DNA of 64,000 nucleotides from Proteromonas lacertae (lineage: Eukaryota), in the NCBI GenBank assembly GCA_002245135.1, contig NGBS01000886.1:1-64000 (forward strand), in the 5' to 3' direction. Positions 1-64,000 of the stretch are shown piece by piece. The translations under genes and the position numbers were made by a program. Position 1 is the stretch's first letter, and each line of letters begins with the position of its first letter. The notes under the pieces were generated by a model. The model did not search any database. It was not told where the DNA came from and saw nothing but the letters and a program-made list of their open reading frames with translations.

Positions 1-3000
1 TTGATGTAAGCACTAAATGTGAATGGTTAGAAGGAGTAAGTAAATCTTATCCATATTATCACATTATTTCTTATATGTCACTGATTCATATTTCCAACAT
101 TATTTGAATTATTATTTACTTTATAATAATATAATAAATGACTATATTAATATTAAAGAAGAATAAATGGAAGATTATTGAAAATGTCCACCAAAATATT
201 TTCAGCCATTGATGATATGAAAGAATATGTAAAAAGAATAGTGATGATCCAAACTTATTAGCTTATTTTACAACCACAAATGGACAAAGAGATGTTCTTG
301 CTCCAATATTAAAGAAACATGATAAATTGCTCTTTAGTATTCATCCAAGTGAAGGAATGAGATGTTATGAAAATATTGTTCAAGTTGGAAGATTTCCTAA
401 TCATTATGCATTTGCTTCAATAGCAACTGTTTGGCAATTTTCGCAATCAAAGACATTAGCTATTGTTATGTGTGATAATCCATTTTGTCATGGTGTTGGA
501 GAATCAATAGCTATTACAGCTGATACAATGAGAGATTTAAAGACTTCTAGATATTATTTGAATTCTACTTATTCGTTTGATAATATAACTGATTCAATGA
601 AAGATATTATCACTGATAGGTTGATGATATTTACTGTGTTAGGAAGTGAAACTACTGATTTTATAGAAATGTTGAATGAAAAGAATATGAAATCTGATAA
701 ATTTACCGTTATTAGTTTAGATGTATTAATTGAATGGGTAGATCCAGAAATATGGGAAGGACATGCATTCTTTGTTTCATATACAAAAGATAGTCAAACG
801 AATAGTGAAAATGAAAATTTTATATCAGAATTTACTGAAAGATTTGGTGATAATGATGATCTTTTGAATGAACACACTTTAAACATTTATACTGCTTTAA
901 TGATTCTGAAAAATGCATTTGCAAAAGCAAAAGATGAAACTTTTGATGAACTAAAAAGGCAAATTAAAGGTTTAGTTTTGAATTTACCAGTTGGAGAAAT
1001 AAAAGTAAGAGATGATATGATTTGTTCTAATTCTTATGTGTTAGTAAAAATTCAAAATGGAGAATACTATAAATTGTTGAAAACCATAAACCCAATGACT
1101 TTGACTTCATTTTTAGCTTATGTATATATATTTTTTTTTTTATTTGTTATAGAGAAATGATGGAGATACTTCAACATGTGAATTAGAAGAAACTGCCTCT
1201 GAATTATTAAACATAAATTTAGTTATTAATAGTAATGAGGAATCAATTCTGTTTTTGTTGGATTTGTATTTAGCCAATTATAATGAAAGAGATTATAATA
1301 TTGTATATAGATATTTATTGTTTATATTGCTTATTTAGGTATTAACAAAATATTATTGATGATTTTTGATCCTGAAAATATAACAACAGTAGTAATAACC
1401 TCATGTTCATTAGAGAAACAAAAACAATTCTTAACAGAAAAACAAGATTTGCTATTAATATCAATAATTGATAAAAGTGGAGATATATGTGATAATAGAA
1501 TGTATATTTTTATTCATTATTGTAATGTCTATAGAATGGAATTAGGTTCATTTCCAAATCAAAAGATTATCCCTTATATTGCCTATATATTAACTCATTA
1601 CACAACAGATGTGATGTTAATTACAAGTGTCAGTACATCAGAGAATGAATTGACTATGATAAAAGATACAATTTCCAGTTTAGGTGGTTATCTTAAGAAA
1701 CATAAAGTTGTGAATGAATCTGATACTGATTCTTTAGAAGATTCAATAACTGATTTTGTTAGCTCATATAGATTATACATACCCAATGGCGGTGTATTTT
1801 TAAATTATTTAACAAACCAGAAAAGTTATGAATTATTCTTCATTAAATATCAAAAGATATTCGGTACTGTTTACACTAGTTTAGAAGATGCTCATAAAGA
1901 TTTCCCAATATTTAGTTGGAGTATATTCCCAGATGTTGATAAAGTAAGAAATGTAGGTCAGTATTCGTTAGCATCATGTTACACTGATAAAAATACAGCT
2001 ACGAAGATATATAATATGGGAATCAATATGTTTGGTGAATCATATTCAATACCAAAAGTAGAAACAAGAGCAATCATTGCCTATGAATTATTAGTTGATG
2101 AATATACTGATACTGTAGATTTTAGTAATTTAGGAATTTACAAATATTTAAGCAATCATTCATTAACTACTTCGTTTGGCATAACAACAATGTCAAAAAC
2201 TGATACAAGTATTCCATTTCCATTTGTTGTCTTACAAAAGAATAAAGATGGATCATCCAATGTAGTATCAAATGTTACGAATAATTGGGAAGCTGAAGTA
2301 TATAGAAATCATTTTAATAGAGAAGAGTATAAAATTTGTTCAAGGTTCAATGGCACTGGTAATGAAATCACTTATGATTCAATTAGATTCTACTTTTTAA
2401 TATCCTTTACAGGAACTTTTTCATTTCTTCATCAGCTTTGCTTCTTAGTTATTTAGCTGCAGTTGATTATGTAAATGATCATTATAATGGAATACACAAC
2501 AAAATGATTTTACCAGTAATTCAAAATACAGAATCTGATAATGATATAGCAAAAGAGTTCATTAGAAAAGCTGTGAACGATACAGGAAACAGAGTGGTAT
2601 TTGGATTATCAAATTCAAAAATGAGAAGATATGTATTAGATGATTTACATGATAATGAATTGTTATTATTTTTTCCATATGCATTTGAAGGATATGAATG
2701 TAGTGAGAATGTAATATATATGAGAAATCCATTTACTGAATATATAACAATAATTGCATATTTTTATTTATCTGAAAAATCATTTGATGATATAATAGTA
2801 TTATATTCAGACACTTTAAAAGATTATGAAAATGCATTGAATCTTCAATATTTTCTAAAAGAGAAAGGAATAATAGTAAAGAATTTGATAAGATTACCAA
2901 CTTCAAATTATAAAATGGATGTAGTGATGAATATCATTGTGAGTAATATGAAGTCAGGATTGATTGTATCATTGTTAGAAGGATCAGCAGGAAAAGATTT

Positions 3001-6000
3001 ATTATTACAAATGAAAGAGAGTAATTATGATTCTAATACATATACAGTCGTATCATTTAATACAAAACTTACTGAAATTGATGATAATAAATATTGGAGT
3101 TGTTTGATGGACATTATTTTGTAGAAACACTTCAAAAGTCACATTTTAAGAATCAAGAAGTCTATAATATAGCAAAAGAAAAATATACATTTATTGATAA
3201 AGAACCATCCTCTTCAGGTTTATTATCTGTGATAATTGCTGCTAAAGCCTTAAATTCTATAAATTTTACTGAAGATACAGGTGAAGAAGGATTTGTTCCA
3301 TATTCATTTGAAGAATTATTGAATGCTGTTCATAATGTTAATTTAAGTGATATAATTGATGATACAATAGTAACTACAAATAATCAGTTATCATTGATAA
3401 GTGATTTAGTAAAAGTTCATTATCATACAAACAACAACAGTCATACTGTAGAAACAATTACTCATTTGAATGAATTGAATTATATTAATCCTTATTCTAC
3501 AAAATATAATAATGATGGAAATTTGTATTATTGTGAATGGAAGGTTGATAATAAAACAATAAGAGGTGATAAAATACCAAGATATAGTAAGAAAATAGCC
3601 TTTTTATATTCAATTACTGGTGATAATAAAAAGTATGAATTAAATGCAGTGGATATTGTAATAGCTACAATTAAGAATTTGAATAAAAGAGATGCTTTAA
3701 AAGGTACTTATTTAGATTATACAGTTTATGATACATCAAATTCTAATAATCTTAAATCAATTGGTGAAGAATTGGCTAAAGATGAAGATGTGATAATGAT
3801 AATTGGTTGTTCAGATACAAATTGTAAGAATGTAATAAATAAAGAGCTAATATCTGGAAAATCTAAAAAAGTATTGTGGTATCCATCATTATTTGAAGGT
3901 CAAGAGTGTGATAGTAATACTTATTATACTGGATTAGTTCCAAGTTTATTTACAAAACCATTATCAACATTTATAGATCAAGTTGAATCTGATAAGAAAA
4001 TATATTTCTTAGGAACAAGTGATGAAACCAATGAAATGATTCATCAGATATTGATTAATAATTATGAAGGGTTGTATACAATAATTGGAAATGATTTTGT
4101 AGAATCTGGTAAAGGTACAACTTATAGTTATGCAGATGAAATAGTAGGTAAATACATTGAAAATGGATGTATAATTATCATAACATTAGATGATGTTACT
4201 GCGATTGATTATATCAATTACTTTGATAGTTTAGTAGCTGATAAGTATCAAAAATTATCACTGAATAATAACAAAAGATTTCATATTATTTCAATTCAAA
4301 GTGATAGAGATTTAGTTCCTTCTTTAACATTATCAGGAAGTGTTAATGTTTATTTGACTGGTTCATATTATGACGAAATAAATTCAGAATGTAAATTCAG
4401 AACTAATATAGATGATTATTATGGTAAAAGTATAAAAGGAAATGAATTAGCACATAGTTCATATTTGGCTATAGTATATTGGTCAAATGCTGTATCAAAA
4501 ATAGATGGTGATTATACAAACAATGAATTATTGTCAAACCAACTGTATAGAGCCAGTCTTAAAGCTTGTAGTGGTATTACAATGATGTTTACTGATAATC
4601 ATCTTTCATTACCATTCTTTGTTATGCAAATTCTTAAAGATGGTAATAATTATGTTTTATCAAATGTATATGGTCAAACAAGAATACTTGAACCATTGGC
4701 ATATAGTTGGGATATACCTGAAACAAATGGTTTAGTGTGCGATTTTACTGATTCATCTGTTGGTTCTGGTAATGTAGTTCCAACTATTACAGTAGCTGTT
4801 GCTTTATCAGTATCTGGTAGATTAAGAGATACAGATAAATATGTTATGAATGTATTTGAATTAGTTTTAGATGCTTTAAATACAAATGATGGATTATTGG
4901 GCAAAAGAGTTACAGTACAAAGCTATGATATTCAATCAAGTGATATTGTATGTTATGAATTATTATCAAATTATTTAAAGCAAGTGAAAGAAGGTGTAAT
5001 ATTTTCAACTGCAGCTGATGGTTGTATTAGTTCATTAAGTCCATTATTGATAGAGAAAGATATTCTTTTATTCCAAATTGGTTATACAGGTGGTGAAAAA
5101 TGCTATAAGAATGTGTTTTATATGTTAAAAGAGCCAAGTTTTGTAAGTAGAGTGATTGATTATCTGATTGAACCAACAAAACCAGAAACATTACATTATT
5201 GCGTTTTAACTGCAAATGGTGATGCAGGAGTTAAATATGGAAGTTATATTAATAGTTACATGAGTATTATTGGTGGAATAGTTGATTATTCATCAAGTGG
5301 ATTAGCATTATCTGAAGATGGTTCTGATACAACAATTTCCTCAGAACTTGAAGATATTGTGAAAGGATTAGTTACAGCAACTCCTACATATGGATGTTAT
5401 ATATTGTTTATAGCTGATTCTATTATACATGTTCAAGTTGATAAACTATTGGATAAATATACAAAGGATAGTAATAGTAGAGATAAATACACAATAATTT
5501 CATTGAATACTGCTTCAAATGCAGCATATAGAGGTGCAAAACCATTTTATTCAGTTGAAACATATTTTACTAATTTAGACAATCCAGAGAATGAAATAAT
5601 GAAAGAAGAAATATTATCTGTTACTAATTTTGTTACTGAAGTAATGTACACAGCTTATATATCTAGTAAGATATTTATATATGCTGCTGAAAGTGTAAAA
5701 AGTGTAAAAGGACAATTGGTGAGTAAAAAATTATATGAATTAAATTATAAATCTCCTAGTGGTGGAAGATTAACAATGGGAGATGATAATTATATAAATC
5801 AATATATGTTATTTGGTAAAATGATAGAGAATGATGATGAATATGGGTTTGAATTGATAATGAGTTCTACTACAGTTATAGAATCTCAAGCTTACAAGGA
5901 TTGGGTGAATGATGCAAAATATGTATGTAAATTAAGTGGTGATATAGCTTATGATAAATTTAGAGAATCATCAATAACAATTGGTATATTAACATCATTC

Positions 6001-9000
6001 AGTGGCAAATACAATACAACCGAAAGATCAATAACAAGAGGTATTATCCAAGCTGTAGATGAGATTAATAATAGTGGCGGAATAATAGGTAGGAAAATTA
6101 CAATGTTAATAAGAGATGCACAATCAGAGATAGAAAGATATGTTTATTACGCTGAAGAATTCTGTAGACTTTCTGAAGTAAGTGTAGTATTTGGTGGAGG
6201 TGGAAATTCATTAATTAGTAGTTCAGTATATGAGATTTTTGAAAATAATAAGAAATTATTCTTCTATAATGGTTTAACACCAACAGAATCATGTCCAAAA
6301 TATACGATGTCAACTCAAATTACTAGTGAACAATTAATGAAAAGTGCTTGGAAATATATATTACCTAATATGAATCATTTATATATTATTCAAGATGATG
6401 AACTATTTAGTTCTCAGTTTTCAAGAAGTATGTTGATATTGAGTGATACTATAAAATTACAAACACATGTTTATAATCTTAGTAGTTTAAATGATTCTTA
6501 TATTCCAGATGATTTTGATATTGAAAGTTTAGATAAAGATTCAGTTATATTTTTAAGTGTGATTAAAGAAAATAATGTTCAAGCGTTTAATTGGTTGTGT
6601 AAACAGAATATAAATATGACAAAAACATATGTTGTATCAATTTCTTTAGATAGATATTTAATGGAATATATCCCTGCAAAATGTCTAGCTGATAGTTATA
6701 TATTAACTGCCTTTATTAAAGAAATGGGTTTAGAAACATCTGATACAATGACATATAAATCTACAAGTAAATCATTTATTGAAGCGATGAATGATCGTTA
6801 TGGTGAAAACTCAATTATTACATCAGAAACTGAGAATGGATATATAAGTGTAACATTATGGTCAAATATAATTACATCTTATACAAAATCGTTTGATAAT
6901 GTCAAGATTAGAAGCGCTTTGTATGGTTACTCATCAGTAGGTCCATCAGGAACAATTGAAATGAGTACTGATGGTTTTGCCAATAGAATAATATATTTAG
7001 TGAAAGTGTCAAATGATCTTAGTTTATCTGTGGTTGATTATGCATCTCAGCCTGAAGCTGCTGATGCTTGGAATGATATATTCCCTGAGAATGAAGGATA
7101 TAAATGTGATTGGACAATTGAAACATCTTCATCATCATCAAGGTTATTAGATGAAGAAGATTACACAAGATATAGACCAAAATCACTAAAGTTAGTATTT
7201 TTCCATGATACAACAGGAACTAGAAGTGTAGAAGTAAACTCAATGTTAACGGAATATTCGCTAGTTCAAGAAATAAACACAAATGGAGGAATAAATGGTT
7301 ATTTATTAATCCCTGAATTCATATTTGGTAGTAGTTTAGATGAATTTAGTAATTTAACAAGTAGATATATTGATGATGATGAAGTGGTTTCTTTCTTTGG
7401 TTGTAGTAGTGATAGTTGTAAGATAAATGCCCAAAATACTGCTGATAAAACACATAAACAATGGGTTTCTTATTCACTAACACATGGTGATAGTTGTAAT
7501 GGAAATCATATGGAAAGTGGTTCAACATTGTCACAAAAGTTTCTGTCAGTAGAGTATTATTTACATGAAAATATACCTGATTTGAGTTGTTTGATATTTG
7601 TAGGAGATGATTCAAAATTAATGGATAATTATTTCGATGTAATATATTATTATGTTAGAGAACATTATAAAGACAATAAAAATACTATTATAAAATTAGT
7701 TATAAATTCTGATAGCATTAATTCTTCAATAGAAGAGGCAATAAAGTCAATTCAGAAAAAGAAAGATGAATACAATAGAGTAGCTGTTCTATACTTTTTA
7801 GAGGGAGAAATTAATAATAGATTCATATCACAATATATTGCTAATGATTTAAATAGTCGTGAAGTGTTAATTATTATAATGAATTATGTTGAAAATGATT
7901 ATACAAGTGAAACACTTTCTTCAATTTATGGATCTTATGTTGTTTCATCCTTTAGTAGTTCAATTACCACATCATTTGCACAATCATTTATAACTACATC
8001 TCAAGGTGCAATTGGTATAAATAAAGATATAAATGAAAGAATAGAAGCAATAAAAGACGCAATAATGTTGTGGGAAGAAATATATAATAAAGCTGTTGCA
8101 GATTCAAAACAAATAATACCACCACTTAGATATCTCCAACTATCAGCTGTTGGAACAGAAATAAAATCACCATCTGGTAGTGTAAAAGTGGAAGAATCAT
8201 TATATGTTTCAAGAAATTCTTATATATTTGAGATTAATAGAAATGCCAAGTTTATTCAAGTTTTCCCTGCAAGAGGATCAGAATATGTTTTTAATGCTGA
8301 GCCATATCCAGAAGGATTACCAGATGAATGCAAGTTTGGTAAAACACAATTATTCCATAAATATAATTCTGTTATTCTAGGAATCGCATATTTATTATTT
8401 GGTATTTCATTAACATTGAGTATAAGTAGTGTTGTATTTGTAAAGATTCATGAAAGACAAATAGTGATAAAAACGTTGGGAAGAGCACATAATTATAGTT
8501 TGGCAGTAGCTTTAATGATACTTTCATTTTCATCAATACCAATTTATCAATACCCATCATCATCAAATGGTATTTGTGTTTTAAGAGTAATTGTTTTGAG
8601 TATTGGTGCAAAAAGTGTAATATCTGTTATGTTAGCTACAGAATCAAAATTGTTTAAAAAGAGTCTAACAAAACAATCACATATAAAGAAAACTAAAATA
8701 TCAATTTTGAGAGTATTATCTTTTTGGGCTAGCTTTATGGTTCTTGAAGTTCTTGTTATACTATTATGGTTTTTAATTGATCCAAATGATTATATGACTG
8801 CATTTAACACATCTGAAAGTGATTATTTCAGTGATGTTTATGTAAGAGAATGTTCAATATCAACTCCATTCATTATAATTGAAATGATAAGTGACTTTTT
8901 GCCTGCTTTAGCATTATTAGTAATGACTAATGTCACTAGACATTTAAACAACACATTCCATGATACATTAGGATTAAATATTTCATCAGTTGTTGTAATT

Positions 9001-9339
9001 GTTTTAGGTGGTATAATGGTATTATTAGACTTTAATATCAATAATGATCCAGATTCAGTATTGTTATTAAGGTCAATGGGTATAAATTTAACTGCAATTA
9101 TTATTGTGTTATTACAATATGGAATAAAAGTTGTTAGTGTCTATTTTGATGAAGATGCTAAGAATGTAACATCAAGTGGATCAGCTGGTGTTACAGGAGG
9201 TAGTGCTTCAATAGGAGCAAGCGTTAAATCATCTTCGCTATCTTCTCATGGAACATTGAGTAGTATGATGTTTGTATCTAATAAGACAAAGACTTTTATT
9301 ACTCAAACTCAAATGAGTAAAATGAAACATATTCAATAA
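1..9339 (+). CDS. Giant class C (7tm_3) GPCR-like receptor with at least 7 tandem UrtA/AmiC-like periplasmic-binding (Venus-flytrap) domains; 5' end lies outside the window
   Basis: ORFs 327-1160, 1356-2456, 2438-3124 and 3094-9339 are collinear parts of one repeat protein. Introns at 1122-1152, 1303-1338 and 1502-1534; 1-nt frameshifts near 1302, 2438 and 3093. Repeats carry UrtA-like motifs (IGILTSFSG...AVDEINNSGGIIGRKI; LWYPSLFEGQECDSNTYYTG). The C-terminus (~8370-9140) has seven hydrophobic segments with class C marks (H...VIK, C..R, WFLIDP, TRHLNNTFHDT). Confidence 0.85.
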
Positions 9340-9458
9340 CTAAATATTATCACTTTTTATTATTAAATAATCCTATTATTTTTTGAATGTGTTTTTATTC
9401 AGTTAATAATATTTTTGAGTTTAAAAGAAGAGTATGAAATTAATAATTAACAATTATA

Positions 9459-10248
9459 TTAATTAAATAAATGGTTAGGTGTTGGTAAATTATATTCTTC
9501 CATAATTGCATTGTTATTATTTTGAACAGTATTAATATTAGGAGGAATATAATACGTCTGTTGTTGTGGAATATAATAATACACTTGCTGAGGCTGTTGT
9601 TGTTGTTGCATTTGCTCAATATTACTACTTTTATCGTTTTTATTAAGTAGATTCTCATCAATATCAGTATTCTTTTTGTTAATATACTTTGTATATTTAT
9701 ATGATAAATATACTACTACTACTATAACGACCAACAAAAATATTACTGAAGCAGCAATTATTATTCCTGTTAAGTTGGTATTTGAAGAATCACTGTAGAA
9801 TGGAGTAGTTCTTTGCTGAATTTTACTAATTCTCTTACCACTTATAATTGCACAACCAAAATAGTTTGGATTAACATATAACATATAGAAATTATCAATA
9901 TAAATTCCATTACAATCTAAAAGGTATGAATCCTTGGTATTATTAAAATCTGTTTTAGTAATTTCTACATTTGACATTGTACATACAAGTTTACTGATCT
10001 TTTTCTTTAATTCATTACACTCGTCTTTATCTGGAAAATTAATTAAACCATAAACATTATATGCGCCATCCGACCGCTTCAAAATTTAAATTGTCTAATA
10101 TCATAAAACTAGAACCATGATCTTTATATTTCTCTTCTATAACTAAATAATATATATTAATCATACCATCATCATTTAATTTGTCGATTTCTTTATTTGG
10201 AGAGACAAATGATAAACACAGCAAGAAAGAAAAGAAAAAGAAATTCAT
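9459..10248 (-). CDS. Type I membrane protein: signal peptide, small Cys-containing ectodomain, TM helix, Gln/Pro/Tyr-rich tail; apparent +1 frameshift near 10060-10085
   Basis: ORF 10057-10248 (MNFFFFSFLLCLSFVS signal) overlaps ORF 9459-10082 (TM GIIIAASVIFLLVVIVVVVYL; tail QQPQQVYYYIP). Homologous to the adjacent + strand gene. Confidence 0.7.
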
Positions 10249-10252
10249 TTAA

Positions 10253-10267
10253 AAAATATATTCGTTT
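10253..10267 (-). promoter_or_regulatory. AAACGNNTATATTTT core-promoter-like motif (AAACGAATATATTTT)
   Basis: Sense orientation, 4 nt before ATG 10248. An identical 17-mer lies at 49644-49660. Confidence 0.55.
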
Positions 10268-10283
10268 CAAAACAACAGAAACA

Positions 10284-11452
10284 ATGTCTTTAATAGCTTA
10301 TTTGATGTTAATATATTATTCATTCGGATATAAATCTAATCAAGTTCATAGTGTTAGTGTAAGAATGATAGAGAGTATAGATTATTAAGATTATTAATTC
10401 TTAAATAGATTTTAATTCATCACATACTATAAATAGAGGAAAAGACAGATACTGAAAGAAAATCTATATTCTAATTTTCGATATACGTTAGATCTTTCAG
10501 ATTTATATTTTCTCGTTTGATAAATCATCTTTATTAAAAGCATATGGTACTATATATCCAGTTCCTCAGAGTAATTATGAATCAGATACAAATATTAAAA
10601 CAATTTCTTGCATTGTTTCAAAAATCAGTATTTCTGCTGATGGATTTGGTGGAACAAATCCATTAACTTCATTTGACTGTAGCGGTACTATTATAAATGC
10701 TGAAGCAAAATTTGCATACCCAAATTATTTTTCTTGTGCTATTTTTGATAGTAATGATAATATGGTTTCTTTTGGTTCAATAAAAACAAATTATTATGAT
10801 AAAGACACAGATAATGATCATCATAATGGTGACAGTGATGATCATGGATGGTAGTGGAGGTAAATCGTTTGCTTCTGGTGGATATTATATAGTATTCATA
10901 GTAATAGCAATAATTATGTGCAGTATTGCTTGTTGTTGTTATAGACGATTTCATAAAAGGAATAAAGTGAATAGTGAAGTTCAAATGGCTTCTCAATCGA
11001 TAGTAGGACAGAATCAACAACAACAACCAATAGTAAATGCAATTCCTGTTCAACCTTATCAACCAAATGATGATAAGAATAATAATGGCAATGTTCCAGT
11101 TCAAGGAATTCCGTATAATCCACAACAACAACAGCCTTATTATCCTAATCCTAATGGTGAACAACCACAACCACAGATATTTTATCCAAATAGTCAACAA
11201 CCACAACAACCACAACAACCATATTATCCCAATCCCAATGATCTACAACAGCCACAAGTGATTTATTATTATATTCCATCAGCAGCTGTTGGAACAAGTG
11301 AACTACCAATAGGGGTTGATCCTCTGCCAATTGGAGTTCAAACTCCACCAATTTCATCTTCAAATTTAGTTCAGAATAATATTGATCCAAATAATTCATC
11401 GCATAATAATTATTATCTTCCTTCTTCACAAACAACTCCACCAATACAATAA
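10284..11452 (+). CDS. Paralog of 9459-10248; type I membrane protein carrying about 3 apparent frameshifts (assembly errors or pseudogene)
   Basis: ATG 10284 (MSLIAYLMLIYYSFG); probable intron 10375-10408. An open frame at 10492-10854, absent from the ORF track, encodes KAYGTIYP...IKTISCIVSKISIS...DCSGTII...YPNYFSCAIF. It then shifts into ORF 10796-11452 (TM, CCCYRR, QQPQVIYYYIP). Confidence 0.65.
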
Positions 11453-11606
11453 CCTATTATTTAATATAAATTTGTTATTATTTTAATGTATTTCTTTTCT
11501 TTTGAAGTAATATTTTGTATTTTTTGTAAGCTACATAGGTGTATTAAATAAATTACAAAAATGGTAATAATGAATGTAAATTACCATATTAATGTAATTT
11601 TATGAA

Positions 11607-12739
11607 ATGGAAGATGAAGAAGGAATTGCTCAAGCAGCAAAGCTAATAAAAGAGTGTGATATACTTTTATTTATTACTGGAGCAGGTTGGTCCGCTGATT
11701 CAAAGCTGCCTGTGTATAAAGACGTTGCAAGTATAAATATGAAGTATGAGTTTATAGAAAATGAAATTTATGCGAATCAGAATATAACTTATTATGATTT
11801 ATGTAAAGAAGAAATGGTATTTCATATTTTTAATTATAGATTAGTATATAGATAAACCTGACCTATATTGGGGATTTTGGGGTAGTTGCTATGATGATTA
11901 TCACAATGCTATACTACATCATGGATATGATGTTTTGAAAGAGTGGAATGAAAATGTATTTCAAAAGAAAGATAAAATCAAAAAAGAATTAGGAAAACAT
12001 ATAACCAATATTTGGAAAGAAAAAATGAATAAGAATAGAAGACATTATGATAAATTATACTATCATTATAAAGAAGATTATGAATCTTTTTCATCTCCTT
12101 TATTTTTATTAACATCTAATGTTGATCATCATTTTTATAATTATGGATTTGATTCAAAGTTAATTTATGAAATACACGGTAACTGTGATTATATTCAATG
12201 TGGTAATGAAAAATGTACAAATATGAAACCGTGGTTAATACAACCACCAAATATTCGGTTTAATGTTCCAAAAGATACATTCATTATATAATGTAAATTA
12301 CAGTGAAGATAATAAAATATTATTTTGTCAAAAATGTGGTAATTTAGGTAGACCAAATGTAATGATGTTTGATGATACCACTTATTGTCATAATACAATT
12401 GCGTATAAAACATATAAGCTGTGGGAGTTAGGTGTGGAAGAATTGATGAAAAACAATGATAATATTTCTGTTGTTATATTAGAAATTGGTTGTGGAAATA
12501 GAGTTCCAACGTTAAGAATGGAGAGTGAAGATATAATGGAATCTATTTTATCAAAAGAAGATGGATTTCAACCACAATACACTGATGATGGAAGATCAAG
12601 AATAAAAACAATAAGAGTGAATTTAGAAGAATGTTATTGTGATGATAATTGTGTACATGGCAATTATTTGTGTATAAAAGACACAGCATTGCATTTTATG
12701 GAAAGAGTTGATTCATTACTCACAGATTGGAAGAAGTAG
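11607..12739 (+). CDS. Sir2-family NAD-dependent deacylase (sirtuin)
   Basis: Motifs TGAGWSADS, TSNVD, EIHG, Zn-binding C..C...CQKC, RPNVMMF, EIGCGNRVPTLR. Introns 11731-11757 (27 nt) and 11817-11844 (28 nt). Apparent +1 frameshift, or a cryptic intron, near 12260-12290. Confidence 0.9.
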
Positions 12740-12778
12740 ACAAAATTAATAATTTAAAATGAATAATAAAATAAAAAA

Positions 12779-15700
12779 CTATACTATCTGATGTTTATTC
12801 TTGTGACATGATTCAATCGTTATATCTAATTTTGATAATGACTTTATAATCAAATCAATGCTTGTATTCTCTAATCTTACAGATATACTTACACGATTAG
12901 AACTATTTGAAGAAGGTAATGGACAAAAATATTCCATAATTCCACCACATTTAGTAATTTCATTCGAAATGGAGGATAACTGATTATCACTTCCATTAGA
13001 TTGAATAATAATTACATAACTCTTATTGGGTTCTTTTATTTCTTCACATTTCGAAATGATTTCATCTAATGAAGGCCTATCATCTGGATTATGTTTTATC
13101 ATTGACTGTATCAATTCAAACGTTGATTCATTCATTCTACTCTCATAATACTTAGGAAATACACCATTCTTCGCTTGTTTAAACACCATGTATTTTTCCA
13201 TTGTAGTAGAAAATGAAGGTAAAAACATTTCAAAGAAAACCATTCCTAGTGAGAATATATCAGTTCTATGGTCATAATGGCTACTAGATAGTTGTTCAGG
13301 ACTAACATACAATATTGAACCTAAACCAGCTGTATATCCTTCACCAATCATTTCTGTATTATTATTATTGTGATGTTTATTGTGGTTGATTATACTCTTT
13401 TCATTTGTTCGAGATATTCCAAAATCACCTAATCTCACGTTATCATCATTATGAAAGAAGATATTCTCAGGTTTAACATCACGATGGATCATTCCACTTT
13501 TATGAATATATTTTAATGCTTTGGAGATTTGTATAATGATTTCTACTTTTTCTTTCTCTTGAACATCAGGTGGTGGATTTAATAATTTATCTTTAAGTGT
13601 TCCTTGTCCACAATATTCCATTTGTATATATAAAATATATTCCCAATCTTGAGAATAAGGTATTTCAGTAATAGAAGTTGTAGCTGGAACAGTATCACTG
13701 TTATTGTCGTTATGATCATTATTATTATCATGATTATAATCTTTACTAGATTTTCTTAATTGTGGTGATATTTTTAATACTTTTTTATTTCTTTGTTTTG
13801 ATGGAGATTGTTCTTCCAATTGTTTGTGTGATGTTGAAGAAGACAATGGTGTTGGTGTTAATGGAGTAGTGACATGGGATGAATTCATCATTTCGTCATA
13901 AACAGTATGAGGAGTATAATCTTGAAATATTATACTATTACTACTGGTTGATGAAGATTTGGTTGATAATAATGAATGATTATGTTTATTCTTTTTATCT
14001 TTATCTTTATTTTCAATTTTGTATTTGATATCTTTTAATATTTTATGTTCATCTTCATCACCATCTAATTCATTATCAGCATAACTTGAACATTCGGAAT
14101 AACTTGATTCTGTTCGTTGAAATAATGAATCTTTTGTATTACTGTTAATACTTGACTTTGTTCTAAATAGTGAATCTTTTGTTGTATTTGATTCAGATCT
14201 AAATAATGAATCGGTTGTATCATTAACACTTCTTTGGAATAAAGAATCTTTTGTATTATCATTTTCACTATCATCACTTTCTTCACTTTCTTCATTGCTA
14301 CTACTACTACTACTACTGTTTATATTACAATTATTATTATTGTATAAATGTAAAGAAAATCCATTATTATTATTATTATCATAATCATTTGATTCTGTTT
14401 CATCTCTTCCAAAATCACTACTATCAGCTGTTTTTCTACTATTCTTTCTACAATAATTCCTTTTATTTTTATTCTTACAAACTTCTTCTTCTTCTTTTTC
14501 TTCTTCTTCTTCACTATCATCATCATCATCTTCTTCTTCTTCTTCTTCTTCTTCTTCGCCATTATCTAATGTAAATGTTCCTTTTTCTACAGCTTCATAC
14601 CAAGCTTGATAATATCGAACTATATTCTGATGATGTAATTTTGCCATTAACCTAACTTCACTGATTGTTGTAGCTGTATTAATCTTCAATGTAATTGGTA
14701 TTTTCTTTACTGCATACATACTTTCATCAATTATTCTTTTAGTTAAAAATACTTTGCTAAAACCACCTGAACCTATACATTGTAATTCAGTGAAATTAGA
14801 TGAATATTGATTGAAGGAAAGTGGAATAGTTTCACCTCCTACTGATATAGAGATTGGTGAACTAGCTGGAAATAGTGGTGGAGAAGAATCTGATTTTAAA
14901 TCAAATGATTCGGGTGATGGTGTTCGGGATGGATTATTATTATTATTGTAATTAACTAATATAATTTCACTTGGAGTTGTATTTATATTTGTAATTACAT
15001 TTGTAAGAATAATAGATTCTGGAGAGGAGGATGAATTAGACAATTCTTTCTTTTTATTCATCATAATCATATCATCATCATTAGTAATAGTAGTAGTATT
15101 ATTATCTTGGAGTAATTGATTACAATGAGTTGGTGACAATAACACTTCATTCTCATCTGGATTAATTGAGGTTGATACAGATCGAGTCTCATGAACAGTT
15201 GTAGGTTGTATAGTTGGTGAATTATTTATAAGAATAATATTCTTAGTTTTATAATACTGTCTTCTTAATAAATACAAGGCAACTATTGAAATAGTAGTTA
15301 AACAAGTTATAATATATAATAACAATCTCAAATAACTACTCTCTTCAGTTTGTAAATCAGTTGTATCTATAAGTTTTTAAATATAAATTATGAATATACT
15401 ACAAACACCCTCAATTGTTAATGTATGAGTATGAGAAACAAATGGAAATATTTTATGTTCTATTTATATAAAATAATTAATAATTAATATTATACTCTTA
15501 TTAATGACTAGATCTTTCTTCATATCTTGTGTAGGTAATGCATATTCAAACCCATCAACATCATGGATTATCTTCTTAGTAACATGTTCATTATATTTAA
15601 CTACTTCATGGGAATTAATACTATAATGATTTAATTCAATTGTTTGTGTTGATGTTGTAACAAATGATGATGTTGTTGTTGTTTCTGTAGTAGTTAATGA

Positions 15701-16800
15701 TCCATCAATTAAAAACAACTTTCCATTTTTATTAATTCCATGTAAATGAACGATTCGATCGTTTAATTTATAAGTCCATAATACTTGAGAATTAGACTAT
15801 ATAAATATATATAAATATATACTTTATCAATCGCCTTTATATTATTATGAGCTATTGTAATATCAGGATAAACTGCCATTAATGAACTATCAATATGTTT
15901 GCGTGTTTTATAATTGAATGAAACAGATGATAATGTATAATTCCATCTCAATGTTGCTGAATGAGTATCAAAACATCGTACATTCTGATTGATTCTTGAA
16001 ATATATAATATCTCTTCATCGTAATTATCAGATGGACAATATTGTGATATAAAATCACCTTTCATTACATACTTTAATGATCCATCTTTCTAAATACATA
16101 AAAAATATAACTTTATACAATATTTAATGCAAAGATGATAGTATCTTTATCTCCTGACAGTATTTGATCATTATCTGAATTGATCCAATTTATTATGTAA
16201 TTAGTAGATGCTATTATCTGTTGCGTTGTTATTGGCAGACGATATAAACCATTGTCATAAGAAAGATTGATTGATCCATCCAAACCTGGTATTATATTAC
16301 GGAAATTTGACACATGTGTTGAAACTAATAATATATAATAATAATAGTAATTATACTGTTAAATAAATTTGACATTGTTGAGGATTGATTTGAATGTAAT
16401 TTTGATGTTACTAAAGGATTTCCCAACTTGATTGACCATAATAAACTACCTGTCCAAGCATCCAATGCAAGGACTGAACCGTCAATTACAGTAGCTAAAA
16501 GCATTGAGGGAATTTCTTCAGTAATAGCAGGTGAAGAAGTTGAACCTTTACCAATTTTATTATCTTCAATCTATTGATGATATTATAGATAGAAGACATA
16601 CTGTTCCATCTTGATCAACGTCACAAAAAATAACACCTACGTCACTATAGATAATAAATGTATACATATTAGAGACATCATGAGGATCATCCATTTTATG
16701 TATGTTTTCATTAGATAGCGTAAAGATCACAAAGGAAGGGGATTTGAAGTTAATAAATTGGATTTGATTATTAAATAATTCTGAATTGATAAAAATGGTT
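12779..16800 (-). CDS. PERK-like transmembrane eIF2-alpha kinase: IRE1/PERK-type luminal domain, TM, split kinase with long insert, C-terminal ACT-like domain; 5' end unresolved
   Basis: Luminal exons LLATVIDGSVLALDAWTGSLLWSI and IIPGLDGSI...LYRLPITTQQII; TM LLLYIITCLTTISIVALYLL; kinase motifs IGSGGFSKV, YAVKKI, NIVRYYQAW, LYIQMEYC, HRDVKPEN, LGDFG, YVSPEQ. Confidence 0.85.
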
Positions 16801-17102
16801 CTAAAATTAAATATTATTTATTGTATGGCTATAGATATAAAAAAGAGAAGTTATAAAAAGAGAGTTTGATTTGATTGGCTTGAATCAAATTTTTTAATAA
16901 AGATCTTTTGAATAACCTCGTGTTGCTTTTATGTTATGAGTAATAAAAACATTACTTTCATTTTCATTTTCAATATTTTATACTTGACACAAATATTATA
17001 ATAGAATTGAGTTAATCACTTAAATTAGGCAACAAACTATGTTATAAATCATTGTATCATTACAAATCAATCACAATCAACCATTTTGAAGGATTATATC
17101 TA

Positions 17103-17671
17103 TCATACGAAAGAATCAAGTAAAAACTCTTTAATTTTATCTACTGGTCCATCACAAAATATATCAGTTGTATATATATGAGTCCCCCATTTCGGATGAA
17201 GCAATACTTGACACATACCAGCATTCATTACAGTATATCCTCTCAGAGTTTGGTATATATCAATATCATAACACATTGAAGATCCTGGATTCTTTTGCTA
17301 TTCAAAACAATTACAATATTTGATTTCATACAGGGACTCCAGAAGTTGGATCAATAAAATCAGCCCATTTGTTATTATCACTGCATATCTTAACAAATTT
17401 TTCTGCTGATACCATAAACTATATTAATATTTATAATAATAGCACTTAAAAATACTTTATGTAATAAATCTTTCTTTTCTACTTCAACTTCTTCTCCTAC
17501 ACTACACATATCGTTTTTCATATAATAACAAACGCAAATTACCAGTGAACCATCTTGAATTGGTTTTGAAAACAACCATTTCAATTCTTGAGTGAGTTGC
17601 AATGAAAGTTTATGAACTGTAATATCCAATGTATTTGATATTTCATGCGAAAAGACTAATTGGTTTGGCAT
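17103..17671 (-). CDS. MMADHC: Cobalamin-trafficking protein CblD/MMADHC homolog (3 exons)
   Basis: Spliced product contains KWADFIDPTSGVP and NAGMCQVLLHPKWGTHIYTTDIF, matching the MMADHC signatures WADFIDPxSG and GCCKVIRHxxWGTH. Confidence 0.85.
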
Positions 17672-17730
17672 TTCAATAAAAAGAAAAAAAAATAGAACAA
17701 GCTCAATTTGACTGGTTTGACTTAGAAAAT

Positions 17731-19889
17731 ATGGATTCCCATCCAGTCAAAAATGAGTATTACAATGGTTATCAATATAATAACCCACCAAATTCACAAA
17801 CGAACCAGAATAATAGATATACCTATACAAATCAAGATTATAATCCATATTATAATAACAATCGATAGTATATATGTTTTATAAAATTTAAAATAGCCAA
17901 AATATTGGATACCAAAACTATAATAGTCAGAATAATGGATATCAACAAAGAAGAAGTAATAACAATACAGATTATAGAAATAACAGATCGAGGCCATATA
18001 ACGCATATTATAATAATCAACAAAACCGTCAAAACTATTACAACAATTATGATAATAGATCTTATCAAAATAATCAATATAATAATAATATGAATAACAA
18101 TCAACCAAAAGCCTCATCATCTTGCTGGACAGAAAGGAGTAATAGAGATAACAATGACAGTTGGATACATCCCTGTGATAATAAAATTGTAAATGACGTT
18201 AAAAGAGAAGCTCCACCTCCATATTATACATCCAGAGCTGAAATTAATAGAAACAAATCAAGTTGGACAGATAATGTTAAATATTCACTATCACAACAGC
18301 AACAACAACAATATACAACTAAAAAAGTATTTGGTAGACAAAGATGTATAGAATTATTAATAAATTATATATATATATATAGTTAATCCTTCATCGAATG
18401 GAGAAGATACTTATGTTCCCAATAAATTAATATTTAATCAACCAAGAAGCAAAATGCCTAATTACGTTAATAATAATATTACAAACAGTTTTACATCATC
18501 CAGATATGATGAATCTAAGAATGGTATAATATAATTAATTAAATAAATAATTTCTTTTTTTTTGAGTAGATTGGATTATTTCAACACCAACAGATGATAT
18601 TACTCCAACGAAAACGCCGACAACTGAGGATGAATCAAGGCCTTATCGTGCAACACCAAAAACAATAATAACTGATGATAAACTAGCAAAATGTATAATA
18701 ATAATAATATAATCATAATTATATTTGTTTATAGTATATACAATGGTGAAAAAGACATTTTTGAATATTACAATAAAATTAAACAAAGCATATCCAAATA
18801 CAACAGTTAATGATGTGATAGTAAAGATTCATGATGGAAACTTGATAGATATTACTGTAAAGGATGAAATAATAGTGAAAAATGAAGAAACATTTTCTGC
18901 ATTAAATGATGAAAGTACTGTAATATCAATTGATGAAAATACATCACAGATTATTTTATTCTTCAAATTGAAACAAAGAGGGATGTGGTCATGTTTCTTT
19001 AAGAATGAAGCAATTAATGTCAATAGTGTAAGAGTATTTGATTCACAGGAAACGTATATATATATATATTTATAATATATATTTTAGACGTTTTACAACA
19101 CACGGTTTAGGATATGAAATAACAACACCAACTATAGAAGACTCTGAATCTACATCAAAAGATGATTGTAAAAACAGTAAATATCCCTATGAATATAAAC
19201 AAGATTCAGAATATGTAACAATTACATTCAAAAATATACATCCCAGTATAACTACTAAAGAAATAACAGTTTATATAAGAGATGAGAATTTGAAGATAGT
19301 GATAGATAATGAAACTGCATTAGAAGGAATATTATATTCGACTTACTATAAAGATTATTCATATCGTATTGATAGAAACGTATTAACTGTTCAAATACAT
19401 AAATCAGTAATGTTTCAGAAATGGGATCAATTATTTAAAAAAGTGATTGTTGGATGTGAATCGTTTGGTGATGAAGAAGTTGTAGTAATATTTGTTAATC
19501 AAAGCAATGAAAAGAAGAAAAGGGTTATATATACATCAGATGAAATTAATTCAACAATATTAGCAGAAAAGATTATCAATGATCAGTGTAAAATAGGACC
19601 AAAAACATATCTTAGATGTTTAAAAGATATCGTTATTCCATTTTCATCTATTTCTGTGTATTTATGCAGTAGAAGTGATTCTTATATTGAATATACAGGT
19701 CCAAATGAGATATTGACGTATATGGTAGGGAAATCAGTGTATGGAAATGGTGTAGTATTTTTATATGATACTGTTAGGAATAAGTTAGTTTCAATTAATG
19801 ATTCTTACACAAATATAATTTTTGAAAAGATGGATAGAAATGAGTCTAGCCATGTAGTACAGTTTTATTCTGCTGGCTGCCAAACTTAA
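17731..19889 (+). CDS. Multi-exon protein with an Asn/Tyr/Gln-rich N-terminus, two CS (p23/NudC-like) domains and an unassigned C-terminal domain
   Basis: ATG 17731; GTAT..AG introns join ORFs 18090, 18725 and 19038. CS pattern YEYKQDSEYVTITF...EITVYI...LEGILY...VLTVQIHK...WDQLF. Confidence 0.7.
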
Positions 19890-19995
19890 ACGTTATTTTT
19901 TTATTTAAATATATGTTTATAGTGTTTAATTTTGAAAAAATAGAAAATTGACATATTTACATGTAATAATTACAATAATTGGTAATTTAAAAAAT

Positions 19996-22849
19996 ATGGA
20001 AGAACCACCAAACCATCTACATTATCCAGAAAATAAAAGAAAATCTAGATGGGCAATTATGATCATAACAATGTTAATTGTGGCAAACATCTTAGTATAC
20101 ACATATTTCTCTAAATATCTATTAGCTGTTATGTTTCTTCTCTTTTGGAGGTAAAAAACAAAATGGTGTTCTATATAATCATAATCCATCTAAGAATATG
20201 AGAGAACAGAAAACAGGAGAGAAAATATGTGATTGTAAGTTATTTGATTCTCCACCTATTGAAGCAGATCCAAAAACTAGAATCTTCCCACTACCACAAA
20301 AAATATCGTATATTATAAATCATTTTTCTAATTGTTATAATAAATTCTATAGAATAGGTACTTCATCTTCCAAACTATCAAATATAATCTCATTTACAGT
20401 AAAATATCCAGCATCAATAGATCATGAATTTCTCAAAGAAGTAATTGAACATCAATGTTCTATTATTGGTAGAGTTATCACACCAAATGAAAATCAGCAG
20501 GATCATTCATCCTCTTCAATTACAATTGATAATATAAATATAAATATTGATAGTTCAACAGATGCAAAAGTCAATGAATATCCTCAATATCCAATGAATG
20601 AAGATTATGAAATAACAATCAATTCAAACAACATAATCATCAAATCACAAACAATATATGGATCAATAAGAGGAATGGAATCATTTATACAGTTTACAAC
20701 ACCGATTAATACAGTAGTGCCTTATCCAACTACAATTATTGATTCTCCAAGATTCAAATGGAGAGGATTGTTATTAGATTCAAGTAGACACTATTATCCA
20801 GTTAGTTATATAAAGAAAGTAATTGATGGTTTGAGTTATAATAAATATAACACTTTACATTGGCATATAAGTGATGCAATTTCATTTCCATTAGATATAC
20901 CAAAGTATCCAGATTTAGCAAGAAAGACATCACACAATGGTCAAATATATAAAGAAGAAGATATTAAAGAGTTGGTTAATTATGCAAAAATAAGAGGAAT
21001 AAGAATTGTACCTGAAATTGACAGTCCTGCACATACAGCTGCATTGTATAAATATGATAAAGAAATGATTGTTACATGTAATGAACCAAATTTTGATGAG
21101 TTTACTGTGATTGATAAATATATCATAAATCCAATCAATCCTAAAACAATTAAGTTAATTGAAGATATTTATGATTATATTACTTCTTTATTTCCAGACA
21201 GATATTTTCATTTAGGAGGAGATGAAATTGATATATCTTATTGGAATTGTGATGATAAAATAAATAAATATGCAGAAAGTAAAGGTATAACAGTAGAAAA
21301 AATGTTACAAGACTATTTAGTCCATATAAGTGATTATGTTCAAAATAAAAACAAAATAGTTTTGTTCTGGGAAGGTGCATTTGAAAGTGGTGCATCTTTG
21401 AACAAATTTGTTGCTAAAGAATCATGGAAATGTTGGTCAAATGTTGGATATGATTCATTTGCAGAATCTGTTAAATCTGGTAGACAAAGTTTACAAGCAA
21501 GTTGTAATTATTTAGACTTTAATGCAGTTTGGCCTGAGTATTATACTCATGATATTATAAAGACTGTTACTATTACATCATTGAATGAGAAATCTCCTTA
21601 TATATTAGGAGGAGAAGCTGCTGTTTGGAGTGAAAGAATTGATATTACAACTTTGGAATATAGAATATGGCCAAGAGCTTCTGCTGTATTAGAGACATTA
21701 TGGAGAGAACAAGATGTATATATATATTTATTTATTTTTGTTTATTATCTTATTAGTCAGTTTCTACTGCTTTAACAAGACTCAATGTATGGGCTGAAAG
21801 GCTTAGAAGAAGAGGAATTATGGTTGCTCCATTTAGTAAAGATTCAATACCAACTACAGCAGAATCTAAATCAAATGATGGTTATAGTGGAATGATTGTT
21901 GAAGCAAATGTATATTTTGATTTGTTTCTGTTAATATAATATGATTAGTTTGACAGTTATCCACCCTCAGTATCTCAAAAGACTCAAAGAAATACAACCG
22001 ATGTTAATACATCAATAATGATTGTATGGAATGACTTTTTTTTAATATAATATAGTTTGATATTCCTAGAATTGCACAGAATAGAGATAATTTTGAAAGA
22101 TTAATTCAATCTACACTTCCTACATATTTGTTTTTATATGATACAATGGTTACAGAACCATCATTTGTACATTTTGCAACATCCAATGGTTATGCATATA
22201 GCCATATTATGAGAGGAGTTAAATCATTAGCAATACTAAGTTCAAATCCATTTTCAATAGTGAAAGAAGTAAAAGATCAATTTGATTATGGTTTTATTCA
22301 TATTAAAGTTGGTGATATTAACTTTATTGTATAATAATAATAATTATTATTATTACATATTTAATAGAGTATTCATTTAAGTGAAAAAACTCCATCTAAA
22401 CAAATTCAAGAAATAGATGAAATACTGAAATATACTGAACCATTTAATTCAGAAGTATGATTATAAAAATGATTAAAATTATTATTATTAGAAAATCGTA
22501 TTAGTAGGAATATTCAACTCATTAAGTCAAATTGATAAAGATAAACATCAAACAGTTGTTAGTTCAAATGAAGCTAATATATTTGTTGAAAACAATGTGA
22601 TTAATTATGATACAATCAAACACATTAATTCCAAGCAATTTAAGGACATTTCAGTGAACTTAGACACATTCAGATTATCTGATGTATATTTATCAATATT
22701 AATATATATTATAATAGAAAACTATGGTTAGAAGTGATTATATATTTGTTAATAATGTTATGAAGTTTGATGAAGAGCCAAAATGTATTTCAAAAACAGT
22801 TGAATTTGATATATCAAACCATATACCATTCTTATGTAGTTACAAGTGA
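19996..22849 (+). CDS. Type II membrane GH20 beta-N-acetylhexosaminidase fused to a C-terminal degenerate endonuclease/exonuclease/phosphatase (EEP) domain
   Basis: GH20 motifs DSPRFKWRGLLLDSSRHY, LHWHISD, VPEIDSPAH, HLGGDE, GGEAAVWSE, RIWPRA. Downstream exons splice in frame to LAILSS, SIHLS, VGIFNS, RSDYIFV and SNHIP; stop at 22847-22849. Confidence 0.85.
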
Positions 22850-23025
22850 TTTATAGTTAGTTTATTAATTATGGTTAATGATTAATATTTCTTAATATTA
22901 ATATCAATTTTTATCGGATTATTATCCACTTATTCACTAGAATTATTCATTTTATTATTAACACATCCACTAAAATTGGTATTCGAAAAACATATATTTG
23001 CTTAACCCCATTTTTCAAAACTATA

Positions 23026-24070
23026 ATGAAATGTATGGATTATTCAATCAAATTTGACGAAACTATAAATTGGAAAGATACATATGGCAGGAATAATAAA
23101 GATAAAAACTCAAAACATGTTCTCTGCTTTCCAGATCATAATTTGAAAGGCCATAGTGTATATTTGATTTATTTAAAAATCTTAGAGTAGCGAATTTTGT
23201 GGAAGAGAAATATATGCTAGCATAGAATGTAGAAAAGATGAAAATGTGTTGATATTAGGAATTATTAGCTTGGATGATGAGACAGATCAAATTTTGCATT
23301 TAAATGACTGTATAGCAATCAATGATTTGAATTGTTCATTACCTTTATACGTTGCTGAAGAGATTGATGAAAATGAAAGATATGTAATAAATAAAAAGCA
23401 TAAAGCATGGGTAATGAATGATAGATTATATAAAAATGGTCCGTATTATGCATTTTTTGTCTATTTGTTAATTGAAACTAAACTGTTAGGAAGATATAAA
23501 TGTGTAGCATATTCTAAATCTCCTCCATTTAAGATTGTGTCATCAAGAAGGTATAAATATACGGAAAACGATTTAAACAAATTCGAATTAAGTAAAAAAT
23601 CAACCATTTCATCAAAGAATGAAAAGATAAACAAGACAAAGAGTGATGAAGTTATAAGGGAATTATTAAATGATAGTAAAGATAAATATTCATTTCCATA
23701 TGGTTTTATCATGCCTCATATATATGATGAAGATAATAAAAATAGTGATAAACTTTATACTCCATATAATGATAAGAAAGTTATACAAAGAGGTGTAAAT
23801 TCACTTGAAACTATGAGCGAATTATATGAAGATATAATGAATGATGAATCTTCTGCTATTTATAAAGTGCGCTTAGCAGGTGATGTAAATGTTGAATTGA
23901 GATTAAGTGAAAAAAGAATGTTTGAAAAACCAAGAGATGAATTGAGTTATGTCGGTAAAAGTATTTCTAAAGCCAAATCAGATTTAGAAGAAAAAGGATT
24001 TGTATATTTAGATAGTTATGGTAATAAATTTAAAGTAACATCACCACATATTATAACAAAAATAAACTAA
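23026..24070 (+). CDS. Hypothetical protein with a candidate stramenopile-type DNA-binding domain
   Basis: ATG 23026 and one intron (~23158-23185) join to ORF 23246. Motifs WKDTYGRNNK...VLCFPDH..GH...FCG and SPPFKIVSSRR. Confidence 0.6.
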
Positions 24071-24284
24071 TTTATACAAATTTAAATAAACTCTAATGTT
24101 TTGTTTTTGTTGGATGTTTAACTCTAATATTGTCATTTAAACAACATTTTTTACAACAAATATCTATTGAATAACATCCGTTTTAGAAAAAGAAAGTAGT
24201 TAACTAATTGTTTAAGAAATCATTGTAAGTATCAAAGAAACATTATAATAAAATGAGATAATTGTATAATATAATAATAAGGTT

Positions 24285-24680
24285 TTACTCTTCTCCACTA
24301 CTTCCACTACTGCTTGAACTTGAACTACTTCTTGATCTACTTGATTCTTTTCTTTCAATAGTAGTTGTTGGAGCAGGGTTTGGATTACCTTCTTCTTTTC
24401 TTTCTAGAGCAGCTGGTGGTGGATTTGTTTTTACTTCCTTTGGTTTTTCACTTTCACTTTCGCTATCACTACTACTACTTCCACTATAACTAGAAGAATA
24501 ACTTGATCTACTTCCACTTCTCTTTCGGTTTAATTCTTCTTTCGGTTTTTCTTCTTCTTTCGGTTTTTCTTCTTCTTTAGGTTTTTCTTCTTCTTTCGGT
24601 TTTTCTTCTGCCTTCTTTATTTCTTCTTTTGGCTTTTCTTCTTTTAGTTTTTCTTCTTTAGGTTTTTCTTCTTCTTTAGG

Positions 24681-24737
<57 letters not shown>

Positions 24738-27700
24738 CTTCTTTAGGTTTTTCTTCTTCTTTAGGTTTTTCTTCTTTAGGTTTTTCTTCTTCCTTCTTTT
24801 CTTCTTCTTTCTTCACTTCTTCTTCTTTTGGCTTTTCTTCAACTACTTTAGGAAGTTCAATATTTGCACCAGCTGGCTCTTCGTTTCCATTTGGCTTTAC
24901 TCCTTTCTCAGATATGGATTTTGGCTTTGGCTTTGGCTTTGGTTGAAGTTTTGGTTTTGATTTTGATCTGGCTGGATGAGATTCTGTCTTCTTTGATCTA
25001 CATAATATTATTCCTACCACTATTATTATCACTACTACAACTGCTCCAACTATTATTCCTATTAAAGCACCTGTAGATAAACCACCACTATCTGAATTAT
25101 CTCCTCCATTACTAGGTTTTCCTGTTGGATTATTGATCTTCTCTTCTACTTTTGTTACTTCAACTTCACAATCTTTGAATATTGTTTCTTCTTCACTTAA
25201 ATCAGCTTTGGCTTTGATTTCTTCACTCAATTCATTTGAATCTTTCAAGCTATTTGCTACAAAGAATATTTGAGTTTTTGTTGATTCTTCTGGAACTGTC
25301 ACTATTACTTCGATATTCATATCATTTTCTAATCCTCGCAATAATATTCTTCGATTATTCACAATTACTTCAACATCTTCTCTTCTTAATGTTATACCAG
25401 CTTTCTTATAGATTTCCATTATTGAATCTTTGATTATATTTTTATCATTTTCACTCAATTCAGATACTACAGATGATGTAATATTTGAGATTTTGATTTC
25501 TATTGATATTCTTTCAATTGGTTTTGGAGTTGTTGGAATAGTTGTTGTTGGTATTGAAGTTGTTGGATTGGATGTTTCATTTGTTGATTCAGTTATACCA
25601 GTTTCGATTGTTCCAGTTTCATAAATAGTTGAAGTAGATGGAGATTCAGTTGTTGGTATTATTGTAGTGGGTATTTGAGTGGTAGGTTTAATTGTTGTGG
25701 GTTTAACTGTTGTTGGTCTTGCTGTAGTGGGTGAAGGAGTTGATGGTTTTATTGTTGTAGGTTTTGGTGTAGTAGGTTCAGCTGTGGTTGGTTTTATTAC
25801 ATATTTAATTAATATAGTCATATTAATACATTTGCTTTCTTCTCCATAGGCTAAGGGAGATTTTACACAAATATTCACTGTTTCATTTTTATCATTTTCT
25901 ACTTCACCAACACTCATTATTAATTTCGATTCATATTTATAAGGTAAATATTTCACACTTTTTAATGATTTTATTTTTATTATTTCACTTCCACTTACTA
26001 CTATTTCAGATGGATATGGTAAACTAAATATCATATTAAATTCACTATTCTCTTCTACATATTCTTTGTAACTAACTGTATATGATGGATTGACATCCCT
26101 TTTTACTATTTCAATTACTTCTTCTTTATTCTCAGGTGAAATAGTATATTCAACTTTAGTGTAAGATTCTATAAATGAAATTAATGAGATCATTTGATTA
26201 ATAGTATAGATAACAGAAGTGGAATTTAACCAACTGTTGATTGTAACTGGAACTGCATTTATATATGGATTTTGTATAGACACAGTCTTTGATTCATCTT
26301 GTATATCTTTTAATAACAAATACATATTCTTCTGAATAAAAATCCCTGATGATGAATCAACATATATTGGACTTAAACTAATCTCATTTCTATACCAAAT
26401 TGATTTACCTTTACTATAATATGGATAAGATTTTTCATCAAATGATATATCAACATTTTCTAATATCTTATATTCATCGATTATTTTATTTCCATCATAT
26501 CTTGGCATTGTGGAATAATACATTTTCGTATCCTTTGTAAAGAATCCATTCAAATATTTATATGGCTTTTCTTTTATATCAGAATTTTCATCAACTAAAC
26601 CAACTTCTTCAACATCAAATGATCGAACTATTTTTATTCCACTTTTCTGTTGTATTATGGCATTGTAAATTATGTTTGGTTTTTCTGTTCCTTCTTTATG
26701 TTGTATATCTCTAATTTCACATGAAAATGTTAATCCATCATCATATGTTATTGAACTATACACATTATTCAATGAACTTCCTGATTTTGTATATTTTGCA
26801 ATCATGAATATAGTAGCACCATCACTTTCAATACTTTTTGTAAAATGATAATTAATATAACTGTTAGATAATATCACATTTGCATTATCTCCGCTACTTT
26901 CATACATTCCCCTAAATCCAACTACTTCAGTTGCTCCAGTTAATATACCTATTCTTATATCACTCCAGCATTCATCAACTGTTTCAATCACATTACTTCT
27001 ACAAACAAATGGACCAAAGAATGCCCAATCTTTTCCATCAATATCAGCTACTACTCTTACAATAGCAAAACATCGATAAAACTTCATATAGGATGATCCA
27101 GCTGTTGCATGTGCTACTGTTAAACTACTACTTATTCCCTGAGGTGCTTCTACATTAAATGTATTTACATCACTATAACTGTATGAGATAATCAAATTTT
27201 CAGATGATCCAAACATCAAACCATGATGAACTACATGATCAGAAACTCTATTAGATGTAAAACTATATTCATTTCCTTTCACAAATATTCCACTCACTTC
27301 TTTTCCTTCGATATTGTTTATCATACCACTTATTAAGCCAAATGTTGATACAAATTCACCTGAATTGACTGATATTTTATTATCAAAATATATTCCAACG
27401 TGAATCATTATTACATTTTCCATTGAGTTACTCAATAAACCAAATGTCTTATCTTCACTTTGAATCATTTCAATACTTGGATTTAATTTCAATTCTACAT
27501 CATACAAATAACTGTTCTTTATTTGATTAAATATTCCATTTTCTGTGGTTTTAAGTAAAGGATTTACACTATTTCCATCATGAGATTCTATTATCAAATG
27601 TAAATGTTCAATTATTTGATTTTCCAATGAACCAAATAAACTCAATACATTTTTCTCATTTTCTTTTATATAATGCTTCATCTTCACTGTATAATCACCA

Positions 27701-30700
27701 CTAGTTTTTAATTTCTTAAATGATAAAGATTCAGGAACTTTCCATTTACTCATATCAATTACATATGATTTGGTTATTTCAGCTGTTTCACTATTCGTTG
27801 TTATTAATCTATAAAATTCATCATTATTTGATTCTTCTTTTATTTCGATCTTTACTGTATATCTTTCATCAACTGGTTGAACATGAATTATTAATTCATA
27901 TTCTTTTCCTTCTAAAATATTTGATGGAATTGTTCCACTTACAACACCTGTAGACGATTCTACTGTTATAAAATCAGGACCAGTTTCTTTGCTAAATGTT
28001 AATGCTGGCGGATTTTCAGATATTGTTGGAGTTATACTTATATCTTTACCTCTTTGAGTAATATAATTCTCTGGATAAATAATACTAACACATGCATCTA
28101 CAATATTTATGAATTCAGGAGGGTTAGTAAGTGAACAAAATGCTTTCCATTTCTTATTTGGAACATTTGGACAGGCTAATTCACCATATTCACCAGGTTT
28201 TGCTTCTACAGATTGATCATATATTGTTATTGTACATTTTGCATTACACATTGAATCATCAATTGATTCTTCCCATTCTCCATTATTTCCACATCTTCTT
28301 GTTCTAAAGGCTTTTGATTCACCTCCACAACCTGCTTTGCCATATCCTCCGTATGGAGTAGATTTCCATTCACCTTCTGTAAAACATGATAATCTACAAC
28401 TATATGGATAAACACCTCCTGTATCAGCACCATTCCATTCAAGTTTAGTAATATTTATTCTTATTCCATTAAATGCCATATTATTCTCACTTGGTAATGA
28501 AAAGTATTTCGAATTAAAACCTTCTTTTAATCTTTCTGTAGTATTATCGTTATAATTAAATACTGGAATATAATCTCGAGGAAGAGTGTTTGGATATGTT
28601 TTTATTCCATATGCTTCAAAGCCTTTAACTAAACGGTTATCATTACTACCAGTTCTATATTGTAAACCATTAAACCATCTTGATTCTTCTGCAGCAAATA
28701 CAAACTCAAACCAAGCTGGTTTGGAAAGATCACTAGGAATCCAAGTAGCTTTTTTGTTTTCATTTAAAATATAATTAAATGCATTTTCTAATTTTTCACT
28801 TTCACTAATAGCTTTATATTCTTGACCTGGTGTACCTGCTTCAAAATATGTATATTTATCAAATTGACAAGTGTTTATTCCAGATAATAAATGAAATTCA
28901 TTTATCTTAAATTCATCTGGTTCGGTTGAACTTTTATCAGATTTATGAAATTCTATTCCTAAAATATTATTTCCATTCTTCTGTAATAATGTTATTGGAG
29001 CTGTTACAAAATATTTTCTTTCACTCTTTTCATAACTACCACCCCATGTCTCACTTGTTGCATCTTTTGGTAAATATTTATTGTAAAATTCTATTCCATT
29101 CATAAACATTCTAATTCCTCCATTTGAGAATGTAAATGATAAATAAAACATTGATAAATCACTTACATCTTCATTAAATTCAAATGATTGGACATAATAT
29201 CTCACCAATTTATCAGCATTAAATGGTGGTAAAACATCTACATTTTGCCAATTACTTGAATCATACGATAATTCACTCCAATCATTACTCTGTTGAATCT
29301 CTTCAGTATATTTGATTTGATTATTAAATGGAATTAGATTCTTTGTATTAACTTTGGCTTTTGATTCACTTGTTCCACCTGTATTTCTTCCTCTAAATAA
29401 CACTGCTCCATTGTGCAATAATTGTAATCTCATTTCACTATATTCCCAAAATTGATTTCCTGTACTTCCTAATGTTAATTCATAAGTTGTTGGATCTTCA
29501 CAGAAATATTTCTTATTCTCACCAACTTTTTCATCAAATAATTGAATTTCTTTTCCTTCTTTCGTCATTTTATAGGTTATAAAACCTTCATTACCACTCC
29601 TAATAAACAAATTTACTTCGAAGAATACTTTCTTGCAATTACCAGATGAAACTGTTAATGTAATTTCGTCACTTATTTCTCCTTTTGGTGAGTTTTCTAC
29701 AGTTATTTTGATTTGTTTTGGCTCAGAAGCTTCTGTTGGAGTTCCATAAATTAAACCACTTTCTTTGTCAAATGCCATTCCTTTTGGTAAATTCTCTTCA
29801 TTTGCGATCATAAACTTCTTACCTCCATTTTCTATTGATGGATATATTTCATAATAAATCTCAAATGCAAATTCAAATGATGTTGATTCATATCTTAATA
29901 TTGGTTTATCACTTGAACGAATCATTGTTATTGGAATTATTTCATCTTTAAAGAATGATGAATATTTAAACATATTTTGATTTTCATAATACAACTTATA
30001 CCAACCACCTAAATTAGAATTTGAGGTGATTTTTAATTGATTTGTTGTTGATGGAACACATTTCATAAATGTATATACTTTATTCTCTCCTAATGATCCT
30101 TCACTTGATGAGGAATAAATTGGTATTTCACTATTCAATATTTCTAATGTTACACTTTCTGGTTGACTTTTGATTAAATAATCCATTATTAGAAATTCTT
30201 CTCCTTCATCACATGCTATATTTACATTGATATTAACAGATATTGTTTTATAAGTAGTACATTCTACTTCTATTGTTCCTGAATATGATGAAATTTTAGT
30301 TTTACCTGTCAAAACTCCATTTGAATCAATGAATATAAAATCAACTGGTGATACTAACAATATAATATCACATACTGTATTTAATGGTGATAATTCAAAG
30401 TTTTCATTTATCTTTCCTACAATACCTTCACTTGGATATTCAATTACTGGTTCTGTTGATAGTTTTACTTCAAATATAATTTCAGAGAAATACTTTACTC
30501 CATCTTTTTCAGCTGTTATTGTGTAAATCTTTTCTTCATTTGTAACAGTAACAGTTCCTGATATTTCACCAGTTAATTCAGAGAATGACAAACCCTTTGG
30601 TAATAATGGTTCTATTGAATATTCAAATCCATTTAATACAACATTTTGATGAATTATGATATTTGAAATATCATCATTTACACGATAGTTATTATATATG

Positions 30701-33700
30701 GATGAATAAACAAATGGATATGGCGGATCAGTTAAAAACCATTCATTTGGAATTGGCACATAACTTCCACTACTACTACTTTCATAGTACAATTCTAATT
30801 GCTTTATATTATCATTACCACTTTTTGTATAAACTATTCTCAATTTGTATATTTGATTGATTAATTCAATTGTTTTGTCTATTTCATGTAAACCACTTCC
30901 TACTCCTTCAAATATTATATCTCCTATCACTAATTGACAATAATCATAGCATTTTAATCTCATTTTATAACTTCCACTTGTTTCTATATTCAAATATCCT
31001 TTATAATCAGCTATAAATAGTTTATTCATTATTGAGGGTAAACCATTCCATAAATCTTCACTTTCAGAATGGAATATTGAAGTTGTTTCTAATCTTTCTA
31101 ACATCATTTTTGAACCAATTGCTAATGATGGTTCTTCAAAAGAATCTATATTAACTATACTCGCAGTGTAATATTTAACTAATAATCCATTGATTTTATT
31201 TTCTTTATTGCTTCCACTATAACATACTATTTGAACAATTGTTTTTGAAACATCAATTGCACCATTTGAACTTATTTCAACTGATTTAAACTGATTATCA
31301 CACACTGTTGGAACACCAATTAATGCTCCATCTAATCTAATACTTAAACCATCTATTGGAGGATTCATTGACCATGTTGATGGATATCCTTCATATGATG
31401 CTGTTATTGTTCTACTAACACCTTCCTCATATACTATTGTTGATGATCCATAGGATAAGTGAGTCAATAAAAAACCACCATGATAAATTATATCATTAAT
31501 ATTTTTGTGTTCAGTATCAGACTTTTTATAAAATGCATTAAAACCATTCTGTCCAGTTCCAGCCCATGATAAATATCCAACAAGATGATATCCTTTAGTT
31601 AAATGAACTGGAAAAGTCTTTTCATCATCGTAAGCAGTAGTTGAATATCTTTCTTCTTCAAAATTACCAAATGCAAACTTTTGTCTATCATCAGATTTTC
31701 CTGATAATACATAATCTCCTTCTTCAGCAATGTATATATATCCTCTCATTCTAGCAACAATTTTTTGACATGGATTCCACAACGGGTGCTCAGGTAAACA
31801 TTCGGAATCATGAGTTGAATATGTTACGTCAGCATTAGTCAGAATTTCGGGATCTTTTACATTATAACCACCATTTTCAAATTTCTTCCATATCTCATTT
31901 AAAGTTTTACCCATAAACTTTCCATCATCATTAATACCATCCTCTCCTGAATTTTTCCATATTACAAATTCTAATCCTTTTGTCAAACTACCTGTTTTCC
32001 AAACTATTGTAAATGGAAATTCTTTATCAGCTCTAAGTGTTATTGTCGTTGTTATTTCTTGAGTTGCATCTGTAACCCTTCCTGTTATTTCACCTGTTTC
32101 TATATTATATGCAAGACCAGGAGGCAAATTCTCAATCGACATTATGAATGGATTAACTTTACATTTAAATTTCAAATCATATTCAATTTCAAATAAATTG
32201 ATTGAATCAAAACCATAACTGCATTCTACTCCATTATTTAATACACTTACATAAACACTTGCAGTAGAATCATCAATGAATGTAACTACAACTAATTCTA
32301 CAAATTCAACACCATCTGTATTACTCAATGTTAAAATTCTACCAAAATAGGTTAATCCATTTATCATTACTGATAAGGATTTTATATCTTTTTCTAATTC
32401 CAATGCATTTTCTGTATATGGTTTGGTTGATAAATATTTATAATTTTCTGTACATTCATGATCAACAGCATCTTCCCATACACCATTCTCTCCACATTTT
32501 CTTTCTTTATATCCAATGCCACAATATGTAATTGAAGAAGAACCAGCATGTGTTGAAGGAAATCCACCATTAGTTTCACATATCGACAAAGGTACTTCAT
32601 TTAATATAAACAATCTAAATTGAATATATTCTCCCCATTCATTTGCATAATTATAGTTACTCAAAACTTTCAATCTGTAAATTTCATAAGCTTTATTATT
32701 TGTATTTACTGGGATTGTTGTAATATCTTTACAATTTAATGGTTGTTTACCAAATCCCATATCTTCATTTTCATATAGTTTTATCCATTCTAAGTTATCA
32801 CTATCAACAGAAGCATAAACCTGGATATGTTTTGGATTAGTATCAGGGTTGTTACTACACCCACTTATTTGGACTTGGTTAAAATATTTAGCTACATGAT
32901 TCTTAAATGTAAAATCAAAATTCATTGGAAACCATTTTGATTCTTCATTTTTACCTAATACAACACCACCAAATTCAGTTGATATAGAAAAAAAATTAGT
33001 TAAAGGTTTATCTCCTACTTTAGGAATATTACCAGCATCTGATATTACTTTAATATCAACATTATCTTTTGTTGTCACTGTTTCTAATCCTCTATCATCA
33101 GTTTCTATTGATGCAGAAAATTTGTCAATTTGATTTGCTGGACTTTTCTCGGATTTATGTATTTCTATTCCAACATAATTCACTAAACTATGAATAACTG
33201 GTTCAGGAATTGTAATAGCAGATTCAACTACAACATTAAACGATTTTGTGGCTTTTGTATCTGGTTTTATTTCACCTAATGGCATATTCTTTCGAAAGAT
33301 TTCTATTCCATTTACATAAACGATTAAACCATCTGTATATTTTACCTTCAAAATAGGAGAATTAATAATGCCTATGTCATGAATCACAAATGTTCTACGA
33401 TAATAAGTAGTAGTTGTAGTTTTAACTGGATAAAAAATAGGTAAATACGTAATCCAATCATTATATACATTACTCCATGTATTATCACTTTGTGGACTGT
33501 TTGAATAACCCCATTCACTATTTTCTAACAATATAACACTAGATAACTCTCTAATTATTGTTCTTTCTTCATTTTTTTCATCTATATACACTGTCACTCT
33601 TTCGTCGTCTTGTATATCTTTAATGTTGATTGTAGAGATGATTTTACCATTCACTTCAATTTCTAGAATCTCATAAATGCATTTTGATGTTTTTTCTTCA

Positions 33701-34137
33701 TTTCTTCTAATTTCATAGGTACCAGCACTTAAATAAAATGAACTAGATTGTGTACCATTTATCACTTTCGATCTAAATAGCTTGGATAACTCAATCTTCT
33801 TTTCACCATTATATAAACTAAATGGCTCGAAGTTTATACCTTTATCTATTTGATAGTCTGATGGATTATCTTTTGGAGAAATTACATAATGGAGCTTCAC
33901 CAAAATGCCGGATTTAAGGCTAATCTCATATTCATTATCAAAATGACTATCTTCAATTGAATCTACGAACGTATGTGGTCTTGGATTAACTCTTTCTGAC
34001 TTTAAAGTATTCGAGAATATTTCATTTTCAATTGTGTTTCTCTCTAAATATGTCTCATAAGAAGTAGATAAACCTATATAAGAATAATTATTTATATTTA
34101 TACACAGAAATAGAACGAATATGAATAAATAACTCAT
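24285..34137 (-). CDS. Giant intronless cell-surface protein (~3280 aa): carbohydrate-binding jelly-roll modules, PA14 x2, He_PIG/Ig-like repeats, HRM-like Cys modules, Thr/Pro mucin stalk, TM, EEKPK-repeat cytoplasmic tail
   Basis: Signal peptide from ATG 34137. Ig-like LPPGLAYNIETGEITG, LPKGLSFSELTGEISGT, LPKGMAFDKESGLIYGTP; PA14 ARMRGYIYI..G.Y..SGKSDD; TM GALIGIIVGAVVVVIIIVVGIILC. The EEKPK frame resumes past the poly(T) run and ends at TAA 24285-24287. Confidence 0.85.
24535..24840 (-). repeat. Coding tandem repeat (E)EEKPK interrupted by a 48-nt poly(T) run at 24690-24737
   Basis: Units of the form ttcttctttaggtttt lie on both sides of the run; the reading frame differs across the run. 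Confidence 0.85.
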
Positions 34138-34675
34138 CTTCAAAGATTATTTTTAAAACTATCAATTCGGTTTTAGATCTTCGGTTTTCTATTTTAAGAT
34201 ATTTTTATTGGATATACTACACTATCATTTTTTGAGTGAATAAAAACATATAATAATAATCAGTAATATCATATTGTAACATTTGCTCTAAAGCGTGGTT
34301 GTATCTATCACAAACTTACTCATCTATGACATTTCATATTTCTAACTATGCAAATTATATCATTGAATAAGATATTTCGATCTATTTCCATGTATTTCAT
34401 TTTCTGTGTTTATCTTCTTCATCAATAAACAATTTCATCAGATATATACAATTTTAAACCTCATTTGTTTGAGTATTCTCTTTAAATTAATTTGATGTTA
34501 ATAAGATAAGAGAGATATATCATTAACTTTGAAAATACCGAATAATATTGATAACAGGTTATTCTCTGAATAGTTAATACTATTATACTGTTTATAGTAT
34601 CTAAATTGGTAATTAAAACATCTACATTCATCTGCATACCTTATAGCTTTGAAATAAAAAAAACAACCCTAAATA

Positions 34676-34690
34676 AAACGACTATATTTT
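34676..34690 (+). promoter_or_regulatory. AAACGNNTATATTTT motif (AAACGACTATATTTT)
   Basis: Sense orientation, 18 nt before ATG 34709. Confidence 0.55.
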
Positions 34691-34708
34691 CTTAAAACAA
34701 AAAACAAA

Positions 34709-37700
34709 ATGTCAAACAGTAAGAGAGAATACTTAAAGTGTGGTTATTTATATAAAAAAGTATTCTAGTTGTTGTATATTTAGGGCCACATTATAAAAAA
34801 CTGGAAAAGGAGGTATGTTGTGCTAACAACAAATGAGTTATCCTATTTTAAAGTATTTATTATGAATATATGAATAATAAAAATTCATATTTGATAGGAT
34901 GAAAATACTGACTCTAAGCAAAAGTCAATATCACTTGAAGAAATAGAGAAGATAGAAAAGTCTGATGTAGAAGATGGTCACAGTATATATATATATATAT
35001 ATATTATTTGCTTATATTGTAAAACTAGATAATATTATGGTTATAACAACAAATAGTAACAAATTCTATTTCTCTTGTGAATCTACAAATGAAAGGGAAT
35101 CTTGGAAGAATTCTATCCTTGATTCTATATCAAATAGTGTAATAATATCAAAACCAATCTCATCTAAAATACTATATACAAGATATAACCATAAAGAAAC
35201 AATGGAAGAAAGAAATCTGTATTTCAATAGACTTGTAACAAAATTTTGTGAAGCAAAATCGATAAATGCATATTTGGACAGTCTATTATGTTTAACTGCA
35301 TATATTGCTAGGATATATTCTGATCATATGAATGTAAATATTGATGGTGAATTGTTTCTATCAAAATGTGATAATCTTTTAGAAATGGTGAATAAACAGA
35401 GAGATGAAGGAAAGAAATATGTAAGATGGGATGATAGAGTTGAGTATGTGTATTTTGATTTTATAGAAATGATTACTGCATTACAGAATAAACTGTATAT
35501 TTCTCTTTCATCTATTTTGTAATAGGAGGAATATAATTGAAATCAATAATGCAATTACATTAGGAACAGAAAGAGCAAAATCATCCCATAATACTTCTCC
35601 AATCCTTACTAGTGAAAGACCAAACAGTATATCTCCTAAAACTGGAATATTCAAATTATATGTATTGAATATCATATTTGTTATTGTATAGAGATTGGAA
35701 AAACAGATTGGTGCAGGTGGTTATTCAATTGTTCAAAAGGCTATTAATATTGTACATTATCATGTTTATTTTTTTTTTCTATAGAAAACTAATGAGCATG
35801 TAGCTATAAAATGTATAAATAAGTCAAAACTAACTGAAAAAGAAATCAGGCATTTACAGAGTGAAGTAGAAGTAATGTCAAGGTTAGATCATCCAAATAT
35901 CATAAAACTGATAGATTTTTATGAAGAAGATGATATGTATTATATTGTTTTAGAATATGCAGATGGTGGTGTACTATTTGATAAAATAATTGAAAAGAAG
36001 TATTATACTGAAACTGAAGCAAGATCTGTTATAAAATCTATCATCAAAGCAATTGCATATTTTCATGAAAGGAATATAGTTCATAGAGATTTAAAACCAG
36101 AGAATATATTATTTTCTTCATCAGGAGATATAAAGATTGCAGATTTTGGATTTGCGAGAAGTATTGAAGAATGTAGTAGACTAAGAACAGATTGTGGAAC
36201 ATCATGGTTTATGGCTCCAGAAATATTAGATAATAAATCTTATGGTAATGAAGTAGATATGTGGAGTTTGGGCGTGATAATATACATCATTTTGAGTGGT
36301 TGTCCTCCATTCCATGATAATAATCAAGAAAGATTGTTCTGTAAGATTAGAACAGGAAGATATGCATTTAGATCAGAGATATGGAATAATATAAGTGATG
36401 ATGCAAAAGATTTAATTAAACATTTGCTTGTTGTTGATCCGAGATATAGATATGATGCTAAACAAGTTTTGAACAGTAAATGGCTAACATCAGAAAGAGT
36501 ATGTTTTATGTATGTTGATATTTTCAATAGGTTGGATCTCAAACACATTTGAATATAGTTCAAGAAGGATTGAAAAGAATGACTGATATTGGAAGAAAAA
36601 CAATACTAAAGCAAGGTTATTTAATGAAACAAGGACATATTATTAAGAACTGGAAAAAGAGAAGTTTTGTATTAACAGTTAATAGTTTAGCTTACTATGC
36701 CGATGAAACATCAACATCACCAAAAGGAGAAATTGAATTATCTGATATAATTAGTGTTTCAAATACTAAAAAAACAACAAATTTTATAATTAAAACAAAA
36801 TCAGGAAAGTCTTTGGAAATTGAAGCAAAAGATGAAAAAGAAAAAAACATTTGGAAGACAAGTTTATTATCAGCCAGAAGATGTTGGCTTCTTGTTGAAA
36901 GATCTGCAATAGCGAAAACTGAAGAACGAATAGATGATGCGATAATAATGTTAAGTGAAGCAAGGAGATGTGAAGGGATGTTGGTGAATGAAAAATTGTT
37001 AAATTGTTGGGCTGAATTAAGTAAAAAATGTGAAAAATATAATTGTGCTGGTGTATATATTTCTAAAACATATAATAAAATAAACTCTTTGGAGATTTTT
37101 TGTGTTACCACAATCAAAGATGAAAAGACTAGTTATTTATTGTTAGGATCTTCGAATGGTATAATTCAGGTGTATAATATGGATGATATGTCATACAGCC
37201 AACTTTCTGTTGGTGATAATATAGGCATTACATCACTTTCAGTTCAACATAGTAAAGAACTATTTTTATCAACATGTTCAAATGGAAAAATTCAATTTTG
37301 GTCATTTCCACAAAGAAAAGTATTAAATAATAGTGTATGTCATTCATGTTCAATATCTTGTTCTGATTTTTCTCGAACAAAACCTGTAGTTGTGGTTGGT
37401 ACTATTGATGGGTGTATTAAAACATTTAACTCTGATGATTTTAGAACAATTAATAATTTCAAATGTCATACAGGAAGAATATGTGATATTTCATTCGATT
37501 TTACTTCACAATATATAGTATCAGCAGGTGAAAATGGCGAATTAATGGTAATGGATGCTTTGAAGTTGACACTTATAAAGAAAATGGAAGATCATATTGG
37601 TACAGTGAAATCGATTTCAATCAATTTTGATGATTTGATGCTTTCAATTGGAGATGATAATAAAGTGATATTGTGGGATTTAAATCAATTGAAGAAAAGA

Positions 37701-38018
37701 AAGGAATTATCAACTGAAAGAATAGATACAGATATGTATAAATCGAATGGTAAAACGATAGGTGTATCATTATCCAACGATTCAAGATGGGGTTTAACAG
37801 TTGATTCTCATTCACAAATGATTTTGTGGAATATTAATGATGGACTTCCAGAAGTATTGAATTCAATTGAAGATCAGATCAAGAATATAATGTTTTTATC
37901 AGATAATACTGGTTTTATAACATTCACTAACAGTAAAGTAGAAAAATGGATATTTGATTGGATGTTGTCGTATGATGGTAGAAAATATGATTCACCAGTA
38001 GGAATATTAGTAAGATAA
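34709..38018 (+). CDS. PH - CAMK-family Ser/Thr kinase - PH - WD40 repeat protein
   Basis: Exon chain starts at ATG 34709 (first intron 34760-34783). PH1 GYLYKKGHIIKNWKRRYVVL; kinase IGAGGYSIV, VAIK, HRDLKPEN, DFG, APE. Intron 36499-36530 links in frame to PH2 (GYLMKQGHIIKNWKKRSFVL) and WD40 repeats. Confidence 0.85.
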
Positions 38019-38095
38019 CTATCTAATTATATATAAATATACGAATGATATTATAAACACAACACACAACAAAAAACAAAAACTCATAAAAACAA

Positions 38096-40981
38096 TTAAT
38101 GATGCTTCTTTTTCTGCTTCTTTGCTCCTTTTAGTTTTTGATAGTTATTATTAGTACTCTTATTGAATAGACCTTTTCCTTTCTTTTCAAAATATTTCTG
38201 TCTATCTTTTCTGTTCATTTGTTTAATTTTGTTCTTTTCTTCTTGTTTCAACTCTTTTCTAATTTGATTTTCATCTTTCAACTCAGATTTGAATTTACCA
38301 AATAGTGGTTTCTTCTTATCATCATTCATTATACTATGTTTTATCTTTCTTCCTCTTCTATAATCAATTTTTCCATCTGTAGTATCTTCAAAACCAATTT
38401 TCTTCTTATTTCTTCTACTCCATTTCTTATATAATTCTCCCTTCTCATTATCTTTTAATTTTATCACCTTGCCACTATCTGTTTTAACTCTATTAAGTCT
38501 TTTATCTAATTCTGCAATTGTTCCTTTTACATATTTCTTCTTCTTAGGATCCCATCTTGTTACTTGTCTCTTTTTATCAACTTCACCATCTTCTTACAAA
38601 AAAAATAGAATTAAAGAAAATACAATCATCTAAATTATATAATAGAATAAATAAATAAAATAAAATGATATATCTGGAACTAAATCCATCGAATAATCTT
38701 CAATATTAATTCCCAATTCTTCTCTTGCTTTTGCGATTGAATTATCAGCATGTTTAGTTGAAGCATCCTTCTTACTTGGCATATAATAATATTCATCTTT
38801 GAAATTCTATATAATATAAAAAGAAAATATAAAATAAAATTTGATAAATACATACTTTATCTTTATTAGCTTTATTCTGATCATTATTTATTCCTTTCTT
38901 TATTCTATCTTCAAGTATTATTTCTTTAGCTTCTTCTTCTGTTTTACCATTCTTTATCAATTTCTTTATCTTCTTCTTTTCACTGATATTTAAATGAAAT
39001 TTTTGTTTCTGATTATTCTCATTATCTTCATCATTATCATCATCATCATGGAGATGATTTAAATTACGAATAAATTCTTTATCTTTTTCAATTATCTCTT
39101 TCTCTTCTTCTTCATCCTCAGCTTCAATTTCTTCCTTCTTACTCTCTTCATCAGTTTTAATTTTCTTTTGTTTTTTATTCTCTACAATAATATTTTCATG
39201 AATTTTTCTTTTCTTTTTCATTATTTCATCTTTTCCTTTATTTGATTTTATATGTTCCACTTCCATAACAGTCTCAGCTGGTCTATAATTAGATAACATT
39301 TGTTTTACTTCTTCCAATTTCTTATCATCATCACTCACTAAATCTATAAATAATGGATGAATTTTCAACTCATCTATTTCTTTCATCTTATTAATTGATG
39401 CAGCAGATGGTTCTTCACGACTTTTATTGTACATTTTGTAACTATTCTCAAGTGCATTTATCATTGGATCAACATCACTTGCTTTTATCTTTTTAATATA
39501 ATTCACTCTATCAATTTCATCTAATAATAATGATCTTGGAAGTAATCCTATCCACGCTGTTTCATGTGTTAGTTCATTCACTTTAATGCTTGTATCAGGA
39601 GTATTAAAATAATCTCTTTGTAAATATAAACCAAGATCAGCAACATAAGATAATTCAGATTTTGTAACTATACTATAAGCTGTACCTTTTCTCTCTTGCC
39701 TACCACAACGACCTACACGATGTACAAATATTTTACACTTTGGTGGAAAATCAAAATTGATTACGTTATCTAAATATGGGATATCTAAACCTCTTGCAGC
39801 TACATCTGTTACAATTAGTATTCTTGATTTACCATTTCTGAATTTACCTAAGTTGATCTTACGAGCTGTCATATCCATTGTTCCATAAATACCTGTAACT
39901 GAATATTCTAATACATTCAATAAATAGTAAAAAAAAAAAAAAGAATTAAAGAAAAAATAAAAGCATATTAGCATTAATTATATAAAAAAGATATTAATAA
40001 ATATTCAACACCATATCTTGTAGCACAAAATACAATTACTTGTTCTCTCTTTGGAATAATACTATCTAATAGGAATAACAAAGCAGCTTCTTTCTCTTCC
40101 TATCAATAATAATAATAATAATAATTTGAAATAATAAAATCTATATATAATATATACTGTTTTGACTTTAGCAAATACTAAATTCAATGTTTCACTAATT
40201 TTTGTTTCACTATCTAATCTAATCACTTCTGGATTCTTTAAATCTGCTTTAGTAAACTCCAATAACATTGTTGGTAAGGTAGCTGAGAAGAGAAAGCATT
40301 GTTTTGATGGATTTACTTCATTCATTATTTTTGTGATTTGTTCACTAAATCCCATTTCAAATAATCGATCAGCTTCATCAAATACTAAATATTTGACTGA
40401 TTTCAAAGAAAAATCTGGAATTTCTAACAGATGATGAACTAAACGTCCAGGTGTGGCAATAATAATATCAGGGTTTTGTGAAAGAATATCGAACTGCTGC
40501 TCCATACTATCACCTCCTATAATTACAGCTAATCTGATATTAGTAAATTTTGACAAAGCTTGTGCGAATTTATATGTTTGATATGCTAATTCTCGAGTAG
40601 GTGAAAGAATAACAGCTCTTGCACCAACCGCAGTACTGTGTTCTTTTAATTTCTCTAAAACAGGGATAAGAAATGCAGCTGTCTTACCAGAACCTAATAA
40701 TAAGATTATTACATGCAAATAAGTATATACCAGTTCTAGCCATAGCCACAACATCACGTCCTGACAATGCGATTGGTAATACCTAATAAATGTAATATAT
40801 ATTTATACTTTTCTTTGTATTGGAGTAGGAACTTTGTAACCAAGTCTCATAATCGATGAAAAAATGGGTTTACTTAATCCAAGTGTTTGAAAACCATGGC
40901 TACTAGACTTTTTCTTTCTAAAGAGATATAAATAATCATAATAATTATAAATTTATACAATTTATCATAAGAATCAGTCAT
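38096..40981 (-). CDS. DDX54: DEAD-box RNA helicase DDX54/Dbp10
   Basis: Motifs [60 protein letters not shown]10CT-type C-terminus (DLVPDE...[10 protein letters not shown]). Confidence 0.95.
38594..38671 (-). other. Probable U12-type (minor) intron with AT-AA ends, 78 nt
   Basis: 5' end ATATCATTTT, branch-like TTTTCTTTAATTCT, 3' end TGTAA. It contains an in-frame stop, and removal gives DLVPD/EDG. No GT-AG solution restores the frame. Confidence 0.65.
39927..39994 (-). other. U12-type (minor) AT-AC intron, 68 nt
   Basis: 5' end ATATCTTTTT, branch-like TTTTCTTTAATTCT, 3' end TTAC. Removal gives [25 protein letters not shown], collinear with DDX54. Confidence 0.85.
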
Positions 40982-41005
40982 GACAAGAAAAAAATGAAAA
41001 TGATA

Positions 41006-41020
41006 AAAATATAGGCGTTT
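41006..41020 (-). promoter_or_regulatory. AAACGNNTATATTTT motif (AAACGCCTATATTTT)
   Basis: Sense orientation, 24 nt before the DDX54 ATG at 40981. Confidence 0.55.
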
Positions 41021-41162
41021 CTAAAAGTCATTCAATAGTGAAACAATCATAATAATACTGTTCATCTTTATTTAAATATATTACTAAACACACACAAATA
41101 AATAAAAAAATAAAAATTAAAAAAATATCACTAAATCCATAACTATAATGAAAAAACTAAGT

Positions 41163-41645
41163 TTAACAAATAATTGTCCATTCATGGTACTTTGATTTCC
41201 TATTGGTTACATCAATACCATGTCTTTTCTTGAATTCAAAAGACCAGCCAGGAGATGCTTGAAAAGGTTTCATACATTTTTGGCCTTTCAGCACATTGTA
41301 AAACGCTTTAGCTGTCTTAGTGACGTACTCATCACTAAAAACTAATTTTGAACCATGAATCAAAGCATCTTGCCATAAATTAGACAAAATCTTGTTCTCT
41401 TCTTCTTCAGAAAAAACTCTATTGCATAAACCTCTCTTATCTAGTGATGGATCTTCATTCCTTTTTATCCAGTTTCTATACTTCCTGGAAAGTAATTGTC
41501 TCTTCACTTCATAAGTTCTGGCGACAAGTGAGATATTGCGGGTTTGCTCTATCTCTTTGAACATTTGAATCCATTTTTCAAGGCTTATCTTGGTGTGAGG
41601 AGAGACATTATTCAATTGTTTTGGTTGCTTTATTGATTGAGTCAT
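41163..41645 (-). CDS. CENP-B/pogo (Tc5)-type tandem HTH DNA-binding protein lacking a DDE domain
   Basis: psq-like HTH (ISLVARTYEVKRQLL) followed by FSEEEENKI...FQASPGWSFEFKKRHGI; intronless, 160 aa. Confidence 0.8.
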   Translation of the reverse strand: MTQSIKQPKQLNNVSPHTKISLEKWIQMFKEIEQTRNISLVARTYEVKRQLLSRKYRNWIKRNEDPSLDKRGLCNRVFSEEEENKILSNLWQDALIHGSKLVFSDEYVTKTAKAFYNVLKGQKCMKPFQASPGWSFEFKKRHGIDVTNRKSKYHEWTIIC

Positions 41646-42733
41646 TGGTCTGATTGATGTTGAAGTAAAGGTTATTTTAATGAATTTAAAGGAACTGTCG
41701 TCTAAAGTGACAAAATATTAAATGAAAAGTTTTTAAAGAAACTTGATGAAATTGTATTGGCTAAAGTCATTACAACATTTTCATGAAACGGATATATTTT
41801 TGAAGCACTAAAGTTTTTATAGTATAAGTAGTATACAATTTTGGAATGATGAAACAATAGCTATGATATAAATGCTTAATTCTGGATCATTATTTTTTAA
41901 ATATACCGGTCAAGTAAATTATATCGACTTAATCACAGAAGATATTGAGATCTGTTATGCAATTATGAAGAAAATGTAATAAGACGAAAGATAAGCTAAT
42001 AAAAAAGTATCAACTATATGTTGTCTAATAGTGTCAATGAATGACAAAAATAGAAGGTAATATCAATTCCTATTAGTGATAAATGACATATTTTCATTCT
42101 TATATTTCAATCTGATGATGATTTTTTTAATCAACAAAATTTCACCTATCCATAGAGTATAATTGTCAACTCAATTCATATTTTCATCACGCTTCATTTT
42201 AACAATGTCATTAGTGTATATAAATCTCTATATTCCTTCTGCACTACTATTATTTTCTTCATAATTCAATTGAATAATCAATGACTTTGTTAACCTTATA
42301 ATACATTTGTATATTAGTAGTTTAATCTACTGAATTTCATGTTTTAATATAAATACTTGGTATTATAAAAAACCATTATATCATTATTAGGCATTTGTAC
42401 TATTAGGATTAACTGAACCAAAAAAATAAAAGCTGACTAGCTATATAAAATATTCTATCAATAAGCAATAATTAGATTATATACAATTCAGTAATAAATA
42501 ACAAGCATAATTATTTTTATATTACTGTTCTATTTCATTACAAAAATGAGATTGTTGCGTTTTTTAACTTCTTAAAAGTAATCAAATCTGTTGTTGAGCT
42601 AAAATAATATAAGAATCTAATAGTTCAATTGAGCAGGTTTTATTTTAATTTTCATGGGAGTTGATACATATAATACAACACAAAACGATTTGTATTACAA
42701 AAAAAATATTCGTTTTTCACATCATTTTTTTAA

Positions 42734-43828
42734 ATGAATAGAGAAAGTGTTGTAGATAAGTTTGTATTATTTTTAATTATGATATATTAGAGGGAGTCAT
42801 ATAATTACTTCAAACAGAACAAGAAAAAGAGAGAAAAGTCACATCTTTTGCTACCTTTAAGTTATGAAGCAGAGCAGTTGGCAATGAATAACTATCGTAT
42901 TTAATTAAATAATATGATTTTTGTAATAGTAAATAACTACGAACTGTCCACTTGGGAAGGTTATTATCTGGAGTTATGGAACAAACAACCAGACTTAGCC
43001 TATGTCAGTGTCAGATCGTTACTAACAGATTTTAATGTATCCAATGTTACTCTCTTTAAAGATTTCTTATCAGTAAATAATGGTATTAGTTTTTCTAATT
43101 GTATATTTATAGATGGAAAGATTACTCCATCCCAATTTCTAGAATTTATAATACTGTTCGCGTTCTATGAAAATAGTCAATTATATACTTGTATTATTTT
43201 TGTCTTTATATTCTATTCTAAAAAAATAGTATTATTCACAGTCTCTGGTGTAAAAAGCAACATTTTTATGACAGAGCAACAAATAGAGACTTATTTAAGA
43301 AAGTTGGGAGTATTTGATGATTATAAAGATTGTTTAGATTTATGGCTAAATGGTGTAGAAAAAGATGCAAATGGTGCAATATCTATTGATGCATTTTCTA
43401 GATTACTAACATCTTATCCTGGCCTATCTTATCCACTGTATTATGTAAGAAATTTCATAATAGAAAAAGTGATTGGATATGATTCGTGGAATGTAATAAT
43501 CCGACGAAGAAATTACTATAGTCGAATGTCATTGGATTCTACAGTTACATTACCTAAAGAATCATGTCTATCACAATTGAAACGTAAATTAATTACTCAT
43601 TATCCTCCTCCCTTTCATTATGATCATAAACCTGCTCATTCTAGTAATAAATCGGATAGTTTGAGTAGATCTTGTGTTAATGAACTGAGAAAGAGGTATG
43701 GATATAGTAGTCGACCTGCAAGAATGAGTTGCTCTGGATCTGTTAAATTATCTTGTAGTTACAGTAATAATAAAAACAGATCATCTCTGAATTCTCTAGT
43801 GAATCTTAGTAGTGTGGAATGTATATAG
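42734..43828 (+). CDS. Divergent EF-hand (calcineurin B/recoverin-like) protein; paralog of 46198-47422
   Basis: ATG 42734 with short introns (e.g. 43082-43111). EF-like DGKITPSQF and DANGAISIDAF; shares YP..., G...W...RR and P.ESC with the paralog. Confidence 0.65.
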
Positions 43829-44054
43829 AAGTATTTATATATTTATTATTTTTTTATTTATTATTTAAAATTATTTACTCTATGTTTTTATGGGTGTATC
43901 ATGTATTGCTTTCATCATTAAGAAAAATATTATATAAAAATAGTGTGTGTAAAGAGAAATACACAAGAATTATAATAATTAGGCTTGAAAAAGCTTGAAA
44001 TTCATTCAAAAGTATAATTCACTTCTTAAGCATATCTGTGGTATTATATTACTG

Positions 44055-44867
44055 ATGCAGATACATATTGTACATCCGGAAGTTGTATATTGATGTAATT
44101 ATAAACATATAGACTTTAATGAAGTTTTATGTATGGTTTATGAATAAACTGAAAGATGATGTGTTATTTAGATTAGTATAATTAGGTTTAATGATATATT
44201 TCGTGTAGGTCTTTTATGTTTTACAAATAGTTTTTCTTACATCGTTTGTAACAGCAATGTATATGCTGGTGTTTATGCAATATGCCACATCAATGTATAA
44301 TGATTATAATTTATGCTTTCTATAGTTATTCACCAGCAATTAAGTGTATTGCTAACCAAATAGAACCACAAGTGATAAATGGTTCAGAAGTGTTAGTAAT
44401 TAGAATGAAAAATCCAATATTGCAATTAGCAAACTCTTCTTTCTACAGTTCAATTTTTAATATGAAAAAGAAGAAATATGATAAGAATGTAGTTGATCCA
44501 TATAGAACTCCATTGAAAGCATCAATGCATTACTGGTGGTATAATGGAACCTACAATATAACAATAAACAACGTTAATGAGATAATATTAACAGAAAATA
44601 ATAATAATAATAATTATAATATTGAAGATCAAAGTTTATCAAATAATATACAAAGTATTGAAGTAAAGAATGAATATGATGATGGTTTTAATAATCATAT
44701 CATTGATATAAAAGATGATGAAGAAGAAGAAAAAGGAAAGAAAGATATACAACCATCACTACCACCACCACCAAATAAAGAAATGGAAAATGATATAGAA
44801 TTAAATGATAATCATTCTGAACCTCTAAATATAACATCATCATCATCATTACCAGTAGCAAAAGAAG

Positions 44868-44913
<46 letters not shown>

Positions 44914-46110
44914 AAGTGACGAATTTGATATATTGAATATGCTTCATCAAATACTATCAGCTGATTTAACTGATGATTTATCCTATGAATTTGAAGATAT
45001 TGAGTTTAAATATGGTTATGAAAGAGGATTACTGTTATTATCTGATAAATCGTTAAAGAAACACAATATTTCTACATCATTTATTACAATTAACAATGTG
45101 ATGGATTGTTTTCAATATCCTGAGAAATTCTACTTTGTCCTGACTTCAGATTTGGATATATCAATGTTTAATGCCATTAGAACACTATATGGAGATAAAG
45201 GAATATTGTATATTATTTTATATATATTTTTATATTCAATAGTTTGTCAGCTTTATCAAATCGATTCTTTTGGTTACAACCTCCTGAAGATGTGGTTGAT
45301 TATATATTAGATTTTGTTTTAATGATTATTCCAATATATATACAATTAGCATTATTAAGTAGATTTATAAACAGATCTTTAACCAGTTCAATTAAAGCTA
45401 TTCACTTGTATATTTTAATCTATTTATAATTGTATAGTGCAACAACAAATAGAAGATTTAGATTCAGATATATTATATATGCATGTTTTGATGTATTTTT
45501 TACATTAGGATGTATATATTGTTATATACTCTTTATTGTTGGATCAAATGCAGATGTTACTTTCCTTTTAGTTTTAGTTGGTTTTATGGTTGAAATATTC
45601 TCATTATATTTGTATATTTCTTTATATATATATATATATATTAATCATTTCTTTTAGTTGTCGAACTAGATTATCTTATTTTGCTGTTGGTTTATGTTAT
45701 TTATGCAGTACTGTTTTAATAACCAATATTAACTCTATGAATATATTCTCATTTCCTGTGATGATGTATATTGCTTATGTAGAGTTGAATTTATTCATAT
45801 GTGTGTTTTTATTAATACATAATGAACTTCCTTACTTTATTACAGGACAGTATGAAAGAGATACTGGATTGCAAAGACCAGAAATGATAAGAACAACAAG
45901 ATTTAATTTAGATTTACCTCCTGGTATTATATCATGCTTAAGGAGAGTGATAATGATTTGGGTAAAAGAAGTGTATCTTATGGTCAACACAGGTATTCTT
46001 ATGATATTTCATTTTGTTTTTTTTCTATAGTTTTAAATCGTCCAGCTAGAAACCCAAATAATGTTATAATCCAAGATCTTCATCCGAATAATGATGTTGA
46101 AGTTAATTAA
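44055..46110 (+). CDS. Membralin (TMEM259)-like multi-pass ER membrane protein
   Basis: Spliced HPEVTLMKF, KYGYERGLLLLSDKSLKKHNISTSFITI...DCF, DKGIL and EIFSLYFCRTRLS resemble membralin-family motifs. The 3' exon structure is less certain. Confidence 0.7.
44870..44911 (+). repeat. (AAC)14 coding microsatellite encoding poly-Asn
   Basis: Perfect trinucleotide run inside the membralin-like luminal insert. Confidence 0.9.
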
Positions 46111-46197
46111 TTCTATTTATTGATTTTTGTTTTTGTAAGATTACCAAAAAATTGTTTTCGGTTGACCAGTTTTGAAAAATCGTTATGTTATTTTGAG

Positions 46198-47002
46198 ATG
46201 TCTAGCAATAGTTTAGAGACTCAAACTACAAAACTTATAAAAGTGCAATCAAAAAGAGACTCTAACGCATTATTGCTTCAGAAAAATGTATATCTTATAA
46301 TCATCTCGTAGTTATCATTAGAAGATGCTCCACAACGGCAGCTTACGTATAAAGCATATCAATCAGATGGATTATGTATAATACTATTTACACAATTATC
46401 ATTTTTAGTAACAGAAGTAAAAAGAAAGCGTTTTCGAGAATCAGTGGTATGATTATTGAAATGTTATTTCTATTTTTATTAGACTGCAGACTTTGAAGTG
46501 AAACAATCGAAGAGTATGGTCAAAGGTAAGAAAGCACAGGTTTCAGATGACTTGGAGTTGAACAGCGAATCTATTAGAATAGCCAAAGAATTTGGAAGTA
46601 TATTACAAAATATTTTTTCTTATCAAATAGTGAAAACATCAGAAATATTAACATTAAAGAATCTATATTCTAGTCTAGATCAAAAAAGGTTGAATATGAT
46701 CACCTACGAAGATGTACTAGCATATTTAAACGAAACTCCTTCACTATTTACAACTAAACTATTCGAATTAATAGACAGAGAACAAAAAGGACTTATTAAT
46801 TGGAATCAATTCTTTCAATTGACTTGCCATTTTTGTACTTTATGTGATGACGATATATTACTATTAATATTTAATATGTTTGATGATCATAATAGAGAGT
46901 ATTTAGAAGAAGAACAGTTTCTAAGACTATTGACTGTATTAAATAAAGATTCTGTCTTTCCTGATACATTTCAAGAAGCAATAAAAGAATTTGATTCGTA
47001 TT

Positions 47003-47033
<31 letters not shown>

Positions 47034-47422
47034 TATTTTATAATTATAGAAATGGAGATGGTAAACTACAATTTAGTGAATTTATGGAGATGAAAGAGAA
47101 ATTCCCAGATATTTTAGGAATAATAGTAAAATTTCATCACAAATTCAAAGAATGTTGTTTAGGTTTTAAAATATGGGATGAGTTGTTAGTAAGAAGAAAT
47201 TCTGTTGAATATATAATGAAATATAAAAAAACACATGGTAAACCACCACCTGAAAGTTGTGAAACACAATTTGCTCACTTTATTTTTGGTAAACCATTGA
47301 AATATGTGTTTGATTTTCCTTTAGAAGAAGGTGATTGTGTTTTTGTTAATTTAATTGGACTTCAACAGCAGAAGAACGAAGCACAACCTAAATTGGAGAA
47401 TGTTTATGCATCTTGGCATTAG
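46198..47422 (+). CDS. EF-hand Ca2+-binding protein (about 4 EF hands)
   Basis: EF loops DQKRLNMITYED, DREQKGLINWNQF, DDHNREYLEEEQF, D.NGDGKLQFSEF. First intron 46288-46311. Confidence 0.8.
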
Positions 47423-47973
47423 TTTTGTATTTTAAGTTATATATTAATAAATTACCTGTATAATTTTTCATAGAGTTTATTTAAATGTGTTTTTTTTTTA
47501 ATTATATATCAGTGTATTGCTCATCAGCTAAACGAAAATACTATTATTGTGTTGTATATGTTAATATTCATCATTTTTTTATCAAACATGTTTGATTTTT
47601 GTTCATATTTTCATTTATCATTATTCTCATTCCTGTAATTGATATTGCAGAATAATTTTTATGGTATAGCTTATATATGCAATGATCTCTACAATAATCC
47701 TTTTATATAAAGAAGATATAGAATTCACTGACTAGCTACTCTAGATGGGTTATCAGTATTATTTTAAATTGCACTTAAATAACTAGACGTTTACAACGCT
47801 ATCTGCAACTTCTAATGATCATTGTATTAACTCTTTTTGATATATAATAATAATATGTAGGTATATATATAGTTCAGTAAAAAGTAATAACATTACCAGT
47901 ATTGACGGCTAGTTCAAACACTCTGATTTAAAAAGCAAATTGAAACAACGTATTTCAAAATAGACGTTTTAGT

Positions 47974-48625
47974 ATGAATTATCAATATAGCCCATTGTTA
48001 TTGCAAGCTCCTAATAATTTATATCAGTATTATGATGTATATGGAGTAAATCCAGATCCATATGCTCTTCCTTATCATCCTAATTACCACAATTGTATAC
48101 TCTGTTTGAAATTTATATGTAGATCAACCATATTATCCCTATCAACAGCCTGTACAACCTTATTATCATTATCCTAACAACCAAGATCTCATTCCGCTTC
48201 CAATATTTGTAGATGATTATTATACACGTTATAATGCAGGAACTAGTGTACCAGAAATAGGAGAAGAGACTGAAGAGGAATTTGAAGTAGAAGATGAGGA
48301 GGAAGATGTGGAGGAAGTTGAAACTCCTCCAAACACTCACAAAAAGAGAGCGTAACTTTATTATCATTGTAATTTTGTTAGAGTCAAGATGTTAAAAACA
48401 TGGGATGAAATACCCCCATTGTGTCCCATGTGTAGAATTCGTCCTGTGAAAGTAAAGAGAAAGAGAATCTTGAGATTATGTGAAGAATGTTTAGAAGATG
48501 AAAAACAGTGGAAAGTATCAAGAAAACGTAAGAGGCCAAACAAGGCTAAAGTTGTAAGAGCAAATAATGGAGATGCAACCAAACGACAAATTCCAGAAGC
48601 TACAAAAAGAAGATGTGTTAAATAA
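47974..48625 (+). CDS. Small protein with a Pro/Tyr/Gln-rich region, acidic tract, CxxC...CxxC zinc finger and basic tail (putative nuclear regulator)
   Basis: Three exons splice in frame; CPMC...CEEC; NLS-like RKRKRP. Confidence 0.6.
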
Positions 48626-49011
48626 CATAGAAAAGGTGTTGTATAACTAAATATCAATGTGCTTATACTTTAATGACGACTATTATATTTTTTTACATCT
48701 AAGATGTGGATTCTTTAGTTAGTTATTATAAATATATCATAACTCAATACATAAAGACATCACACATCAAGTCCTCCTGCACATCCTATTATATTATTCT
48801 ATATATTATTCGAACTGTATAATTAGTGTAAGTCTATTTTCTTAAAACATAAATGCAATAATACGGCCCTTTCTTCATTATTGAAAATTTATATCATATT
48901 AACTATGGAAAAGAACTTGCAAAAAATACAGAAAAACACTTTTTCCATAAAAAAGTAGTTTTACCACAAAATACAAACATTATCAATAAATACATATAGT
49001 TAAATAATATA

Positions 49012-49632
49012 TTATACACTAATTGTAAGAGACGAATTAGATTCTGTCAAATTTCGATCTAACAGAGAAAGTTCTTCTTCTAAGTCAGATAATTTACTCT
49101 GAAGTTCATCTATTTCTTTCAACAGTTTTAATTTGCGTTTTGCTTTATTCACTGTTTCACAAACAATAGGTGTATTAAACTGTATTGTGTAATGACATAT
49201 TTCTGGCTCTTCTACTGATATTATTATGTTTTCAACACCACAATGAAATTCTACGCTTGCTGATCGAGGGTTATTTTCACTACATTTATATCCATCTGTA
49301 AATTTCATCACAGGACTAGATTCCAATTCTTCCCATCTTCCCCATATCCTATATTATACATAATATTCAATTAAATACCCCAAAATGAAAGTAGATCCTT
49401 CAGTTTTTGACCTTTGCATGACTCTGCTGAATGGACAAAACTCATATGTGTATTGATTTGAATCAAATGAAAAACATTGATTTTGAAGAGACAGAAATGG
49501 AGGTGGACTGACAATAGGATCTGGATCTCTAAGTTTTTCAATAACTTCTACAGCCTTCACATCATGTACTATTTTTATTGCTTCTCGAGCAAAAACTAAA
49601 GAGAAAAAGAAGAAAATCAATTTCAATTTCAT
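49012..49632 (-). CDS. Secreted MRH-domain protein (PRKCSH/OS-9/GNPTG-like)
   Basis: Signal peptide; QCFSF...YTYEFCPFSRVMQ, MKFTDGYKC...RSASVEFHCG...VEEPEICHY...TPIVC. One intron; no HDEL. Confidence 0.85.
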
Positions 49633-49643
49633 TTTGAATTAAC

Positions 49644-49658
49644 AAAATATATTCGTTT
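49644..49658 (-). promoter_or_regulatory. AAACGNNTATATTTT motif (AAACGAATATATTTT)
   Basis: Sense orientation, 11 nt before ATG 49632. Confidence 0.55.
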
Positions 49659-49714
49659 CACAATTTCTAAAATTAAACAAAAGCAATTCAAATCAATTAT
49701 GATATAAAAAAATA

Positions 49715-51045
49715 TTATGGTCCTCTATGTAACAAGCTAAAACTATGTTTCTCTCTATATTCCTCCTTCGAAATCCACATTTGTTGAAATGAACCAAGAG
49801 ATCCTAATATCGAACCACCAAGCCAGGTTGCAAATGTTCTTTGCCTTTCATCAGGTGCTATAAACTTCACCTTGTGATTCTCAGGAATTTTTTGGATTAT
49901 CTCACTTGATAGTCTTTCACAAAAACCTTTCATCTTACTATTACCTCCACATACGAATATATTACCTAACATATCCTTTCTCAAATCAGGAGGACAATGT
50001 AATACTGAATGATATAATAAATCTGTAACTGAAAGAGATTGATTATCATTTGGATTGAAAAATAGTTCAGGTAGTCTTGATTTATATGGTCCAATATTGA
50101 AGAAAGTACCATCAGGCAATTCATATCTCTTATATTCATCTTCCTTTATATTGGATGCTGATGGATTTTGCTGTTGATTCTGCAGATTTGGTAATTGCTG
50201 TAGTATTATTGAATCTAATGGTTCTAATGATACTGAAAATGAGCATTCTTTGATCTCTCTAGCTATATTTAATGATGAATAGTATTTATAAGAATCTGGA
50301 ATGTTATTGGGTATTTGTCGGTTTAAATATTTCAATTGTGTTTCATATCGTGGAGGAATTGGTGTACCTGCTTCTTTCAGCTTTTCATATAATAATTTGT
50401 CTAAAAAATCACCTCCAAAATTACATCTTTGAGCAGCTTTTAACAAAGGATAACCATCTACCACTGGTATGCATGTTGTCATTGATGCTCCTGATTCAAA
50501 TATAAGTGCATTTGATTGGCCTACTGAGAATGCATCCAACATCGGCTTTTTAGCTAAATATACTGCTGGAGTTCCAATATTTTCAAAGAGAAATTCTAAG
50601 ATTTTTTCTCTTTGACTATCTGTAGTGAATATTGAATCTGATAATATAATTGGTATTTCGTTGATTTTTATGTTTATTGCATCTTGTAAGATGAACTTCC
50701 AGAATGGAGCTAAAGCAACAAAATCATATTCTATAATGTAAATTTTATTGTTTCTTATATATTAATTATACCTTCTGGTGTTGAAAATATGCTTTCTATT
50801 TCAGTATACTGATCATATAAATCTAAACTCTCATTACCAACTCTAAAATTTATTTCACTTGGTGAATTAATTTTTGCAATATTCTATTAATAATACAACA
50901 CTATGAATACTGATCTCAGAGTATATCTAGGTACATTTTCACCTGCAAAGCCAAATTTAGATGAATAAGATCCACAATCAGCTACTAAAGTTATAGTTTC
51001 ATCTATTAGAATAAATAAATATGCTTTAATACCTCCACAATACAT
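49715..51045 (-). CDS. ARP4: Nuclear actin-related protein 4 (ACTL6/BAF53 family)
   Basis: MYCG/DETITLVADCGSYSSKFGFAGE, YELPDG, WLGGSILGSLGSFQQMWISKEEY. Confidence 0.88.
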
Positions 51046-51226
51046 TTTTATGGCTTGGTCAGAAGCTTGATTCTTTAATTTAAAATTAATTCGTTTTAAG
51101 TATAACAAAACGTATATAATTTTTGTAAGTTTGATAAATGTTTGTAACAAAGTGAAACGACTTATTTATTTGTGTGTTTATTTAGTTAAGCTGCCATTAT
51201 TAATTTATATCACATATTAATTTGTT

Positions 51227-51756
51227 ATGGGTAGCTGTCATAGTACTTCTTCTGCGCAACATGATGTGTTAAGTCCGACTTACAGCAGACACAATGGTAA
51301 AGATGAAGTCACTATTAATTTTGATAATTTATTTACTGAAGCTAATGATCCTAGTCCTTTGCCTGATGATCATGTCGCTGAAGAAAAGCACATTTCTACA
51401 ACAGTTGAAGATGCTGAGGATACTGATGAATCTGATATAGAAAAAGTTATGTGTTCAATATGTTATAATAAAATCGAAAAGAATACAGAGAGAATGTTAG
51501 ACTGTGGACATAAATATCACGAAACATGTATAGACACGTGGCTAAAGGAAAGTAAAACTTGTCCAATATGCAGAGAACCGTGTTTCTCAGATATTGAAGC
51601 GTATATAATAAGAACACTTACAAGTGGAAGTATTTTTATTTGTTGCTTATAATTAAATTAGGAAATGAAGATATTGATCTTCTTGAATTACTTTTAGCTC
51701 ATATTAATGAAACTTTACAAGACTTAAATGAATTAGAAAATCTCACAAATAATTAG
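51227..51756 (+). CDS. RING-H2 E3 ubiquitin ligase with a probable N-acylation motif
   Basis: N-terminal MGSCHS; CSIC...CGHKYHETCIDTWL...CPICR; one intron, then a last exon ending at TAG 51756. Confidence 0.85.
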
Positions 51757-51909
51757 ATTATTTCGTGAATATATTTTATTTATATACTTGAAATATGTTA
51801 CTTATGCTGTTTTTGAGTTGGAAATATAAGGTAATTAACATTCTGATGTAAAAACAATTACTTAAGCTTGATTCTTGTCAAACCATTTATTTTTACTTTT
51901 GCTGATTTA

Positions 51910-54019
51910 ATGTCGAAGAAAATTCTTATTGAGGATTATTTAAGTAGTTATGATAATGAAATTGCATTCAATTTCCTTTATACAGCTTTTAAAGCTCGTT
52001 ATTTTAGGTTAGAAGGTTTAATCAGTATATATACATTAAACATAAAATATGATAGAGAAACTACCGAATTTATCCCCAGAAAAGGTATTGTTAATGTTAT
52101 TACTATATTAGGTACAAAATTTCAACAATATAGTGACTACTCTTAGATCAATACCATCTATTAGTTTTTTGAAAGTATATATAAAATTATTATATGTTAT
52201 ACAGAAACATTCAGACTTGTTTCAAACTTATTGTAGTGATATTCAAACACCTATTCCAGTCTACAACTTGATATGGGGAATTATGTATTGCAATGGTTCA
52301 CAATTGAAGTTAACTCAAAAGCCTACTTCTAGTATGATTTGTTTCAGTTACAATAATCAAAATAATATTCCATCCATTCCAGCCACTTCTCATGCATATA
52401 CCTACATTACAAATGAAAATATTCCAATGTTATATGTCATATTAGCAAATGGGTTTATCGATAAGAATTATAATGATGACTTTAACTTCTGCTCCGATTT
52501 AAATGAAGCAAAAACTCAAGCAAATGCATTAGGAATATTTCATATACCAAACCAAAGTGATAATTTATTTCCTAGAATAGTATTATCATTTGACTATGGA
52601 GATGTATATATATATATATATAAAGTTATTATTATTATATTTAGTCTGCAATGTATTATTTGAAAGAAATTACTATTTTATTTTCACCATATCAAAGAGT
52701 TCCAATTGAAGCAAATCCAGATAAATGTATATATTTATAAATATATTATTATAGATAATCATTATCAGGATATTGTTAATCAAATGCAAGCAATGAATAA
52801 ACAATATAAAAATCATGAAGTTTCAACATTTGTAGGATTAAAAGAAGAGATATTGTGTATATTGATTACTGTTAAACAGTATATATATAAATATATTGAG
52901 TTATAATAGTTTTACGTTACCTAATTTATATTTAAATTTTGGTATTAAATATCATATGTGTGACAATACTTTCATGTTATTATCTTTTGGTTCAAATAAA
53001 TCTCAGCAATATAAAAGCATAGTACATCATTTCTTTACAAGTGATGATGTTGATTATAAAACATATCCGAAAGAGAATCTATACAGTCCTTCAATTGTAG
53101 TTAAAATCAATGAATATATACATCATATGAATATAATGTCTGATAAGTTTTGGCCTGAAAATGTATTGTTGCAAAATAGAGTATATATATATATATATAA
53201 TATATGATAGAATCCAATTGAAGACTTAGTTGATACTGTTTTCAAGTGTTATAAAACAGCATATTGTCTTAATTGTTACAAACAGATTCCATTAGAAAAA
53301 GGATGTGATATAGAACTATGTAGAATAGTGTATTTATTATTATTATTATTATTATATTTAGTAAAGAAACAATTGAATTCTGTTCAAATCCAAAGAATAT
53401 ACCAATAATGGATATGATGATTACATCATTTGATACATATTTTCAAAGAGAAAAACCACAAGACCCAGATATACAAATGATTCATTACTTTATTCAACAT
53501 TTACCACCATTAACTGTATATTATTATAATTATGTATTTATATAGAGTATATCTTTGGATAATTTTTACTATAATGTAAATTCAATCGATTTAATTAACT
53601 GTTTGAATTACTTAGTAATGAAGTGTAAATATGTTTTAAAATATCAAGAGATGGCATTTGTTAATTGTTCAAATGTTGTTATATTTCAAAATAAAACCCA
53701 AAGCGAAGAAGAAAAAGCTCAAGCATATGATAGTCATTTCTATTACCCAGTTAATAGTAATGAAATGTATAAATTCTTAACAGATTCAAATTATATATTT
53801 AATGGCACTTTCTATACTAAGTTTAAGAAGGCATATGCTTATTTTAATGATGCACCAAAGTTGAGTTGGAAAGGAAGTGGATTTTTACCATCATATTGTA
53901 TTGTTATTGTAAAAACAATTAAAGCTAATCCTTCTAATGAAAATATATTCCCTCAGTTCATTTTATTATGTAATGAAAAAACAGTGATGGATAATAAATT
54001 ACTTAAAACATTATATTAA
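51910..54019 (+). CDS. Multi-exon hypothetical protein
   Basis: Chain of + strand ORFs separated by GTAT..TAG introns; contains YCLNC; no family recognised. Confidence 0.6.
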
Positions 54020-54099
54020 TTTCTTTATTTTTTATTTCCAAAAGATTAAAAACATTTTCAAAATCATAAAATAATTAAATACATCACATAAAACAAATA

Positions 54100-55220
54100 T
54101 TAAATAATACTTCTATGACTTGGTGGTCTTGAATGCGAGTTTCTATGAGATGTGGGTGGATGAGGAGTTAAACTTCTATCCTCTTTAGATAATAAATCAA
54201 AATTATCATCTTCATCATTTGAAACTGAAGATTTATTTTGCTTTTTCTTCCTAGCAAATAATATTGGTGGATTTTCATTCTCTTTTGTAATATCTGGTGA
54301 ATAAACACAAGACCCTGGTCCTTCTTTTGGTGGAAATGGATCTCTTTTAGCTGTTGAAATCATCACAGAAGATGGCACAATTGGAGAAGATGGTTCACGA
54401 GGTGAATACTATTATTTAGATATATATAAACATGAATATTTATATACATATCCAACACCTGGTGTTTTTTTACATTTGTCTTGATATTCATAGAATTCAT
54501 CTCTTGTTTGACCACTTCCAAATGGATATAAACTGTCAGTGTAACTTCCTTCATATTGTTTAATCAATGGAGGACTATAATTAATTATATAAAAACAAAT
54601 ATGTAAATACGCATATGTTGTTGGATCTGGAGTTTCTTCTGCATCTTTTGGAACTCCAGGAAACTTATCAGGTCTTGGCATTAATGATAATTTATAACTC
54701 TTTATTGATGGTAAAACACTATTGAAATATACATAATTATTGATGTATACTAATTAATATTTGGTTCTTCTTCTTGAACACCTGTTGGACCACTTGTTAT
54801 TAGACTATTTGGTCTTCCTTCATCTAAAATTGGACTAACAAATATTGCTGATGGAACTAGAAACTATATAAACATACTAATATACTTGAAAATGGATTAT
54901 GTTTCCTTTCAACAATATCATAATATCCTGGACCTATATCTCCAGTTGGTGATGCTAAATAAGAATTATAGATAATCGAAATAAATACGACTTGTTTGAA
55001 ATCTCTTTTGCTTAGTACCAAAATATATTCCAGCATCCTGTGTTAAATTCTATTAAATAATAATAACTAATATAATCAAATACTTTATTATTTGTTCTAT
55101 ATAAATCAGCAGCAGCAGGTCCAATAATATCTTTCAACGACATATCTCTATAAAATATTATAATAATTCTATCAAATACTTCTTTAATTCACCTGGTTTT
55201 AATCCAACAGTTGGACTTAG
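54100..55220 (-). CDS. SHIPPO/ODF3-like PGP-repeat region, probably the C-terminus of the IPT gene
   Basis: Exons encode GPAAADLY, DIGPGYYD, TPDPTTY, TPGVGY and GPGSCVYSP, alternating with short F/R-containing motifs (FGTK, FGSG.TR, ISTAKR). Confidence 0.65.
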
Positions 55221-55224
55221 ATTT

Positions 55225-58200
55225 CTATTGGCTGATTGCCTCTTTGGTCCTTCTATTCCATTTCTTCCACAACTTTATATAACAAGGAGCACACCATTCT
55301 TCCAAGTTTATGGATATTGACAATTGAACTATTGGAATATCTGGCAAACTTGGCATTCTAAATCATGATAAAATAATATTACTACAATATACATAAATTG
55401 TAACATTCCATCATTCATTAATATAGCTTTAGTGTATTTCTCTACATGATCTTCTTCTCTACAAGATAATAATCTAACATAATATATTTCCCCTTTCAAG
55501 AAATTTTCACCATATATTCTTATTTTCTCTCCTCCTCCACTGTAACATATATCTGGATCTATACTATTCATTACGATTGGTTCAAGATGGTAGAAAAATG
55601 GTCTAACAAATATATAAATATTTACGTTTATACATTTTACCAACAAATGCTTTTTTATTATGTAAAGATACAGCAACATTTACATGAAACAATCCATTAG
55701 GAGTAAAATTATAATATTCAGATGGAGTATTCTAATATAATTACAAATATTCATTAATATACTCTAATAACATCCATTATATTTGGCACTTTACACTCCA
55801 TACAGTTTGGACTAATCAAATATGCTGGTACAATAGCTCTACTAGATGAATATCTTGGCATTATAAAAGCAACAGAGCAATCTCCAGTTTCTATGAATCT
55901 ATCACCATATATCTTCAGTGTAAAACCTCCTTTCTATAAATAAACATATAAATAATGTATTTATACTTTACTTGATCGATTTGGTACTATTTGTCTAACA
56001 CAAGGTGGACGAACTACAGTTGTTTTACCACAATATAAATATTGTTGACCATTTAAAGCTAAATATATCTTACAAACAGTTCCTGTGTTGATTTCTCTTG
56101 GAATTCTACATACGATTCTTTTTTCATCAATACATCTACCCATTACTTGATAATATACACTATTCTCTTCATTATCAACAGTAAAATACGGATTTGTATT
56201 GATTTTAGGATCTGTTGGATCTTTATGACTTGGTTTGGGGTTAACAATTGAATTAATAACTCTCAATAATTGTGGATCATTACACATCTCTTTGGCTTTT
56301 TCCAGCGTTGATTTATTCTCATTACAATTACTTCTCTCTGAGTCTTGTTCTTTTCTACAATAGGGAAGAGGTGTTGGAATAGTTTGTGGAGTTGATGGAT
56401 CTTCAATTATTCCATCATTTAAGAACACAATATCTGTACTAACATAACTGCTCTCTTCTATTCCTTCTAAACTTGTAGACAGATAGTTAGGTAAGAATTG
56501 CTCAGTATATTCAATAAAATCATTCCATTTGTAATTAGTATCTGTAAAATCTACTGATGGTTGATAAGAGTATGTATTTAATTCAACTGTTGAACTATCT
56601 TTATAATTTACTTCATCATCATTTCCCAATAATAAATGATTATGACTTTTATCATCATTAATATTACTATGTTGTTGTTGTTGCTGCTGATGTTGTATTT
56701 CTCCTTTATCTATTATTTTATCATCAATATCATCTAAATTTTCTATTTTTGGTAATTGGAACATTGATCCAGGATGATATAATTTAGGAGAATGAATTGG
56801 TGAAAGATTTGGTTGAAGCATTCTGGGAGTTAACTGTATTGAATCTGAATTACTTCTACTTATTGAATTGATAGGTAAACATGGAATAATAAATGATTTT
56901 CTGTTCATTTTACTAAGTCTACTACGAGGTGTTGATAAATTAGAATGATTTATACTTTTATGTATTGGTGAAGTATATGGATTAAAATTAGCTAATTCAT
57001 CACTCTCATCTTCTATATTGATTTTCAAGTGGTTTGTATTTGGCTTTGATTGAGTCTGTATTTCTGTATAAATATTCTTTTCATTTTCTTGTATTTCATG
57101 TCGAAGTGGTGATGGATATTTTGCTGATGTTGGAGACAGAGGTTGAAATGATTGTGCAATTGATTGTATGTTTTGTTTCATTATATCTTCATTTTGATTT
57201 TGATTTTCATTGATTTCATTATTCTTATCATCATCTACCACTTTTGATATATCAATATTGTTTGGATTATCAAATGTAAAGACAGTTGATGAATCTGTAT
57301 TAACATTATTATCTGCATTTTGATTATTATCATTATTAAAATGAATGATTGATTCTGATGATTGATTATTCACATTATCAGGATCAATTGGATCATGTAT
57401 TAATTCAAGTGCATTGTTTAAATAATCATAAATATTGGTATGAGGTAAAGCAATTGCTAATCCTCTTGGTTTTCTAATAGTTATTGTTCTTCTATTCTCA
57501 GTTTCATTTTCTTGATTTTCATTATTATTGTTATTTGCATCTTTAAATATACTATTACTATCACTACCATCATTATTAATATCACTTTCTATCAAATCAG
57601 GAATAAAGAATGGTCCATCATTTGGACATACAATAAATCGAATTGTAATATTATTAGTTTCACTGAAATTAGTACCATATATAAATATCTCTGGAGAATA
57701 AAAACCTTCTCTATGATCTACACCACTAACTGTTTCATTTGAATAAACTGTAAATGTGTAAGTAGGAATCCACAACTCTTTATTAAATGATATTCTCATC
57801 ACTTGTTCTGCTTTAGTAGTTGGCTTGTAGGCTTTTGTTGTAACGAATGAGATTTCACTGTATTTTCCATAATTATCAGTACTAGCAGCTCTTGGTAATG
57901 AAATTATATTGGATTTATTACTACCTATTTGGATATACAAATGAGATGAACATATCTATAATAATAACAATATAAAAGAGATACAGCTAGATTTGTTCCT
58001 GTAATAACAACATTTGTTCCGCCTCTTTCAGGACTACACGTTGGTTTAATCGATATTATCTTAGGTGAAGTATAAAACTCATGTAAAATAGGTAATTCAT
58101 AATAATTAGGAGTTCCACTTGCCATTGAAACAATACAATCATCATCACAGGGAAATGAAGGTAAAATACATTCAACTACATCATTTCTTAATTGTGCACT

Positions 58201-60073
58201 TTGTGAAACCACTTGTTTTGATCTTATACCAGTAAACTGTAGTAGTATTGCATCTGATTCAGTTAAACCTTTTGCTATATTGAATAATTTGAGTAATGAG
58301 CCACCTTCTTTTGGACTACATCTTATATTGGCTCTTTGTAATTCACTACTATTGCCATATTTAAATTCAAATTTATATTTTAACCATTTATCTCTATCAA
58401 TACTATACATTATATTTACATTCTCAGATCTTGGCCACTGTGGTACTGTACAAATAACTGGATATTTTGGAGCTATTCTTACAGCTTTATTTAACTCAGT
58501 TTCACTATAGTAATAATAATCATTATTATTATATTAATAAATAAATATATATATACATGTTGGAATAATATGTTTCAAAGGCAGCAGTATTTAAACGAGG
58601 TATTACATTTCTAAAATTCTTCCTATTTAATTATATTTATAATATTATATATAAACATACTTTGCATCTTTTACTATCTTAGGAATACTCAATTGTGGAT
58701 CAACATTACCTACCACCACATCTTTAATCATTGATCCATTACTAAATCGAATATTAAAACCATATCCAGCATCTAACATTGCACTGCCTCTTATTAATAT
58801 ATCATAATCACCACTAATATCACCACCACATGGTAATATCATCTTCAGATTAGGTTCTGGATAGATTAATATTACTTGACCTTCATCTGTCCAATATTTA
58901 CCATTATCTAATGATAATGTCACTGCATATATTACACTATTCAAAGATGGGATTGATACTTTTATTTCGGTTGGTGATATAAATGTTCCAGGTAAATCTG
59001 TGGATGTTGTATCAGTTAAACGATAGAATTTTACAATGATCGAGCCTGTATTTGCGAAATATTGTCCTTTAATAGTCACTTCTGTTGGATGTCCTCTTAG
59101 TATAGACACTGGTTCAATTGATAATAGTTTTGGTTTTCTAAATGCATTTAACATAATTGGTCTTTTAGTATAAAACAAATTATCTACACTCAAATACAAT
59201 GGAAAAGAATTAAACCCTTCTTCATTCATCTCTTCATTATTAAAATGCAAAATTGGTGTTTTAAATTGAATCATATTGTCTTTACACTTTGCAGTAATCT
59301 TTCTATAGGATAAAGCAGATTGAGTATTTTTATCCACTTGTATTTTTATATAAACATCTCTTGCGATTGTCAAATTGTGTGTATAAAGTATCATATCTAC
59401 TTCAGAGTCAATAGAGAATATAGATGGTTCTATTTTATCTATACTATAGAGATTTAATGTAAATTCTTTATTTTCTTTTGTAAAATTAACTCCATCATTA
59501 CTAATTTGAATATAAACAATTCCTTCCTTTAATTCATTTGGTAATATACAAGTAACTTTATTATCGTCTATTCTATTAGGTCTAATATCTATATTGTTCT
59601 TTTTTTCATCAATGAATCTTACTATATATGAATTTGCTATATCAGCATCTTTCATTAACAATTCTACTTCACTCTAATAATTTATATATAATAAACATAT
59701 TTACATACATTATCTGAAATTCTTAATATTCTTGGTGATATTGAAGTAATAATTGGCAGAGTAGAATAAATAAATCTAATTGTGTCTAATGAAGCTAATA
59801 AAGCCAAATATTATACTAGAATAATTCTCTTTGTCCGGTGATATGGATATATCACATATATCACACTCTGTTGAATTAGGACATTTTACTACAACAGAAT
59901 CAACATTCACAACAAGTCGAAGGTAGCATTGTGTCAATATTCTGCTTTCTGAAATGAAATTTAATATAAAAATTACGATTGTGATTTAAATTATCAGCAA
60001 ATATAGTTATTATATTAGGTTTATTAACAACACATCCTCCTGGAGAAACACTTGTGATTATTGGATCATCCAT
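55225..60073 (-). CDS. IPT/TIG-repeat protein with a long low-complexity insert
   Basis: Repeated P.I.SI.P..G...GG..V.I.G.NF units (PKIISIKPTCSPERGGTNVVITGTNL; PKLLSIEPVS...EVTIKGQYF); many short introns. Start assigned to MDDPIITSVSP. Confidence 0.8.
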
Positions 60074-60503
60074 ATTTGTTTCATATAACTAGAAAGAACA
60101 AAAATAACAGTTTCAAAAGAATAACCTGATCTGCATTTGTCGCAAAATAGAAGTGAATTTTTAATGAAATATCAACAATGACAATAGATATGCTATTATA
60201 GTCATAATAAAACATGATTGTATAGTCGAATGAAATTCATTATCGTAGTGGATCATTTAAATTTATAAAGTAAAAAAAATATCGAAATAAAATGATCTTG
60301 TATTGTAATTCATGCTATTTGTTATGATGTATAGAATATTTTATTCAAATAATTGTATATTTTTAACAGAAAAATAATAATCATGACAAACATATTAAAT
60401 AGTGATTAATAAAAGCTCATTCCATTTCATTTATTTATCATACTTCTTGAATTTATTGAATTTCTTTTCATGTTTGCATACTTTTTCATGTCTAAACAAA
60501 TCA

Positions 60504-61483
60504 TTAAAAGAAGCAAACATCTTTTGTTTTACATATTTTACACTTAAATCTAGGTGATCTATTCATATCAAATTCATTTAATGAATAAATAACATCATAT
60601 AAGCAAGTCCTTACAACAACAAACTTGTTCATAAAATATCTAGGAATTTGAACATCTTTAAATTGCCTTACAAATATTTGAAATTTTGATAATATAGGAA
60701 AGGGATGAAATGATTTATATTTCATAAACCAAATACAAAAATCATTAATATTCAAGCACTTTTTTTCTATATCTAACATAGTATCAGGTGTTGATATAAT
60801 ATCACTTTTACTTATTTGTAAATCTAAAATATCAACAGCAAAATCTGCTACATTTTCTATCATTATAATTGATTGATTTTCAGACAGACAGTGAAAAAAT
60901 ATGTATAATATATGTAGTATTGTTTTGATTGGAGTCTAAATACAAATGATTATATATAGTGTTATAATATACAACTGCATTTTTTATAGCTTCTGCCAAC
61001 ATTCTTAATTCATTGACTATTATTCCATTATGCCTACTATTTAACTCACTATTACTTGCAGAATAGCTATATTTTGACATGTATTTCTGCATTATATCCC
61101 TAATGATTACATTTCTATCATCTTGTCGATTAATTTCTTCACTAAAGTACTTTCTTTGGACTAGAAATCGTCTTACTATTGATTGAATTGTGGTTGCGCA
61201 GTATACTTTAGACGACTATTACAGGTACAAAAGTATATCATACAAAAGAATTTCTACTGGCAGTAGAATGATTTATTAAACAGTTACACAAACTGACACG
61301 AGAAGTTAAAAATTCGTATCCTTCACTACCACTTGCACGTTTTCTATTCCAACTATGCGATAATGACGATGATTGAGAAGAGTTGATCTTTATCGTATGA
61401 ATCATTCTATAATTCGATTTGCTAAACATGAAAGAAAGTGTAGTAGCTTCATTGATGTTGGTTTTTTCAGAAAAACTCTTCAT
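60504..61483 (-). CDS. IQ-motif-containing hypothetical protein
   Basis: The exon near 61150-61210 encodes CATTIQSIVRRFLVQRKY; introns join ORFs 61238, 60880 and 60504. Confidence 0.6.
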
Positions 61484-61655
61484 AACAATGATTTGAAATA
61501 ATTACGATTAATTTGTGAAATATATTCGTTATTTTATTGAAACGAGTTAATTTTTTATAAATAAAAATATAAATCAATTTTATGAAGCTATTACTTGCTA
61601 TATCTATTATTGAATAATACGAGTAATTGAACATAGGTAGATGTTAATGGAATTG

Positions 61656-61781
61656 TTCATAGGAATTTAGTAGAGTTTTGTAGAAGAATATACAATGACT
61701 TGTTTATTTTCGTAATATATAAATGCATTAATCCCAATGTAGTCATTGTATATTCTCAATAACCATTAAAATATCTATGAA
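61656..61781. repeat. Intergenic inverted repeat/hairpin with a 16-bp perfect core
   Basis: AGAATATACAATGACT (61685-61700) pairs with AGTCATTGTATATTCT (61741-61756); outer arms TTCATAG and CTATGAA also pair. Confidence 0.8.
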
Positions 61782-61955
61782 ATGAATTTATTCACCAAAT
61801 TATTTTTAATATTTCGATCTATGACATTTTCATCAGCATCCAATATGTTTTAAATCTAAATAAGTTGTTTTCAACTGTATGACTTCCTTCAATATTGAGT
61901 TTATAATGATTTTTTAAATATTGAAACGGATTAAATTAAAACGAATATAATTCTA

Positions 61956-63215
61956 ATGAATTTATTTTTACTGTTATTCATTGTTTTCAGTTTTTTTGCT
62001 TTATTCTTAATAATTAGTTATGGCTATAAATTATCAGCACATGGTGTGGATAATGAGAATGAGAATATTGAAAGTAATATAACAAATCTATACTCAGTGT
62101 ATATTGGGCAAGGAACATATGTTGCATCGGTTTTTTATGATCCAAGGATATCGAAAATAGTGATTAATACTCCAAGATTACAACCAAATGTTCCAAATAT
62201 TCCTTGTATGTTAATATATTCTACAGGATATACTCAAAATTGTGTAGTTTATGAAGAAAATAATACTGACATTTATATAACAGAAAGATTTCTTTTAATC
62301 AACATAACTTCAGACATCCCATCATATGTTCAATTAAATAATCATAACTTTACAATATATCCTTACTACAAGCAGAAAGTGAAATATAAACTTACAGTTT
62401 GCATTTGTAAAATGGTAAATTTTACAGCTGTAAATAGATTAATTCAAACCATTGAAGCATATATTCTATTTGGTGTTGACCATTTTACATTATACAAATC
62501 ATCATGTTCTGAAGATGTAGAAAAAGTATTAAAATATTATGAAAATAAGAAAATAATAGAAGTTATAACTTGGGATAATAATTCAGATATTTCATTATTT
62601 AAAGATTCAATTTATGGACAAATCTACAAATTATATGATTGTACTTATAGACACCAATATGATAGTGAAAATTTAGTGATTACTGATTTGGATGAGATTA
62701 TATGGCCAATGAAAGGAAATACAATTAATGAAATGATGAAATATATAAGTGGTAGTGAAGAATTTGATGTTTTCTATCTTAGGCAAAGATTCTATCATCA
62801 AGAATGGTTAGAAATGTTTGATCGATTTGTTCATAATATATCTGATACAGATCAATTCTTTTATCAAGAATACTGTGAATATAGATCTGGTCATTTACAG
62901 AAACAAATTTATAATCCAAGAAGAATTATTTATCCTTCATTACATTATATAAAAATGGGAGTGAAAGGTATGAAAGCCAAGTATGTTGTGTTGGAAGATG
63001 GTTATACAAGACATACTAGGAGAATTAGAAAGAGCCATCTATATGGTTGTGAAAGTAAATGGATTATTTCTCAACATGATCCAAGAGAAACTGTAATTCA
63101 ACAAAAAGTGACAGAAGTGGAAAATAAATTGAATATACATCCAATTCTTAACACTCAAAGAATAATTTTTGGGAATAATCCAAAATATTTATATTCAGAG
63201 AAAAATTCTTTATAA
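61956..63215 (+). CDS. Glycosyltransferase family 92 (DUF23), type II membrane, intronless
   Basis: N-terminal TM; LTVC, YILFGVDHFTLY, QIYKLYDCTYR, DxD motif in DLDEII. Confidence 0.85.
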   Translation: MNLFLLLFIVFSFFALFLIISYGYKLSAHGVDNENENIESNITNLYSVYIGQGTYVASVFYDPRISKIVINTPRLQPNVPNIPCMLIYSTGYTQNCVVYEENNTDIYITERFLLINITSDIPSYVQLNNHNFTIYPYYKQKVKYKLTVCICKMVNFTAVNRLIQTIEAYILFGVDHFTLYKSSCSEDVEKVLKYYENKKIIEVITWDNNSDISLFKDSIYGQIYKLYDCTYRHQYDSENLVITDLDEIIWPMKGNTINEMMKYISGSEEFDVFYLRQRFYHQEWLEMFDRFVHNISDTDQFFYQEYCEYRSGHLQKQIYNPRRIIYPSLHYIKMGVKGMKAKYVVLEDGYTRHTRRIRKSHLYGCESKWIISQHDPRETVIQQKVTEVENKLNIHPILNTQRIIFGNNPKYLYSEKNSL

Positions 63216-63351
63216 ATTTAAGACATATCATTTGTATACATCTAGTTAGATTTAGTTAAGCTGTGTTAATTGATATATTTGTATTTTTTGAAACTGTTCG
63301 GTTCAGAAAAATCGGTTTTCTGTATATCATTTCTTTTTTTTCAAACGAAGA

Positions 63352-64000
63352 ATGTCTGATTCAAAGAACAAAATTTATATTGGCAATTTACCGAGTGATG
63401 TTAGTAAAGATGATATAGACAATTTATTTGAAAAAGTATTTTTGTTTACGTGTAATTTTGAATATAGTATGGAAGAATACAAAATATAGATATAAGACAA
63501 TCCTCTAGTGGATCAGCATATTGTTTTATTACATATGAACACTCAGATGATGCTGAAGAAGCAATAGATCGAAGAGATGGTTATAACTACGATGGTCACA
63601 GATTAAAGGTCGAAAAAATAAATGAAAGACGTACTTTTGATCGTGATGCATACACTTCAGCAGGTGATAGACGTTTTAATAAAGGAACTGTTCATCCAAC
63701 AAAGACTAGATATCGTGTAAAAGTAGAAAATTTACCTCCACACACTAGTTGGCAAGATTTGAAGGATTTCATGAGAAAAACTGGTGATGTTGGATTTTGT
63801 AATGTAACTCGTGATGTAGGTATTGTAGATTATTTAGATGAAGACGGAATGATGAGAGCCATTGATGAATTACATGATACTAAGTTTAGAGATAAAACAA
63901 GAATCAGAATCCAAAGAGAAACTGTTAATTCTGATGATGAATTAGGAGTGATAAGAATTCCAAAAAGACGAAGGTATAGAAGTGATTCAAGAAGTCGTAG
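63352..64000 (+). CDS. SR splicing factor of the SRSF1/ASF family (RRM plus pseudo-RRM); runs off the window end
   Basis: KIYIGNLP, intron 63436-63467, DGYNYDGHRLKVE, SWQDLKDFMR signature, start of an RS tail. Confidence 0.9.

What the first reader, a model, noticed from the sequence alone, without database searches (positions are those of the whole stretch)
1..9339. Class C GPCR with a chain of at least 7 bacterial urea/amide-binding (UrtA/AmiC-like) Venus-flytrap domains
Seen: about 390-aa repeats at roughly 45-1160, 1200-2345, 2378-3545, 3586-4745, 4783-5935, 5968-7115 and 7183-8335, followed by a 7TM. The first bases encode another linker (DVSTKCEW), so further repeats lie upstream. Each repeat keeps a G-x-x-C-type motif (SEGMRC, SGDIC, FEGYEC, FEGQEC, GGEKC, PTESC, HGDSC) and a linker Cys (TCEL, ICSRF, YCEW, VCDF, VCKL, KCDW, ECKF). 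Known: mGluR, CaSR and GABA-B receptors have one flytrap per chain, and LFYP..YEG.EC..N..YTG is typical of bacterial urea ABC-transporter binding proteins. Inference: a bacterial solute-binding module was acquired, amplified and diversified on a GPCR, giving a >3000-aa multi-ligand sensor, possibly for nitrogenous solutes.
Basis: partly seen in the sequence, partly recalled or inferred. Interest (0 to 1): 0.9.

Follow-up and report, generated by a model that had tools for sequence, protein, structure and literature searches.

The report
Receptor carrying seven bacterial flytrap domains

Summary
Confirmed, with corrections. Seven ~390-aa repeats lie head to tail before a 7tm_3 domain. Six of seven pass Pfam Peripla_BP_5; none passes ANF_receptor. 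The best sequence and fold matches are cyanobacterial UrtA (Z 47). Bases 3091-9339 are one clean ORF. A 70%-identical relative reads through the two breaks it covers, so they are likely assembly errors; no reads could be checked. This is a family: 30 of 150 listed relatives have three or more repeats, 15 of them with a 7TM. P0020 has 7 repeats plus 7TM in one frame. P0063 (signal-peptide-like start, nine repeats, matching order) suggests nine in the full protein. The window's repeats keep 0-4 of 9 urea-pocket residues, so urea sensing here is unsupported. P0021, P0040 and a chytrid protein keep 7-9 of 9. I found no paper describing UrtA-type or 7-9-flytrap class C receptors. New variant of a known kind; interest 0.72.

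The parts
3..26 (+). End of a further upstream repeat (K-C-E-W linker); the gene's 5' end lies outside the window
   Evidence: same C-x-W motif ends the other repeats
27..1185 (+). Repeat R1, UrtA/AmiC-like flytrap; three frame breaks near 81, 164, 232; intron 1122-1152
   Evidence: Peripla_BP_5 E 9e-22, TIGR03407 E 6e-21; limits
1122..1152 (+). 31-nt GT..AG intron (inferred)
   Evidence: joins frame 3 to frame 1 and restores the linker
1186..2345 (+). Repeat R2, most degenerate flytrap; introns 1303-1338 and 1502-1534; frame break near 1351
   Evidence: Peripla_BP_5 E 0.002; Foldseek top hits UrtA/AmiC; 65% identical to P0001 over 314 columns
1303..1338 (+). 36-nt GT..AG intron (inferred)
1502..1534 (+). 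33-nt in-frame GT..AG intron (inferred); P0001 has a similar read-through stretch at the same place
2346..3540 (+). Repeat R3; frame breaks near 2424 and 3098; keeps the lobe-1 Ser and Glu of the UrtA pocket
   Evidence: Peripla_BP_5 E 6e-21; P0001-P0003 read through both breaks; pocket table
3541..4746 (+). Repeat R4
   Evidence: Peripla_BP_5 E 2e-29
4747..5934 (+). Repeat R5
   Evidence: Peripla_BP_5 E 5e-17
5935..7113 (+). Repeat R6, closest to UrtA in sequence (23% to Synechococcus UrtA P0066)
   Evidence: VIA-align Z 47.2, rmsd 2.6-2.7, 381-383 aligned
7114..8337 (+). Repeat R7, membrane-proximal flytrap ending in E-C-K-F
   Evidence: Peripla_BP_5 E 5e-20; two-lobed fold in the model
8338..8367 (+). 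Short beta-strand stalk between R7 and TM1 (no nine-cysteine domain)
   Evidence: strand 800-803 before helix 808 in the model; no NCD3G hit
8368..9147 (+). Class C seven-helix membrane domain (7tm_3)
   Evidence: Pfam E 4e-17; mGlu4 7TM E 7e-7; seven long helices in the model
9148..9339 (+). Ser/Gly/Thr-rich cytoplasmic tail and stop codon

Best explanation
This is likely one intact cell-surface class C receptor whose ectodomain is a chain of at least seven, probably nine, flytrap domains derived from cyanobacterial-type UrtA, and it is predicted to sense an extracellular solute other than urea through one or a few domains while the rest would act as a coupled rod relaying movement to the membrane domain. 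Shown: domain identity and order, the single ORF from late R3 to the stop, the fold of R6-R7-7TM, and loss of the urea residues. Inferred: that the six 5' frame breaks are assembly errors; nine repeats behind a signal peptide (by the P0063 template); a disulfide between the two conserved cysteines of each repeat that ties the exit strand to lobe 1, so that clamshell motion pulls on the next domain and, for R7, on a GABA-B-like stalk about 12 residues before TM1; R3 as the best remaining binding site; G-protein signalling, possibly through a partner subunit because this 7TM has lost the usual TM3/TM6 lock motif.
For: Architecture: (pLDDT 89.5, pTM 0.80 for R6-R7-7TM). One polypeptide: P0001 (2668 aa, 8 cluster members) covers R2-R7 and the 7TM in one frame at 64-74% identity per domain, with no drop in R2 (65%) or R3 (74%). 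P0020 (5 members) has 7 repeats and a 7TM in one frame, each window repeat matching its positional counterpart. All six breaks are minus one base, crowd the first third of the gene, and no premature stop occurs. Nine repeats: domains 4-9 of P0063 match position-specific profiles R2-R7 in order, and its domain 3 groups with R1. Cys pair: 144 of 158 full-length receptor-type domains against 5 of 89 other domains. R3: Ser and Glu of the pocket in 6 of 7 and 7 of 7 arrays.
Against: No ligand is shown. R3's pocket conservation is not significant (p = 0.115), and R7, the domain that must drive the 7TM, has pocket columns less conserved than background (0.22 against 0.37). The four breaks near 81, 164, 232 and 1351 lie outside the part covered by the close relatives. 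The 7TM reads A-T-E-S-K and F-H-D-T where relatives have K-A/T-W-R and F-N-E-S/A, so G-protein coupling may be weak or lost. The pTM of 0.80 covers only two repeats, from a 33-row alignment. The disulfide could not be measured.
Confidence: 0.5

Rival explanations
1. Multi-ligand sensor: every repeat has a pocket re-tuned to a different solute, and the array integrates them.
For: Position-specific repeat identities have been kept over long distances, so each position is under its own constraint. Pocket columns vary among paralogues, as in a diversifying chemosensor family. A published InterPro table lists 116 class C C-terminal domains and 182 PBP-I hits in Proteromonas lacertae.
Against: Between the window and its 70% relative, pocket columns of R3-R7 agree at 32 of 45 (counted), no more than background. 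No repeat shows significant pocket conservation. Closure six domains away from the membrane needs a long relay that no call shows.
Confidence: 0.2
2. Ligand-free scaffold: the flytraps serve as stable spacers or protein/glycan-binding modules, and the receptor works by contact or force, like an adhesion GPCR with a class C core.
For: Urea residues are lost in all seven repeats while the fold and cysteine pair are kept. There are 19 N-glycosylation sequons over seven repeats. The 7TM lock motifs are divergent.
Against: R3 keeps lobe-1 pocket residues across most arrays. Relatives with the same fusion keep a complete small-molecule pocket.
Confidence: 0.18
3. In this genome the gene is decaying or split: the 5' part is a pseudogene and only the 3091-9339 frame (4.4 repeats and the 7TM) could be made.
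For: Six frame breaks in 3.1 kb against none in the next 6.2 kb; R2 lacks part of lobe 1 (364 aa).
Against: All six are single-base losses and there is no nonsense change. Identity to P0001 is as high in the broken part as in the clean part. The 3091 frame starts in mid-domain with no signal peptide. Other apparent assembly faults occur in the window.
Confidence: 0.12

Closest known systems
GABA-B receptor and mGlu/CaSR (metazoan class C GPCRs)
   Same: 7tm_3 domain under a type I periplasmic-binding-protein flytrap; Foldseek aligns about 700-830 columns to GABA-B, mGlu and CaSR chains; short stalk without a nine-cysteine domain, as in GABA-B.
   Different: One ANF_receptor flytrap per chain there. 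Here seven or more Peripla_BP_5 flytraps, closer to UrtA (21% identity, TM 0.82-0.86) than to those receptors (9-14%), and divergent TM3/TM6 motifs.
UrtA, urea-binding protein of the cyanobacterial UrtABCDE transporter (PDB 8HIC, 7S6E, 7S6F) and Pseudomonas AmiC (1PEA)
   Same: Same fold over the whole domain (Z 47 and 43), including the E-C and C-D-W cysteines of the cyanobacterial type.
   Different: Soluble single-domain bacterial proteins. The window's repeats are 17-23% identical to UrtA, far below the TIGR03407 cut-off, and lack the urea hydrogen-bond residues.
Non-metazoan class C receptors with bacterial solute-binding domains: diatoms (PMC3727952), anaerobic gut fungi (PMC5168858), Dictyostelium and early fungi with BMP, OpuAC, SBP_bac_1 (PMC3251606)
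   Same: A bacterial-type binding module replaces ANF on a 7tm_3.
   Different: The passages read give N-termini of up to 730, 1600 and 1667 aa, name other domain families, and mention neither UrtA-type domains nor tandem arrays.
Trypanosome receptor adenylate cyclases (PMC6027212); Bordetella BvgS (tandem arrangement recalled)
   Same: Tandem flytraps (two) on a signalling receptor.
   Different: Cyclase or histidine-kinase output instead of a 7TM; two domains rather than 7-9.
Entamoeba EhVFT (PMC12965686)
   Same: A flytrap protein with bacterial affinities on a gut protist.
   Different: Single domain, GPI-anchored, no 7TM.

Membership tests
Class C GPCR | 7tm_3 domain above the curated cut-off | tested here: met
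   63.2 bits against 33.5, E 3.9e-17; mGlu4 and GPR156 7TM hits
Class C GPCR | Seven transmembrane helices | tested here: met
   Seven long helices at model residues 808-1067; hydropathy at threshold 1.7 found six of them
Class C GPCR | Cys at the top of TM3 and in ECL2 (motif recalled) | tested here: met
   I-C-V-L-R and R-E-C-S in the window and in 8 of 8 relatives printed
Class C GPCR | Large extracellular flytrap N-terminal to the 7TM | tested here: met
Class C GPCR | TM3 K..R / TM6 F-N-E lock and TM7 P-K motifs (recalled) | tested here: inconclusive
   Window has A-T-E-S-K, F-H-D-T, G-I-K; relatives P0021, P0030, P0034 keep K-x-W-R and F-N-E
Class C GPCR | Obligate dimer | not tested
Class C GPCR | Couples to a heterotrimeric G protein | not testable with these tools
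   Needs an assay; no genome is held in which to look for G-alpha
Class C GPCR | N-terminal signal peptide | not testable with these tools
   5' end outside the window; P0063, P0076 and P0135 begin with hydrophobic, signal-like stretches (judged by eye)
mGlu/CaSR/T1R subfamily | ANF_receptor flytrap followed by NCD3G | tested here: not met
   ANF_receptor only on R3, 19.3 bits against cut-off 25.4; no NCD3G hit at E 0.1
UrtA/AmiC (Peripla_BP_5) | Pfam PF13433 above cut-off | tested here: met
   6 of 7 repeats; R2 17.8 bits against 27
UrtA/AmiC (Peripla_BP_5) | Two-lobed cluster B fold | tested here: met
   R6: Z 47.2, rmsd 2.6-2.7, 381-383 aligned with 7S6F and 8HIC; R2 weakly
UrtA proper (TIGR03407) | Score above 492.75 bits | tested here: not met
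   56-117 bits for six repeats, no hit for R2
UrtA proper (TIGR03407) | Urea pocket W120 S122 Y141 Q144 E146 Y190 F192 N246 S274 (PMC10392092) | tested here: not met
   R1-R7 keep 2, 1, 2, 2, 0, 4, 0 of 9
UrtA proper (TIGR03407) | Part of an ABC importer operon | tested here: not met
   Intron-bearing gene fused to a 7TM; no ABC family among the 23 other long ORFs scanned

The most novel reading that the evidence does not exclude
The gene is the degenerate end of an undescribed family of urea-sensing GPCRs, built by fusing cyanobacterial-type UrtA to a class C 7TM early in eukaryote history and spread over chytrid fungi and at least two other lineages. Pocket-intact members (P0021 with four 9-of-9 domains in a nine-domain chain, P0040, chytrid P0076) would be G-protein-coupled receptors for urea, and arrays of up to nine flytraps arose more than once.
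Probability: 0.5. Interest if true: 0.88.

Novelty: new variant of a known kind. Interest (0 to 1): 0.72.

Why it matters
Class C receptor theory rests on one flytrap per chain. A chain of 7-9 asks how, or whether, closure travels through stacked flytraps, and the family offers natural 2-, 3-, 7- and 9-domain versions to test it. It also catches the bacterial-binding-protein-to-receptor transition with the donor still recognisable: some members are 41-49% identical to Synechococcus UrtA and keep the full urea pocket, so a urea-sensing GPCR is directly testable with one expressed domain. In the window's lineage the same scaffold appears to have expanded into many paralogues with altered pockets, a candidate chemosensory repertoire.

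Tried and rejected
No whole genome is held, so upstream sequence, paralogues and G-alpha genes could not be sought. No sequencing run was listed, which is no evidence either way. A scan of metagenome contigs gave 591 pattern matches, none confirmed. A search for longer relatives of R1 found none among 1318 candidates (weak), and a 7TM search with P0034 returned only itself among 700, so I have no canonical class C sequences for a 7TM or ANF tree. Introns as the cause of the breaks near 2424 and 3098: rejected, because the relatives are collinear there and an intron at 3098 would delete the conserved G-H-Y-F strand. Blastocystis as the source, my first guess: disfavoured, as the window has one TGTTTGTT site on both strands and the published table gives 0 class C domains and 0 G-alpha in all 8 Blastocystis columns. 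A shared nine-domain ancestor for P0021 and the window's array: not supported, since P0021's domains do not map to positions. The trees do not place the window's repeats: they fall near the root on long branches. AU tests neither reject nor show one origin of all receptor domains (p 0.37) or their union with cyanobacterial-type UrtA (p 0.33). Earlier findings by place, sequence and words gave nothing in four of five look-ups.
Full report
Observation. The window is AT-rich eukaryotic DNA (GC 0.24-0.31) with short GT..AG introns. Bases 3091-9339 form one 2082-codon frame. Upstream, the same protein continues through three inferred introns (1122-1152, 1303-1338, 1502-1534) and six one-base frame shifts near 81, 164, 232, 1351, 2424 and 3098. 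Read through with X at each break it gives 3080 residues without a stop: the end of one repeat, seven repeats of 364-408 aa, a 7TM and a short tail. Six of seven repeats pass the Pfam Peripla_BP_5 cut-off (E 5e-17 to 1e-33). R2 does not (E 0.002). ANF_receptor appears only on R3, below cut-off. The C-terminus is 7tm_3 at 63 bits against 33.5. NCBIfam gives the urea-binding UrtA model as best hit for six repeats, at 56-117 bits, far below its 493-bit cut-off.

Structure. Against PDB sequences the top hits are cyanobacterial and Caldicellulosiruptor urea-binding proteins, then mGlu4 (7TM part only) and AmiC. AlphaFold2 on R6-R7-7TM (1074 aa, 33 rows) gave pLDDT 89.5 and pTM 0.80: two two-lobed domains, a short strand and seven long helices. 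Foldseek matched whole UrtA chains at TM 0.81-0.86 and GABA-B, mGlu and CaSR chains over 700-830 columns with a different inter-domain geometry (rmsd 24-32). VIA-align ranked UrtA first (Z 47, rmsd 2.6-2.7 over 381-383 residues), then AmiC (Z 43); its list tested mainly R6. The model of R2 is poor (pLDDT 55), but its ten best hits are UrtA and AmiC entries.

Are the breaks real? P0001 (2668 aa, unnamed, 8 near-identical members) matches R2 to the tail at 64-74% per domain and runs straight through the breaks at 2424 and 3098, as do P0002 and P0003. Identity is no lower in the broken part. All six shifts are losses of one base (chance 0.03 if the sign were random) and all lie in the first third of the gene (0.001 if uniform), three of them in the first 250 bases. 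This looks like a poorly polished contig end (inference). Elsewhere in the window a run of more than 40 A breaks a GAA-rich repeat, and two apparent introns lack a donor GT. No reads could be laid on it, and four of the six breaks are outside the part that close relatives cover, so a decaying 5' end is not excluded.

A family, not a one-off. A full HMMER search with R6-R7-7TM listed the best 150 of 932 hits. With profiles built here, 30 of the 150 have three or more flytrap pieces of at least 150 aa, 15 of these with a 7TM; 5 more have two flytraps and a 7TM. Pfam confirmed Peripla_BP_5 on all 25 long hits scanned and found 7tm_3 on 13 of them. These records are frame-by-frame gene calls and most are cut at one or both ends, probably at introns or contig ends. 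P0020 has seven repeats and a 7TM in one frame, collinear with the window. P0063 starts with a signal-peptide-like stretch and has nine repeats; its domains 4-9 score best against position-specific profiles R2-R7 in order, though it was left out of those profiles, and its domain 3 groups with R1. The full protein is therefore probably nine flytraps and a 7TM, about 3,900 aa. Of 20 hits looked up for names, two 7TM-bearing ones carry organism names: Phlyctochytrium bullatum KAJ3101170.1 and Dinochytrium kinnereticum KAJ3207669.1, each with a signal-like start, two flytraps and a 7TM. P0021 (unnamed) has nine flytraps and a canonical 7tm_3 (130 bits). Most share a C-x-F-G junction just before TM1. 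The ESM Atlas returned only single-flytrap class C clusters as look-alikes.

Ligand pocket. PMC10392092 (passages read) names nine pocket residues of Prochlorococcus UrtA, with S122, Q144, Y190 and N246 hydrogen-bonding urea. Synechococcus UrtA P0066 has all nine at the same numbers. The window's R1-R7 keep 2, 1, 2, 2, 0, 4 and 0 of nine, and none has W120, Q144, Y190 or N246. In contrast P0021 has four domains at 9 of 9 and one at 8, P0040 one at 9, and the chytrid P0076 one at 7. Of 158 full-length receptor-type domains, 9 keep seven or more and 144 keep three or fewer. Across seven related arrays, pocket columns are not significantly more conserved than other columns in any repeat (best R3, p 0.115; R7 below background). 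These alignments are at about 20% identity, so single cells may be off. What is kept is a cysteine pair, after the E-G motif and in the terminal C-x-W: 144 of 158 receptor-type domains against 5 of 89 other domains, those five including the cyanobacterial UrtAs. A disulfide is my inference; the paper's main text does not mention one.

Origin. In a 37-row mixture-model tree the slowly evolving receptor domains (P0021, P0040, P0052, P0076) form one group (SH-aLRT 91) beside cyanobacterial-type UrtA (89). The window's repeats lie on long branches whose place is unresolved (FastTree on 87 rows). AU tests do not reject one origin of all receptor domains or their union with cyanobacterial-type UrtA, and do not show it either. 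No ANF-type sequence was in the trees. The UrtA origin rests on profile scores, fold ranking and the cysteine pair. P0021's repeats are 34-52% identical among domains 1-7 and do not map to the window's positions, which suggests separate amplifications. Direction and date of transfer are not shown.

Organism. No call identifies it. Short introns and a putative-Ig surface protein recall Blastocystis (from memory). But the supplementary InterPro table of PMC12129017 (rows read) gives all eight Blastocystis columns no class C domain and no G-alpha, whereas Proteromonas lacertae has 116 class C C-terminal domains, 182 PBP-I hits and 7 G-alpha. A lineage of that kind would fit; this is a lead, not a test. 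It also shows that such genes are counted in a published table, though that paper's main text has no occurrence of 'receptor' or 'periplasmic'.

Mechanism. Most likely an intact receptor in which R7 sits on a stalk of about 12 residues above TM1, as in GABA-B, with no cysteine-rich domain. Each repeat's exit strand would be pinned to lobe 1 by the cysteine pair, so that opening or closing could be passed along. Urea binding has been lost. One or a few repeats, R3 first, may bind another solute. The 7TM keeps the TM3 and ECL2 cysteines but has A-T-E-S-K and F-H-D-T where paralogues keep K-x-W-R and F-N-E (motif roles recalled), so it may signal through a partner. Rivals are a sensor with seven different ligands, a ligand-free contact or force sensor, and a decaying gene.

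Literature. Ten searches. 'Tandem Venus flytrap' with 'GPCR' gave 0 papers. None of the 30 listed of 100 held both Peripla_BP_5 and 7tm3. None of the 25 listed of 438 held 'UrtA' (the rest were not seen). Passages read: PMC3727952, PMC8687355, bioRxiv 2025.04.15.649019 (33, 37), PMC5168858, PMC6027212, PMC3971589, PMC3251606 (83, and section 20 in 87). For PMC12965686 I read the abstract and sections 4 and 6. They establish bacterial-type binding domains on non-metazoan class C receptors and two tandem flytraps on trypanosome cyclases, but not UrtA-type domains or long arrays on a GPCR. Not seen and possibly relevant: supplementary figure S3 of PMC3971589, supplementary file 10 of the bioRxiv paper (closed), figure 5 of PMC3251606, and the Proteromonas genome paper (recalled; not in the listing).

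Verdict. It works like a class C GPCR and meets the testable sequence and fold criteria, but it is not an mGlu/CaSR-type member, and its repeats are UrtA-derived but are not UrtA. New variant of a known kind, interest 0.72. The strongest lead is the pocket-intact relatives as urea-sensing GPCRs.

Noticed in passing
P0021, P0040, P0052, P0070 (unnamed records); P0076 and P0135 (chytrid fungi): Multi-flytrap proteins with 7-9 of 9 UrtA urea residues in at least one domain (P0135's first domain is broken up in its gene call); P0021, P0040 and P0076 carry a class C 7TM. In all three the membrane-proximal flytrap is degenerate and the intact pockets lie further out.
   Followed up: partly
P0126 cluster (46 members, JGI/Logan/ENA): Two UrtA-like domains, one hydrophobic segment near residue 737 and about 400 further residues with no 7TM hit: possibly the same ectodomain on another output domain.
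   Followed up: no
P0044, P0050, P0062, P0089, P0116: Prokaryote-like proteins of about 1450-1600 aa with a UrtA domain at each end and a middle membrane segment; the two scanned have STAND/NB-ARC traces with NACHT-helical or HEAT domains between.
   Followed up: no
window 24676-34146 (-): 3156-aa surface protein with putative Ig (He_PIG) and weak PA14/GLEYA hits; a run of more than 40 A near 24690-24740 breaks the frame in its Glu/Lys-rich tail, probably an assembly fault.
   Followed up: partly
window 35785-38018 (+): Protein kinase domain joined through a 32-nt intron to a PH domain and a WD40 propeller in one gene.
   Followed up: no
window 38096-40802 (-): DEAD-box helicase gene in which two apparent introns show no GT donor (near 39980 and 38660): assembly deletions or non-canonical donors.
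   Followed up: partly
window 20126-21775 (+) and 61935-63215 (+): GH20 hexosaminidase and GT92 glycosyltransferase genes.
   Followed up: no
window 55961-59673 (-): Multi-exon gene with several IPT/TIG domains and a long low-complexity region.
   Followed up: no
window 41163-41717 (-): Tc5/CENP-B-type helix-turn-helix fragment, possibly a transposon relic.
   Followed up: no
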